Source: Synechococcus sp. (GTDB lineage: Bacteria; Cyanobacteriota; Cyanobacteriia; PCC-6307; Cyanobiaceae). Taken from it: a stretch of DNA of 64,000 nucleotides. This document shows positions 1 through 64,000 of this stretch, piece by piece. Each line of letters opens with the position of its first letter. The stretch's first letter is position 1. The position numbers were made by a program, and so were the translations under genes. The stretch is taken from contig JBJBDC010000001.1 of assembly GCA_047285535.1 (NCBI GenBank), positions 1,696,136 to 1,760,135 on the forward strand, read 5' to 3'. Under the pieces are notes generated by a model. That model had not been told where the DNA came from, did not search any database, and worked only from the letters and a program-made list of their open reading frames with translations.

Positions 1-323
1 TGCACTAAATCTCGAACCCGTTCCAAAGCCCATAGCAGGTTCACAGCTGTGGGTCGACTGGCATTGAGCTGATCAAAGGCTTGGCTCAATCCAGCATCGC
101 TGGCGTCGTCTTGAAGAGCAAGCATCAAGCCATAGGCGCCGGTCACACCGATTAATGGCGCACCCCGCACCACCATGGTGCTGATCGCATCTGCCGCCTG
201 GTCACAACGCGTCAGCGTTCGAGTGATCAAACGATGGGGCAGAAGGGTTTGATCGATCACACCCACGGAGCGCTGATCGGATTCAAGCCAAATCGTCCGC
301 CAGGCCTGGCCATCAATGTTCAT
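1..323 (-). CDS. mtnA: S-methyl-5-thioribose-1-phosphate isomerase (5' part; runs off window)
   Basis: Manual translation from ATG at 323: MNIDGQAWRTIWLE...IDQTLLPH...MVVRGAPLIG...SRPTAVNL, typical MtnA motifs. Confidence 0.9.
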   Translation of the reverse strand, partial: MNIDGQAWRTIWLESDQRSVGVIDQTLLPHRLITRTLTRCDQAADAISTMVVRGAPLIGVTGAYGLMLALQDDASDAGLSQAFDQLNASRPTAVNLLWALERVRDLV

Positions 324-439
324 GGTCGAATCAACGGCAAGCGCCGAATGGCTTCTTTCATTCTCTGATGCGCACGATCCTGGAAGTTAATCGGCCAAAT
401 CGCGCCAGCGCTCACAGTTGTAGAGGTCACATCGGCTGC

Positions 440-991
440 TCAAATCGGTCGATATCCAAACCAGTCAGGCACCTGATTCTGACTTTGACCATTCAGCTGG
501 CGATGGAGGTGCACGTAAACACTGTTGTTCCCTGTCAACGACAACTGTTCAATCGCCACGCAATCATCCACAGCACTGAGATCGTCCTTGTGCTGCTCAA
601 GCGCATCCAGCAACCAACGCGTCTTGGCTGCTGATTTAGCGGCTTGCCGCGAAGGAGCTACCACGAGTCCAAAGCGATGCAATTCCGCAAGCGAGTCGGG
701 CTGGTAGCCCCCGAGGTTGACGAACCACAATCTCTGTTCATTGGAAGCAGGCTCCAGCTCAAGGGTGACGCGCCAGCCGTCGATGCAATGCACGGTCATG
801 TAGCTATCGAGATGCAACCCTCGACGGCGACCAAACCACTGACGACGAAGCTCGGGATAGGTGTCCTCGATGCAGTGACCCACCACAAAACGCACATCGT
901 GAAGCTCGATCAAACTTCGATCCGTTCGACCTCCGAGCACCACCAAAAACAGGGTTGGAAGTTCCAAACGCGAGGGGTGGGAAGGGCTCAT
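440..991 (-). CDS. DUF1543-family protein
   Basis: LFLVVLGG...ELHDVRFVVG, LHLDSY, LWFVNLGGY...ELH, HKDD pattern. Confidence 0.75.
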   Translation of the reverse strand: MSPSHPSRLELPTLFLVVLGGRTDRSLIELHDVRFVVGHCIEDTYPELRRQWFGRRRGLHLDSYMTVHCIDGWRVTLELEPASNEQRLWFVNLGGYQPDSLAELHRFGLVVAPSRQAAKSAAKTRWLLDALEQHKDDLSAVDDCVAIEQLSLTGNNSVYVHLHRQLNGQSQNQVPDWFGYRPI

Positions 992-1028
992 TCAAGGTGC
1001 CATCGTGTGGACCAGATGTGAACCATGC

Positions 1029-1730
1029 GTGGATCTATTTGAAAGGCAATGGGCCACATACCGAATCCTGGTTGAACGCAACCTGATGGAACATGGTGAA
1101 ATCAGTGAGGCCACAAGCGCTGGGATCCATCAATGGCTGGCCCAACGAGAGGACCAGACTCAAACCGTTGCCATGGTTGATCTGGGCTGTGGAGACCTCG
1201 GGCAGCTAGCGCCCCTGCTCCGCACCCTTCCACTCAAAAAGTACGTCGGTTTAGACCTGACAACAGAAGTTCTACCGCTCGCTCAACGCAATCTGGGATC
1301 CGTTCCCTACCCCTGTTTCTGGGAACAGGGCGATCTCCTGAACTGGGCCTGTTCCAGGCCAAACAATCGTGTTGACCTCATCCATTCATCCTTCGCCATA
1401 CACCATCTCCATCAAGACCAAAAGCTGCTGTTTCTAGAGGGTGCAAGGAAGCACATTGAGACCAATGGACTGTTCATCTGGGCGGACGTCTTCCGTCCCA
1501 ATCAAGAATCACGATTGGACTACCTCAAAAGATATTGCAAACGAATCAACCAATGGCCTGGCCTCTCTCAGACCCAACGAAACTCCATCTCCCAACACAT
1601 CCAAACCCATGACTTTCCCCCCAACCGTGATTGGCTCGAGCAGCAAGCGAGAGCCCATGGCTGGTCATTCCGCTGGGCTTGGATCGGTCAACACAATGCT
1701 GAGGCTGTAGCCCTGCTTCAACCCATTTAG
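1029..1730 (+). CDS. Class I SAM-dependent methyltransferase
   Basis: MVDLGCGD motif I, YVGLDL, SSFAIHHL; GTG at 1029 is the likely start. Confidence 0.85.
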   Translation: MDLFERQWATYRILVERNLMEHGEISEATSAGIHQWLAQREDQTQTVAMVDLGCGDLGQLAPLLRTLPLKKYVGLDLTTEVLPLAQRNLGSVPYPCFWEQGDLLNWACSRPNNRVDLIHSSFAIHHLHQDQKLLFLEGARKHIETNGLFIWADVFRPNQESRLDYLKRYCKRINQWPGLSQTQRNSISQHIQTHDFPPNRDWLEQQARAHGWSFRWAWIGQHNAEAVALLQPI

Positions 1731-1737
1731 AGAATCG

Positions 1738-3006
1738 CTAGCCGTTTTCACGGAAAAACTCGATCACACTCACCAGCTCATCAGCAAAGCGATCGATTTC
1801 AGCATGGGTCGTACAAAAACTGAGGCTCGCACGCGCTGAGCCTGTGACTCCGTACAAGCGATGCAGCGGTTGGCAGCAATGGTGACCACTGCGAATACAG
1901 ACACCGGCCAGATCTAGCATCGCCGCGATGTCATTGGCATGAACACCCTCCACCACAAACGTGGCAAGGGCTCCTCGGCCAGGCTGCTGCTCTGGCGTCG
2001 GACCAAGAATGCGCAGGCCGTTAATCGATTGAAGCCGACTAAACAAATGGCTGGTGAGCTCCGCCTCCCACGCCTGAATCGCATCGAGTCCCAGCGTTTG
2101 CAAGTAAGTGATAGCAGCGCCCATACCGATCGCCTCACCAATGGCTGGTGTGCCCGCTTCAAACTTGTAGGGAAGTTCCGCCCAGGTGCTGTGATCCAAG
2201 AACACCTCCTGGATCATCTCTCCACCACCGAGAAAGGGTGGCATGCCCATCAAGGTTTCTTCCGAAGCCCAGAGAAAACCCATGCCAGTCGGGCCACACA
2301 ACTTGTGAGACGAGCCCACAAGGAAATCGGCCCCGAGGCTCTGCACTGCAATGGATTTATGAGCCAAACTTTGACAAGCGTCCACCAAAACCTTGGCCCC
2401 TACAGCATGAGCCAGGGTTGCAATCTCTTCGATCGGGTTGCAGCAGCCCAGGGTGTTGCTGATGTGGACCAAGCTCAACAAGCGCGTCCTTTCGGTGAGC
2501 TGATCCCGCAAGTCCGCCAGATCTAGTGTGCCGTCAGGGGTCACACCCACATGCCGAAGCACGCAACCGGTCCGTTCAGCGAGCAATTGCCAAGGCACCA
2601 AGTTGCTGTGGTGCTCCATCACGGTGAGCAGAACCTCATCACCAACCTTCAGCTGGGCATCACCCCAAGTTCGAGCTACAAGATTGATGGCTTCGGTGGC
2701 ATTGCGCGTGAACACAATCTCTTTCGAGCTCGATGCGCCGATCAAGCCAGCGGTGATTGATCGAGCCGCTTCAAACGACTCAGTGGCACGTGCACTGAGC
2801 TGATGGGCACCGCGATGGACATTGGCGTTGTCGGAGCTGTAGTAGTGCTGAATCGCATCGAGCACCACACGCGGCTTCTGACTGGTCGCCGCATGATCCA
2901 GATAGATCAGGGGCTGACCAGAACTTGAAGCCTGATCAAGGATCGGGAAGTCGGCACGCACTCGGTCCGCGAGAGTCACGGTGGAGCCACGGGGAAGTGT
3001 CGTCAT
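1738..3006 (-). CDS. sufS: Cysteine desulfurase SufS
   Basis: YLDHAATSQKP, EHHSN, SSHKLCGP (PLP Lys), RSGHHCCQP; position in suf operon. Confidence 0.97.
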   Translation of the reverse strand: MTTLPRGSTVTLADRVRADFPILDQASSSGQPLIYLDHAATSQKPRVVLDAIQHYYSSDNANVHRGAHQLSARATESFEAARSITAGLIGASSSKEIVFTRNATEAINLVARTWGDAQLKVGDEVLLTVMEHHSNLVPWQLLAERTGCVLRHVGVTPDGTLDLADLRDQLTERTRLLSLVHISNTLGCCNPIEEIATLAHAVGAKVLVDACQSLAHKSIAVQSLGADFLVGSSHKLCGPTGMGFLWASEETLMGMPPFLGGGEMIQEVFLDHSTWAELPYKFEAGTPAIGEAIGMGAAITYLQTLGLDAIQAWEAELTSHLFSRLQSINGLRILGPTPEQQPGRGALATFVVEGVHANDIAAMLDLAGVCIRSGHHCCQPLHRLYGVTGSARASLSFCTTHAEIDRFADELVSVIEFFRENG

Positions 3007-4232
3007 GCCGCCTCCGCCACCTGCAAGCTACCAGCCAACCAGCGCTGGGATGCATCCAGAGGCAAGCGATCCAGCACTTCTTTGCAGTAACCACGCAGCA
3101 GCAAAGCTGATGCCGAGGACTGAGTAATCCCGCGGCTGCGCAGGTAAAAGAGTTGATCTTCCTGGAGCTGACTCACGGTGGCCCCATGCGTGCAGCGAAC
3201 ATCATCAGCCACGATTTCCAACTCGGGCTTGGCATCAACACGGGCGCGTCCCGAAAGCAACAAGCTCCTGCTCAGCTGGGAGGCATTCGTGCGCTGCGCT
3301 GGCCTTGGCACTTGAATCGCCCCATTGAAGATGCTGTGGGAGCGATCGGCAGCAATCGTTTTTTGCACTTGGTCCAGCGTGCCTTCAGGACCCTCAAAAC
3401 GCACAGCGGTATGGACCGCAAACTGCTCATCAGCAGCGGTGAGGGAAAGGCCATGAACCGAAGCAGAAGCCTGGCCATCCACCTGCACAACCCTCGGCTC
3501 CAGTCGTCCAAATGACCAGCCTTGAGTCACCGACACCAGGGAGTAGTGACTCCTCGTCTCTTGCTCCACGGCGAGATTCGCGAGCAAAGCCTCGCGACCG
3601 TCTCCTAAGGCAAGCAACCCGTGGTTCACTTTCGATTCCTGGCCCAGATGAATTTCTAGGAGATGGCTATGGGCCGCCTGGCTCTTAGCCCTGACAACCT
3701 GGAGAAATTCGAGCTCTGCATTTTCCTCCACAAGCAACAAAACCCTGGTGGGAACCAACAAGGGTTCGGCCGCAACCATCACCAGCTCAAGTGGTGGAAC
3801 TTTGCCGCGGATGCGTAACGCCAGAATCTGCTGACTCACTCCGTGATTGAGCTCTACCGGCCAATCCGAAGAGCAGCCACAACGGGACAAGGTGTGACCA
3901 AGGGCTTGCTGCAACTCTGCGCCCTCAATCACAGAAATCCCTTCCGGTAACAACATCCCCTGAAGTGGATCCTGACTGCCATCAATCACAAGCCTCAGAA
4001 CCTGCTCAGGCACGCTCGGCCAGCTATCGGCACTGGAGCGCTGAACCTTTTGATCAACCACTGACAGCTGAAACAAGGCTTCTAAGCGTGAGAGATCAGT
4101 GAGCCTCCACGACTCCTGTCTCCTGCTGGGAAAACCCTGCTCTGACAGAGCCAATCGTCCTCGGCGCTGTACCGGCTCGAGCATCCCCGCTGGTGCAGGG
4201 AGCTGTGTCAACCAACCCTCGGGCATCGCCAT
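3003..4232 (-). CDS. sufD: Fe-S assembly protein SufD
   Basis: ESWRLTDL, KPELEIVADDVRCTHGATV, LFYLRSRGI. Confidence 0.95.
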   Translation of the reverse strand: MAMPEGWLTQLPAPAGMLEPVQRRGRLALSEQGFPSRRQESWRLTDLSRLEALFQLSVVDQKVQRSSADSWPSVPEQVLRLVIDGSQDPLQGMLLPEGISVIEGAELQQALGHTLSRCGCSSDWPVELNHGVSQQILALRIRGKVPPLELVMVAAEPLLVPTRVLLLVEENAELEFLQVVRAKSQAAHSHLLEIHLGQESKVNHGLLALGDGREALLANLAVEQETRSHYSLVSVTQGWSFGRLEPRVVQVDGQASASVHGLSLTAADEQFAVHTAVRFEGPEGTLDQVQKTIAADRSHSIFNGAIQVPRPAQRTNASQLSRSLLLSGRARVDAKPELEIVADDVRCTHGATVSQLQEDQLFYLRSRGITQSSASALLLRGYCKEVLDRLPLDASQRWLAGSLQVAEAA

Positions 4233-4234
4233 CG

Positions 4235-5023
4235 TTAGGCCACCCCCTCGGCCGCGAGCTGCTGATCCACCCAGTCGTAACCAGTTTTTTCCAACTCGAG
4301 AGCCAACTCCCTCCCTCCGGTTCGCAAGATGCGGCCAGCCCCCATCACGTGAACGTAATCCGGCGTGATCTCATCCAAAAGTCTTTGGTAATGGGTGATC
4401 AGCAACGTGCAGTTATCGGGACTCGCCAACTGATTCACGCCTCCAGCCACAATGCGCAAGGCATCGATATCAAGTCCAGAGTCGGTTTCATCGAGGATCG
4501 CGACCACTGGATCCAGAAGGGCCATCTGAAGAATTTCGTTGCGCTTTTTCTCACCACCAGAGAAACCTTCATTCACGCTGCGCTCGAGGAATGCAGGGTC
4601 CATCTGCACCACCTGCAAGCGCTCACGCACATGATCATCGAAATCAAAGGTGTCGAATTCCTCTTGGCCTTGCTTCTCGCGCCTGGCGTTGGTGGAGACC
4701 CGAAGAAACTCGAGATTGCTCACCCCAGGGATCTCAACCGGATATTGAAATCCCAAGAACACTCCAAGGCGTGAGCGCTCTTCAGGCTCCAACTCAAGAA
4801 GGTCTCGACCGAGATAGCGCACAGAACCTTCCGTAACGCGATAGGCGGGATGACCCGCCAACACTTTGGACAACGTGCTTTTACCGCTTCCGTTACGCCC
4901 CATCACGGCATGAATCTCGCCGGCTTTTACTTGCAGGGTCACCCCATTCAGGATCGGCTTGCCCTCTACGGACGCATGCAGATCGTTAATTTCGAGGAGC
5001 GGCTCGGCGTCAGGACGGATCAC
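4235..5023 (-). CDS. sufC: Fe-S assembly ATPase SufC
   Basis: [36 protein letters not shown]. Confidence 0.97.
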
Positions 5024-5073
5024 GTCAGAAGAAAACGAAGAGAGGAACGGGTATGCAAAGTTTGGCGCTGGGA

Positions 5074-6513
5074 TTAACCCACCGAACCCTCAAGTTTGAG
5101 GGCAAGGAGTTTGTCGGCTTCAGCCGCAAACTCCATCGGAAGTTGATTAAATACATCCCTGCAGAAACCACTCACCATCATCGAAACAGCTTCTTCAAAG
5201 GCAATGCCACGACTTTGCAGATAAAACAATTGATCTTCGGACATGCGACAAGTACTTGCCTCATGTTCGATTGCAGCTTGAGGCTGTTGAGAACGTATAT
5301 ATGGATAGGTATTCGCAGCGGCTTGGTCTCCAATCAACATCGAATCACATTGACTGTAATTGCGAGCACCTTTGGCGTTCGGGCCTACTTGAACAAGACC
5401 TCTGTAGCTATTACTTGAATGGCCAGCGCTGATTCCTTTGCTCACGATGGTGGAACGGGTACGTGGCCCTACGTGCACCATCTTTGTTCCAGTATCAGCT
5501 TGCTGACGATTATTCGTGAGAGCAACGGAATAAAACTCACCAACCGAATCCGCACCCTGCAACACACAACTTGGATATTTCCAGGTAATCGCTGAACCGG
5601 TTTCAACCTGTGTCCAGCTAATGCGACTTCGTGCGCCCCTACATTGACCACGCTTGGTCACAAAATTGTAGATGCCGCCAATACCATTTTCGTCACCTGC
5701 GTACCAATTTTGGACCGTGGAATACTTAATCGAAGCATCGTCCAAAACAACAAGTTCGACGACAGCTGCATGCAGCTGATTGGTATCAAACATCGGAGCC
5801 GTGCAACCCTCCAAATAGCTCACCGAAGCACCTTCTTCAGCAACGATGAGAGTGCGCTCAAATTGCCCTGTATCTCCGGAATTAATCCTGAAATAAGTAG
5901 AGAGCTCCATCGGACACTCCACACCTTTGGGAATGAATACAAAGGATCCATCACTAAAAACAGCAGAGTTCAATGCTGCAAAATAATTGTCATTACTAGG
6001 AACAACCGAGCCAAGATACTTCTCAATCAAGTCAGGGTGATCAACCACAGCCTCGCTAAAAGAACAGAACACAACTCCATGTTCTGCCAGCTTTTCTTTG
6101 TAAGTGGTTGCGATCGAGACACTATCAAAAACAGCATCGACCGCAACATTGCTCAGCCTTTTTTGTTCGCTGAGAGGAATCCCCAACTTTTCAAAAGTGT
6201 CGAGAAGTTTTGGATCAACCTCATCAAGACTTTGCTTTTTTTCTTGCTGCTTGGGTGCAGCGTAATAAACAATATCCTGGTAATCAATTGCTTCATAACC
6301 CAACTGAGCCCAATCAGGTTCTTGCAGCTTGAGCCAATGACGATAAGCTTTGAGTCGAAAATCAAGAAGAAATTCCGGCTCGTTCTTCTTCGAAGAAATC
6401 AGCCTCACCACCTCTTCGCTGAGACCTTTAGCGATTTTATCTGTTTCGATATCAGTGACAAATCCGTACTTGTACGGCTGACTAACAAGATCTCGTGTGG
6501 AGGTGCTGGTCAT
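5074..6513 (-). CDS. sufB: Fe-S assembly protein SufB
   Basis: [36 protein letters not shown] at 6513. Confidence 0.97.
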
Positions 6514-6518
6514 GGAGG

Positions 6519-6878
6519 TCAACCCGCTGAGGCGTGAATCGTTTCAGTACTGATGGTTTGATCATCACAGCGGAAGGGATTGTCTTCGGTGAGGAACAAC
6601 ATGCAATGGCAATCTTTTCGCTCTCGCATCGGAACACAGGGACAATTCCAAAAGGCCTGAGACACCTCAGCCTTTTTATCTTCGTAATGGCGACAAGGAC
6701 AAAGTGCGCCACCTAGCTCGTCTTTGTGCTTGGCAAGACCCTTCAAGACAACAGCCGTGACTCCAGGATCACTACAAAAGTAGGTACCGGTTCGCTGAGC
6801 GTACGTTTCAGCAAATTTTCGAATGACCTCAAGACTTTCAGCTGTCGGCTCTGTGCTGCCAGCGGAGGCGTCGGACAT
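6519..6878 (-). CDS. ftrC: Ferredoxin-thioredoxin reductase catalytic subunit
   Basis: [18 protein letters not shown] motifs. Confidence 0.95.
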
Positions 6879-6961
6879 TGGGCTCAAGTGGGGAGAGGAA
6901 GGACGTATCCAGAAATTAAGACCGGATCTATCCCGACAAAGGATCAGGCTTAGGCCTAAAT

Positions 6962-6981
6962 ACGAAACAAAAGGGTTTCGT
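6962..6981. promoter_or_regulatory. Putative SufR operator upstream of ftrC-sufBCDS
   Basis: Perfect inverted repeat ACGAAAC-N6-GTTTCGT, same spacing as the cyanobacterial SufR box CAAC-N6-GTTG. Confidence 0.6.
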
Positions 6982-7143
6982 TTTAAGAGACTAAAGCACT
7001 GATCGATTGTCCGGAGCCCCGATCATCCTGCAGGGCCATCCAACCCACGCGCAAAGATCGCTCCAACAGCCCCTCATCCAGCCGAAAGCGGCTGGCAGCT
7101 CCCCGGTCGCCACCAGGCATGGCCCACGCAACGCGTATTCAAA

Positions 7144-7169
7144 TGTTCATATGAACAACGCAGTGGCTG
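7144..7169. promoter_or_regulatory. Putative second SufR operator plus 14-bp palindrome upstream of sufR
   Basis: CAAC-gcagtg-GCTG (7156-7169, one mismatch to CAAC-N6-GTTG), overlapping TGTTCATATGAACA (7144-7157). Confidence 0.45.
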
Positions 7170-7226
7170 GTTTCACCCTCCAATGGAGGCATTCCCGTGG
7201 CATCGTGAGTTCAATGACTCCATCTC

Positions 7227-7868
7227 ATGGGAGCTCAAGCTCAGGCCCCCACCCGCGAAACAACACTCACCCTGCTTCTCAGGCAGGGTGAAACGAGTGC
7301 CGCGCAATTAGCTGAGACTCTTGGCATCTCAGTTCAGGCCATGCGCCGACATCTCCGCAGCCTTGAGGACGATGAGCTCGTTGAGGCCAGCCCTACAACA
7401 GCGGGACCAGGCCGCCCATCCAACCTGTGGCGACTCACTGCAAAGGGGCATCAACATTTTCCTGATGGCAGCGAAAACTTTGCCTTAGGTCTCCTCGAGT
7501 CGATGGCAACAACGTTGTCACCGGAAGTCATGGCCGATCTACTACGCCAACAAGCTCTGGAGAAAGCCACCCAGTACCGCCAACACTTGGGCAATGCACC
7601 CCTTGAACAGCGCGTCAGAGCACTCGTGAATTTGCGTGTCCAAGAGGGTTACGTCAGCGACATCCAACCAGCCCCGAATGGTCAAGGCTGGTGTATCAAT
7701 GAATTTCACTGTTCCGTGCAGCGGATTGCTGAGGTCTATCCAGCTGTCTGTGATCAAGAGCTGCAGCTCATCAGGCACACCTTTCCTGACTGCCTGGTGG
7801 AGCGGGTGCACTGGCGACTCGAATCAGGACATTCCTGTGGCTTCAGAATCGCCCCGAGACAGGACTGA
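7227..7868 (+). CDS. sufR: Fe-S cluster biosynthesis regulator SufR
   Basis: N-terminal HTH (LAETLGISVQAMRRHL), GRP motif, C-terminal Cys ligands (EFHCSV, CDQEL, HSCGF); divergent from sufB. Confidence 0.95.
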   Translation: MGAQAQAPTRETTLTLLLRQGETSAAQLAETLGISVQAMRRHLRSLEDDELVEASPTTAGPGRPSNLWRLTAKGHQHFPDGSENFALGLLESMATTLSPEVMADLLRQQALEKATQYRQHLGNAPLEQRVRALVNLRVQEGYVSDIQPAPNGQGWCINEFHCSVQRIAEVYPAVCDQELQLIRHTFPDCLVERVHWRLESGHSCGFRIAPRQD

Positions 7869-7871
7869 GGC

Positions 7872-8303
7872 ATGGGTGAACGAACGCTCTTCGGTTCAGG
7901 ACCCTTATCTCGAGCTGACGCAGATCAGATCGAAGCCACATTGCTTCCCAACCTCGATCGCCATCACCTTCGCCTCTTGGCTCACTGCCTACGCAGTTTT
8001 CAAGTGATGGCTGAACCGCGTTCGTCAGGTCCACTTCCCGACCAAAGCTCGATTGAAGAATGGCTCTTACGGCAGCCACAACTCGTCGATGAGCCTCAAT
8101 TCCGGGACCTGCTGCTCAAGCAATTTCTGGCAGCAGCAAAGCAGCTTGAAGGCTTGGCACGAGACCAAGGTCTCTCTCCATTGGAACTGAGCCTTGGGGG
8201 ACTGATTGAGGCCAGCATCACGTCCAGCAAATCAAGGCTGGAGGACGAGCAAACAACTCTCCCCTCCTGCGAACATTGGTCATCGGAGACCTCTCCCTCA
8301 TGA
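7872..8303 (+). CDS. Conserved hypothetical protein
   Basis: ORF packed between sufR and the lyase with ATGA overlap at 8300-8303. Confidence 0.7.
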   Translation: MGERTLFGSGPLSRADADQIEATLLPNLDRHHLRLLAHCLRSFQVMAEPRSSGPLPDQSSIEEWLLRQPQLVDEPQFRDLLLKQFLAAAKQLEGLARDQGLSPLELSLGGLIEASITSSKSRLEDEQTTLPSCEHWSSETSPS

Positions 8304-8911
8304 GCTCGGCCATTCCAGACGCGGTCCATTTCTTCCAACAGAGCTGTGGACGCTGGCGATCACACCGCAGTGTTCATCACCTGTTGCACCGACGAGCCGA
8401 AGCCGGTGGATCCCTCATCGTGGTGGAAGATCTGGATCCAAACGACCCAAGGCTGAAAACCCTTGCAGAACAACACGGCAAAGCATCAAACACGATTGCC
8501 GGAGGTAGTTATGTGCGCTGGAGCGCCTCGATGGCATGGGATCAAAATGAAGATGCCCATGATGGAGAAACGGTATTTGGTTTGATCCCGGATCGCACAG
8601 ACGGACGCAGCGGCACACTCCTACGCGATTTGGGATACGCCGAAAAAGCACCCGCCACCTCCACATTCAAGATGGATGAACAGGACGCTCTGATCCTCTG
8701 CACCAGCTATGAAACCATGACCGTATGGGAACGATTCTGGTTCACAAGTCCAAACGTGAGATTACGTTCCAGCACGGTTGAAGGACTTTCGAACAACGCC
8801 TCCTTCTGCATGGAAACTCGCTTGAGCGATGGCGAAGATGACCCAAGTCAGCTCTCAACACCTGGCACCACAAAGCCGACAGAACCCCTGATGGCCCCAT
8901 TTGGCTGGTGA
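8300..8911 (+). CDS. CpcS/CpeS-family phycobiliprotein lyase
   Basis: FFQQSCGRWRSHR, LLRDLGYAE, WERFWF, RLRSS, SFCMETR; adjacent to cpcG. Confidence 0.88.
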   Translation: MSSAIPDAVHFFQQSCGRWRSHRSVHHLLHRRAEAGGSLIVVEDLDPNDPRLKTLAEQHGKASNTIAGGSYVRWSASMAWDQNEDAHDGETVFGLIPDRTDGRSGTLLRDLGYAEKAPATSTFKMDEQDALILCTSYETMTVWERFWFTSPNVRLRSSTVEGLSNNASFCMETRLSDGEDDPSQLSTPGTTKPTEPLMAPFGW

Positions 8912-9014
8912 GACTAAGGAGCTCAACTATTACGGACTGTGAGTGCTGGCCTCCGAGCAAGGGGCTCAACGAACTGGTCTTCTACGATCGCGAACGAAGA
9001 ATGCTGAAGTTTGC

Positions 9015-9779
9015 GTGGCCATTCCTCTATTGCAGTACGCACCGATCACCCAAAACGCAAGGGTGGCAGCACTGCGTGTCGCATCCGATGAGGTGCCCCG
9101 TTCGAATTCCATGGATATCGCCATGGATGCTGACAACCTGAGCACCGTCATTGAAAGTGCTTACAGGCAGATTTACTTCCATGCCTTCGAGTCAGATCGG
9201 GACGTCAACCTTGAGTCCCAGCTGCGTGATGGTCAGATCACTGTTCGAGATTTCGTTCGTGGGCTTTGCCTTTCCGACACGTTCAAGCGAAGCTTCTATG
9301 GGATGAACAGCAACTACAAGGTGGTCCGTCACCTTGTCGAAAAGCTGTTGGGTCGTAAAACCAGTGGCAAATCAGAGGAGATCTCTTGGTCGATTCTGAT
9401 CGCCACCAAAGGGATCGAGGGCATGGTGGACGCCTTACTGGATAGCCAGGAATACCTTGACAACTTTGGTTACGACTCGGTCCCGTTTCAGCGCAACAGG
9501 GTGATTCCCGGCAAGGAACTGGGAGATACCCCCTTCAACATCACCAGCCCACGATACGACGAGTACTACCGAGGAATTCTTGGCTTTCCTCAGTTTGTCT
9601 ATACAAACGCGCTCAAAGCCAAAACCATTCCTGCCCGAGCCAAAATCAAGCGCGGCGGTTTCCCCGAGGATTATCTCCCCTGGGTTGGTGGTCTGGCCAA
9701 TACAAGTGGGATCAATCCCAAAGGAAGTGTGGATATTGATTACCTCTCCAAGGTTCCCTATCGCAGCATCGGTCGCTGA
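9015..9779 (+). CDS. cpcG: Phycobilisome rod-core linker CpcG
   Basis: AIPLLQYAP, AYRQIYFHAF, LESQLRDGQITVRDFVRGL, FGYDSVPFQRNR. Confidence 0.95.
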   Translation: MAIPLLQYAPITQNARVAALRVASDEVPRSNSMDIAMDADNLSTVIESAYRQIYFHAFESDRDVNLESQLRDGQITVRDFVRGLCLSDTFKRSFYGMNSNYKVVRHLVEKLLGRKTSGKSEEISWSILIATKGIEGMVDALLDSQEYLDNFGYDSVPFQRNRVIPGKELGDTPFNITSPRYDEYYRGILGFPQFVYTNALKAKTIPARAKIKRGGFPEDYLPWVGGLANTSGINPKGSVDIDYLSKVPYRSIGR

Positions 9780-9802
9780 ATTCCAGGAGAAATTCAACAC
9801 GC

Positions 9803-9833
9803 AAAAAAGGGGGGCGGCAACCCCCTTTTTTTG
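9803..9833 (+). terminator. Rho-independent terminator after cpcG
   Basis: A-tract/G-run, loop, C-run/T-tract hairpin (AAAAAAGGGGGGCGGCAACCCCCTTTTTTT). Confidence 0.85.
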
Positions 9834-9976
9834 TGTGTATAGCTGGTGAGAGACCCCAACTCGGGAGGATCACAACCATGAGCTGGAGTCAGAAGATGCT
9901 GACTACAGCAGTCAAACGTGTCTGAAAATTGAAAGTTGGCTGCAAACTGATCCCGAAGAAACTCGGTTGGTTGTCC

Positions 9977-11062
9977 GTGACGCAAGCCCTCACCTCTCTA
10001 GCTCGCCTGACGCTGCGTCAGCTCCGCCAGATGGCCAGTGACTTGGGGGTGACCCTCTATAGCCGCAAGAGCAAAGAAGACCTTGTGAGTGCCATAGCGG
10101 ATCGCCAAGATCGCCTCGATAGAGACGCCAAGGCGATGGAAGCCGAGCATCACGCTCCCACGATTGCCGAGGCCTCAACACGCGTCGTTTTTCTGCCTAG
10201 AGACCCACAATGGGCCTACGTTTTTTGGGAGATATCCGAGGAAGATCGACGGCAAGCTCAATCAGAAGGCGCAGCATTCCTTTGCCTACGTCTCGCAGAT
10301 GTGACCGGCTTAGAGAGCGGCTCGTCCCATCCCCATACTCTTCAAGAAGTTCCGGTCGACAGCCACAGCACTGAATGGTATTTGCCCGTTCCCCTGTGTG
10401 ATCGCGACTATCGGGTTGAGCTGGGATACAAGTCAGAAAACAAATGGATCTCCCTTGCCTTTTCTTCGGTAGCCAGAGTGCCTGCTCTGCATCCCAGTGA
10501 TCAGATCCTTGATCAATTTGTGCCTTTCAGCCTCGAGGCAACCCCTGCAGTGACCCCAGTCGTGCCGACGACAGCACCTGGTCCGGAGCCCGATTCAACC
10601 GACAGCAAATTGCACGAGCGTCTCTATCAGAGTGCTACGACCCACTTCCGCAGTCGACGTGTTGGCTCTGAGATTCTTCATGAGAGTGACTCCCTGAGTT
10701 CTGGTCAGCGTGGTCTTAATGATTCGGGTGTTGGCCTTTGGGCCAGTGGACGTAACGAATCTGGACTTGGCGGAGTGGCTCCACGGCAACGTTCTTTCTG
10801 GCTTGTTGCCGATGCTGAATTAATCGTTTACGGCGCAACCGACCCTTCGGCACGCCTCACGATAGGCAAAGAGGATGTACCTCTTTCGAACGATGGCACG
10901 TTCCGCATTCAAGTGCCATTCCGCGATGGCGAGCAGGTTTACGCCATCGAAGCGACTGCTGCAGATGGCGAACAGAAACGGAACATTACGCTAAAGTTTG
11001 AGAGAGGAACACCAGAGGACAACAGCAACCCTGCCAGCGAAGCTCGCGCTGAGTGGTTCTAA
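9977..11062 (+). CDS. DUF4912 protein with N-terminal Rho_N-like domain
   Basis: LTLRQLRQMA...YSRKSK, VFLPRDPQWAYVFWEI, FWLVADAELIVYGAT. Confidence 0.85.
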   Translation: MTQALTSLARLTLRQLRQMASDLGVTLYSRKSKEDLVSAIADRQDRLDRDAKAMEAEHHAPTIAEASTRVVFLPRDPQWAYVFWEISEEDRRQAQSEGAAFLCLRLADVTGLESGSSHPHTLQEVPVDSHSTEWYLPVPLCDRDYRVELGYKSENKWISLAFSSVARVPALHPSDQILDQFVPFSLEATPAVTPVVPTTAPGPEPDSTDSKLHERLYQSATTHFRSRRVGSEILHESDSLSSGQRGLNDSGVGLWASGRNESGLGGVAPRQRSFWLVADAELIVYGATDPSARLTIGKEDVPLSNDGTFRIQVPFRDGEQVYAIEATAADGEQKRNITLKFERGTPEDNSNPASEARAEWF

Positions 11063-11076
11063 CTCTGAACTCCTCA

Positions 11077-11247
11077 ATGTTGCGCTGGTTTGTTGCGATT
11101 ACACCCTTGGCAGGTGCGATCGCATTCCCCATCTTGGTACCGGTCACCATGGTCAAGGTTGGGATCGGGGCTGGTGTGGGCGTAGCTCTTGTTCTCAGCA
11201 CCCTTTGGTTTGTAGCCATGTTGCGGACATCAGAAATGCCTCACTGA
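11077..11247 (+). CDS. Small two-TM hypothetical membrane protein
   Basis: Two hydrophobic stretches, ends MLRTSEMPH. Confidence 0.7.
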   Translation: MLRWFVAITPLAGAIAFPILVPVTMVKVGIGAGVGVALVLSTLWFVAMLRTSEMPH

Positions 11248-11283
11248 GGGTGGAACCCTCAGTTAGAGGTAAGCACACTGCCT

Positions 11284-12708
11284 TTGAAGTCATCCCAGAA
11301 GCCCCTGTCTCTATGGGGCTATGTCGTCATCACCCTCCTCAGCATATTGGCTGGAGGGTGCAGCCAACCTGGTGCAGTTCTTGGTGATCCACCGGCAGAG
11401 CCGGCTTTACCGGCTGGGTTTGCAGTGGGCTTTAACCATCACTCAGGACATCGTTATCGCAGCCCGTTGAACGGTCAATGGAGAAATGGAGACGACCTTG
11501 AACAGATGCTGATCGAGGCCATCGAGTCCGCACAACAGGAAATTTTAGTGGCGGTTCAAGAACTCTCTCTGCCAGGCATCGCCCAGAGTCTTGTCGCGGC
11601 CTCCCAGCAAGGTGTGGAAGTCAAGGTGGTACTGGAAAATCACTACAGCAAGCCCTGGAGCCAACTCCACGACCTTGATCTGAACCGTCATGAACGCCAG
11701 CGACTCAAAAGCCTGAGAGCCCTGGCCGATCAAGATCAGAACGGTCTATTAAGCCCAGAGGAAGAACGGCAAAGCGATGCGTTGCTCATCCTTGAACAGG
11801 CCAATATCCCCTGGATTGATGACACCGAAGATGGCAGTCAAGGCAGCGGCCTGATGCATCACAAGTTTGTCGTGATCGACAGCAAGCGAGTGATCACCGG
11901 AAGCGCAAATTTCACCAGCTCAGGCCTGCATGGTGATGCTGGAGCAACACAAACCCGAGGAAATATCAACCATCTCCTCAGCATTCAAAGCTCAACGCTT
12001 GCGTCTTTATTCAGAGATGAATTTGCCCGGATGTGGGGAGATGGACCTGGAAGATCCAGCGACAGTCGCTTTGGACGAGGAAAAGACTCACAACCCCTGA
12101 AAACCATCAAGGTGGGCTCCGTCATCCTCCAAGTGCTTTTCCCCCCTCATTCCAAAACAACTCAAGGCCATGGTCTTGATATCATTGAAGATCAATTAAG
12201 CAGCGCGAACAAGACAATCGACCTGGCCTTATTTGTCTTTTCTGCGCAGCAACTCACGACCCAACTTGCAGAACGAATCGCAGCTGGAGTGAAGATACGC
12301 CTCCTTGCTGATCCTGGATTTGCCAGCCGCTCCTTTTCAGAAGTGCTTGATCTCCTTGGCGTCGCCCTGCCTGATCGCTTCTGCAAATTAGAGAAAGGCA
12401 ATCAACCATTAACCACTCCCATGAAGGGCATCGGCACCCCACGCCTCGCGCGCGGCGACAAGCTCCATCACAAGTTCGCCGTGATCGACAACAAAACCGT
12501 GATCACTGGATCCTTGAACTGGAGCCCGTCCGCTGCGCACACCAACGACGAAACCCTTTTAGTGATCCACTCACGCCAACTCGCCAAACATTTCACGCGT
12601 GAGATGGATCGGATGTGGCGGGGAGCGGAGCTGGGGATCACACCACGGATTCAGCGGAAACTCGACCACCAACGGATCCGCTGCGGCGCCGGGGTGGAGA
12701 GAATTTAA
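11284..12708 (+). CDS. Phospholipase D/nuclease superfamily protein (cyanobacterial ComA-like)
   Basis: Two HKD motifs (HHKFVVID...GSAN, HHKFAVID...GSLN); lipoprotein-like LAGGC. Confidence 0.88.
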   Translation: MKSSQKPLSLWGYVVITLLSILAGGCSQPGAVLGDPPAEPALPAGFAVGFNHHSGHRYRSPLNGQWRNGDDLEQMLIEAIESAQQEILVAVQELSLPGIAQSLVAASQQGVEVKVVLENHYSKPWSQLHDLDLNRHERQRLKSLRALADQDQNGLLSPEEERQSDALLILEQANIPWIDDTEDGSQGSGLMHHKFVVIDSKRVITGSANFTSSGLHGDAGATQTRGNINHLLSIQSSTLASLFRDEFARMWGDGPGRSSDSRFGRGKDSQPLKTIKVGSVILQVLFPPHSKTTQGHGLDIIEDQLSSANKTIDLALFVFSAQQLTTQLAERIAAGVKIRLLADPGFASRSFSEVLDLLGVALPDRFCKLEKGNQPLTTPMKGIGTPRLARGDKLHHKFAVIDNKTVITGSLNWSPSAAHTNDETLLVIHSRQLAKHFTREMDRMWRGAELGITPRIQRKLDHQRIRCGAGVERI

Positions 12709-12740
12709 GAGATGAGCAGAGTGACTTGTATTCTGGCTTG

Positions 12741-12824
12741 GGAGTTGTCAACTCTGTTTCACCTATATACAACGGATCACTGCTACTCCCGAAACATCGA
12801 CTGTTAGGCATCTGCAGAATCGCT
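12741..12824 (+). repeat. Diverged direct repeat, copy 1
   Basis: Aligns to 30691-30772; 32/40 identical over 12785-12824 vs 30733-30772, plus shared CAACTCTGTT..ACCTATA. Confidence 0.7.
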
Positions 12825-13120
12825 ACTCCATCCCTATTCACAACAACAATCTTGGGACAAAGGTATGACCCTTTACCTGATATCCAGAGATCTTGGCTCT
12901 GACAAACTTCTCTTCACGAAAAGCCGAATCAACATTACAGACATTGCAACAGAATCATGTATGAGGCAATTATTGAGACAGCCAATTAAACTCCAAAAAT
13001 TAATTAAAAAATTCAAATTTAACCGCGCAAACAATAAAAGTCACAAGGCCGCCTTGCAAGATGGAAATCAAATCATTATTAGCAATACATGAATATCACC
13101 TATAAAGAAAGAGCATCAGA

Positions 13121-14029
13121 TCAAACAATTCTCTCAAGAAGCTCCTTCGATTCTTCGAAAACCTTGAGCGCAGAATGTAGGCCTACATTGGTAGCATCAG
13201 TGAGTGTATCAATCATTTCGAAGGTGTCACTAACTGACTCAGCTGACGATGACACTTGATCAGCGATGTCGCTAAAAGAGCTTGCGAGCTCGTTTGCTGT
13301 CTCAATTAAATCAGAGATTTGCTCATCGTAACTTGAATTCATGGACTCTACTGCATTAGCAACGCTATCCTCCATCGCCCCCCCCAATTCCTCTAGACCA
13401 TCCTTTAAAAAGAGGCTAGTGTCTTCTGATTTAGAAGCAAACTCGGAAGACTGCTCAGCTATTAGTTCAATCTTACCGTCTTCAACGAGTTCCCCAAATA
13501 CAGAAGCTTCACCTTCAAGTTTGCTGGGAATATCAGACAACAAAGAGACAACCTTATCTGAAATTTCTCCAGTCAACTCGTTCGCACTCACGGTAGAATG
13601 ATCACTAAGATTGATATATCCTTCCAAGAGTGAAGCGTTGTTAGAGCTAATATCTTGCCATGATGACGCCTGATCAGATCTTATAGTTTGTATTAGTTCG
13701 CCGGATTCTTCAGCATGAGTTTTAGCTGCCTCAATTTGTTCAGCAAACGAGCTGCGAATATTCTCGAGTGTATCAAGAGTTTTTGAACAGTTTTCCCCGA
13801 AACCATCTAAGCGATTGGATATGTCATTTCCCAGCTCTTCAATTCTTTCTAAAGCAAGCCGGACAGAATCTTCAAGATCACTAAAACTAGAATTAAATCC
13901 CTCAAAGCTACCATCTGTGCTTTCTGAAATACTTTGGAGGTTGGCATCTAATTCGTCGATTTCCCTCAAGCAATCAGAAGACTTTTCGGCAAGCTCAATG
14001 GCAATAGTTTCAAATTCTGAATTTGACAT
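13121..14029 (-). CDS. Acidic amphipathic all-helical protein D (4th of tandem set)
   Basis: 302 aa, S/E/D/L-rich, one Pro, 11-residue hydrophobic periodicity. Confidence 0.85.
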   Translation of the reverse strand: MSNSEFETIAIELAEKSSDCLREIDELDANLQSISESTDGSFEGFNSSFSDLEDSVRLALERIEELGNDISNRLDGFGENCSKTLDTLENIRSSFAEQIEAAKTHAEESGELIQTIRSDQASSWQDISSNNASLLEGYINLSDHSTVSANELTGEISDKVVSLLSDIPSKLEGEASVFGELVEDGKIELIAEQSSEFASKSEDTSLFLKDGLEELGGAMEDSVANAVESMNSSYDEQISDLIETANELASSFSDIADQVSSSAESVSDTFEMIDTLTDATNVGLHSALKVFEESKELLERIV

Positions 14030-14069
14030 GATAAAAATTGGACGAGAAGTTTAGACGATAGCCAAGAAG

Positions 14070-14981
14070 TTACTTAAACATACTTGGGAGGCTGTCATAA
14101 AGGCTAGTGACAGAATCAACAAGCGGCTCGAGCTCTCCAACGACCTCTTCTACAAGCCCGCGAATTACGTCAGATTCATCTTTTTTAGAGATCATGTCTG
14201 AACCAGCACGAGTTATCCCATCTGTAAGCGTATTTACGCATTCTTTGACAATCGAATCTATCTCCTCCGTGATTTTAGATTTGAAATCAGAAGAAATCTC
14301 TTCGAGTTTTTCCGACACTTTCTCGCTAGCAAGGTTGGTGAGAACATCAATAAATAACTCACTGCTACTTTCACCATCTGAATTAAAGAGGTCAAGAAAT
14401 GAGCTCACGTCATCAGCGACACCATTAATTGCATCGTCTAAAAGCTTATGAGATTGGTCAATCTGGCCTTGTGAAGCCTTAATCACTGCCTCAAAATGTC
14501 CGGATTGCTCATCCAAGTCAACCTTAACCTTTTGGAAGAGCTCGTTATAAGTATCAAAAGATTTTTGCAGATCAGAAGAGTGACTAACGGCAGAATCCCT
14601 ATTGTCAACAATTTCGCTCAACCGCTGTGTAAGGGATTCGTGCAATTGAGAGGCATCCTGCCTTATGGTATCAACTGAAACTTGGAGATCACTCGAGCTG
14701 CTTTCAATAAGACTATTAAGTTCATCAAAAGATGATTCTAATGAATCAATTAAATCCTTGGATTCATTAACTTTGGAGTCTATTTTAGACTCCATGTCCG
14801 CAGCCTTATCACGAAGAGAAGCAATAAGGGACTCAGCAAGATCCTTTTTGGCATCAATTTCATCTTGATATTCAGAAATCTTGTTTTGAATCGAGGCAAT
14901 AGTATTGGCTGATTCCTTAATCTGATTTGGAAGCTCTGAAGCAGCTTGGGTGATGGACTGAACTGATTGAGCGAGTGTCAT
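14070..14981 (-). CDS. Acidic amphipathic all-helical protein C (3rd of tandem set)
   Basis: 303 aa, same composition; C-terminal ELEPLVD. Confidence 0.85.
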   Translation of the reverse strand: MTLAQSVQSITQAASELPNQIKESANTIASIQNKISEYQDEIDAKKDLAESLIASLRDKAADMESKIDSKVNESKDLIDSLESSFDELNSLIESSSSDLQVSVDTIRQDASQLHESLTQRLSEIVDNRDSAVSHSSDLQKSFDTYNELFQKVKVDLDEQSGHFEAVIKASQGQIDQSHKLLDDAINGVADDVSSFLDLFNSDGESSSELFIDVLTNLASEKVSEKLEEISSDFKSKITEEIDSIVKECVNTLTDGITRAGSDMISKKDESDVIRGLVEEVVGELEPLVDSVTSLYDSLPSMFK

Positions 14982-15021
14982 GGGTCTATAGAATAATCAG
15001 GATCAATTGAAATTGGAGTAT

Positions 15022-16014
15022 TTAGCAGACAATATCAAGACCATCATTGATTGTTTCCAACACTTCTCCAACTGTTTTCATGGCAGGAAATATTGGTGCC
15101 ATGACTGCACTAACCGATGAGCCTGCTGCCATCGTGACCATCGTTGTTCCTAATTCTACTAATAGAGCGTCCAAAGTATTTTCCAACGCCTCTTGAAAGG
15201 AATCACGCAACTGCTGTTGGATATCATCGTTTAAGCCTGATACAGAATCACTAACAAATGTTGCAAAATTATCTATCATCTCTTCGCCAGCTGATGTACA
15301 AGACTCATCAAAATTGTTAAGCCCATCCTTAAGTTGAGTGGAAAGATTTAAAAGAGGTTCTTCAATCAGACTAGTTTGTTTGTCTGTTAAAGCAGCGATA
15401 GCCGTGTCATAAGCCGAGCCTGAAGAAGTTCTAAGTGAATCTAGAAAATCCTGGACAAACGCATCAAAATTTGATGATATTTTGTTCATCAGATTGATCA
15501 AATCATCGTTGGCTTCCGTGGCTGTTGAATGAATTACATTGACACCATCTGAGAGCAAAGAAATCGCTGACAAAGTATTTTCAATGGATACATTTGTCTC
15601 ATCTCGAAATTGCTCAATAATTGCAATGATTTCGTTAAACGAAGTGGTATATTCACTTTCTTGAGCACTTAACAAAGCCTGGGTATTAGATATTAAAGCT
15701 GTTGCATTGTCAAAATTATCGCTTAATTTAGACTTGCCAGCTTCAATCGACGTATCAAATCTCTCCATTGCTTGGTGAAAATTGCTGGATAGGGATTCAC
15801 TATCTGAATGAAATTTGGAGAGTGACTCGAGCAAGATATTATATTTGTCACGCAGGGCTTGATTTATGCCGTCCTGATTCGACTCTGTTTCATTCAGATC
15901 ATTTAAAGCACTTTCAAGCAAGTCATCAGAATTATCAAGTATAGCTCCAAGTTCATTCAGCTTTTGTGTAGAATCCTCAAGGTCTGATGCATATCCAGAA
16001 AGGTCAATAGTCAT
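15022..16014 (-). CDS. Acidic amphipathic all-helical protein B with C-terminal hydrophobic segment
   Basis: 330 aa; LGTTMVTMAAGSSVSAVMAPIFPAM uncharged stretch near the C-terminus. Confidence 0.85.
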   Translation of the reverse strand: MTIDLSGYASDLEDSTQKLNELGAILDNSDDLLESALNDLNETESNQDGINQALRDKYNILLESLSKFHSDSESLSSNFHQAMERFDTSIEAGKSKLSDNFDNATALISNTQALLSAQESEYTTSFNEIIAIIEQFRDETNVSIENTLSAISLLSDGVNVIHSTATEANDDLINLMNKISSNFDAFVQDFLDSLRTSSGSAYDTAIAALTDKQTSLIEEPLLNLSTQLKDGLNNFDESCTSAGEEMIDNFATFVSDSVSGLNDDIQQQLRDSFQEALENTLDALLVELGTTMVTMAAGSSVSAVMAPIFPAMKTVGEVLETINDGLDIVC

Positions 16015-16052
16015 GATTTAGATCCTAAGTCCATTAAATTGTGAGTTAAAAA

Positions 16053-16928
16053 CTAGGCAATAAGTTCAATGACAGGCTTTATTTCATCGTAAATGTCTTG
16101 TACCTTTTCGGTAAATCCGAGAACTTCCTCAATCTTGGAAGTGTATTGCGCTATGTCATCAAGGCCAAGTTCTTTAAGTGTTTCAGTAGCTTCCTTCCAC
16201 GAAGAGCCACCTTCCGTGATTTGATTAACGATATCTAAGCCAATTATCGATTCAATAGTTGACAATTTTTCTTGATGAAGAGACTTAATACTATCAAGAA
16301 GGTCCTCGCTAAGCGATTTGGCTGCCTCCATCATTGAGGTAAGCTTTTGAGTTAACTCGTCTGTCCTCGTTGTCAAAAGGTTCTTAAGTCCCGATAGATT
16401 TTCGACCGATTCATCAAAACCAACCGTAGTTTTCTCAATTGTTGACACGATAGAAGTGTTAATGGTTTCTTTATCTTGATCCATTGTAGAAATAGTGTCA
16501 TTAAAACTACGCTCAAGCTCCTTGACGCGCTCAAGATAATCTGAGGAAGATGTAATAGCAATTTGAGATGCATTTTCAGTAGACTGGGAGCTAGTGGTCA
16601 TCACTTCGGAGTAAGCAGTTAGCTTAGAATTAATTCCTTCTTCGATAGATTCAATCTTTGCGGCAAAATCAGACAACCTTTCATCTAACTCAGTGATTTT
16701 GCTGTTTGTAGTAGCTCCTAGTGACTCTATTCGCTGCGCTAGTTGGTTGACTAATATTTGATTTTGGCTCATGCTTTCCTTTGCACTTTCTGTTGACTCA
16801 GTGATAATATCTAAAGCTGCATTCATGGTTATCTTATGCTCCTCAATTCCCTTAGAATAAGAGTCCATGCTATTATTAAGTTTCATCATCTTGTCCTGAG
16901 TTTGCTGGATCAATGCATCAAGGTCCAT
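16053..16928 (-). CDS. Acidic amphipathic all-helical protein A (1st of tandem set)
   Basis: 291 aa; only Pro is in the C-terminal EIKPVIE. Confidence 0.85.
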   Translation of the reverse strand: MDLDALIQQTQDKMMKLNNSMDSYSKGIEEHKITMNAALDIITESTESAKESMSQNQILVNQLAQRIESLGATTNSKITELDERLSDFAAKIESIEEGINSKLTAYSEVMTTSSQSTENASQIAITSSSDYLERVKELERSFNDTISTMDQDKETINTSIVSTIEKTTVGFDESVENLSGLKNLLTTRTDELTQKLTSMMEAAKSLSEDLLDSIKSLHQEKLSTIESIIGLDIVNQITEGGSSWKEATETLKELGLDDIAQYTSKIEEVLGFTEKVQDIYDEIKPVIELIA

Positions 16929-17482
16929 AGCAAGAACAATTCATATTGAAACCATTAGCAACATCCACCAAGAAGGATGGCAGGCTTTATACTTCTTAAC
17001 CAAAGGCCAATTGCTCCTGTGGCCAATAAATATCAATCTAAGACACAAAAACCATTATCTTCATTAGCAGTGTCTCCTGAGGGCAGGAGTGCAATCACTA
17101 AGTATTGCTCAACGTTTAAAACTACAAAAAACAAATAAAGAGCCGCCAACTCGGAAGTTAAAGAATAAGCAACCGATTTGGGTTGAGATGGTTAAATTAG
17201 CCGATTTAATGCATGAAACCCAGTTGAGTTCAGTCTATTAATGATTTCGAGACTTGGCTTAGCTTGTTAACACCACCTCAGAACAAAAGTCGGATTCTCA
17301 CCCTTAAAGAACTATATGGATTGTTTTTTTCAGCAAGGACAAGCTGAAAATGGTTTGACGGCTGGTGTGTCGCTCTAAGGTACTTACTACCTAACATATC
17401 TGAAGAAAAGCTCAAAAAGCCGAGCTACCTAGCCTCAGTTATGCCTTTACAGGGTACCAATCATAATTAGTGCGAGTCGATA

Positions 17483-18304
17483 TCAATACAAAGGATTGGG
17501 ATCTCTGTGGTTGCGAACCGCGATCGCTAGTGACACATCATCACCACTACCTTCAGCAGAAATTTGTGCTAAACCAGTATGTATTTCGTTCATATCGTGA
17601 AGTTCCGCCACGCCAGCACAAAGCTGCAGGTAGTCGTCATCAGTGGCGCAGGATTTACGCACTCCATCTGTGCTGAGTATGAGTGCTTGTAGTGGATCGT
17701 AGGCATCTAGACGATGCAGCTGAGCTCGCCCTGACCAGCGATGTTGATCCATTGCACTGCAGAGACTTTCGGTCGCTTCACTAAGTTCCAGTTCAGATAT
17801 GGTTTCCTGGCTGAGAATGATAGATGCACCACTACGTTCAACCGCGGCAAGATCCCAATCGCCAACTCCCGTGGTTCCCCACCAACCCGGAGCAAGCAGC
17901 ACTAAGCCAATCGTGCATCCATACGTAAGAGACTTAAACGGTTGGTTCAACGGCGTGCGCTTTTGCCAGTCTGCTTCAATTACGTCTAGCCAAGATCTCT
18001 GTATAGCTTCAGGGAGATCAAGCTGAAGCAAACGTAGCCATCTCTCTACAGCAGTAAGAGGGGTCTGTTGCAAATGCTTAGCAACCACCTGCTGTGCAGT
18101 AGCACATGCCAATGCACTGCCTACATGGCTAAGCCAATAGCGGCTACCGCCGTGGCCGTCAGAAACAACCATCATTTGGAACTGGTCGACGCCAGCCTGG
18201 AGAGTGCAACAAAGTGAGGAATCTTGGCAGGGCTTACCCTGACGCTTGTGAGCAGAACCAATCACAGTGCATGCTCGAGTTTGTAACCATCCTGAACTCA
18301 CCAC
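17483..18304 (-). CDS. PP2C-family protein phosphatase (TerY-P triad)
   Basis: GSAH...PCQDS, VVSDGHGG, GVGD, ILSTDGV, GSGDDVS. Confidence 0.9.
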   Translation of the reverse strand: MVSSGWLQTRACTVIGSAHKRQGKPCQDSSLCCTLQAGVDQFQMMVVSDGHGGSRYWLSHVGSALACATAQQVVAKHLQQTPLTAVERWLRLLQLDLPEAIQRSWLDVIEADWQKRTPLNQPFKSLTYGCTIGLVLLAPGWWGTTGVGDWDLAAVERSGASIILSQETISELELSEATESLCSAMDQHRWSGRAQLHRLDAYDPLQALILSTDGVRKSCATDDDYLQLCAGVAELHDMNEIHTGLAQISAEGSGDDVSLAIAVRNHRDPNPLY

Positions 18305-19032
18305 ATTAAGGGGCCGACGTCATCGATCGATTTGTTGAGTTCTGGTGGCAGGTCTGGGAGCCGGATGTTGGCATCCGATTCTGGGCCGGCTGGCGACAAA
18401 CGTGTGGTTGGCATCGATGTAGCCCCCACCACACATGTCGAGGCCCACTGAAGGTATTGAGAGAGCGTAGTAGCGTTGCTCGCCTGCAACGGCCGGCGGC
18501 CTGAGCGCTCATCGCCAGCAGGTGCAGGTCCAATGAATTGCTGCAGCACTTCGAGGTCGGCATCGTGACCCATTGCGATCGCGAGGCGTACTGCTTTTTG
18601 AGCCCAAGGCAAGTGCATTAACTGAGAAAGTCCTGCTTCAAAGTCGTCGGTAGGTTGACCATCGGAAATCAAAACCAGCACCGGTGGTAAAGCCCGCTCA
18701 TCCATTGGCGGAGATTGCAAAACACTGGCTACCAGACCAAGGGCGGCGCCCATGGCCGTTGTACCACCCGCCTCAAGATCCTGCCATTGAAGATTCTGAA
18801 CCGGTGTGGCGTCTTCTAAATGCCAGGCTGCCTGATCTGCGAAACATACAACACGCACCAAAATTTTCGCTTCTGGGTTCTCATTTGCCACCTCAGACAT
18901 GGAAGGCAGTGATTGGCGGATTGCCTGATTCAATGCCTGCATTTTTCCCTGAGCCTCCATTGAACCGGAGCAGTCGCATATATAGATGAAATGTAATGGC
19001 CGACTGCTAAGGCGAACTTTAGGGAAAGGCAT
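18298..19032 (-). CDS. vWA-domain protein, TerY-like
   Basis: MIDAS DCSGSM, GGTTAMG, LISDGQPTD. Confidence 0.9.
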   Translation of the reverse strand: MPFPKVRLSSRPLHFIYICDCSGSMEAQGKMQALNQAIRQSLPSMSEVANENPEAKILVRVVCFADQAAWHLEDATPVQNLQWQDLEAGGTTAMGAALGLVASVLQSPPMDERALPPVLVLISDGQPTDDFEAGLSQLMHLPWAQKAVRLAIAMGHDADLEVLQQFIGPAPAGDERSGRRPLQASNATTLSQYLQWASTCVVGATSMPTTRLSPAGPESDANIRLPDLPPELNKSIDDVGPLMW

Positions 19033-19035
19033 GAT

Positions 19036-20361
19036 TTAAGGGCAAATTACCAAAACAGTTCCCATGTGACTATCAAGACGATGAGTAGAAGCGAGATTAG
19101 AGGTTTTTCCAGGCTCTAGTGAAATTTGTTGACCATTTATTAAGCTTACCTGCCAAGGATGGCGACTAAGATTTTTGAGGCCGAGCAAGCTGGGAACACT
19201 CGGATGTGGAACAATTACGGCAATAGGGTGATCAATAGTTTCTCCTGATAAGACATCAAAATGATGCGGATGCAATTCATTTCCAGCCGAAGCATAAACG
19301 ACTCCATGCGGCAACTTTAAAAGCGTTGGATTAGGCAATGATCCTCTACAACTCCAACAAATCATCTCTTCTTCAGCGTCACAGAAGACCTCCTGACCAC
19401 AGTGAGGGCACAATTGTCGTTGATCGAGGCACTGGGCTAAAGCCTGCTTCCACTGACCAGTTAATGAACGTTGTTCAGGTTGGCGCAGCCCAAGTGACAA
19501 GCTACGTTCAAACAACTTCTGAATAATGCGAGGATAAATAGGCCAGGTGATGAGAGCAGCAATATGTTCAATAGGATCAGGTCGATTGCTCGCATTAATG
19601 GGATCAAAGATAAAAAGTGCCTCTTCGGCATAAAGACACCGCCTGGCCGGTTCGTCTAAACAACGGATCTCTAGCTCGCGGGCACCACGAAAGGGATCAT
19701 GCCGTGTGAGCAAACGAAACAGAAGAACGGCTAACGAGAACAAATCACTACTGGCACCGGGAAGAGCTTTCCCCAAAAGAACCTCTGGCGCAATAAACCC
19801 GGGGGTACCTAAAATTGTGCCATGCCGCTGTCCATCAATATCAACATTGTCGTTGTCACAAATCAAAATCCGTCCGGTACTCGGCTCAAGAAATATATTT
19901 CCGAGAGAAATATCCTTGTAACAAAGTCCTTTCAGATGCAGCTGATGAAAAGCCTCTGCCAAGCGAAAGCAGGCCTTAAGGACATTCTGCAGACTGATTT
20001 CTAAATCACCAACAGCGTGCAAGTGGGATCCGACGAAGCTGGGAGGTCTCAACGGCATCAAATAACCAATTCCACAAAAATCATTATTCTGCGATTCCAA
20101 TGTTGCTAGTGGCCAAAGGAAATCAGCATTTGGTGAACCAAACCTAATGCTTTGGCGCAAGCGTGAATGCAATCCAGGGTCTCTAGCGATACAGCTGGGG
20201 AAATACCATTTCAAGGCAAGCAGTTGACCGCTGCTAGCCTTGTCTAATTCAACGACATAAACTTGACCTTGGCTTCCAGAACCTATTCCCTTTAATATAC
20301 GTAGTGGTGTGTCTAGACCCTTGAATTTTAAACATGGTCCTCGAGGCAACAACCAGGTCAT
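19036..20361 (-). CDS. Ser/Thr protein kinase with C-terminal Zn-ribbon (TerY-P triad)
   Basis: GSGSQGQVY, LALKWY, YKDISLGN, CDNDN, GTPGFIAPE, SDLFSLA; CPHC...CWSC. Confidence 0.9.
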   Translation of the reverse strand: MTWLLPRGPCLKFKGLDTPLRILKGIGSGSQGQVYVVELDKASSGQLLALKWYFPSCIARDPGLHSRLRQSIRFGSPNADFLWPLATLESQNNDFCGIGYLMPLRPPSFVGSHLHAVGDLEISLQNVLKACFRLAEAFHQLHLKGLCYKDISLGNIFLEPSTGRILICDNDNVDIDGQRHGTILGTPGFIAPEVLLGKALPGASSDLFSLAVLLFRLLTRHDPFRGARELEIRCLDEPARRCLYAEEALFIFDPINASNRPDPIEHIAALITWPIYPRIIQKLFERSLSLGLRQPEQRSLTGQWKQALAQCLDQRQLCPHCGQEVFCDAEEEMICWSCRGSLPNPTLLKLPHGVVYASAGNELHPHHFDVLSGETIDHPIAVIVPHPSVPSLLGLKNLSRHPWQVSLINGQQISLEPGKTSNLASTHRLDSHMGTVLVICP

Positions 20362-21072
20362 TGCATACTGTCCTCCTGAATCTCACCAATGAAAGAGTAT
20401 AAGCCAGCAATCATATAGGGATTAAGTTGAGGAAAGCCCGCCATGGGGAGCGGATAACCCTTGAGAAACAATTCATAAGTGATGGATGCAAACTTTATTT
20501 AACTAAAACTGCAAAGCCTGTCAGGCCAAGCAGAGACGGAGACAACAACAGCATGAAAGCTGGCAGAACGGCAATTAAGTGAAAACGCTCTAAGATGAAA
20601 AAATCATGAAGAGCCGTAAAAACGGAGCCACACAACCAATCAAAATCCGAAATTACCAACAGACTAATAATTTTTAGGCTGAATTGAAGTTAAAGCATAA
20701 GGGTGTATGCGATAAGTCACTCAAGGAGAAGGGGTGATAAACGAAAAAATGGGATGTATAATTACACAGTTGATCGATCAATAATTACTGCGCCAATTTG
20801 CAAGAGAGGGCAGACCTCGCTGGAACATAAGATACAATCAAACTGCTTTAAAGATAACATCATCCCAGCAACACCAAAAGCACAAACACTTGCAACAAAG
20901 AAGACCATTCAAAGCCCTAAGAATTGCATGGACGTACGATAAGATGTCTAAAAATATAAGTGCACATGGTGACCAAAATGAGCAACAAAAGTGAGCCTAT
21001 AGACGAGACAAGCAATGGCCTATGAATGATACCAGACAACCATAGATAGACTTACGATACTAGACGATTAAG

Positions 21073-21846
21073 CTATAAACTGCACAACGAATCAAGGAAG
21101 TTCTTGTCACCTTCATCGCATAAATTTCCGCCATGTGATTGTTCAGGCTTTTCAGCATCTCCAGAATCAGTTGAGTTCCCTCTAGAGGGATCATCAGACA
21201 AACTACTATTCTTAATACATTCATCGTATGCAGTATTATTTATAATTCCCAGCGCTCTGCACCTGAAAGAAGGATAATAATTCCAAGCGAAAATAGTTAC
21301 AGACAATGCAACCCCAGATCCCAATATCAGGATTCTCTTGTTAATACGAGCCAAAGCTTTGTTTATTATTCTGGGTAATGATTGACTGTTTCGCTGATTA
21401 ATAGATATTTCGCCCGTAGTATCAGCGAGGATTTGAGAAGGACCCTCAATCTTATAGCTAGAATGATCGGCTGTATCAATTGAATCAACACTGTCTTGGC
21501 TCTTTTTGTCAGAGGATCGCGAATCCTCACTTATCTCCAAGTACCCGTTTAATACTTGACTGATCTGATTGACTATATCATCTCTATAGTATGTTTGAAA
21601 TTCTTCTAAAAGGCTGTCCCTCAATAAAGTCGAATGAGATTGACCATTTTTAAAATCATATTCAAGCAATCGCTGGTTCCCAAAAAGATCCCTTAACGGA
21701 GCCAAAAGCCTCTCGTTATCACCTATATAATCGGCCAATGCTGACTGCATAACAGATCTAATATCAATTCGTGAGCCTATTGTCAAACGAAAAGACTTGA
21801 GTCGTGCCCCAATATCTGCAAGGGATAAGTCAGACTTCGAAGACAC
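21073..21846 (-). CDS. Hypothetical single-pass membrane protein
   Basis: Helical N-domain, low-complexity linker, TM ILILGSGVALSVTIFAW, Cys-containing C-tail. Confidence 0.7.
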   Translation of the reverse strand: MSSKSDLSLADIGARLKSFRLTIGSRIDIRSVMQSALADYIGDNERLLAPLRDLFGNQRLLEYDFKNGQSHSTLLRDSLLEEFQTYYRDDIVNQISQVLNGYLEISEDSRSSDKKSQDSVDSIDTADHSSYKIEGPSQILADTTGEISINQRNSQSLPRIINKALARINKRILILGSGVALSVTIFAWNYYPSFRCRALGIINNTAYDECIKNSSLSDDPSRGNSTDSGDAEKPEQSHGGNLCDEGDKNFLDSLCSL

Positions 21847-22720
21847 TGAAATCTATATTTTTACGAACACTAATTGTATTTCGTTTGCTTGTCAACCGCA
21901 TACACAAAAAATCATGAGGCATGTCTTAAAATTCAATCCCTTTCCATAAGGCAACATTGACTTGTCAGTTTATCCAACGATCTCTATCACAATCGCAGGG
22001 GTAATCATATTTTATACGTTGATCAGCCCAGCCCTGAATATTTAATTACAAAACGAACATATACAAGTCCATCAATAAGACTAGAGCGCCGCGAAGGAAT
22101 GAGAACATTGTGGACATAGTTACAAAATGCCGTTATTTATAAAAAGCGCTTGAAACGTAAGGGTTAATGGCAATACTGAGAAATTTTCAAAATTTCAACT
22201 GATGCAAGCAAATACTCAACTGGATAGAGACAAGCATAGAAATAAAAGCTGCAACTCATCCAACAATCACTTGTGAAGCCATTGATCAATGGGCGATATA
22301 AATCACTATTAACAATAGAAAAAGCGTCTCATAAAAACAAGACTATAGGACAGCACTAAGCACACGACAGCAATCATTGGTCATATTAGTTGCTCAATAT
22401 GGATAAATATCACTGGGTTTAACCAATATTTTCTATTTAATCGATAGGCCCAATAGAGTTAAACCTTTAAAGCGCCTGGAGCTTAAGCTAAAGCCTGATC
22501 AGAAAACTACAATAGTTTTCTTGAGCCAATATATTCTTACACAAAGGAATTTCCCTTGAAGACAAGGTGTTGCAAAAACTTTTTATCATAGTTAATATTT
22601 ATCGTCAATCTCAGTTTTCTCAAAGTCAGAGTTTCATTATTACCAGCACCATGAACCAAAGAAAAGCGGAAAACAAGTTAAACCCATTAATGAAGATAAA
22701 ATTGTGATAATTGACTATAA

Positions 22721-24271
22721 TTGGCAGAGACCTTCAGGGGGATAGCAGTGGAAGGCAATTTCTTTGCTGAATTAACAAAGTCAAACGGTAGACTTCTGAA
22801 GAAACTTAACAATAGCGCCGAGCAAGTCTCAATTGGAACCAGCATTGATTGCGATATCATTATTGATAAAAATATCTATCCAACAGTTTCCAGGGTGCAA
22901 TCGTTTATTAGAATCATTAAAGAAAGTGAGACAATTACAGCTTATATTTTCGATGCAGATTCACGAAATGGGACATATGTGAACGATTTGCGAGTAACAA
23001 ACAAACAGGAGCTGAAAGATGGAGATAAAATCAGTCTTAGCAAACATATCCATGCATGCGAACTTAATTTTAACTACCTCAACACTGAAGATCAGATTCT
23101 GAAGCCTCTGGAAAACTACTACCCAGACAGTAATAAGAAAGACGCTAGAGGATCATCTCCTGTGAAGCTTAAAGAAACAACTCAGAAGGAAAGTACTAAA
23201 AGTAATACAAGTCGGCTTCAAAAGAATGCTCCAATCAATCTCAATTCAATGCTAGCAGAGACTAATAAAATGAAAAACAATCACGAAAAACTAGTAAAAT
23301 CAGATAAAATTGAAAACACAGAAGTTGATGAAAAACAAATAATTTCACAGGGCAATGCGCTTATAATGGACATAAGCAACGAAACAGTACAAAGCAATCC
23401 AAAGCAGACGAATATCAGTATCAGAAAGACATCTCAAGACTCAATAGACATAAATAATACTATTCATAACTCCCAAAAACCGTTAGAATTTGATAGTGAT
23501 CGAGACGATAATGATAGTTTGTTTGTTATTTCAGAAGGTCTAATCGACGCAAAGTCAATAGCTGTCGACTCCCAGGCTTCTCAGATTGCATACTGCTCAG
23601 ACAATGGATATTTAAATTTGCAAAAATTTGGACAATCAGAACCTTTTGCTCATACGGATTTGGGTCAAGCTTCTACGGCAATACGATTTTCAAAGATTGG
23701 AGAATTAATTGCAATCGCAATGCAAAATAAAGATATAGCTATCTGGGATATCAGTCTAAGAAACAAAATAAGTGTGCTACAGGGTCATAAATTACGTATC
23801 ACGGATATTTCATTTAGCCCTAATTCAAACAACTTGGTAAGCTGTAGCTTGGATAAGACAATTCGCTGTTGGGATATACGCTCTGGAAAAGAGCAGAAAG
23901 TAATACGTACTAAGGGTCTTGGGGCTACAGCTATTGACTATATTCAAAATGGTACAAAAATAATTTCTGGAGGAAAAGATCGAGTCCTTAGGTTATGGGA
24001 TTATAATAGTATGGAGGAAGCGCGTCAATTAAGCGCTAACAAGATAAATGCCGGAATCGAGAAGATTTGTTGCTTAGATCAAAGGAATGAGATTCTTGTT
24101 GCAACGGCAGATCATATTATTCACAAACAATCACTTAAGGCCATTGGCATAGACTTGAGCAGTGTGAATTATCCAAGACAAAAATCGATACTTTCAATAT
24201 GCAATAGTGGTAAGCTCTTAAGTCTACTTGATGCAACTGGCCGGCTACAAGGATGGAATATTAATTGTTGA
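22721..24271 (+). CDS. FHA (degenerate) + WD40 repeat protein
   Basis: IGTSIDCDI...VSRVQ...DADSRNGTYVN; WD40 repeats GHKLRITDISFSP...DKTIRCWD and GGKDRVLRLWD. Confidence 0.85.
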   Translation: MAETFRGIAVEGNFFAELTKSNGRLLKKLNNSAEQVSIGTSIDCDIIIDKNIYPTVSRVQSFIRIIKESETITAYIFDADSRNGTYVNDLRVTNKQELKDGDKISLSKHIHACELNFNYLNTEDQILKPLENYYPDSNKKDARGSSPVKLKETTQKESTKSNTSRLQKNAPINLNSMLAETNKMKNNHEKLVKSDKIENTEVDEKQIISQGNALIMDISNETVQSNPKQTNISIRKTSQDSIDINNTIHNSQKPLEFDSDRDDNDSLFVISEGLIDAKSIAVDSQASQIAYCSDNGYLNLQKFGQSEPFAHTDLGQASTAIRFSKIGELIAIAMQNKDIAIWDISLRNKISVLQGHKLRITDISFSPNSNNLVSCSLDKTIRCWDIRSGKEQKVIRTKGLGATAIDYIQNGTKIISGGKDRVLRLWDYNSMEEARQLSANKINAGIEKICCLDQRNEILVATADHIIHKQSLKAIGIDLSSVNYPRQKSILSICNSGKLLSLLDATGRLQGWNINC

Positions 24272-26408
24272 TATTAGACTTATGGATGTCTTCCATGATC
24301 TGAGTCAGTGCATCTAACTGACGACTCATTTTTTTTATATCTATCCTGGTTAGTTTATGATCAGAATCTGCCGAAAGTAAACCATCTGAGCCTATATCTA
24401 CAGTGCTCTTTTGGTGTGAGGAGATATTTGAGGATGTTGCCAATCGACCTTTGAAAAGTTCCTTATGTTGAACAATCTCAGCCAGCAGATATGATCGAAT
24501 CTCATCAATACGAATTTTCATATATGTGATATAATAATTTCTAACTTCTTTCTTGAGTTTTCCTAGAGACTCTTCGCATTTTTGGTCAAGCTCTGAATTA
24601 TAAGTAAAAAACATTAGGATAAGAATTAAGGGTAAAATTATAGGAAGCGCTTCTTTTTTTACATTGTCAAAGTTAAACAAACCCGCAATTATTGAAATAA
24701 TTCCAACTGAGGCTAGGACCTGGCTTCTTAATTGTTTCCAGATATAGCCCGGAAAGTTCGGGAAGAGGATGTAAGTAGAAGTAACGGGAGGAGCCACATC
24801 TGTTTGCAAGATCTTACTAAGATCAAAAGAAAGATTAGGAGTTGTTGACTGTTTTTCATCATTAGCAATGTAAACATTTTTTTCGGTGCTTTGAAACGCT
24901 TCGGAATAAAGACCCTTAAGGCTGTCACTATCATTCTCTTTACCAAGCAAAACTGCATCTAGAGTTGAAGTACACCAATTCATAAGATGACCATGGCACC
25001 AATCAAGCATATGGTTATGAAGATATTCAGTATCCGGTTCATTCTTATGCTGTGCTAAATAAATAATCAATTTATTTCCATTGCGCTTCCTAATTTGTGT
25101 CAATCCTGAAAGTTCGCGATCTACGGATCTCCTCAATGCATTTGGGGAATATTCATCAAGAAATGTCTCTTTCCCTTCCTCTAATGAACTCTTAAGCGTT
25201 TCAATAAAATTATCATAACGAGACACAAAATCAGAACCAAAAGAATTAGCTGCCCCTTGGACTTTGGTCAGTTTAGGATCGTCAGAATTAGTATTCATAC
25301 TCCTCTCATTCTCTAAGTGAGCATCTAAAGTCTCCTCATACAACTTGTGTAGGCTAGAAGTAATCCAGTAAATAGAGCGGGAAATGGAGTTCAACCAATC
25401 TTGGTCATTGCTAGACCCTCTAATTACATTGATACACTCATCGTATTCAGGCTGAGCCGCTGGAACCAGCATTGTCGTCCCATCAGAAGGAACAAAGGGT
25501 GACAAGTAAAGAGGGAAGAAAGAAATCATCGGACTAAGTTCAGCAATATAAGAGCTGAGCTCCGAAACATGATCATTACCAGCAGTCAATATAGAACAAT
25601 TAACAACTACTATAAAGTTAGAAGCTGAACATGAAGACAATAGATATTCAATTAGCTTTAGCACAGATTCGTGATCACTATCTGACAATAAAAGCAAAGC
25701 TGTTGTCACAGCTATGGAATAATGGGAAACATCAGGGCACTCTATATACTTTGTGTTTCTATTATTAATAACATTAAGACTGGCAGAGCCATTCATAGGA
25801 GCATGAGCTCCTAAAGTTATTTCATCATTGGCTGTGAATTGTATCCATTGATTTTGCTGACACTTTTTATTGTTGACAAAAGTCCCATTAAGGCTCCCCA
25901 GATCTCGCAAAAATGTATCATTCTGGGAATTAATTTTAACTTCCGCATGAATTCCGCTTATTAGCGTCAAGTATTTGTCTACAGCCAACGAGCACTTTTG
26001 CTTATTTCTACCAATGGTTTGAACAGAACCTGGAACCAAATCAAGCCTTTTTGACTCATAAACCCCTTCCGAGTTCACAAATTTAATATACATTTCTACT
26101 GAATTATCAATCCTTAGGTGACTTAACCTGTCGTCATCAATCTTGATGTCGAACTCATTGATTTGATTCGACGCAAGCAAGTCCTTTAACAAAGCATATT
26201 CATCTTCTGATTGTGCGCGCAACAACAGAGACCGGGATCGTTCTGTGAGGCAATTTTTGCACAAAGACAAATCGTCAATGGTTAAATCGAGAAATTGCTT
26301 TATTGGCGAATCGTTGACTATTTTCTCTAATTTGACAAGCAACCTTTCGAGTCTACGTGTGACCTTGGCAGTGTCATCCATGTCGCGATTATTCTCCAGG
26401 ACATTCAT
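24261..26408 (-). CDS. FHA-domain protein with helical stalk and C-terminal TM hairpin (dynamin-like architecture)
   Basis: TIGRN...ISGIHAEV...RDLGSLNGTFVNN; two hydrophobic segments VLASVGIISIIAGLF and ALPIILPLILILMFF followed by a coiled-coil-like region. Confidence 0.8.
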   Translation of the reverse strand: MNVLENNRDMDDTAKVTRRLERLLVKLEKIVNDSPIKQFLDLTIDDLSLCKNCLTERSRSLLLRAQSEDEYALLKDLLASNQINEFDIKIDDDRLSHLRIDNSVEMYIKFVNSEGVYESKRLDLVPGSVQTIGRNKQKCSLAVDKYLTLISGIHAEVKINSQNDTFLRDLGSLNGTFVNNKKCQQNQWIQFTANDEITLGAHAPMNGSASLNVINNRNTKYIECPDVSHYSIAVTTALLLLSDSDHESVLKLIEYLLSSCSASNFIVVVNCSILTAGNDHVSELSSYIAELSPMISFFPLYLSPFVPSDGTTMLVPAAQPEYDECINVIRGSSNDQDWLNSISRSIYWITSSLHKLYEETLDAHLENERSMNTNSDDPKLTKVQGAANSFGSDFVSRYDNFIETLKSSLEEGKETFLDEYSPNALRRSVDRELSGLTQIRKRNGNKLIIYLAQHKNEPDTEYLHNHMLDWCHGHLMNWCTSTLDAVLLGKENDSDSLKGLYSEAFQSTEKNVYIANDEKQSTTPNLSFDLSKILQTDVAPPVTSTYILFPNFPGYIWKQLRSQVLASVGIISIIAGLFNFDNVKKEALPIILPLILILMFFTYNSELDQKCEESLGKLKKEVRNYYITYMKIRIDEIRSYLLAEIVQHKELFKGRLATSSNISSHQKSTVDIGSDGLLSADSDHKLTRIDIKKMSRQLDALTQIMEDIHKSNINN

Positions 26409-26899
26409 CGTTATTTTTCAATTTTAATTGGCCTGCAAGCCTTGTCAACACAAGCGATGATGTTACAGAGTAATATACTTTTAGAGCAGTTAAAGATTTC
26501 TCGGTGATCACAAGTAACAGGCGGGAGAACTCATTTAATGGAGCATATTATTGCCTTATAATTAATACTGGGTGATGCCCAATGGAGGCCTAAATCTGTT
26601 TTTATCGGACATCTTATTACACCCAGGGGTATTGGATGTATTCAAGTTATCGAATAAATAACACAGTGGTAATAACAATCATAGTTCTACTTAAGGCCTG
26701 CCAAAGCCTTTAGGATCTCTTCCTTTCCTAGGGATCTTACTTCAGGCTTCTTGTTGGTGTCTTAATTACCACTCAAATAATCATTTTGTTCTTCGGTTGA
26801 TCACTTCGGGGCGTGCTGAGGGGCATAGATTGCCTCGATGATGCCAACCACCTCAGTTTCATTCACTGCAAAAAGGATCGAAGCTCATGCATGATCATC

Positions 26900-27230
26900 C
26901 GTGTAGATCCAAACCTCAGAACAGTTCTACAAGTATGGATGCTGGTGCCTGCTTCGTTTACTCCATCAACTGTTTGAGTGCCTCCAGCAGATCAAGATCT
27001 TTCCCATCCACCAGAGGGCAATAGCCGTTCAACGTTGCATCAAAATCAGCCCACTGAAAATCCCTGCAGATCTTCGCTGAGATCGACACTGCTCGTGCTC
27101 TGGCAACGAGGGCATCAAACCTGCCCAAGCTGTTGACGAAGTGATCTTGACCGTCCAGAAGGACCCTTACCTGTAAAGCACCATTGTTGTTCCGGAGGGC
27201 TGATGCTTTTCTCAAGATCCATCTCATCAC
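26900..27230 (-). pseudogene. Tyrosine integrase N-terminal remnant
   Basis: LRNNNGALQVRV...PLVDGKDLDLLEALKQLME* parallels 29258-29755; after the stop continues TKQ, then frameshifted IHTCRTVLRFGS. Confidence 0.8.
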
Positions 27231-27434
27231 TGGGATCTGGCTTAAAGCCGGCCCTAGGCATATGCCAAGATCACTTAGTTTTCTGCAGCTCTATCGCATC
27301 TCGGACAATCCACTTCGTGAGATTGGCTTGGGCTCTGGCTTTGAGTGCCTGAGGGTGGCTGAGAACCAAGGCAAAAAAAGGCGCGGCGACAAGCTGCATC
27401 AAAGAGTGCGACGGAATGATTCTCAACTTCATTT

Positions 27435-28280
27435 TTACTTCCCAGGCATTTTTTGTTTTTTTAGGTAAAAATAGCTTTTGCCGTATAAATAGCATTTGGT
27501 GGTAGAGGCCTTTTCTAAATCACCTCTAATGTCAATCGGTGCGATTTCTTTGATGCCACAATGGGCACTTGCGTAATCACCAATCTCTAATGCATGCTCA
27601 ATGTGTTCTGGTTTTATTTTGCGCGATGGATTGCTCATATCCCAAAAGCCCTCGCTGCTAACCACTTCTATGCCGTCAATTACCGTGCTACAGATTCCAT
27701 CCGAAATGCAATGTAGTTTTACATTATTTACCCTGCCAGTGACCTTTAATTCAAAAATAAATTCAGGCTCTGTTTTGGCATTGACTTCATGTTCTAAGCC
27801 AGAGCGCGTAAACCAAAATTTTCTTTCGGTTGGAGCATAAATGTTGTCATCAATTTTTTTAAGTCTTAGCTTGTATGTATTGCCAGAAATTGGGAATGCT
27901 GACCTAGTGCCTCCGGGTGGCGCAAATTCCCTACCCCATGAACAATAAGTTTTAGATAACCCATAGTTTTTCATCAGTGGGTTGCTGCGCCCACGGCCCG
28001 AGCAATAATAATCCATGGGATTATATGATGGCAATATAGTTATTATCCGATTATCATTAGGCATGGGAAGCTCAACGACTAATTGAGTGTATGTTTTGCT
28101 GCCATCAATATATTGAGTCAACTGCAATATTTTGGCATTGGAAATTAGGTCGGATTTTTCTTCTATTCTTTGTATTGCTTCCTTCTCGACTATTTCTTGC
28201 AGCCATGGCGCAATAGCGGAATATGAACTAACGGGAGTCAAAAAGACCGCGACTAGCGAAGTAATTATTTTGCCCTTCAC
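27435..28280 (-). CDS. Hypothetical exported protein
   Basis: 281-aa ORF with signal-peptide-like MKGKIITSLVAVFLTPVSSYSA and several Cys. Confidence 0.7.
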   Translation of the reverse strand: MKGKIITSLVAVFLTPVSSYSAIAPWLQEIVEKEAIQRIEEKSDLISNAKILQLTQYIDGSKTYTQLVVELPMPNDNRIITILPSYNPMDYYCSGRGRSNPLMKNYGLSKTYCSWGREFAPPGGTRSAFPISGNTYKLRLKKIDDNIYAPTERKFWFTRSGLEHEVNAKTEPEFIFELKVTGRVNNVKLHCISDGICSTVIDGIEVVSSEGFWDMSNPSRKIKPEHIEHALEIGDYASAHCGIKEIAPIDIRGDLEKASTTKCYLYGKSYFYLKKQKMPGK

Positions 28281-28719
28281 GAATTGCGCTCAATTGGTAG
28301 ATAATATAATTGGATAGCCTGCGGTGCGCTTGATCTTCATGCGGCCTTAACATGCCGACTAAATCCTCAAAGAGATTGCCACTTCCTTTAGCGATATGAG
28401 CTTTGAGCTGAATCCCGATCGCTGTTAATTACAAGAGACTGATAGTGCAGGGAATACTTACCTGGGCATCCAGTCCCTATATTGAAATAGGCGAAATCCG
28501 CAGTTGTGGATTATTTGATTTGATTGAATTAGCACCTACAGGTGACAGCGTTTGACGCAGAATCCTCCTGCCTGTCAACACTGAAATAATGCTTCGGTGT
28601 TTCGATGAGTCAAACTTTTTTCATGTTTGGAACCCCTCGTTTCGATAGCTGTTAGCTGTGCCCTTATCGTCAACACTACAAGGCTAAACTTTAAGGATGC
28701 AAAGTCATCTATTTTGCAA

Positions 28720-29755
28720 GAACGTTTGGCATACTTCAGCAGCTAATGATCAACGCTAAGTCCTGCTACTGATGCAAGGTCTGCAGAAGTATTTCCCATA
28801 GCAAGAGCGTGTGAGAGGAACGAATGCCTTTGGGAATACAAACTCTGACAGGTATCCCCAACCGTCTCTGAGAGCGTTTCCATACTTGCTCAAGCCGCTG
28901 TCATCCAAATGCCCATAAGACCTTGGGGTTACGAACACAAGACCACTCTTGGTACAGAGACCAAGTGCCTCACTCGTGGAGCGATGCTCTCTCAGCATCT
29001 CCACCACCTGGGGGGTGATCGGAACCACTCTGTTCTTCCCAGTCTTGGTGGATGCCCAAATCCTCTTGTGGGTAGCAGTCCCTTCTCTCTTCAACGTCTT
29101 ACTGATCCAAAGTTCAGCGTCATCCAACCGAACGGCATCCCTCGTCAAACCAATCAGTGCTGAATTCCGCAGTCCTGTACTCATCCACAGCAAGAAGGAG
29201 GGGTAGAACCATTCCTCATGGGTCTTGAGGTGTGCCAGAACCTGTTGAATCTCTTCCTTAATGAGAACCTCCTGATGAACACTTCTCGTTGGCACCTTGA
29301 TCACCGCTGATAGCAACGCCTTGTTCTTCGGTTGAATCCTGCGAATAATGCTGAGGATCATGGACTGGGTAGACGGCCAGCCCCCTCTTATCCATCCACT
29401 CCACAAACCTCCGAACTTCCAGTGTTGTCTTAAGGGGACTTCCAAACCTCAAGACAGGCCGATAGGCATGGATCACACGTCCTTGCTTGGTCTGCTCCAT
29501 CAACTGCTTGAGTGCCTCGATCAAATCCAAATCCTGACCATCCACCAGTGGTCGGTTACGGTTCAAACTCAGATCCAGGTCACCCTGCTGGTCATCACTC
29601 CAGATCTCAGCAGTGATCGCCTCTGCTCTTGCAATCGCAACCGCAACCGGGTAGAGCCAACGACCCAACCTGTAGATCCTCCGTTCTTCCCCATCGATCC
29701 GCACTCGAACCACGATGCTGCCATTGTTTGTCCGCAGCGAAGGTCGTTTCCTCAT
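28720..29755 (-). pseudogene. Frameshifted tyrosine recombinase/integrase
   Basis: Split across frames: box I STGLRNSALIGL, TKTGKNRVVPI; box II in another frame LYSQRHSFLSHALAMG...VAGLSVDH*LLKYAK. Confidence 0.88.
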
Positions 29756-30027
29756 GATCCAGCTCCGGAATCCGGCCTATCAGTTCCACGCTCAGAAGCC
29801 AAGCTAAAAACGTATCTGTTCCCTACAGAACACCCCTCGTAGGCCCGCCTTCTGGCTCACTGCAGCTGAGCTGCCCTCAGATCTCCCATCAGAAGGGGAT
29901 GGGGCACATCAAGAAAGGGTGAGAAAATGATGAAAGCTTGTTTTAATATGGTAGTTTCTAAATGTAAAGTTTAAGAGGCCAAAGAGGGCCTCTCTTTGGC
30001 ATGCTGAGTACAAGATCTATTTCCGTA

Positions 30028-30447
30028 ATGGCAATTCATCCCAAGAATTTTGCGCTGTTAGGCCTATTGGGAGCTCTTTTTGTTTTGGGCACCTCTAAGG
30101 CAGAAGCGCAGTATGGATTGACAAGTCCAATTGAGCAAACACCACGTATATCTAAGCCAAATGAGCCAAATAGAGGCAGCAAAATCAATGAGATAAAACT
30201 AACCAACAACACCCGTCTTAAGGTATGGTATGACTTCGGATCTAAGGAAGATCAAAGCCTTACTCCTGGGAAATCAATAACATGGAGACTCGGTGGCCCA
30301 AACCAAAGCATGAGAAAAATATTATTTGATCGATTTGTCGATAAGCCAGGCATTCAGCATGTTGAATATACATTGAAGTCAGGCAAGCAATATACTTTCG
30401 ACTTAGTCAGAACCAGGAAAGGGGATGAGATCATGGTGCACGATTAG
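30028..30447 (+). CDS. Hypothetical exported protein
   Basis: Signal peptide FALLGLLGALFVLGTSKAEA followed by a small beta-rich domain. Confidence 0.7.
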   Translation: MAIHPKNFALLGLLGALFVLGTSKAEAQYGLTSPIEQTPRISKPNEPNRGSKINEIKLTNNTRLKVWYDFGSKEDQSLTPGKSITWRLGGPNQSMRKILFDRFVDKPGIQHVEYTLKSGKQYTFDLVRTRKGDEIMVHD

Positions 30448-30690
30448 GCAACATCGAAGGATTTTGCTTCAACGAAAACTGCTCACGCAAATCCTTTGAA
30501 AGGATCGACACTTTTGCCATGCTCAAAGTCGCATTTAATGAAACTTTAAGCAATTTGGAGTTCATCTGAGGCATAGAGCCCCTCTCAACCACACATCCAA
30601 AACCAAATTAATCGTCAACGAATACGCTCTGGCGATGGAGTAGAGAGGGGCTGAGAAATCGGGAGACTCGCTTGAGTTATGACTGGGGGG

Positions 30691-30772
30691 GGGGTTAGCA
30701 ACTCTGTTAGACCTATAGGCGTTGAGACCAGGACTTCCAAAACATCGTCTTTGAGGCATCTCCAGAAGAGCT
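30691..30772 (+). repeat. Diverged direct repeat, copy 2
   Basis: Matches 12741-12824 with a 2-nt indel; its start overlaps a G10 run (30685-30694). Confidence 0.7.
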
Positions 30773-30985
30773 TCTGCGTCGCCGTCTCAAAGACGAGGGA
30801 ATGGAAGCAATCAATTCAACAAGTCTTTTTATAAAGGCCACAGAAAATGGATCGAAACAAAAATTAGTGTCTTGAAAATTTTACGCTATACTCTTCAAGA
30901 AATCAGTTCGAATTCGCTTGGAAATACGAGCAATTGAATACAATGAGATCATAACCATGCTGTGTATTGCGCTGGACTGTTGATC

Positions 30986-31867
30986 ATGCCTGTTCACGCC
31001 TTCCGACATCTGGCATTGACTTCGCACTTGATTCTAGGAGTGACTATAACGGCTTGTTCGGCGCCTAAAAACACCCTTACTCTGGAAGAAAGAATTGAAA
31101 AATACAGCATTGCAATCAAGCAAAACCCACAGGATGCTGATGCATTGTTCAATCGTGGTCAAGCAAAGATTGAGGCAAAAAAATATCAAAAAGCGCTTAA
31201 TGATCTCCAGGCAGCGATTAAGATCGATCCCAAGAATGCCCCCGCGTTCTACAGCAGTGGTTACGCAAAGCGTAAATTAAATGATTTCAAGGGTGCGATA
31301 GCCGATTACTCAAAAGCAATTGAGATGCAGCCTGAGCACATTGGCGCACACTTCAATCGCGGTTACGCCAAGCATGAATTAGGAGACTACCAAGGGGCAA
31401 TTAATGATTACAACAAAGTGATAGATTTTTATCCTCAGCATTACGCCGCCTACACTAGACGAGGAATTGCAAAAGAGAGACTAGACGATTATCAAGGAGC
31501 AATCAATGATTACACCAAAGCAATAGAAATCAACCCAAAACATGGGGAAGCCCAAACTAAGCTAAACAAGGCAAAGGATACATTAAAAAAATCAAAAGCG
31601 AAACCAACGGCTACGCCAAGACCAACGCCTACGCCAAGACCAACGCCTACGCCAAGACCTACGCCTACGCCTACGCCTACGCCTACGCCTACGCCAAGAC
31701 CTACGCCTACGCCAAGTCTCACTCCGACGCCAAGACCTACGCCAAGTCTCCCTCAGACGCCAAGAGGTACGCCAAGTCTCACTCCGACGCCAAGACCTAC
31801 GCCAAGTCTCCCTCAGACGCCAAGAGGTACGCCAAGCCTCACTCCGACGCCAAGACCAACTCCGTAA
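30986..31867 (+). CDS. TPR-repeat putative lipoprotein with Pro/Thr-rich tail
   Basis: ITAC lipobox-like site; TPRs (NRG.AK..L.DY.GAI.DY.KAIEI.P); PT/PR repeats. Confidence 0.88.
31604..31864 (+). repeat. Compound in-frame tandem repeat (6-, 18- and 60-nt units)
   Basis: ACGCCT runs, ACGCCAAGACCAACGCCT units, identical 60-nt units at 31711-31770 and 31771-31830 plus a partial copy. Confidence 0.95.
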
Positions 31868-33480
31868 CCAGAATGGAGATAGTAAAAACTACTACTTGCG
31901 CTAGTACTAACCGAGCCAAAGCCGTTGAACAAGCATGCAGATCATTGACTTAATTTTGCACCAAAAGCAGCTGGTCTAATACTTTGGCAAGATAATGAGT
32001 CCATCAAACAAACCTTTTCCCACAAGGGTTGGGGCCACAGAAGCAACCATCAGTCAAAGCAGCAAAAACTGATCCAATTCAAAACGCAAGGCCAAATGAC
32101 AGCGAAACAAAAAGAAGTAAGCCCTTACAACTCACGAAAGAAGAAAGTTTTACGCCCAACAGATTCACAACAGAAAAAGAAGTAGGTTTGAGTTTAACGT
32201 CTGCACCTTTAGACGGAAGTAATTAGCGAAGCAATGCGAGGTCTGCTCTACTAATGGTTGTGCTTTCAAAGGCCATGGCAATAATATTTTTCACTCGCTC
32301 CTCAGACGAATAACAAAGATCATTAATAAAGTCTCCAATGGCTAGACAAAAAGAATCAGCTGTGTGTTCATCGCTAAAGAGATTGTGGAAGCTGATAATC
32401 AGCAATCTCACTTCACCACTGCTAATCCAAGGGTGAAAGCGCCTTAGTTGATTTACACTGTCCATTTGAAAACTACGCAAGTTAACGAAATAAAGCGAAG
32501 GTCTACTTGATGTCTTTAATAGGTTGAGTCAAGGTGTACAAAAACACTTTTAATCCCAAACAATCACCCAGGCTTGCTATTGGATTCAAACTGCGTTAAC
32601 CGTACAATACAGTCTTGATTTAAGAACACTGGGCTACAGTTGAACCTCATGGACACTAAGGGAAGGATCCCTTGACATCGATCAGAAGAGTCAGCAAGCC
32701 CTGCCTAAAAGAGTTGAGCTGCATGGACCATTACATTGTCAGATGGAAATAACGATGTGGGCTTTTCCTACACAATCCAGCAAATAACCGCCTGAGCTGG
32801 ACTACAACAAGCCCAAAACAGAGAGTTACTTGATGACGAGCAGTGGAACCTAATGCATCCAACAGATTAACAAACAAGCCTCAAGACAGGATTAAAGTTT
32901 TCACCGTTCGGCTTTCCATTCACCGATCTAACAATCACGCATTCGACCTCCATTGGCATGGGTTATCGCTGTGTACTGCACCTAAATCTTTAGAGGCGCT
33001 GTCAATCAACAATCAATCAATTAAGGACCACTAGCCAGAGCAGGACATGAATTCATCCAAGAGGACGCAACGAATCTTTCACATCATCCTTTTTAAATGT
33101 TGACGACTACTGCTGTCATCAACATCATTGTCAGTGGTTGATGAGTAGGCATAGCAAGCGCAAGTCCTTCTCACACGTGAGGGAAGTTCGTCAGTTCATC
33201 CCAGTGACCCCAGTGGATCAACCCTTGATCAACGCCTGAAGACTGGAACATCCCATGGAGCTGGGATCACATTCCTCACCTTCAAACACATGGCCTGAGC
33301 AATCGACCATGCATCATCACGCCTCCAGTCATCCTTGACTGCATGCTCGAGGTCTTCTCCGTCTCGGATGATCACGAGGTCACCCGGTCTCAACGCTCAA
33401 GCTAATGAAGGCGTTGATCTTCTCGCTGAGCTCCAAGCCAACGGGAAAGCGCTGCAAGGCAAAATCAGTCAGCAGGATTG

Positions 33481-33513
33481 CAAGAGCAAGAGCAAGAGCA
33501 AGAGCAAGAGCAA
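33481..33513. repeat. (CAAGAG)5 microsatellite
   Basis: Read directly; encodes ALALALALAL in a hydrophobic minus-strand frame. Confidence 0.9.
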
Positions 33514-34222
33514 TGATGAACACGATGACAGGAATCAACACCATTGCAGGACCCTTGCCAGCGCTCAACACTCCATGGGCAACACCAAAGCAAACTCCAG
33601 CTGTGACGGGATAGAGAAGACAGCAGCAAAGGCAGCAGCCTGATCCAGCACAAGGTTCTGGCGATCGACAATCAGCTGTTGATCACCGATCACAGCCATG
33701 GGACAGCAACTGCTGTCTACACCACTTGTGAAACAGGGCTTGCGATTCACGGAACGAACAGCGCAAGGGACTTCACCCTGGAAGTGGATCAGATTTGGCG
33801 ATGCCTTTCTGGGTAGTCATGGCACGGATCCGCCACAGCCTTGAAAGGCAGTGTTTCAAGTTCAAGATTTGGGGTGAAATGAAGACAACCGATGAGAACA
33901 ATATTGAGCTTGAGAAGTTAACGAGCTCAAAGGAAGATATGCAATCAGTGCAATAATTCCGATTATCTTGAAAAATTAAATAGTAAGCCTTAGCGTCGCA
34001 GGTGTCACACGTAACACTCGAGATCCATCAAAACACCAACCAGCACAGGTATCCCCTGCAAAGGGAGAGCAATGGATTGGCCCTAAAGCGCAAGACTTGG
34101 GTTGAATACGCAACGTCCGCTCCGAAGCTCTCACTATCAAATCAAACAATCCATGATTGAAGAGTGCGTTTGCCACCTCAGGGTAATCGCATTGGGGAGG
34201 ACAAGGCATTGTCTTCCCCTCC

Positions 34223-34260
34223 AAAAGGAAAGAGAGGGCTAGCGCCCTCTCTCGTTTTTA
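34223..34260. terminator. Intrinsic terminator downstream of the peroxidase (possibly bidirectional)
   Basis: AGAGAGGGC-TAGC-GCCCTCTCT hairpin (34231-34252) with A-rich and T-rich flanks. Confidence 0.75.
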
Positions 34261-34293
34261 AAAATAGTCCAGCACTTTTAGGAAATCAATCGG

Positions 34294-37200
34294 CTAGATA
34301 ACAACGAAACCCCCTTGGCCTATTTCAGCATCGTCAATTGACGCTGATGTGTTGTGGGCAAACAGATTGTTTGCCCTCCACGGATTAACCGGAGTTTCCT
34401 CCCAGAGGGTGGCAATATTCGCAAAAGCAGCACCAACACGCTCATAGATTGCATTATTAGGTTCTAAAATATATGGATTACCTGGATCAATATTGGCATT
34501 AATACGCACCTCACCTAGACCTGGTACAAAACCATTTAAGTAATCAACGTTGTTAATGGAATCAGGATCAAATGGTTGTTCTTCGGTATAGATACCTGTA
34601 ATAGCATCTGTTAAAGAAAGTTTTGATTTCTCTTGCTCCAGCTCCAGCTCCTCCGGAGTTTTAGCGTTAAATTTCACTGTGGTCTTAAAGACATCTTCCG
34701 AAAATCCAGAGTCAATGTAGTTACCAGAGGTGGACCTTGTGGAATTTCTGGCGATAACATCTTCCAACGGACTCAAAGTGTGATTCCAAACGCCTCCTCC
34801 GAGACCATCCAAACTGTTGAGGTAATAAGCAGAATCACCATCCTGGAATCGATCAAGCTGCTCCCATACAATCGCACTGGCGAGATCGCCCAGGAGATGA
34901 TCACCTGAAGGCGCTTCAGCCAACATGAAATTCCATACATCAACATTCCCTAAACCATTATTCCCTAATGAAGAGGAGTCCTCCTCAATTTTTGCATTTG
35001 CAGCTTCTACACGAGCTTCAACCGTGTCTCCTGCCAAGGAATCATCGTAGATACCCATGAAGCCTGCTAAAAGCTCATTCTTTTCTTTAAGCGTATTACC
35101 ACGCAATCTTGATCCAAAATCGTTCCAATCCTTAAAGGGCCTTAGAGCCTTATTACCAACAAAACCATAATCCAAGCCAGTATCATCATCAGTACCATAC
35201 ACGCCATCTGGGCCAAGGATTCCATGGGTTACATCACTACCATTCTTTAGATTTAATGGTTTATATCCTGCCAACAAATTGCCCTCAGAATCTACTTGGA
35301 GATCACCATTTTCATCAAGACCAGACAACGACTTCAAGAGATCTTGTGCATTAGCTTGGCCCGTTTCTCTTGTCCTAAGGATATTAGCCGATTTCAGGTC
35401 TAATTTATTAGCAAGTAGATTACTCCTTACTACTTCGGAAACTCTTTCATTAACTTCTGCTGCTGTTACTTGCGTCATTCCATTAATAATGCCTGAGAAA
35501 CCAAAGGACTGGGCGTATTGAGGTGCAAGGAAAAGGTCAAAAAGATCACTACCAACGGTTAACAATTCCTGAATCTGAGAGTGACCATACCTATAACCAC
35601 CATTCGAAAATTCTTCAGCAACGGAAGGATCTACCAAAGGATTGTAACCATCCCACCCATGATCTCCAATTTTGGCGATATCTCCAACAAGCGATGGAGC
35701 GAACTGCTCATAGAGAATTTTCTGGTATGTCATCTCCACCATCCTTCTTGCCATATTGGCAACATCGTCAGTCGTAACACTGTCAAGATCTAAATGATAA
35801 TCTTCATTGAATTCTAGCTTTTCCTCTTGATTATTCTGTAATGCATTAATGGTTGAATTAATCCAATCCACCTGGAAAGAATGTTCTCGAGCCCAGAGTG
35901 TATGGAAGGTGGTTAAGCCTGCATTTTCATTGGCGCGCCAGTCACCACCAACCACATGGGACAGCAAAAGACCAGTTCCCCAATCCTCAGCATTGATTTT
36001 TGGTTGCAAGTTTTCTGACAAATCAATGACGTTGCCATCAAAATCTCTGACTGTTAAATGAGGCATTTCCTCTTTCAAAATAGCAAATGCATCGGCGATA
36101 TTATCGTCATTCTGATCTAATCCACGCATTGCACCTGATGTACGATCAGGTGCAAAGACCCGTGGTGAAATATCACCGATGATTGGATATCCTTCCACAT
36201 CATTAAAGTCAATAAAATTCTCATCTTGCGTAAGCTTGAGCCACAATGGATTTGGCCCAAATCGACCAGTAAAGTATTGATCCTTTGATTCTGCAGCGAA
36301 AATCTTTTTGATACGCTCTGGAGCCACACCATTATTCAGCAATGTGTCTGAATATGTAGGCAGGCTTTGTAATCCATCAGTTCCCACAGCAACCGATGAA
36401 AGCATCTTAGACGTTTTAAGAATATCAGCTGGTTTGGTTCGATCAGCGTCAATGAATAACTGATCCCTTATTGGATCACCGTTTTCATCAACACCTGAAG
36501 AGATTTTGTAATTTTTGATCGTAATACTTTTGCCGTTCTTTTGAACATCTCCCCTAACAATATCCCCAATCTCAACACCATTTGCTTTTTCATTGCGATA
36601 GACATTGCCTAACGGATCCCGATAGACAACAAAATCTCCATCTTCTTCATTATACCGAGCTGATTCCTTCAGGTAATAATTTTGCAGGTCAGTCGCGCCA
36701 TACAATTGATTATTCTGAATCAATGCTTCTGTTCGATTGCGATGAACAATTTTGTTCCGGTTCTCAGCATCTTTCGTGAGTAAAAGCTCTCCTTTAGCTG
36801 TAACACTATTATCGGAATTCACGTTAAACTCATAAAATCCAGCCTCCTTACCACCATTATTTTCTTCGTCAAAATAGGCTACTGTTACTAATTCGCCATC
36901 GTCGTTAACAATATAAAGTTCACCCCTGCCTCCAAGAATTCCTGTTTGTACAGGATTTTCAAATCTATTGGGATCCAATTGGCCTTGAAAATTGCGATTA
37001 AGTGGATCAAATGGATCATTTGGATCGACCTCAGTCGCTAAACCTTGACCAGTTGATGTTCGCGCCAAAAATGACATATTATGATCAGTATATTGACCAA
37101 AAGCCATGTGCAAAATGGAATAATCTAAAGCATTATCGTTAGCAGGAGAAGGCACATCTACACCAAGTATATTACTAATCTTTCTGACATTAGTTAATTC

Positions 37201-38259
37201 ACCAGTTTTTGAGTCAGTTAGAGCATTAAAGGGATCTATGAAAGTAGACACATTATTGACACCATACAAATCTCCTTGATAGCCTTTCGGTCGTCCAACT
37301 TGTTCAACAAGATCACCATCAATTTCAACTTTCCCCCATTCTGCGTCCGAGAGACGAATGAGAGAACTGTCCGATTTACCCCAATTTTCAGAGGCAATAC
37401 CCTGATAATTGGGATCTTCAACATTAAGACCTTTTCCTGTTAAACGACCCCCTTTAAATGTTCTAGATCCAGATCCATCAAAGACAAATTTTCCATCAGG
37501 TGAAGTAACAGGATCTTTAATTGGAGTATCGGGATCTGTATAATCCCCGTATTCGACATAGAAGGGTTTGTCTTGTACGATTTCAATTAATCTTGCAAAC
37601 AATTTCTCCATCCTCGAAGAAATTTTTCCGTCTTCTGGGAAAAATTCACCTAAATCATTGCTATAAATACTGGTACCGAATACCTTTACAGCTGCTTGAC
37701 CTACAAGTGCTGGATCTGTAGTTACTTGATCTTCAGTTTCTGCAGTTGCTTCAGGTTTTTGATATGCTGCAGGTACTATATATGCTTCAAGTGTTTGATC
37801 TCCTGCAGATACTTCATCTGCTTTAAATGTTTGACCGTCTTTAGGTGTTTCAGATGATTCATCTGCATCCTGAGTCTCAATGAATTTTTCATTATTTTTA
37901 AGAAACTTCCGAAGCGCTTTTCGATCTTTTTTATCACTCAAATCAATGTCGGAATTTTCTTCCAAATACGAAAGACCATAAGAATATTGATCTTCAAAAC
38001 CCCACTGAACTAAATACTTGTTGAGTTGTGAATTCTCAAAACTTTCTTTCCCTTTTGTAGACGAAGTTTCTTCCTTGGCGTAGTCCTCAAAGTCGATCGA
38101 CTCGTTTTTAATAACACCTTTTAACCACCTTTTATTTTGCTTGGTCGTTAAATCGAAAGTCCCTAGCTGACTAAGATAAAGACCTACATACTCAAAGTTG
38201 CCCTCAAAACCCCATTTTCCGAGCAGCTTATTCAACAGAATGGTGTTTGAAAATGCCAT
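34294..38259 (-). CDS. Animal heme peroxidase (peroxidase-cyclooxygenase) family protein
   Basis: FGQYTDHN (distal His), GDWRANENAGL...WAREH, YRYGHSQI (proximal His), EQLDRFQDGDSAYY. Confidence 0.9.
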   Translation of the reverse strand: MAFSNTILLNKLLGKWGFEGNFEYVGLYLSQLGTFDLTTKQNKRWLKGVIKNESIDFEDYAKEETSSTKGKESFENSQLNKYLVQWGFEDQYSYGLSYLEENSDIDLSDKKDRKALRKFLKNNEKFIETQDADESSETPKDGQTFKADEVSAGDQTLEAYIVPAAYQKPEATAETEDQVTTDPALVGQAAVKVFGTSIYSNDLGEFFPEDGKISSRMEKLFARLIEIVQDKPFYVEYGDYTDPDTPIKDPVTSPDGKFVFDGSGSRTFKGGRLTGKGLNVEDPNYQGIASENWGKSDSSLIRLSDAEWGKVEIDGDLVEQVGRPKGYQGDLYGVNNVSTFIDPFNALTDSKTGELTNVRKISNILGVDVPSPANDNALDYSILHMAFGQYTDHNMSFLARTSTGQGLATEVDPNDPFDPLNRNFQGQLDPNRFENPVQTGILGGRGELYIVNDDGELVTVAYFDEENNGGKEAGFYEFNVNSDNSVTAKGELLLTKDAENRNKIVHRNRTEALIQNNQLYGATDLQNYYLKESARYNEEDGDFVVYRDPLGNVYRNEKANGVEIGDIVRGDVQKNGKSITIKNYKISSGVDENGDPIRDQLFIDADRTKPADILKTSKMLSSVAVGTDGLQSLPTYSDTLLNNGVAPERIKKIFAAESKDQYFTGRFGPNPLWLKLTQDENFIDFNDVEGYPIIGDISPRVFAPDRTSGAMRGLDQNDDNIADAFAILKEEMPHLTVRDFDGNVIDLSENLQPKINAEDWGTGLLLSHVVGGDWRANENAGLTTFHTLWAREHSFQVDWINSTINALQNNQEEKLEFNEDYHLDLDSVTTDDVANMARRMVEMTYQKILYEQFAPSLVGDIAKIGDHGWDGYNPLVDPSVAEEFSNGGYRYGHSQIQELLTVGSDLFDLFLAPQYAQSFGFSGIINGMTQVTAAEVNERVSEVVRSNLLANKLDLKSANILRTRETGQANAQDLLKSLSGLDENGDLQVDSEGNLLAGYKPLNLKNGSDVTHGILGPDGVYGTDDDTGLDYGFVGNKALRPFKDWNDFGSRLRGNTLKEKNELLAGFMGIYDDSLAGDTVEARVEAANAKIEEDSSSLGNNGLGNVDVWNFMLAEAPSGDHLLGDLASAIVWEQLDRFQDGDSAYYLNSLDGLGGGVWNHTLSPLEDVIARNSTRSTSGNYIDSGFSEDVFKTTVKFNAKTPEELELEQEKSKLSLTDAITGIYTEEQPFDPDSINNVDYLNGFVPGLGEVRINANIDPGNPYILEPNNAIYERVGAAFANIATLWEETPVNPWRANNLFAHNTSASIDDAEIGQGGFVVI

Positions 38260-38742
38260 GACGATTTTAAAGGAGAATGAAAACGAGAGAATGAAAATCA
38301 GGTGATATTAAAGACAAAAAGGACGCAAACGCAAACAGAGAAATTGCAACCAATCTTGTCGATATAAAAAACTGAATGCAATTAAAAAAATGCATCAGAA
38401 AATCATGCCAAAAGGAAAGAGCATTAAAATCTGAATCCCAATGAAGACTGGGATACACCAATTAAAGCAATTACAAATCGAACATTGCGATGAACGCAAT
38501 CCTCAGAGCTCAATTTATAATTAAACAAATTTGATTTAGTCACAAGCACGTAAACATGCCGTGAGCTCATACATCTTTGTCCTAAAAAATTGCAACCAGC
38601 AATTACTCAGACAGCAAGCAATGATACAAGCCGTACTCAGAAGCTAATCAATAAAATCCTAACAAAAGTTTTAGCCTTCTTGGATAGAAGACACTGAAAA
38701 CATTCAGAATTAAATTGAATAGCGACACACAGCTCAAACGAA

Positions 38743-39039
38743 TGTGCAGGATATGCACAAGCCTCAGACGTTTAACCTGCAGGAGCAAATCAATGGCAAA
38801 ATTTTTTAAGCAAGAGTCAACCTCAGCATGACTCTAAAAGGATGTTCCAATGTTCAATAGGTCAAATCAAAAACAACGCCTTATTTGTTGACCTGGAAAA
38901 GTCAACAGAGTTGCCATCAGTCGGCAAATTCTATCCCTCAAATCCTCAGGAAGGATAACCACTTGCATTAAAAAACAAGTGCTTGGCGTGCCATAAAATG
39001 AACAATTGTGCATCCTATGCACAAGCCTCAGAAGTTCAA
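38743..39039. promoter_or_regulatory. Two copies of a 33-bp palindromic operator-like element
   Basis: TGTGCA-N5-TGCACA-AGCCTCAGA at 38743-38775 and 39007-39039, 28/33 identical. Confidence 0.6.
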
Positions 39040-39771
39040 TTCATGCAAAAAATGATTCAACGGCTATTTGGGCATAGGCAGTGAAGTAATTAATGTGTTT
39101 CTAACGTAGCCATGGAGGGTGACCATCGCGGGCAAGACCCCCAGTTATTACCAAATATTTACAATCTCGTAATCTTTGGCCATTGACATGCTTGTCAATG
39201 GTGAAACCGTTCAGAACGCTGAATCGTCACTCTCAATCCATGCACCGATCAGCTCTGCGCTTGTGCTCACAACCAGATCATCAAAGGGTCCAGGTGCATG
39301 GTTTCAGACATGCTCTTCATTCCCTCATCGCAACGGTCCTTGCTAAGCCGCCTTTTTTGCGGAGCTTCCCTCAAGATTCGTCTCCTGATCAAGGTCTTGA
39401 AGAAAGGATGCCTCTCAAAAGCCATGCCTCACGTGACCCTCCACCCCCTTCGGTCCTTCAGAGATTGGAACTTGTTCAGTGGCTGACTCGGCAACAAGCA
39501 GCACAAGTGTTCAGGTGTTGTGATCTTTTGCTCATACCAACAAAGAAGTCTGACTGACACACCCTTCAGCCCTCCTTGCTAGGGCCTCCACGGTTGACAC
39601 CGATCAGATCGAGAAGGGTGCGGGGCCAAGGCTCTCGGCAGAGATGAACTCACTGTTCGCGCGCGAGCAGATCCCTTGCGGAACTGGAAATTGACACGCA
39701 GCCACCTTGGCTAAAAAAACGCATCTCAACAAGCACTGCCTGCACTGCCATTCTCAGGTCAGAATGATGGA

Positions 39772-40182
39772 ATGACTTCTTTGCTGCCCTTTCGGCTATC
39801 GCCACTCCTGCTGGGCTTAGCGATGGCGGCTCCATGCGCTGTTCGCGCGCAATTGAAATACGTGCCTTTCCCTAGCAAAAGTGAATTGAGGTCCCTGCAG
39901 CTGCTCGCCTACGCCTGCTCTAGAGAAAACACTGCTGACAGCTGTGAACGCACGCGTGAGATTGCCAATCCGCTCATGGATCACCCCAGGCTGCCAGCGT
40001 CCTGCAAAGATACGGTCTGGGAGCTGCTTCAAGAGGCCAAAGCGGCCACAACCAATAGCTTTCAACGACGAGACGATATTGATCGCCCAGCCCGCAGGCT
40101 CACCGTCGTGTGCGCCGAACCTGAGCAACCAAAAGAGCAAAACAAACCCCCTTCCGGGCCTCCAACTCCTAGTCAAACGTAA
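39772..40182 (+). CDS. Conserved hypothetical exported protein
   Basis: Signal-peptide-like N-terminus, ACSREN...PLMDHPRLPASCKD. Confidence 0.75.
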   Translation: MTSLLPFRLSPLLLGLAMAAPCAVRAQLKYVPFPSKSELRSLQLLAYACSRENTADSCERTREIANPLMDHPRLPASCKDTVWELLQEAKAATTNSFQRRDDIDRPARRLTVVCAEPEQPKEQNKPPSGPPTPSQT

Positions 40183-40408
40183 ATTGCTTTCCAGGCATCA
40201 GCCGACTGAGCTCCTGCCTGATTTCCTGCATGAGCTGCGTGCTGATCAGTGGATGCGTCCGAAGCTCATTCACAAGCTCGTGCACATTGGCAGCCGTGAG
40301 CCCTTGGCTTGAAACCATGGTCTCCAATCGCTTCTTAAATGCCAGGAGAACCAGCTTTTGCTCTTCGCTCAAAGGTTGATCACTGGGGTGCCCGATCTTC
40401 ATGACCAT
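40169..40408 (-). CDS. Small hypothetical protein
   Basis: ORF from ATG 40408 (or 40402); helical, convergent with the neighbouring gene. Confidence 0.55.
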   Translation of the reverse strand: MVMKIGHPSDQPLSEEQKLVLLAFKKRLETMVSSQGLTAANVHELVNELRTHPLISTQLMQEIRQELSRLMPGKQFTFD

Positions 40409-40512
40409 GGCGGGAGACCTTGCGACGAGATGGGTGAATTTAAGGTAGCTCTGACATTTAGTGTGCCCTAGGGCCATCAAGGCCCCTGATCAGGTTTAGG
40501 TTTTGAGATTGA

Positions 40513-42183
<1,671 letters not shown>

Positions 42184-42200
42184 TGGAACACATGCGTGGG

Positions 42201-42515
42201 TTATCGCTTCGGTGATCCACGCCGAATTCTCTTGGCCTTGGGATGGCGATACACGGGATCCACAGCTTCCTCTTGGAGCTGACGGGTGGTCTCAATCGCA
42301 AATCCAGCAAGTCCTGTGGAGGCAATGACCATTAGATAAAACAATCGCATCCGGCGAACATCGAGCTCAGCGGGAGTGTTTTCAATTAAAACTTTCAAGA
42401 AATAAGCAAGGGCGCAGCCGATCATGAGGCCAACCGCAATCGCAGCCAACACTCTTGAACCGCTGAACGATTGAGTGGGTGATGTCTTCTTGGGGGATGG
42501 TGAATGTGATCCCAT
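42201..42515 (-). CDS. Two-TM hypothetical membrane protein
   Basis: Start overlaps the RND stop; two hydrophobic helices. Confidence 0.7.
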   Translation of the reverse strand: MGSHSPSPKKTSPTQSFSGSRVLAAIAVGLMIGCALAYFLKVLIENTPAELDVRRMRLFYLMVIASTGLAGFAIETTRQLQEEAVDPVYRHPKAKRIRRGSPKR

Positions 42516-45500
42516 CAGTTCAGTTGCGGATCAGTGGAGGGTTTGGCATCAGCCTGACCAAGCAGTGACTTCATCACCACATAAAAGACGGGAACAACCA
42601 ACGTGGACAGGAAAGTCGCCACTAACAAACCACCAAAGACCACCAAACCAAGAGAAGACTGACTTTGAGCACCGGCGCCAGTGGCCAGCATCAAGGGCAA
42701 AAATCCCGTTAAGGAAGAAATCGCTGTCATCAAAATCGGACGAAGACGAGACTGGGCTGCAAAACGAGCGGCATCGAGAGCTGATGCCCCATCGCCCATC
42801 TTCTGGTTTGCCAGGTCAACAATCAAAATGGCGTTGCCTCCGGCCAGACCGATCAGCATCACCAAACCCACCTGAGCGTAAATATTGAGCACCTGACCAG
42901 CAGCTGCAAGGAACACAAGAGCACCAAGGAGTGCCGTGGGCACCGTGAGCAAGATGATGATCGGATCGGTGTAACTCTCGTATTGAGCGGATAAAACCAG
43001 GAACACAGCCAGAATGCCAAGAGCGAAGATCACCACCGCAAGAGAGCCAGCTTTCACCTCCTCACGGGAGATACCAGTCCAGTCGAAATCAAGATTGGGG
43101 AAATTACCATTGGTGAAGATCGCCTTCATCGCAGTGATCGCCTGACCGGAACTCTTGCCTTCAGCCGGGGAACCCTCAATTTTGATTGAGCGATAGAGGT
43201 TGAAGTGAGGAATCACGCTCGGACCAGTTGTGGGCGTCACCGTGAAGAACTCCGCTAAAGGGATCTGCTCTCCTTTCGCGTTTTTGACGTAGATGGAAGA
43301 GAGCTGTTCGGAGCTGGCTCGACTGGAGTCATCAGACTGCACATAGACCCGACGCACTTTTCCTTCCTGGAAGGTGTCATTGACGTAACTGCCTCCGAAG
43401 TTGATGCTGAAGATCTGCATCGCAGACCCGAAGTCGACGCCGAGGGAAGCCATCTTTTCGCGATCAACCTTGACCTCCACCTGAGGCGCCTCGGGGGTGA
43501 ACAAAGTGCGCACACGACTGAGGAATGGATTGGCGTTACCGGCCTGGACAATCTGCCCAGCAAAACCAAAAAACTGATTGAGGCCAAAGGCACCGCTGCT
43601 CTGGTCCAGCAGCTGGAATTCAAAACCACCCCCAGCGCCGTATCCCGGTATGGCAGGAGGTTCAACGACAAACACCCTGCCGCCATCCACAGCCTTGAGC
43701 AGCTTTTGATTGAGTCTCTCCACAATGGCGGCCATGGTGTGTTCACTGCCCTGGCGCTCATCCCAGTGCTTGGTGCCGAAGAAGAACAAACCCTTATTGG
43801 GGGCATTGCCATCAAGACTGGCTCCGCTGAACAAGGCTGCGGACTGGATGTCGTCTTCGCTGCGCAAAATCTCTGCCACTTGGCGGTTGATCGTGAGAGT
43901 GGTTTCGTTAGACACACCATCGGGAGCTTGCACGACCCCAATCGCATACCCCTGGTCTTCAATCGGAACAAAGCCACCGGGAATGCGAGTAAAGGCAAAA
44001 CCAGTGAGCAAAATGCCTGCGGCCAGGGCTGCCATCACAATGGGTCGCGCCTTGAGCACCTGATCAAGAAGTTTCGAATAACGCTTCTCAAACCCTGCGT
44101 AAAAGCGATTGAAGTGAGTGAAGATCTCCGGAACAAACCAGCCGATACCAAGACCGATCGCCGTAAACAAAATGACAGGGATGAGATTGGTGACTCCAAC
44201 AAGGATCAACCCCACCACAGCACCTCCAACAGCACCAGGCATCCTCAAGGGAATCGATGAGATCTTCATGGCAACGAAACCAATCAAGGCCCCGATCACA
44301 GCGGGAACAAGCACCAGCGCGGCACCATCACCAGCACTCATCAAGCCGTAGGCAAAACCAAGACAAAGACCGGCTGTTGCATATTGCTGCTTACTCAACT
44401 CCTTGGTGTCTCGCTCAAGCAGCAACGCAGCCAGCATTGGCGAAAAGGTGAGAGCGTTGAAGGTGGAGATACCAATAGAGAAGAGGATCGTTGCGGCGAA
44501 CTGCTTATAAATCGTGCCTGTAGCACCAGGGAAAAACAGCACTGGCAGGAACACCGCCATTTTCACCAACGAAGTGGCGATCACGGCGCTGAACAACTCA
44601 TCCATGGTGGCCATGGCCGCTTGAACGGACGTGAGCCCCTCAGCTTTTTTGGCTGACGTGTCTTCAACAACGGTGATGGCATCATCCACCACAAGACCGG
44701 TGGCGAGCACCAGACCAAACAAGGTGAGCTGGTTGAGCGAGAAGCCAAAGACCAAGACCAAAGCAAAGGTTCCAATCAGTGCCACAGGAATGGCGATGGC
44801 CGGGACAAGAGTGGCCTTCCAGTTCTGCAGGAACAGGAAGAGAATGAGCACCACAAGAATCACGGCATCCCGTAGGGAATTGGTCACGCCCTTAATCGAC
44901 TGATTAATAAAGTCAGTCGTGTCGTAGATGACCTGAGTTTCCAACCCAACAGGGAGGGTCTGCTCGAACTTTTCGATCACCTCTTTCACACCATCAGACA
45001 CTTGAATGGCGTTACTACCAGACAACTGATAAACCGCGACACCCACGGAAGGAGTGCCTTTGAGGTCAATCGCGTCAACGCCATAGGCCTCTCCTCCCAA
45101 GCTGACTCGACCGACGTCGCGGAGTTTGATCAGACCACCGTCATCTGTCGTTTTTAAAACAATATTCTCGAACTCCTGCTCAGTCGTCAGACGACCCTGC
45201 AATTGAACAGTGAAGGTAAATTCCTGTCCTTTGGGAGCAGGCGAGCCTCCCACCTTGCCTGCAGGCACCAGACGGTTCTGACTATTGAGCTGATTCACCA
45301 CATCAGCGGAGGTCAGTCCATAGGCAGCGAGCTTGTCCGGATCCAACCAGAGGCGGAACGCCACCTTCCGATTACCAAAATAAGTAACCTCTCCGACCCC
45401 TGGAACACGCTTGATGTTGTCGGTGAGATTCTTGTCTAAATAACCGCTGATTGTCTCAACGCTGTATTCCGTCTTGGAGGGATCGGAATTGACGAAGTTG

Positions 45501-45925
45501 TAGACAAGCAGAATGGAGTTAGAGGCCTTGTTGACGGTGACACCGGCCTTTCTCACCTCCTCAGGCAGCTGAGGCTCCGCCAGGGAAACGCGGTTCTGCA
45601 CGTTCACCTGATTGATATTGCCATCGGTGCCACTGTTGAACGACACAGAGATCGAACTCACCCCATCCGAAGAGCTACTTGAGGTAATGAAATCCATATC
45701 CTCAACACCATTAATCTGCTGTTCGAGCACGGACGTAACACCCTGCTCTACAGAAACAGCATCAGCCCCTACATAGGTGGACTGCACTTTGACTGTCGGA
45801 GGAGCAATATCAGGGAGATTTTCAATCGGCAAAATGGGGATTGAAATCAATCCCACAATCACAATCAGAAGGCTGCAAACGGTACTGAGGACCGGCCGCG
45901 TGATGAAATTATTAGAGGCAGACAT
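42515..45925 (-). CDS. RND efflux transporter permease (HAE1/AcrB family)
   Basis: FITRPVLS, GLVVDDAITVVE, RLRPILMT. Confidence 0.95.
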   Translation of the reverse strand: MSASNNFITRPVLSTVCSLLIVIVGLISIPILPIENLPDIAPPTVKVQSTYVGADAVSVEQGVTSVLEQQINGVEDMDFITSSSSSDGVSSISVSFNSGTDGNINQVNVQNRVSLAEPQLPEEVRKAGVTVNKASNSILLVYNFVNSDPSKTEYSVETISGYLDKNLTDNIKRVPGVGEVTYFGNRKVAFRLWLDPDKLAAYGLTSADVVNQLNSQNRLVPAGKVGGSPAPKGQEFTFTVQLQGRLTTEQEFENIVLKTTDDGGLIKLRDVGRVSLGGEAYGVDAIDLKGTPSVGVAVYQLSGSNAIQVSDGVKEVIEKFEQTLPVGLETQVIYDTTDFINQSIKGVTNSLRDAVILVVLILFLFLQNWKATLVPAIAIPVALIGTFALVLVFGFSLNQLTLFGLVLATGLVVDDAITVVEDTSAKKAEGLTSVQAAMATMDELFSAVIATSLVKMAVFLPVLFFPGATGTIYKQFAATILFSIGISTFNALTFSPMLAALLLERDTKELSKQQYATAGLCLGFAYGLMSAGDGAALVLVPAVIGALIGFVAMKISSIPLRMPGAVGGAVVGLILVGVTNLIPVILFTAIGLGIGWFVPEIFTHFNRFYAGFEKRYSKLLDQVLKARPIVMAALAAGILLTGFAFTRIPGGFVPIEDQGYAIGVVQAPDGVSNETTLTINRQVAEILRSEDDIQSAALFSGASLDGNAPNKGLFFFGTKHWDERQGSEHTMAAIVERLNQKLLKAVDGGRVFVVEPPAIPGYGAGGGFEFQLLDQSSGAFGLNQFFGFAGQIVQAGNANPFLSRVRTLFTPEAPQVEVKVDREKMASLGVDFGSAMQIFSINFGGSYVNDTFQEGKVRRVYVQSDDSSRASSEQLSSIYVKNAKGEQIPLAEFFTVTPTTGPSVIPHFNLYRSIKIEGSPAEGKSSGQAITAMKAIFTNGNFPNLDFDWTGISREEVKAGSLAVVIFALGILAVFLVLSAQYESYTDPIIILLTVPTALLGALVFLAAAGQVLNIYAQVGLVMLIGLAGGNAILIVDLANQKMGDGASALDAARFAAQSRLRPILMTAISSLTGFLPLMLATGAGAQSQSSLGLVVFGGLLVATFLSTLVVPVFYVVMKSLLGQADAKPSTDPQLN

Positions 45926-45934
45926 GTCTCAGCC

Positions 45935-47074
45935 TCAATTCTTGGCCGCAGCAGGTTGATCCCCTGCCCGCTGTGTTTTCAGCTGAATCGGCATCCCATG
46001 CTTGAGATTCAGGAGGTTGGTGGTAATGACCTTTTGGTTGAGCTTCAGTCCTTTAGAGACTGGATAGCGATTGTTTTGCAGAACGCCAATGACCACTGGT
46101 GTTTGCAATGCAAAAAGCGTGTTTGCGGGTAATACACCTTTCTTGATACCCAAACTCAGTCGCTCGATATCAGCTTTACCTGGGTTGGCTTTCAACTCAT
46201 CAAAGTTGCCAATGCGAAAGACGAAGCTCTGACCGGAGGTTTGAGTCACCGCGGCAAAGGGAACTGACAATTGCTGGGTCGTTTTCAATTGAACACGGGT
46301 CCTAAGCCTCTGACCACTACGGAGTAGACCATCATTGTTTTCAAACAGTGCTTTCACGAGCAACCCCTGTGTTTGGGGATTCACTTGGGGATCAATCGAC
46401 TCAATTTTGCTAATTGCCAGTGGCTTTGAATGACCTGGTGCAGTCAGAATCACAGGCTGTCCAAGGGCGAGCCGATCTCCATAGACTGAAGGAACTTCAA
46501 CCAGAGCTTCAAGGGTGTTGTTCTGAACAACACTCGTAAATGGCTGATTTTGCTGGACTACATCGCCGACCTTGACTCGTACATTCGCCACTGTGCCGTT
46601 GATCGGCGAACGCAAATTGCTGTAGCTCAACGTGGCCTCGAGGGACTTCACATTTTCAAGAGCCGCGAGGTAGCGCGTTCGATAAGAGTCGCGCTGACGA
46701 AGCGAGGCAGCACCCACTTTGGCTAGATATTCTTCCCTCTGCCAATCGATCTTTGCAGTGGCCGTCTTCGCCCGTTGCTCGGCTAATGCTGCTCGTTGCT
46801 GGGCCTGATCAAGAACGACCAATAACTGACCAGGACTGATCTGATCACCCTGCCTCATATTCAACTGGGTAACTCGACCAGACGTTTGAGCAGCCAACTC
46901 AACCAGCTCATAAGCCTCGAGGGTGCTCACGGTATCGATATCGTCCGTAAAGGGAGCTTCTAGAACCGACGCCTGCTGCACAGGTAGGGCTGGCCTCTTT
47001 TCAGCGGAGCCTCCACAAGCACTCACTGAAATTGCTGTCAACAGCACTGACAGCAATGATCTAAATCGCAGCAC
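45935..47074 (-). CDS. RND periplasmic adaptor (membrane fusion protein)
   Basis: Lipobox VSAC, lipoyl-type GRV...GDQI and LRSPINGTV motifs. Confidence 0.93.
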   Translation of the reverse strand: MLRFRSLLSVLLTAISVSACGGSAEKRPALPVQQASVLEAPFTDDIDTVSTLEAYELVELAAQTSGRVTQLNMRQGDQISPGQLLVVLDQAQQRAALAEQRAKTATAKIDWQREEYLAKVGAASLRQRDSYRTRYLAALENVKSLEATLSYSNLRSPINGTVANVRVKVGDVVQQNQPFTSVVQNNTLEALVEVPSVYGDRLALGQPVILTAPGHSKPLAISKIESIDPQVNPQTQGLLVKALFENNDGLLRSGQRLRTRVQLKTTQQLSVPFAAVTQTSGQSFVFRIGNFDELKANPGKADIERLSLGIKKGVLPANTLFALQTPVVIGVLQNNRYPVSKGLKLNQKVITTNLLNLKHGMPIQLKTQRAGDQPAAAKN

Positions 47075-47163
47075 AAATCCTGTGACGAACGGACAGATTA
47101 TGGATGAATTTCATCCAAATTTCGGTTCCAATCAGGCGAGAATTGAAACATTATGACCATCTT

Positions 47164-49368
47164 ATGGAGATGGGTCGGTTGGCAGATGATCTCTTCAGCC
47201 ACCACGGGAACCAACTGAGACGTCGTCAAGCGCCATTAGCTGACCGTCTTAGGCCGACAACGCTGGATGAATTTGCGGGCCAAGGGGCAATCCTCGCCGA
47301 AGGACGATTACTGCGTCGAGCAATTGCGGCAGACCGCGTTGGAAACCTGATCCTGCATGGCCCTCCTGGGGTCGGCAAGACAACCCTGGCCAGGATTATT
47401 GCGACCCACACAAGAGCTCACTTCAGCAGCCTGAATGCTGTTCTGGCGGGTGTTAAGGATCTACGGGAGCAAGTGGACTCAGCCAGGGAACGCTTGGAGA
47501 GACATGGCTTGCGCACCATTCTGTTCATTGATGAAGTGCACCGCTTCAACAGCGCTCAACAAGATGCGCTGTTGCCATGGGTGGAGAACGGCACGCTCAC
47601 CCTGATCGGAGCAACCACTGAGAACCCTTACTTCGAAGTCAATAAAGCTCTCGTGAGTCGTTCGAGGTTGTTTCGTCTTCAGAGTCTTGAAGCCAACGAT
47701 CTACGCCATTTGCTTCACAGAGCCCTTAGCGACAAAGAGCGTGGGTATGGCAATCGTGCTGTGACGATCACTCCAGACGCCGAGGACCACATGGTGGACG
47801 TCGCTAACGGGGACGCGCGCAGCCTTCTCAATGCCCTGGAACTGGCGGTGGAAAGCACATCGGCAACCAATCCAGAAGACAGGATTGAGATTGATTTGGC
47901 CATTGCCGAGGAATCCATTCAAGAGCGTGCGGTGCTCTACGACAAACAGGGCGACGCACACTTCGACACGATTAGCGCTTTCATCAAATCCCTACGGGGC
48001 TCCGATGCCGATGCCGCCCTGTTTTGGCTGGCGCGCATGCTGGAAGCCGGAGAGAACCCAAGGTTCATCTTTCGACGGATGTTGATTTCAGCCGGCGAAG
48101 ATATCGGTTTGGCAGACCCCCAGGCTGTTGTGGTGGTTGAAGCCTGTGCCGCGGCCTTCGAGCGTATCGGCCTTCCGGAAGGGCTTTACCCGCTCGCACA
48201 GGCAGCTCTCTACTTGGCCTGTGCCGAAAAAAGCAACAGCACGATGGGACTCTTTGAAGCCATCCAGCGGGTACGCAGTACTCAGCATCAGGATGTGCCG
48301 AGTCATCTCCGTGATGCGCATCGCGATGGTGAAGCCTTCGGAGACGGGCAGGGCTATCGCTACCCACACGCCTACAGAGAACACTGGGTTGCACAGCAAT
48401 ACCTACCCGATGCCCTGCAGGGGGAGGTCTTCTGGACACCCAGCAAACAGGGCTGGGAAGGACAAAGGCAAGAACGAATGCTCGTTCGTCGAGCAGCTCA
48501 GCTCGCAGTCGCCGCAGAGGCTGCCCATATGCACCCCCTACTACTCAGCAGTGGACCTGACCTACCCGAAATGGAACGCTGGCTCCACCGTCAGCTCTTA
48601 CAACACGACGAGCGCTTGCAAGAACTGCAACGACGACTCTGGGCAGGAGTGAACTTTCAACGCACAGACCGGGTGCTTGTGATTGGGGGGCGGTCCCTTC
48701 TCTGGGCCTTGGGTCCACTGCATGCGGTGAGGGACGGTGGCGTCACAATCCTGTGCTCCACAGATCATGAGACAACTCGACTGCAAGCACAGGTGGATGT
48801 CCTGGATCCACTTCATCGCCCCACACTCCTAAGAGGAGGCGTGGCGGCCCTAACAGCTCTTCCCCAAGACTTGAAATTCGAAGTCGTTGGAGGGCGATTA
48901 AGCACGGATGACCGAGGCCTCATTGCATCTCCTGAACTTTGGAATCTGCTGCAATCGAAACTCACACCAGCTTCAAAGCTGAACTTTCTACTCAGCCATA
49001 CAAAGGTCGGTCCTGCAGCAGCCCTTCTTGAAGAATGCTCACTCTCAACTGGAGACCTATCAGAGCTGATTGAGCAGGAGGAGCAATGGCTCCAAACTCA
49101 GCAACTCAATCCGCTGGTACTCACAGAGCTCGAACGGCTCTCAAAACCGGTGTCGACTGAGATTTGGGAAGAATCTCTCTCACTACCCATTGATGAGCGC
49201 CTCGAGAAACGCTGGCTGGGGGACAACCGTCCTTATCGAGCACTGATCAATCACTGCCAACAACCTGAAACGGTACTCAGCACACTTCAGCAGCTTTTAA
49301 AAACAAACTGGGGTGTCGCCCTTCCACAGCGAGTGATCCATCAACGCCTCTCGTGCCAGAAACAATAA
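47164..49368 (+). CDS. rarA: Replication-associated recombination ATPase RarA/MgsA with C-terminal extension
   Basis: APLADRLRP, GPPGVGKTT, FIDEVHRFN, GATTENPYF, ISAFIKSLRGSD. Confidence 0.92.
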   Translation: MEMGRLADDLFSHHGNQLRRRQAPLADRLRPTTLDEFAGQGAILAEGRLLRRAIAADRVGNLILHGPPGVGKTTLARIIATHTRAHFSSLNAVLAGVKDLREQVDSARERLERHGLRTILFIDEVHRFNSAQQDALLPWVENGTLTLIGATTENPYFEVNKALVSRSRLFRLQSLEANDLRHLLHRALSDKERGYGNRAVTITPDAEDHMVDVANGDARSLLNALELAVESTSATNPEDRIEIDLAIAEESIQERAVLYDKQGDAHFDTISAFIKSLRGSDADAALFWLARMLEAGENPRFIFRRMLISAGEDIGLADPQAVVVVEACAAAFERIGLPEGLYPLAQAALYLACAEKSNSTMGLFEAIQRVRSTQHQDVPSHLRDAHRDGEAFGDGQGYRYPHAYREHWVAQQYLPDALQGEVFWTPSKQGWEGQRQERMLVRRAAQLAVAAEAAHMHPLLLSSGPDLPEMERWLHRQLLQHDERLQELQRRLWAGVNFQRTDRVLVIGGRSLLWALGPLHAVRDGGVTILCSTDHETTRLQAQVDVLDPLHRPTLLRGGVAALTALPQDLKFEVVGGRLSTDDRGLIASPELWNLLQSKLTPASKLNFLLSHTKVGPAAALLEECSLSTGDLSELIEQEEQWLQTQQLNPLVLTELERLSKPVSTEIWEESLSLPIDERLEKRWLGDNRPYRALINHCQQPETVLSTLQQLLKTNWGVALPQRVIHQRLSCQKQ

Positions 49369-49397
49369 AAAAGCCCTGGCAAAGCCAGGGCTTGAAA
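49364..49397. terminator. Intrinsic terminator between convergent genes
   Basis: AAGCCCTGGC-AAA-GCCAGGGCTT hairpin (49371-49393) with an A-tract on the left (U-tract for the minus-strand gene). Confidence 0.8.
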
Positions 49398-49418
49398 TGG
49401 CCAAAGCCATTATCTGGA

Positions 49419-50051
49419 TCACCAGAGGCCGCGCACAGGAGCTGGGTCAGCGGCGCGAGGAGCTGGAGCTGCAGGAAGAATCTGTCTGGCCTGAATGCAG
49501 GCAGGCAGGAAGACGTACCAAGACATCAAAGATGTGGCTTGGGCTCCATCGAGACCTTCCTTACAGACGTTCTGTGAACCATCAGAGGCTCCGTTGTCAG
49601 CAAGAGCGAAGTCAACAGGGAGAGCATTCAAGATGCCAGCAGAGGAGATTTGACCATCTGCAGCGTCCATGATGATGGCGGAGCGAAGAGCAACCACTGA
49701 GGTCTCTTGCTTCTTCCAATAGGGGTAGTAGCTCGTGGTCTGATCCTGCAAGAAGGCAACGCCATCGTCTGAATACAGGAAGCGGGACACTCCAACGAGA
49801 TCAACTTCGTAGGACTTGGTCATGCCTTGCTGAATTTCATCAGCAGTCCAACCGGAATTATTGATTCCACCTTGAAGACCGCGATCGGTGATCTCACCGT
49901 CAGCGAAGAAGGTCTTGAATGCTGCTGACTTGGTGGACCAAACAGCACCACCGGTTTTCCAGCGCACAGGGCGCTCGGCTGCTTCGGCGGCAACAGCCAG
50001 AGTTGTGAGAGAAGCGGCGGCGAGGACGCCAGCTGCAAGACGGGTGAACAC
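49419..50051 (-). CDS. Exported DUF1400-like protein
   Basis: Signal peptide ending AEA-AE; VSRFLYSDDG, VALRSAII. Confidence 0.65.
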   Translation of the reverse strand: MFTRLAAGVLAAASLTTLAVAAEAAERPVRWKTGGAVWSTKSAAFKTFFADGEITDRGLQGGINNSGWTADEIQQGMTKSYEVDLVGVSRFLYSDDGVAFLQDQTTSYYPYWKKQETSVVALRSAIIMDAADGQISSAGILNALPVDFALADNGASDGSQNVCKEGLDGAQATSLMSWYVFLPACIQARQILPAAPAPRAADPAPVRGLW

Positions 50052-50217
50052 GGACGGTGGAGATATAGACGTCCATTAAAACTTAGACGTTGAAAAATGA
50101 AATGCCAACAAAAATCGTGGGTCCAGTACAAGGAAGTGTCCAAACTGAGCACAATTCGAACCAACCAAAACGAGTCTCACGAATCTCAAATAACCTGAGA
50201 AGAACCAGCCTCCTATT

Positions 50218-50727
50218 TCAATTCTCTGAGATATTCCATGACGTCCAACCTTCAGGACAAACGGAAAACGTCTGCTCCTTTGGGAGAGTAGCCAGGCCTC
50301 TGCACTGAAGTCTCACAAGCTTTTCTCCATTGAAATACACGACGGCAAGGTAACTTTCATCACCTCGTTTTGGAGTCAGCCATAAACGGGTGCTGCTGAC
50401 ATTCGTTTCCAGGTGAACATTCAAGCTCTCGTCGCTGCTCAAACCAAGATCCCTCAGCGATGAGGCGAATTGTCCCCAATAAAAACTGGCAAGCTGGCCG
50501 CGCACAAAGGCTCTGAGTAACTCTTTTGCTTGGCGACGCTGATTCAATGTTGCTTCTTGGTCATCAAGCTGCTGAATGAATTGCCCATCGGAAGACTGAA
50601 CCACTTCGATGGGAGCGGAGAACGGCTTGTGACTGAGAGCGACTACACCAAAGCATGCCAAAACGGTGGCAGCTGCAACCGTGGGGAAAGATCGCATCCA
50701 AGCCTGAGTCACACCAACCGGGAGCAA
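50218..50727 (-). CDS. Hypothetical protein with N-terminal TM (pilin-like)
   Basis: Hydrophobic N-terminus, RGQLASFYWGQFASSLRDLGL, C-terminal Cys pair. Confidence 0.6.
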   Translation of the reverse strand: MLPVGVTQAWMRSFPTVAAATVLACFGVVALSHKPFSAPIEVVQSSDGQFIQQLDDQEATLNQRRQAKELLRAFVRGQLASFYWGQFASSLRDLGLSSDESLNVHLETNVSSTRLWLTPKRGDESYLAVVYFNGEKLVRLQCRGLATLPKEQTFSVCPEGWTSWNISEN

Positions 50728-50743
50728 GATCCCAAATCCACTC

Positions 50744-51400
50744 TCAACCTAGGCAAACCCTTCCACCATTCAACAGCTGTTCAGAAGCTGACACGATCGC
50801 CAAGGCCCAGGGGCCTATTTGGCGAGATTGGGCGAAAACCTCAACGCCGCTACCCCGGTGGCATGCACTCTGGCCATCAGCAGAGACGCTCCAATGCGAC
50901 AAATCTCGAGCCAATGATCCGTTGTGCCACTTGATCGCAGCTTCTTTGATCAACCAGTACTCCAGCACGGCCTGTTGCAAGTCATCTCGATCAAGCGCCA
51001 TGAGATGCTCCTGTTCAGCCAGTGAGTAATAGCGGCTCATCAATGCTTGAGCCGCAAACTGACGGTCCAAACGCTCCAGGTCGACCCCAATGGGTTCCGA
51101 CGACCATGCCATCAATGCAAATCCAGCACTGTGACTGAGACTGAGACAACCCCACCCTGAGGGCAAAGACGGCGGAGAGCCTGGCGGGGCATGCAAGGGG
51201 ATCTCCAAAGCCTCCAACCCCCATAAATCGCCCAAGCACAAGCGCATCCAGGAACGGGAGCCAAGAAAACGCTGCTGGCGCAACTGGCCCAAGCGGCTAG
51301 CCCATGTTTGTTCCAATGCGGTGACGCATGGTTGCGTTGAAGAAACAGGGCCAAGCCACAACACAGGTACGCTTCCGCTCTGGTTCAAGACTTCCTCCAT
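50744..51400 (-). CDS. 4'-phosphopantetheinyl transferase (Sfp type)
   Basis: LSLSHS, PIGVDLE, WLIKEAAIKW; start uncertain. Confidence 0.88.
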   Translation of the reverse strand: MEEVLNQSGSVPVLWLGPVSSTQPCVTALEQTWASRLGQLRQQRFLGSRSWMRLCLGDLWGLEALEIPLHAPPGSPPSLPSGWGCLSLSHSAGFALMAWSSEPIGVDLERLDRQFAAQALMSRYYSLAEQEHLMALDRDDLQQAVLEYWLIKEAAIKWHNGSLARDLSHWSVSADGQSACHRGSGVEVFAQSRQIGPWALAIVSASEQLLNGGRVCLG

Positions 51401-51866
51401 GACCTTGCAGATCGGCGATCTCGCGCCTGATTTCACCCTTCCTGACCAAAATGGAGAGCCATTGCAACTGGCCTCATTCAGGGGACAGCGCGTAGTGATC
51501 TACTTCTATCCCAAGGATGCCACCCCTGGCTGCACGAAAGAAGCCTGCAACTTCCGAGATCGTTGGTCACTGTTTCAGCAGCATGGAATCCAAGTGTTAG
51601 GGATTAGCAAGGACAACGCTTCATCCCATACGCGCTTCATCGCCAAGCAAGAGCTTCCATTCATCCTGTTAACGGATGAAGAGCCCTGCCCAGTCGCTAG
51701 CACCTATGACAGTTACGGCCTGAAGAAGTTCATGGGCCGTGAATTCATGGGGATGATGCGACACACCTTTGTCGTGGATGCGGAAGGACGCTTGGAATTG
51801 ATTTACAGAAAAGTGAAAGCAGAGTCCATGGCCGACCAGATCCTCAGCGATTTAGGACTCAGCTGA
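51399..51866 (+). CDS. bcp: Peroxiredoxin Q / BCP
   Basis: APDFTLPDQNG, YFYPKDATPGCTKEACNFRD. Confidence 0.95.
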   Translation: MTLQIGDLAPDFTLPDQNGEPLQLASFRGQRVVIYFYPKDATPGCTKEACNFRDRWSLFQQHGIQVLGISKDNASSHTRFIAKQELPFILLTDEEPCPVASTYDSYGLKKFMGREFMGMMRHTFVVDAEGRLELIYRKVKAESMADQILSDLGLS

Positions 51867-52557
51867 TCAGCTCCACCATCGCCTCCATCACCAAATCCGG
51901 TTGATGCTGCACCTCCACTGGCAACCGCTCCTGAAGTCTCGGGAGCAGTTGAGGTGCATCCCCTCCACAAAGCCATATCGGCCAAGAGCATTGAGCCTGG
52001 GCTTGGGTAATCAGACCTACTAGGCTTTCCATGGCTCCACAACGCATCGCAGCAGACGTCTCGAAAGGGAAGTACTCCACCATTTCGAGTTCAGATTCGA
52101 GTGGAGATGGTGGTTCAAGGCCTGCGGCACCTGAAGCCATGGCTCGCAATTGCAGTCCATAGCCAGCCGCCAGCAACCCACCAGAGAATCGTCCGTTTTG
52201 AGAGATTCTGGTCAGGCTTAAAACAGTGCCTGCATCCACAACCATGACTCCACTTCGATTCCCACTGGCCTGCCAAGCTCCCCATCCAGCCAGGACTCGA
52301 TCAATTCCCACCCAATCAGGGATGCCCTGAAGAGGAATGTCAGCCAAGCTCAACCGTCGACTTGACGGCAAAGAAGGATGGGCAGGTACAGGACCCACTG
52401 CAGCCCAAGCAAGAAGATCAAATGGTGCATCGAAGGCCCCAGGAACAGCTTGCTCATGCCTATACATCCAGTGAGCACGACCCTTTTGCTCTGCCCAGTG
52501 CCAGCGACTGTTCCCAATCAGCAAGCAACGGGAAGGGATGCCAGCGCTAGATGCCAT
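51859..52557 (-). CDS. coaX: Type III pantothenate kinase
   Basis: LLIGNSRWHW, VGIDR, VVDAGT, LCGGDA. Confidence 0.88.
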   Translation of the reverse strand: MASSAGIPSRCLLIGNSRWHWAEQKGRAHWMYRHEQAVPGAFDAPFDLLAWAAVGPVPAHPSLPSSRRLSLADIPLQGIPDWVGIDRVLAGWGAWQASGNRSGVMVVDAGTVLSLTRISQNGRFSGGLLAAGYGLQLRAMASGAAGLEPPSPLESELEMVEYFPFETSAAMRCGAMESLVGLITQAQAQCSWPIWLCGGDAPQLLPRLQERLPVEVQHQPDLVMEAMVELIS

Positions 52558-53356
52558 CACCCATGACACCTGGCAGGTGAATGCCACATTCCTGCTTGAG
52601 GCCGGCGAAGCGCGTATCTCGCCCCTCTGACTCCAGCCCATCAGGGCCACTGGAATGCCAGTCTCCAACTGTGGAGTAGCCCTTCTCAAACAGTGGATGT
52701 TGAGGCAGGTCATTCTCCTGCATGTAATAGAAGACATCCCGGGAGGTCCACTCCAACAACGGCCTCAAAGACGAGCGTCCCCGGATGGGGTCAAGCGCAG
52801 TCATGCTGCGGCGATGATCCGTCTGTCCCCGGCGCACGCCACTGGCCCAACAGCTCACCTGAAGTTGGTGCATGGCCTCTTCCAAAGGCTCGACCTTGCG
52901 GACTTTTAGATAAAGCTCCATATCGTCGATCTTTCCTGATTCCCAGAGCCGGCCATAAAGGGCTTCCATCCTTGCTGCAGACATGGAGGATTGAGCGATA
53001 TGGAGATCCAGCTCGAAGCGTTGGCAGAGCTGCTCGGCATAGCGATAGGTCTCAGGGGGGAGATACCCCGTGTCAACCCAAATCACCGGAATATCGCGGC
53101 CTTGATCCATCCCGCTCAATAAGTGGAGCAAGACAGCTGATTGGATTCCAAAGCTTGTGGTGAGTGCAAAACCCGATCCAAAGTGTTCATAGGCCCAGAG
53201 AAGCCTTCCGCGCGCATCGAGCGGCTCCAAACATTGACGTGCGCGTTGAAGTTCGCCGTCATCAGCCTTGAGGCTTCCAGCAACAAGCGACTGATTTTTG
53301 GAGGTGGAGACATCCCTCATCTCGTTATTCTCCAACGCCGAGGTACTTGAGGTCAT
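52547..53356 (-). CDS. cysH: PAPS/APS reductase
   Basis: TTSFGIQSAV, DTGYLPPETY, RKVEPL, GYSTVGD, KQECGIH. Confidence 0.95.
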   Translation of the reverse strand: MTSSTSALENNEMRDVSTSKNQSLVAGSLKADDGELQRARQCLEPLDARGRLLWAYEHFGSGFALTTSFGIQSAVLLHLLSGMDQGRDIPVIWVDTGYLPPETYRYAEQLCQRFELDLHIAQSSMSAARMEALYGRLWESGKIDDMELYLKVRKVEPLEEAMHQLQVSCWASGVRRGQTDHRRSMTALDPIRGRSSLRPLLEWTSRDVFYYMQENDLPQHPLFEKGYSTVGDWHSSGPDGLESEGRDTRFAGLKQECGIHLPGVMGDGI

Positions 53357-53404
53357 GTCTATGGTTTCAAAAAACCGACTGAAGCCCGGACTTCTGACCC
53401 CACC

Positions 53405-54553
53405 ATGCACAACGATCCAATCATTGTTGTGGGAGGTGGGTTTGCAGGACTCACAACAGCACTCTCGCTCAGCAGGCAAAGGCCACGTCCACCTCTGTTG
53501 TTGATCGAACCAAGACATCAATTTCTATTTCTCCCTCTTCTTTACGAACTTCTCAGCGGTGAAATGAAAAGCTGGGAAGTCGCGCCTAGCTACGACAGCC
53601 TTCTGCAGGGGCGTGGCATTCCCCGCTTGGATGACCGCGTGACGTCGATTAACACCTCGGAGCGACGACTCCAGACCAGCCGAGGCCAATCATTCTCCTA
53701 CAGCCAACTGGTGCTCGCCACCGGCTCTGAGCCCGATGATTTTGGGATCCCTGGAGTCAAAAACCATGCCATGAAGTTCCATTCCCTGGAGGATTTACCC
53801 CTCCTCAAGGAACGAGTTCAAAGTCTCCGCAATCGCGCAGCAAGCGAAGGGGCGTTGGTCATCGTGGGAGCGGGAGCAACCGGCGTAGAACTGGCTTGCA
53901 AACTCAGCGACATGCTTGACAGTGCAGCCAGCATTCACCTCATCGAATTAGGAGATAGCGTTCTGCCACGGTCCCGAGCCTTCAACCGAGAACAGGCACA
54001 ACGAGCGCTGGCTGAACGTGGGGTTCAGCTTCATCTCAAGACTCGGGTGACATCCGTATCAGCCAACGCGATTCAACTGATGCGAAACGATCGACCCCAA
54101 TCCATCAACCATGATGGTTTGATCTGGACTGCAGGAACCAAACCTGTGCTGCCCACCCTTTTGCCAACCCCAAAACAACAACGTGGACTGCTCAGCGTTG
54201 ACGAAGGGTTGCAACTAACAACAAACCCGAATGTGGTAGCCCTCGGGGATGTGGCCTATCACAACGATGAAGACTCTCCATGGCCCCGTTCAGCTCAGTC
54301 AGCACTGCAACAAGGAGAAGCAGCGGCTCGAACCATACAAGCCATCCGCAGACAAAGGGCTGTACCCAGGTTTCACTTCCAAGATCTTGGCGAGATGCTG
54401 AGCCTAGGCATTGGAGACGCCTCCATTACAGGCATGGGACTCACACTCGCCGGTCCTCTGGCTTATCGATTGCGACGACTCACTTACCTTGCACGCATGC
54501 CAGGACTCTCTCTGAGCTTGAAGTCTGCAGGCGCCTGGTTGGTTGATTCTTGA
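53405..54553 (+). CDS. Type-II NADH dehydrogenase-like FAD oxidoreductase
   Basis: VVGGGFAG, FLFLPLLYE, IVGAGATGVELA, WTAG, ALGD. Confidence 0.88.
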   Translation: MHNDPIIVVGGGFAGLTTALSLSRQRPRPPLLLIEPRHQFLFLPLLYELLSGEMKSWEVAPSYDSLLQGRGIPRLDDRVTSINTSERRLQTSRGQSFSYSQLVLATGSEPDDFGIPGVKNHAMKFHSLEDLPLLKERVQSLRNRAASEGALVIVGAGATGVELACKLSDMLDSAASIHLIELGDSVLPRSRAFNREQAQRALAERGVQLHLKTRVTSVSANAIQLMRNDRPQSINHDGLIWTAGTKPVLPTLLPTPKQQRGLLSVDEGLQLTTNPNVVALGDVAYHNDEDSPWPRSAQSALQQGEAAARTIQAIRRQRAVPRFHFQDLGEMLSLGIGDASITGMGLTLAGPLAYRLRRLTYLARMPGLSLSLKSAGAWLVDS

Positions 54554-56271
54554 AGCAGGCTCACTTAGCAGGCCGAACCAACGGCCTTCGTCCATCACAG
54601 CTCCGTCAACTCGAGCGTCTCAGTCAGAGGAGGCACCCTGGACTCAGTGGAGCCGATGAACTCACGCTGAAACGCCTCTCTGAGCTGGTCATCGATCTCG
54701 ATCAACCGTTGCATTTGATTGTGGATGAACGCGGGCTCTGCCGTCTGCTCTGGGTCGGATCACTGAGCGAATCGGAAAAACTACGCCTCCGTCTACCTGG
54801 CGGGCCACGACGGATGAACCGACGCTGGCGATTGATCAGCAGCCTGCAAGGCAAGGCGGGAATCGATCTCCAGCCCGATGGCCGAGATGCCGTCGTCGCT
54901 CTCGATCTCCAGCCCGAAACATGGCTCCGCTTTCAGGCGGCTCCTTCCACGGGTGGCGGACACCTGGCCTCTCTGTGGCAGCCAGATCCTGCTATTGATT
55001 CCGGCTGGCATCAAGCCATAATCGGCAGCCTTCAGGAGCTTTGCGAACGTCCTGTCCAAACAGCAACCAAAGAGATTATTGATGTTGCACAACCGTCAAC
55101 GCCTCCTGAAGACCCTTCCGATCATTCGGAAGCAAAGGAGCGGGTTTTGCTTCTTATTCTCATCGATACTGACAAACAGCGCAGTGAAAGGGACTTAGCT
55201 GAATTAGAGGGACTCGTGCGCAGCGCAGATGCATTGCCGGTAGCTGTCTGCAGGCAACGACAAGGACAATCCAACCCTCAGACGCTCTGGGGCAAAGGAA
55301 AATTACAAGAAGCAGCTCTTGAAGCCAGACGTCATCGCGCAACCCTCGTCATCACAGACAGAGAGCTTTCCCCTGTTCAAGCTCGCAATCTGGAGCGATT
55401 ACTTGACTGCCCGGTCATGGATCGCAGTGAGCTCATTCTTGATATTTTTGCCCAGCGAGCCGCTAGTGCGGCAGGACGACTACAAGTCGAACTCGCTCAA
55501 TTGCGCTATCGCCTACCGAGGCTGAAAGGCCGCGGCCTCAGTCTCTCTCGACAAGGTGGAGGGATTGGAACGCGTGGCCCTGGGGAGACCCAACTTGAGA
55601 AAGACCGTCGTGCCATCAGCCGTCGCATCGAACATCTATCACAATCACTGCGCCAGCTAGGAGCCCATCGCGCAAGATTGCGTGACCGCAGAGAAGATCT
55701 ACCTCGCGTCACACTTGTCGGTTATACCAACGCGGGGAAATCGTCTCTTCTCAATGCCCTCTGCTGTCGCAATCCAGGGCATGCGGTTCTGGCGGAAAAC
55801 AAGTTGTTCGCGACCCTCGATCCCACTACCCGAAGACTCTGCTTCCCCCAGACATCAGCGGCACCGAACGAAGTGCTTCTAACAGACACAGTGGGATTCA
55901 TTCGTGAGCTACCAAAACCTCTTCTCGAGGCCTTCAGGGCCACGTTGGAGGAGACGCGTGATGCTGATCTGTTGCTTTTAGTCGTCGATCTGGCTGACCC
56001 CGACTGGCAGGCTCAGCTGGAGGCGGTGCACCACCTCTTGGATGACCTGAGCTGCGACCAACTGCGAAAAGTGGTAGCCAATCAAATTGACCGTTGCACG
56101 GCTACGGCGATCGACGCGATTCAGGCCATCGAGCCAGATGTGATCTATCTCTCTGCTACAGAAGGTACGGGACTGAGAGGTCTGCGAAACTGGCTGGAAA
56201 AGCAGTTCTGGGACAGCGCTATAACACCTGAAAATCCCAGCGCAGCACAGTCAACTCCAGGCCATAGTTGA
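54550..56271 (+). CDS. hflX: GTPase HflX
   Basis: GGGIGTRGPGE, VGYTNAGKSS, LFATLDPT, DTVGFI. Confidence 0.95.
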   Translation: MKQAHLAGRTNGLRPSQLRQLERLSQRRHPGLSGADELTLKRLSELVIDLDQPLHLIVDERGLCRLLWVGSLSESEKLRLRLPGGPRRMNRRWRLISSLQGKAGIDLQPDGRDAVVALDLQPETWLRFQAAPSTGGGHLASLWQPDPAIDSGWHQAIIGSLQELCERPVQTATKEIIDVAQPSTPPEDPSDHSEAKERVLLLILIDTDKQRSERDLAELEGLVRSADALPVAVCRQRQGQSNPQTLWGKGKLQEAALEARRHRATLVITDRELSPVQARNLERLLDCPVMDRSELILDIFAQRAASAAGRLQVELAQLRYRLPRLKGRGLSLSRQGGGIGTRGPGETQLEKDRRAISRRIEHLSQSLRQLGAHRARLRDRREDLPRVTLVGYTNAGKSSLLNALCCRNPGHAVLAENKLFATLDPTTRRLCFPQTSAAPNEVLLTDTVGFIRELPKPLLEAFRATLEETRDADLLLLVVDLADPDWQAQLEAVHHLLDDLSCDQLRKVVANQIDRCTATAIDAIQAIEPDVIYLSATEGTGLRGLRNWLEKQFWDSAITPENPSAAQSTPGHS

Positions 56272-56279
56272 ACTTAACC

Positions 56280-56738
56280 ATGGCTGAACCCACCCCAGCT
56301 CTTAAGCATGGCGAAGCCCTCACCTTGGCCTTGAAGTTGGATAACACTGATGCGATTTACCCGAAACTCACAACAGTGCCAACGGATTTTCTTGAGCAGA
56401 TCACAGGTGCCACTACACCCCATCTGCCTCTTGGCGAGTTCGTGAATTCAAACCTGTTCAAGCTGATGGTTTTAGGCGCCGTTTGTGTGGCCCTCGTGAT
56501 TCCTGTCGCCTCTCCAATCGCCCTCTTGCTGGGAGGGTTAGCGATCGTTTGTTTACTGGCTGTCATATGCGGAGAGAGTCAGTCCTTCCAGATCCTGCAA
56601 GAGAACGAAACCAACCCAATGGTGTTGGGTCCAGTGAGAGATCTTGTTAGGGATACCACGCTCTATGGAGACGGCCTGACCTTCGTGGTGACGACCATGG
56701 TTCCTGCATTCATGCTCTTGCAACAGGGAGGCGTTTGA
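56280..56738 (+). CDS. Hypothetical membrane protein
   Basis: Packed between hflX and ktrB; two or three hydrophobic segments. Confidence 0.55.
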   Translation: MAEPTPALKHGEALTLALKLDNTDAIYPKLTTVPTDFLEQITGATTPHLPLGEFVNSNLFKLMVLGAVCVALVIPVASPIALLLGGLAIVCLLAVICGESQSFQILQENETNPMVLGPVRDLVRDTTLYGDGLTFVVTTMVPAFMLLQQGGV

Positions 56739-56743
56739 GAGCG

Positions 56744-58147
56744 ATGCCCATTCCCTCCGCCATCTATCGCACCCAGGCTTGGTACCGCCGCCTCACCGTT
56801 CCCCAGTTCACGGTTGTTACGGGGTTGCTCGTGATCGCAGCAGGAACCATGCTCCTGGTCTCCCCCATGTGCTCAAGCCAGAAGGTGGGCCTGTGGGAAG
56901 CACTGTTCACAGCCACATCGGCAGTCACCGTCACTGGACTTTCCATCATCGACGTCCGCCAAGATCTGACACTCCCCGGGCAGATCGTGCTGGCCATGAT
57001 GATCATGGTGGGAGGCCTTGGATTAATGGCTGTCACTACGTTTTTACAGGGGTTTGTGGTTCGGGGGACCGCTCTCCGGCGTCGCCTAGATCGTGGCCAA
57101 ACCCTTGATGAATTTGGGGTCGGAGGCGTGGGCAAAACCTTCCAAGGGATTGCTGTCACCGCTGCAGTGTTGATCCTGATTGGGGCCTTTCTTCTCTATT
57201 CCTTCGGGTTTACAGATATTGCCCCGGGAGGCGACCGTCTATGGGCTGCCCTGTTTCACAGTATCTCTGCTTACAACAACGCAGGCTTCGGGCTATGGAA
57301 TGACAGCCTTGAGAATTACCGCACCAACAACACTGTTAATGCGGTAATCATGATTCTGGTGGTGCTTGGTGGTCTGGGCTGGCGGGTCACCCATGACCTT
57401 TGGATCAATCGGCAAAGGCTGAAACGGCGTCATCTCAGCCTTCACACTCGGTTGGTTCTGCGCACTTCTGGTCTCCTCATCCTGACTGGGACCTTGGGCT
57501 TAATGCTGACGGAATCTCTTTCCATGGGCCATGTCCTGACAGGTCTGGGGTGGGGAGAGCGGTTAATGAGCGCTCTGTTTGAGTCCGTCAGTGCACGCAC
57601 CGCCGGATTCACCACCGTGCCTCTCTCTTCGCAGAGCATTTCCGATTCCGGCCTTTTACTTGTGATGACCCTGATGTTCATCGGAGCCAGTCCAGGCGGT
57701 ACGGGAGGTGGAATTAAAACCACAACTGTGGCTGCCCTGATGGCCGCGACCCGCTCCACCCTGCGTGGTCACGATGATGTCGTCATTCGGCATCGACAGA
57801 TTTCAGACAAAGTCGTGCTGCGCGCTTTGAGTATCACAGTTGCATCCCTGCTGTTCGTCCTGGGTATGGCCCTCCTTCTGGCGTTGAGCAGCAATCTCAG
57901 CGGAGAAGAACCCTTCACATTCTTAGAGCTTGTCTTTACATGTGTTTCCGCATTTGCCACCGTTGGATTAGATCTAGGCGTCACACGACAACTTGCTCCC
58001 TTTGGACAATTGGTCCTTGTAATGGGAATGTTTGTAGGGCGACTTGGGATTCTTTTGCTTTTGAGCGCCATCTGGGAAAGTTTTAATCGCGGCCATCTGC
58101 AGCGCCAGAATCGAGTTGGTTATCCCCGCGAGGATCTCTATGTCTAA
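56744..58147 (+). CDS. ktrB: Trk/Ktr potassium uptake membrane subunit
   Basis: SAVTVTGLS, SAYNNAGF, SARTAGF, GASPGGTGGGIK, SAFATVG pore loops. Confidence 0.92.
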   Translation: MPIPSAIYRTQAWYRRLTVPQFTVVTGLLVIAAGTMLLVSPMCSSQKVGLWEALFTATSAVTVTGLSIIDVRQDLTLPGQIVLAMMIMVGGLGLMAVTTFLQGFVVRGTALRRRLDRGQTLDEFGVGGVGKTFQGIAVTAAVLILIGAFLLYSFGFTDIAPGGDRLWAALFHSISAYNNAGFGLWNDSLENYRTNNTVNAVIMILVVLGGLGWRVTHDLWINRQRLKRRHLSLHTRLVLRTSGLLILTGTLGLMLTESLSMGHVLTGLGWGERLMSALFESVSARTAGFTTVPLSSQSISDSGLLLVMTLMFIGASPGGTGGGIKTTTVAALMAATRSTLRGHDDVVIRHRQISDKVVLRALSITVASLLFVLGMALLLALSSNLSGEEPFTFLELVFTCVSAFATVGLDLGVTRQLAPFGQLVLVMGMFVGRLGILLLLSAIWESFNRGHLQRQNRVGYPREDLYV

Positions 58148-58171
58148 TCACCGATTTCTGGGAGCAGCGCA

Positions 58172-58876
58172 GTGAGGGAGTGGTGGCATTGGGCCCAGTC
58201 CCACCAAGCTGAAACGTCTAGTTTTGGGATTGTGGGATTAGGCCGTTTTGGGAGCGCCGTCTGCAAGCAACTGATGCAAAACGGCGCTGAGGTTCTTGCT
58301 GTTGACCGTTCGTCCAAAGCGATCGATGAACTCCGACAACTCGAGCCAACGATTGAAGCCCGAATTGTGGATTGCACAGACGAGGAAGCGCTTCGAGAAG
58401 CTGGAATCCTGGATATGGAAACTGTGGTCGTTGCCATCAGCGAACCCATCGAAGCCAGCATCACGGCCACTCTTATTGCCAAAGACAGTCCCGGGACCCA
58501 AGTTCGTCATGTGATTGCAAGAGCGACCAGCGATTTGCACGAAAAAATGCTCAAACGGGTGGGTGCCGATCGGGTGGTCTTCCCTTCGCGCATGCAGGGT
58601 GAACGTCTGGGAGTCGAATTGGTGCGACCCAATCTGATGGAGCGACTTGAACTCGACAAACACCACTCGATTGAAGAGATCAAGGTGCCAAGCCGGTTCG
58701 TGGGGCGCTCGCTTCGAGATTTAAACCTGCGCAAGAATTACCGGGTGAATGTTCTGGCAGCAGGTCCGGCAAAAGAACTCACGGTCAACCCGCCTGCATC
58801 CCATGTTTTGGAAGACGGCCATGTCCTCGTGGTGATGGGCCTAACCGACGCTCTTCAAGAATTACCGAAAACCTGA
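58172..58876 (+). CDS. ktrA: Trk/Ktr potassium uptake RCK subunit
   Basis: IVGLGRFG, VGADRVVFP, TrkA-C-like C-terminus. Confidence 0.92.
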   Translation: MREWWHWAQSHQAETSSFGIVGLGRFGSAVCKQLMQNGAEVLAVDRSSKAIDELRQLEPTIEARIVDCTDEEALREAGILDMETVVVAISEPIEASITATLIAKDSPGTQVRHVIARATSDLHEKMLKRVGADRVVFPSRMQGERLGVELVRPNLMERLELDKHHSIEEIKVPSRFVGRSLRDLNLRKNYRVNVLAAGPAKELTVNPPASHVLEDGHVLVVMGLTDALQELPKT

Positions 58877-58879
58877 ACC

Positions 58880-60034
58880 ATGCGCGTTCTAGGGCTGATG
58901 AGCGGTACCAGCGCCGATGGCGTGGATGCTGTACTTGTCGAGCTATCGGGGTCGGCGGCACAGCCACGTTGGACACTGATGAAGTCGGCCTCCTTGGACT
59001 ATCCAGAATCGACAAGACAACTGATTTTGGACGTAGGCCAAGGAGAGGCAAAAACGGCTTCCTCTCTCCTCTCCCTATCCGAAATCATCACCAAGACCCA
59101 GGCCGCAGCCGCCCTTCGATGCGACCCAGAAGGGCAGGCCCAACTGGTGGGATGTCATGGCCAGACCATTTGGCATCGTCCGCCCGAACCGCTCCCGGGC
59201 GGCCACATCCGCCCGGGAGCGAGCTGGCAGATGTTGCAGGCACCCCTGCTTGCACAAATACTGAAATGCCCTGTGGTCTCAGACTTTCGAGCGGCGGATC
59301 TGGCCTTGGGAGGGCAGGGCGCACCGCTTGTTCCCAAGGCTGATGCGGCCCTACTGGGACGAACCAAAGGATGGAGAGCACTCTTGAACTTAGGTGGAAT
59401 CGCCAATCTCACCCTCATCCCCCCGACCACTGGTCCAGATCGTCATCAACCTGTGAGGGGGTGGGACTGCGGGCCTGCGAACAGCTTGATCGACCTCGCG
59501 ATAGAACAGTTCAGTGGGGGGAAAGAAACATGCGACCAAGGCGGCCGTCTAGCGGCTAAGGGCCACTGCGATGAAGGCCTGATTCTCCACTGGCTCGATG
59601 AGCCCTACCTCAAGCAAAGTCCTCCTAAATCAACAGGCCGTGAGTTGTTCGGACGATCTGACCTAACAAGACGCCTTGAGGACATGAAAGGGCAACAGGT
59701 TATGGATCAGATCGCCACACTCACAGCCTTCTCTGCCGCAGTGGTGGCACAGGATTTGCAACAGCTTTCAAGCCGGGGCCACCCTCTCCCAATCGAGCTG
59801 TTGGTCGCCGGAGGTGGTAGCCAAAATCTCACGTTGATGCGAGAACTCACCCGTCGCTGCCGTGGCCTAAGAATTCGTCGTAGCGAAGAGCTTCAACTTC
59901 CCAGCCAAAGTCGAGAAGCCTTGGTCTTTGCTCTCTTGGCATGGTGGCATCAGCTCGGGTATCCGGGGAATGCTCCTGCGATCACCGGAGCGCAGCATGA
60001 AGCTGTCTTAGGAGTACGCGTCAATCCTGCCTGA
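58880..60034 (+). CDS. anmK: Anhydro-N-acetylmuramic acid kinase
   Basis: GLMSGTSADGVD, GCHGQT, GGQGAPLVP, LNLGGIAN, PPKSTGRE. Confidence 0.95.
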   Translation: MRVLGLMSGTSADGVDAVLVELSGSAAQPRWTLMKSASLDYPESTRQLILDVGQGEAKTASSLLSLSEIITKTQAAAALRCDPEGQAQLVGCHGQTIWHRPPEPLPGGHIRPGASWQMLQAPLLAQILKCPVVSDFRAADLALGGQGAPLVPKADAALLGRTKGWRALLNLGGIANLTLIPPTTGPDRHQPVRGWDCGPANSLIDLAIEQFSGGKETCDQGGRLAAKGHCDEGLILHWLDEPYLKQSPPKSTGRELFGRSDLTRRLEDMKGQQVMDQIATLTAFSAAVVAQDLQQLSSRGHPLPIELLVAGGGSQNLTLMRELTRRCRGLRIRRSEELQLPSQSREALVFALLAWWHQLGYPGNAPAITGAQHEAVLGVRVNPA

Positions 60035-60069
60035 AGACACAACAGCAGCCTTCCTCAAAGGGAGCAAAG

Positions 60070-60384
60070 TCAGTTCGTCGGACGCTGCAGCCTGATTCGA
60101 CGCGGTACTCCTCGAAGGCGACGCGTTTGCTTTGATTCCAGAGCGTTGCGCAGCTGCTCTGTTGAAGATTGAGGCGCTTGCTTGGGTGGAACTACCTCCT
60201 GCCGGTCAGCTCCCTGTTCGTAACGCTGAACCCCTTGCTGAATCAAGACCTTGGCCATGTTGCTGACCGTTCGAGATTCACACTCAGCCAATGCAGCCAG
60301 ACGAAGGCAAAGATCTTCGGGGAGCACCACCTGAATTCGAGGTGATTTTGGCTTCCCACTGGATGACTTTTGGCGAGTGGCCAC
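60070..60384 (-). CDS. Ribbon-helix-helix domain protein
   Basis: PRIQVVLPEDL...LAECESRTVSNMAKVLI. Confidence 0.75.
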   Translation of the reverse strand: MATRQKSSSGKPKSPRIQVVLPEDLCLRLAALAECESRTVSNMAKVLIQQGVQRYEQGADRQEVVPPKQAPQSSTEQLRNALESKQTRRLRGVPRRIRLQRPTN

Positions 60385-60521
60385 GACCCAGGAAGAGGCA
60401 GAGCTACTTAAAAGTGTACAGAGATGCGCAAGGGTAGTATCCAGCAGTATGCTGTAGTCACAGATCGGATCTTTGAGTCCTCTCCAGTCCAGGCCCTCGG
60501 CCGACCCATCCCAGGAGTGCC

Positions 60522-60869
60522 ATGCCCCATTCCCAAAGCCCGGACATCAGCTCACCCAAGCTCCCCAATCCAACCAGGACGACTCCTCGCACAAGCAATC
60601 AACTCAACCCCAAGCGCCGAAAGAACCGCCGCCCCCGCAGAACTCCTGAAAACAGCGAAGTCGTGGTGTCCGCAGTAATCAGCACCTATCTGCTCACTCA
60701 TCTTCATCACGTGCTCCAACGAGCTGAATACAACGCTGTTCAAGATGGTCGTCGTTCGCAAGCCGCGAATTACGCCCAGCTACGCAAAGTGCTTTGCATG
60801 GATGCGAGAAGCATGGAAGAGGCTTCAGCGTCTGGCCTCAAGGCAACTGAGCTCGATCAGGCGGCTTAG
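60522..60869 (+). CDS. Conserved hypothetical protein
   Basis: VSAVISTYLLTHLHHVLQRAEY...LRKVLCMDARSM. Confidence 0.7.
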   Translation: MPHSQSPDISSPKLPNPTRTTPRTSNQLNPKRRKNRRPRRTPENSEVVVSAVISTYLLTHLHHVLQRAEYNAVQDGRRSQAANYAQLRKVLCMDARSMEEASASGLKATELDQAA

Positions 60870-60926
60870 CGAAGGGATGGCAGTTTGTGACCGCGTGAAT
60901 AGGGTTTCAGCAGAAGCCTCCCGGCC

Positions 60927-61154
60927 ATGTCAAATGCTGCTGAGCTTTACGCACGCATTGAAAACGATCAAGACCTCAGCAAGGGGTTATTTCGACAAGC
61001 ACTTCAAAATCCTTCTGGAGCCCTTGACTCAATCTGCGACATTGGCAAACAATTCGACCTACCAGTCACGCCTCAAGAGGTAAAGGATTACCTCAACAGC
61101 CTCGATGACGAGATTTCAAAGCAATGGCTCATCAAAGCGAGGGGTGGTCTGTAA
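60927..61154 (+). CDS. Small protein resembling a Nif11-type leader peptide
   Basis: Helical pattern ending EISKQWLIKARGG-L*. Confidence 0.6.
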   Translation: MSNAAELYARIENDQDLSKGLFRQALQNPSGALDSICDIGKQFDLPVTPQEVKDYLNSLDDEISKQWLIKARGGL

Positions 61155-61317
61155 GCGATGGTGCATCCTTCGTTTCGAGGATGGAAACACGGGCTGGCTT
61201 TGGAGTGGAACGTTCTCGGACCCCTCCACCTCCTGCCCAACTGAAGAACAACCAATAACTGATCACAGCAAGACCGGCTGCCACCACGAGGGCCATGACT
61301 TGCTCCAGTCTTCGCAT
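61132..61317 (-). CDS. Small single-TM hypothetical protein
   Basis: MRRLEQVMALVVAAGLAVISYWLFFSWAGGG. Confidence 0.6.
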   Translation of the reverse strand: MRRLEQVMALVVAAGLAVISYWLFFSWAGGGGVRERSTPKPARVSILETKDAPSLTDHPSL

Positions 61318-61390
61318 TTGACTGCTCCCAGCTCCATTAGTCTGCCTGCGACCCCGACACGTGATGATGGGCTTTAGACGCCCCTACTCC

Positions 61391-63115
61391 GTGCTGCGAC
61401 TTGAGCGAGTCGGCAAGATTTATCCAACCGGTGAGGTTTTGAGGGATGTGACCTGGGAGGTCAAGGCAGGGGACCGCATCGGCCTTGTCGGCGTGAATGG
61501 AGCAGGAAAGTCAACCCAGCTCAGGCTCATTGCTGGCATGGAAGATGCCAGCAGCGGGCAAATCGTCAGACAAGGTGAGCCAAGAATCGCTTACCTGCAG
61601 CAGGAATTTGATGTTGATCCGAATCGCACCGTACGAGAAGAGCTGTTTCAGGCCTTTGGTGAGGCCGCCATTGTGCTTGGCCAGCAAAAACAAGTGGAAT
61701 TAGCCATGGGCTCTGAGCGCGCGGCTGCGGATCCGGCTCATCTTGATGCGCTCATCCAGGAACTAGGACAACTGCAGAACCGATTCGAAGGACTGCATGG
61801 CTACGAGCTCGATGCACGCATCGAGAAATTATTACCAACGATTGGTTTCAAACTGGAGGATGCCGAACGCCTGGTCTCGGACTATTCAGGCGGCTGGCAG
61901 ATGCGTCTTGCTCTAGGAAAAATCCTCCTGCAAGAGCCTGATCTACTGCTGTTGGACGAGCCCACGAACCATCTCGACGTTGAGACTATTCAATGGTTGG
62001 AGGGTTATCTCATCGAACAAAAGGCCGCACTGGTTGTGATCAGCCATGACCGCACTTTCCTGGATCGAGTCTGCAACCAGATTGTGAGCACAGAACGAGG
62101 CGTGTCCAAGGCCTACTTGGGAAATTACACCTCACATCTTGAGCAAAAAGCACTCGAGCAAGAAGCCTCACGAGCAGCATTCGACCGCCAACAAAAAGAG
62201 ATCGCAACCCAGCAGGCCTATATCGATCGATTCCGTGCCAGTGCCACGCGCAGCACCCAGGCCAAAAGCAGGGAGAAGCAGCTGGACAAAGTGGAACGAG
62301 TTGATGCACCAGTTGAGTCTGTCAGTGGACCCAGGTTTCGCTTCCCGCCGGCACCGAGATCGGGAGCCCAGGTCGCTGTTATCGACAACCTGACCCACAG
62401 CTACGGAGAGAACATTCTGTTCATGGACGCTGGGCTCGAAGTCCAAAGAGGTGATCGGATTGCTTTTGTCGGCCCGAACGGAGCCGGAAAATCAACCCTG
62501 CTCCGATTGATCATGGGAGCAGAAACTCCAGACGAAGGTTCCGCCAGGCTTGGCGAACACAACATCATCGCTAGCTATTTCGAACAAAACCAGGCAGAAG
62601 CCCTTGATCTCAATAAGACGGTGATTGAGACCATGTTTGAAGCAGTTCCTGATTGGACACAAACTCAAGTGCGCTCTCTGTTAGGAAATTTCTGCTTGAG
62701 CAACGACAGCGTCTTCAAGGATGTAGGCAAACTCAGCGGAGGGGAAAAAGCACGCCTTGCTCTTGCTCTCATGTTACTCACTCCCTGCAATTTGTTGGTA
62801 CTCGATGAACCCACAAACCATCTCGATATTCCTGCCAAACAGATGCTGGAAGATGCCCTTTGCGACTACGAAGGCGCAGCTCTGCTGGTCTCTCATGACC
62901 GTTACTTCATCTCACGCGTAGCCAACAGAATCGTTGAAATCAGAGATGGCGAACTCATCAATTATCAAGGTAATTATGCTTACTACCAAGACAAGAAAGC
63001 TGAAGAAAAAGCCGAAGCAGAAGCCAAGCGACTGATGGCCGAAAAGGAGGCCAAGCGCAAAGCAAACAACCTCAAGCAAAAACAGAGAGCTGCCCGAAAA
63101 AAGAATGCTGCGTAG
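61391..63115 (+). CDS. ABC-F family ATPase
   Basis: Two ABC domains (GVNGAGKST / GPNGAGKST, SGGW / SGGE, LDEPTNHLD), no TM segments. Confidence 0.95.
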   Translation: MLRLERVGKIYPTGEVLRDVTWEVKAGDRIGLVGVNGAGKSTQLRLIAGMEDASSGQIVRQGEPRIAYLQQEFDVDPNRTVREELFQAFGEAAIVLGQQKQVELAMGSERAAADPAHLDALIQELGQLQNRFEGLHGYELDARIEKLLPTIGFKLEDAERLVSDYSGGWQMRLALGKILLQEPDLLLLDEPTNHLDVETIQWLEGYLIEQKAALVVISHDRTFLDRVCNQIVSTERGVSKAYLGNYTSHLEQKALEQEASRAAFDRQQKEIATQQAYIDRFRASATRSTQAKSREKQLDKVERVDAPVESVSGPRFRFPPAPRSGAQVAVIDNLTHSYGENILFMDAGLEVQRGDRIAFVGPNGAGKSTLLRLIMGAETPDEGSARLGEHNIIASYFEQNQAEALDLNKTVIETMFEAVPDWTQTQVRSLLGNFCLSNDSVFKDVGKLSGGEKARLALALMLLTPCNLLVLDEPTNHLDIPAKQMLEDALCDYEGAALLVSHDRYFISRVANRIVEIRDGELINYQGNYAYYQDKKAEEKAEAEAKRLMAEKEAKRKANNLKQKQRAARKKNAA

Positions 63116-63232
63116 CAGACCTTCTCCGCAGCAGCAAGACGAAACTTCACACTTGATTAGGCAGGAAAACTCATTTCCCTTTACCCCTAAAGACGGTGTG
63201 GATAAGCTGACAAAGTTGATCCCCGGCAGCCC

Positions 63233-63418
63233 TTGAAAAATACTCAAACGCTTCATACCTCCGTCACGAGTACTTCATCCAACAGCACTCTCAGCACTGA
63301 ACATGATCAGACCTGGGATGCAGTTGAAACCTATTTCGAATGCATTACAACTTGCTCACTCGACGATGGAGAATGCATCACACGTTGCGTAGAGCAACTT
63401 AAAGATACAGACGGCTAA
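63233..63418 (+). CDS. Small Cys-rich conserved protein
   Basis: WDAVETYFECITTCSLDDGECITRC; start uncertain. Confidence 0.6.
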   Translation: MKNTQTLHTSVTSTSSNSTLSTEHDQTWDAVETYFECITTCSLDDGECITRCVEQLKDTDG

Positions 63419-63436
63419 ATAACAATAATAGAGGCC

Positions 63437-64000
63437 TTAATTGCGTAGAGACATCATCTCAACGGGCGTAATTGAGCGCCCAATACGTTTGCCAGCTCGA
63501 ATGACATCGAGAGTCAAAGGGCGACCAACTCCATGACGATCAATGGCAGAGACAACTTCTGCCGGATTCCGAACTGGTTGCCCACCAATTGAGACGATCA
63601 CATCATCAACTCGCAAGTCTCCGCGATCCGCAGGACCACCTTCAACGACAGATCGAATCACGGCTCCAGGAGGGGCATCAGATCCTGGCCTTGGAGCTGG
63701 CACTGTGGAGAGCCCGACTCCAACCATTGGGTGACTTGCCCTCCCCTGACTGACAAGTTGGCTAGCGATTGATCGCGCCCTATTGATTGGGATCGCAAAA
63801 CCGAGGCCAGCGCCGGGACCTGATCGAACAAGCGTATTAATGCCAATCACATCGCCATTGGCATTTAACAAAGGTCCACCTGAATTACCAGGATTAATGG
63901 CTGCGTCTGTCTGAATCAGGTCGAGACGCTTTCCCGAAATTCCTAGTTGAGACACATTGCGATTGAGATTGCTAACAATCCCCAGGGTCACCGTGTTTTC
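63437..64000 (-). CDS. HtrA/DegP serine protease with PDZ domain (3' part; start beyond window)
   Basis: [24 protein letters not shown]-terminal PDZ. Confidence 0.93.

Follow-up and report, generated by a model that had tools for sequence, protein, structure and literature searches.

Do ten neighbouring genes in a Synechococcus genome, among them a kinase, a phosphatase, two FHA proteins, and four helical proteins, make up a single phospho-regulated system acting at membranes? A sequence-only reading of the window (the whole stretch of DNA analysed here, 64,000 nucleotides) had proposed this, with the caveat that the GC-richer kinase-vWA-PP2C triad might be a separate insertion.

The gene block and its island

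The ten open reading frames were present at the span proposed, 13121..26408, within a low-GC genomic island of 27 kb (12650..39750) whose insertion point is the 3' end of a gene of the phospholipase D family; the empty, island-free site was found in genome G034. The four tandem helical proteins were encoded consecutively on the minus strand with gaps of 38-40 bp: H1 (16053..16928, 291 aa), H2 (15022..16014, 330 aa), H3 (14070..14981, 303 aa), and H4 (13121..14029, 302 aa). All were acidic (D+E 18-23%) and nearly without Pro and Trp, none had a match above the curated Pfam or NCBIfam cut-offs, and H2 carried a conserved C-terminal Gly/Pro tip with an uncharged run of 25 residues. As had been described, the triad was upstream of H1 (554 bp away) and on the same strand. 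It consisted of a Ser/Thr kinase of the TerY-P type (19036..20361), a TerY-like vWA protein (18298..19032), and a PP2C phosphatase (17483..18304), which exceeded the Pfam cut-offs as PF00069, PF00092, and PF13672 respectively. The FHA-WD40 gene (22721..24271, plus strand, 516 aa) was convergent with the gene of the FHA-stalk protein (24261..26408, minus strand, 715 aa), and the triad and a 257-aa ORF (21073..21846, minus strand) were located between the quartet and this FHA pair. The 257-aa product had been read as a transmembrane protein; the ORF exists, and its one hydrophobic segment was marginal (KD19 1.63), which makes it a single-pass candidate. Similarly, the FHA-WD40 protein was there as read, with an FHA domain that looks degenerate, lacking the conserved Arg and His kept in 5/5 homologues. 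The GC caveat was correct, the triad measuring 0.46-0.54 versus 0.37-0.42 in the other seven genes of the block.

Conservation of the neighbourhood

We found 27 other quartet loci in 25 cyanobacterial genomes. H1-H4 were complete at 25 of the 27, both gaps falling at contig ends, and the order H1-H2-H3-H4 was identical at every locus where order was listed. The gene for the FHA-stalk protein, a pseudo-dynamin as described below, was within 15 kb of the quartet at 24/27 loci; the three remaining genomes encoded a full-length copy elsewhere, and all quartet genomes (25/25) encoded one. Quartet-free relatives had a full-length pseudo-dynamin in 0/7 cases, their matches being of FHA length only. 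A Ser/Thr kinase was also found within 15 kb at 24/27 quartet loci. Kinase-WD40 genes occurred at 13 of the 27 loci and FHA-WD40 genes at 5, never together, and neither vWA nor PP2C was found at any (0/27). The conserved unit is H1-H2-H3-H4 with the FHA pseudo-dynamin and a Ser/Thr kinase, usually accompanied by a WD40 propeller. The neighbourhood that had been proposed thus stood for the quartet, FHA-stalk, WD40, and kinase genes, which co-localise elsewhere, and failed for the vWA and PP2C genes of the triad. Since the former co-localise, a phospho-regulated system directed at membranes is real in terms of gene neighbourhood.

The quartet was present in 21/400 Cyanobacteriia genomes and in 0/200 other genomes of the host's family. 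Weak H2 matches in G335, G262, G009, G483, G640, G148, G192, and G715 were left out of the counts; G715, the sole one of these genomes fetched from its scan, had a partial H4. Plasmid searches gave no match, and nothing was found in one metagenome scan and one viral scan. A single Paenibacillus match in one genome scan was judged spurious.

The triad as a separate module

At 16 triad loci, no quartet or FHA-stalk gene was found (0/16), and among the 21 quartet genomes of the 400 only one (1/21) had a TerY-like vWA gene, which was distant and on a different contig. The triad was 63-78% identical to picocyanobacterial copies, compared to 20-25% for the window quartet and its nearest cyanobacterial homologues. 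Homologues of the 257-aa protein were located beside triads, not quartets. PADLOC, whose library may hold no TerY-P models, returned no match for the window vWA and PP2C. The C-terminal Cys pairs of the window kinase, at residues 318 and 335, would be expected to bind metal. Judged by its sequence, the triad is an apparently ordinary unit of the TerY-P-like kind, found at loci lacking the quartet. Its inclusion in the system was therefore not upheld, in view of its vWA/PP2C record at quartet loci and the quartet's at triad loci, and the separate insertion raised as a caveat explains it better. The ten window genes form two modules within one 27-kb island. The window's quartet locus was without the usual kinase; one other quartet locus had a triad-type kinase (39% identity over 438 aa), without vWA or PP2C.

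The helical quartet

H1-H4 resembled one another from end to end, with pairwise profile probabilities of 98.7-99.0% over 237-290 columns that may be inflated by coiled-coil composition, and their hydrophobic period was 3.55-3.57. The predicted model of H2 (pLDDT 82) was extended, with one continuous helix of 206 residues (6-211) and two shorter ones. Foldseek with this model gave no match, and VIA-align gave long helices only at large rmsd, which does not show a new fold. Apolipoprotein, SMC, ZorA, JetC, and tape-measure assignments of H1-H4 (Pfam, NCBIfam, PADLOC, PDB) were rejected as generic helical matches; the PADLOC matches were weak coiled-coil ones only, and WXG100 matches among H2 rows were all sub-threshold (4/119). 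Word-based homologue searches returned nothing related to H2 or to the entire FHA-stalk protein. The H2 family comprised 366 representatives at 50% identity (E up to 1e-10), and because its members are labelled 'chromosome segregation ATPase' or hypothetical at source, the system may be both widespread and wrongly annotated.

The FHA pseudo-dynamin

The protein first seen as an FHA domain with a helical stalk and a TM hairpin was present, and its description is refined here to a dynamin-like protein. It had a remnant G domain without a P-loop, an FHA domain inserted at about residues 115-215 with Arg/Ser/His/Asn retained, a helical trunk, and a hydrophobic paddle near 570-610. When FHA-trimmed pseudo-dynamin rows were aligned by HHalign with 20 cyanobacterial dynamin-like proteins, the local probability was 81.6% (E 1.1e-5, 160 columns), compared to 0.5% or less in seven controls. 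The global alignment (69.9%) was colinear, with G-domain remnant, neck, trunk, and paddle in dynamin order. P-loop and DxPG motifs were found in 0/20 pseudo-dynamin rows versus 20/20 reference dynamin-like proteins. Against individual dynamin sequences the scores were low (probability 0.6% and 3.4%), Dynamin_N had no match in the pseudo-dynamin, PADLOC returned none for it, and a PDB sequence search recovered FHA domains only. Its Atlas neighbours were dynamin families at 0.77-0.79, taken as a lead only, and a single-sequence model (pLDDT 37) was too poor for use. Together, the profile comparisons showed a probable dynamin-like ancestry with loss of the GTPase motifs. The FHA domain was inserted in 18/20 pseudo-dynamins, and because two were without it, phospho-reading by this protein is not obligatory.

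Tagged toxin-like genes in relatives

Eleven loci had tagged toxin-like genes, giving 19 tagged ORFs, one of them on a separate contig. The tag was a 30-residue N-terminal helix common to all 19, followed by differing bodies (Ntox28, Ntox44, PT-HINT, C39 peptidase, Amidase_6, DUF6973). Toxin-system or hydrolase Pfam families were above cut-off in 6/19, 12/19 had no Pfam match, and a hydrophobic pre-toxin block was common to 6/19. One cargo had a SUKH immunity neighbour; other small downstream ORFs were without family. In a genome-wide search of five cargo genomes, all tag matches (11/11) were at quartet loci, and 15 other genomes gave none. The tag was absent in 5/5 other cargo-less quartet genomes tested. 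In the window genome, none of 27,074 frames carried the tag (best E 0.27), in a search that would miss a differing tag; the N-terminal stretch of H4 was the best, though weak, match to the tag of the relatives.

No cargo of either type was seen at 14/27 loci. In a quick tree, the 12 cargo-inside loci made up a single H2 clade, with the window H2 on a long branch outside it. The H2 tip was charged in the clade that holds most cargo loci, and mostly uncharged in the others, including the window: the uncharged run was 7-15 residues at the 12 cargo-inside loci versus 14-29 at 16 others, 15 of which had at least 18. Of the 119 H2 rows, 27 were counted as the charged-tip subtype outside cyanobacteria. 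Because the 12 loci all belong to one clade, cargo and tip change would represent about one event, plus a satellite operon in G333.

Neither a signal peptide nor an export route was evident. EssC was above the TIGR03928 cut-off in 0/5 cargo genomes, and no LXG or WXG100 match was above cut-off. The phage-sheath family was found in 3/4 cargo genomes tested, on other contigs, with no match in cargo-bearing G457 or in the window's genome. In 6 genomes, Wza- and Wzc-like genes separated H4 from the kinase. By eye, two-partner-secretion-like neighbours were seen at some quartet loci.

Discussion

The quartet, the GTPase-less dynamin, and the kinase, with tagged toxins at some loci, point to an undescribed machine for attack on, or contact with, neighbouring cells. 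We put at even chances that it is a phospho-regulated membrane-contact rod of about 30 nm used between cells, with complex formation, export, and killing all inferred. H1-H4, each contributing one long helix, would assemble into a rod of four chains, at least about 30 nm long, which the paddle of the pseudo-dynamin would anchor at the membrane. With FHA in place of the GTPase core, assembly would depend on phosphothreonine written by the linked kinase rather than on GTP, and the rod would act on the envelope of a neighbouring cell. At most loci, including the window, the uncharged tip of H2 itself would be the business end, and in one clade and one satellite operon toxins would dock through the 30-residue helix, the H2 tip of that clade having turned charged. 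In the window, where the usual kinase is gone, that of the TerY-P-like triad may have been co-opted to replace it. A broader claim is somewhat harder to sustain than its negation: that a hetero-tetrameric rod and a GTPase-less dynamin switched by phosphothreonine form a new contact or toxin-delivery class, which strikes membranes with a hydrophobic tip or carries interchangeable helix-docked toxins without a Sec signal or a type VI/VII motor, extends to hundreds of lineages beyond cyanobacteria, and reached a marine picocyanobacterium in a cargo-free version.

The strongest competitor, though an unlikely one, is intracellular anti-phage defence or abortive infection, in which kinase and FHA would sense infection, rod and pseudo-dynamin would act on the membrane of the cell itself, damaging or resealing it, and the tagged toxins would be caged until released. 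Bacterial dynamins act in phage defence, and the absence of signal peptides and the patchy island distribution (21/400 and 0/200, as above) would fit, as would the adjoining TerY-P-like triad, a module reported to be anti-phage in the part of PMC10542128 considered. However, the cargo resembles toxins sent to other cells (pre-toxin block, PT-HINT, a cell-wall amidase family, the SUKH neighbour), and in PADLOC the pseudo-dynamin had no match and H1-H4 had weak coiled-coil ones only. Less probable again is a machine for membrane tethering, fusion, or repair at vesicles, nanotubes, thylakoid, or septal membranes, a SNARE-type four-chain bundle working with a dynamin, to which toxins were added late as passengers in one clade. 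In its favour are four long helices that are paralogues, of which one has a hydrophobic tip at its C-terminus, a paddle-bearing dynamin-like partner, and the lack of cargo at 14/27 loci and in the window, but patchy occurrence and rapid divergence (20-25% identity) suit conflict better than housekeeping, and the cargo genes are inside the operon.

We regard it as improbable that the quartet serves as ruler or loading adaptor to an export machine encoded elsewhere, such as contractile injection, two-partner secretion, or Wza/Wzc. Each has its witnesses in the sheath matches, the neighbours seen by eye, and the Wza-/Wzc-like genes of 6 genomes, yet the sheath is missing from G457 and the window's genome and none of these partners is common to most loci. 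That the triad, the TM protein, both FHA proteins, and the quartet evolved as one ten-gene system is the least credible reading, and common evolution of the unit is already for the most part refuted. It is favoured by adjacent, co-oriented genes in the window, by the triad's position upstream of H1, which is that of the kinase at loci L071 and L072, and by the triad-type kinase at one other quartet locus; the mutual absences (0/27 and 0/16), the much closer identity of the triad to its picocyanobacterial copies, and its GC content oppose it.

Few means of direct cell-to-cell attack are known in cyanobacteria. If the rod between cells is correct, a group of unassigned toxin genes would be explained by a new carrier and trafficking signal, the tag would be a short, testable one for protein export, and a phosphopeptide reader replacing the dynamin GTPase core would be a new switch for a membrane-remodelling protein.

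Comparison with known systems

BDLP, DynA, and LeoABC are bacterial dynamin-like proteins. The pseudo-dynamin shares with them a colinear C-terminal half of the G domain, neck, trunk, and hydrophobic paddle, but P-loop and DxPG are missing (20/20), most of the G domain is gone, FHA is inserted in 18/20, and four helical paralogues are its partners. Type VIIb LXG toxins have a helical N-terminus, small helical Lap partners thought to form rods, variable toxin C-termini, and immunity genes, a plan resembled here by the tagged ORFs and the quartet, with a putative rod and one SUKH neighbour. In contrast, EssC was below cut-off in five cargo genomes, LXG and WXG100 were not above it, the hosts are diderm, and the tag here has about 30 residues and the products of the rod genes about 300, with a pseudo-dynamin as partner. 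In the ClyA family of multi-component alpha-helical pore formers (Hbl, Nhe, MakABE), helical paralogues of 300-400 aa are encoded in tandem by three or four genes, and one of the products has a hydrophobic segment. H1-H4 share this arrangement; however, H2 is predicted to be an extended helix, where those are compact bundles with a central hydrophobic head, its tip is C-terminal, the proteins are strongly acidic, and they are linked to kinase, FHA, and dynamin. No ClyA family or fold match was found for H1-H4, the fold searches with the H2 model giving generic long helices only.

The TerY-P triad, as far as described in the parts of the literature used here, consists of vWA, PP2C, and a Ser/Thr kinase with a Zn ribbon or OB fold (PMC10542128, citing Anantharaman 2012 and Gao 2020). 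The window's genes at 17483-20361 agree in the adjacency of the three, all above Pfam cut-off, and in the Cys pairs of the kinase, and differ in the order kinase-vWA-PP2C; the triad is a guest here that does not travel with the quartet. Among NTPase ternary conflict systems of multicellular bacteria, one GTPase-centred type has kinase-PP2C-vWA neighbours (PMC7159879, in part). Polymorphic toxin systems combine a constant trafficking region with variable effectors and include Ntox28, Ntox44, HINT, and SUKH (PMC3482391, in part). The portions of both papers covered contain no quartet, tag, or FHA pseudo-dynamin, and the words 'dynamin', 'coiled coil', and 'apolipo' are absent from the text of PMC3482391 covered. 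What the tagged ORFs of the window's relatives share with the systems in those portions is the plan of a constant region, which serves trafficking or coupling in those systems, joined to variable effectors.

The ten-gene block and its island

The ten ORFs described by the sequence-only reading all exist, and the block is real and not an artefact. It comprises four tandem acidic helical paralogues (H1-H4, the quartet; 13121-16928), a kinase-vWA-PP2C triad (17483-20361), a 257-aa TM protein (21073-21846), an FHA-WD40 protein (22721-24271) and a 715-aa FHA-stalk protein (24261-26408). Nine of the ten genes lie on the minus strand, the exception being the FHA-WD40 gene, which converges with the FHA-stalk gene. 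Each is single-copy in the host genome, a single contig of 3.03 Mb, and a phycobilisome-linker-like flanking gene, together with the relatives, suggests that the host is a marine picocyanobacterium.

The block sits within a low-GC island, sized at about 27 kb because the congener G034 joins window position 12,641 directly to 39,750. The insertion lies at the 3' terminus of a gene of the phospholipase D family. This gene end (12,460-12,665) is a hot spot for integration: in many congeners, duplicated ends follow downstream with integrase-like genes in between (e.g. L013, 11743-11982; L014, 7202-7372), and a decayed copy lies at about 33,640-33,800 in the window. Two tyrosine integrase gene remnants (26,786-27,369 and 28,724-29,755, with PF00589 at 28756-29445) were 71% identical to an intact-looking integrase in the genome G016. 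The island also holds a 1321-aa animal haem peroxidase-family protein (34294-38259, minus strand), a distant paralogue of which is encoded in another part of the genome. A TPR protein with long Pro-Thr repeats at its C-terminus is encoded at 30962-31867 (plus strand).

A conserved core of quartet, pseudo-dynamin and kinase

Conservation was assessed at 27 loci from 25 genomes other than the host. H1-H4 were complete at 25 loci, the two gaps falling at contig ends with the missing genes on other contigs, and the order H1-H2-H3-H4 was identical in every locus listed. The FHA-stalk gene lay within 15 kb at 24 of the 27 (three of them partial, at the edge of sequence), and the three genomes without a nearby gene each carried a full-length copy elsewhere; quartet-free relatives gave FHA-length matches only (7/7). 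Twenty-four loci likewise had a Ser/Thr kinase within 15 kb, and contig ends cut the other three. The fusion partner of WD40 was the kinase at 13 loci and an FHA at five, with no locus having both. Locus counts overstate the number of events, because kin are not independent. The core is very probably a genuine conserved system. The H2 family comprised 366 representatives (E up to 1e-10), mostly about 325 aa among the 150 matches listed; one metagenome contig carried H1-H2, and another H2-H3-H4 adjoining an ECF sigma factor. No further quartet copy was found among 200 genomes of the host's family.

Some loci were more elaborate. In three related genomes H4 is directly followed by three or four extra helical genes (L060, 12442-17071; L061, 12878-19988; L062, 3973-7486). 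One of these, about 550 aa long, has a hydrophobic segment at its N-terminus, and the set may be a second quartet that has diverged. Ser/Thr kinase-Hsp70 fusions adjoin the quartet at L075 (948-4031) and L076 (7753-10236), which carry three or four kinases. A second, tandem piece of pseudo-dynamin occurs in the genome G052 (L090, 380-3415), and a partial H4 in G715 adjoins a transposase-like ORF (L093, 3-1809).

The H1-H4 families aligned nearly end to end (probability 98.7-99.0%, a score that composition may inflate). Their net charges run from -45 to -68, and hydrophobicity recurs every 3.55-3.57 residues. Paralogy and fixed order suggest that they may form one bundle. An AlphaFold2 model of H2 (119 alignment rows; pLDDT 82, pTM 0.34) showed a single helix of 206 residues followed by helices of 88 and 21 residues; at standard helix rise, the first would be about 30 nm long. 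The C-terminal 40 residues were the most conserved region.

The nearest named Atlas clusters to the FHA-stalk protein were dynamin families (0.77-0.79, a lead only). Its FHA domain was a clean insert in the alignment of 20 homologues, missing from two. The FHA-trimmed profile matched 20 cyanobacterial dynamin-like proteins (81.6%, E 1.1e-5) across the C-terminal half of the G domain plus the neck; global alignment remained colinear on through the hydrophobic paddle, and the controls (one reversed profile, six other families) scored at most 0.5%. No P-loop or DxPG was present in any of the 20 homologue rows. By these alignments the protein is a predicted pseudo-dynamin. In the window, its FHA domain retains Arg, Ser, His and Asn, and that of FHA-WD40 lacks the Arg and His.

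The triad is a separate module

Within the block, only the triad was matched when 60 relatives were searched at the DNA level (genome G018, 67% identity, at a different site). Among 400 Cyanobacteriia, vWA was found in 21 genomes (15 of them close, E < 1e-50), and an H2 profile found full-length H2 in 21, in apparently the same draw, the family tallies being identical. The overlap was one genome, G505, whose vWA was 36% identical and on another contig. Neither quartet nor FHA-stalk gene occurred in 16 triad neighbourhoods, where the ORF filter may lose genes in GC-rich DNA, and a genome-wide H2 search of these genomes was negative in all except G505. Conversely, vWA or PP2C occurred in none of 27 quartet neighbourhoods. 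Identity to picocyanobacterial copies was 63-78% for the triad proteins, against just 20-25% to the best cyanobacterial homologues for the quartet and FHA proteins. Homologues of the TM protein adjoin triads. The triad is ordinary and agrees with how TerY-P is defined in the accessible text of PMC10542128.

The block is thus two modules rather than one. Of the proposed single system, the quartet and FHA-stalk protein do co-localise elsewhere, together with a Ser/Thr kinase. Membership of the triad is not supported, and the suspicion that it was a separate insertion is the better reading, given its occurrence without the quartet and the differing identity levels. One connection persists: locus L073 pairs a quartet with a kinase of the triad type (39% identity across 438 aa) but with neither vWA nor PP2C. 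In the window the triad kinase is the only one near the quartet, and it may therefore have been recruited. An FHA-transglycosylase-transpeptidase fusion adjoins the triad of G018 (L011, 15492-17627), and an FHA protein of similar size that of G245 (L176, 1123-3480).

Tagged cargo at quartet loci of relatives

Eighteen ORFs at eleven loci and one on a twelfth contig start with a common helix of about 30 residues, the tag; the set was built from three seeds, a profile adding ten and six being chosen by eye. Over cut-off, their bodies matched Ntox44, Ntox28, PT-HINT, peptidase C39, Amidase_6 and DUF6973; one had a weak glycine zipper and 12 had no family. A hydrophobic block of about 75 residues, presumably a pre-toxin domain, is common to six, which diverge after it; a Gly-rich C-terminus is shared by four, and one is followed by a SUKH immunity gene. 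A hydrophobic N-terminal stretch was absent in 17 of 19 (KD12 < 1.0). All 11 genome-wide tag matches in five cargo genomes were known ORFs at quartet loci; because these built the profile, the informative part is the absence of orphans. The same search found no tag in five cargo-less quartet genomes, ten quartet-free genomes or the window's genome. The best core match to the tag was the start of H4 (42%, weak).

Two further loci carry three inserted ORFs without the tag, with a short helix-like C-terminus (by eye). Such untagged ORFs lie between H1 and H2 at L082 (531-2170) and L090 (8849-9922), and the two in the genome G444 have about 17 final residues in common, which may be a C-terminal tag. 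A satellite operon in G333 (L064, 5356-10657), on the strand opposite to the main H2-H4 genes, adds two further copies of H1 and one of H4 alongside two tagged cargos, which suggests that H1 and H4 are the cargo-facing subunits.

The 12 loci with cargo within or directly behind the quartet form a single H2 clade (support 96, quick tree). Acidic residues interrupt their H2 C-terminal tip, leaving uncharged runs of at most 7-15 residues; the remaining 16 H2 rows, among them that of the window (25) and that of the G333 locus, whose cargo operon is separate, have runs of 14-29, at least 18 in 15 of them. This pattern would fit a rod that bears a payload or else a membrane-active tip of its own, and the trade-off rests on about one evolutionary event. 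Since the window H2 sits on a long branch with two unplaced representatives, cargo delivery is not simply transferable to it. A GARP-rich, non-cyanobacterial-looking H2 clade (P0065, P0070, P0075, P0092, P0095 and others in the H2 alignment A3) also has a charged tip.

Possible function

We favour, at about even chances and ahead of all four alternatives, a phospho-regulated membrane-contact rod that would act between cells. Intracellular phage defence is a lesser but real contender. A tethering or repair machine that acquired its toxins as late passengers is rather unlikely. That the quartet is an adaptor serving another export machine is improbable. Scarcely credible is the ten-gene unit as one system, given the separate occurrence of triad and quartet. 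Among candidate export routes, EssC was not found over cut-off in five cargo genomes, and a sheath gene was present in three of four cargo genomes and in neither G457 nor the window's genome. Wza- and Wzc-like genes, in the same orientation, separate H4 from the kinase-WD40 gene in only six related, cargo-bearing genomes (L063, L079, L080, L081, L083, L084).

The passages retrieved from PMC7159879, PMC10542128, PMC3482391 and bioRxiv 10.64898/2026.10.19.760177 give no description of this gene system, and the gene-neighbourhood tables of these papers could list such loci. A full-text literature search, covering titles and abstract starts outside subscription journals, returned no description of the quartet system. 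The systems for comparison are LXG-Lap, Hbl/Nhe/Mak, DynA and LeoABC, and the combination of a helical quartet, a pseudo-dynamin, a kinase and optional tagged toxins appears to be undescribed.
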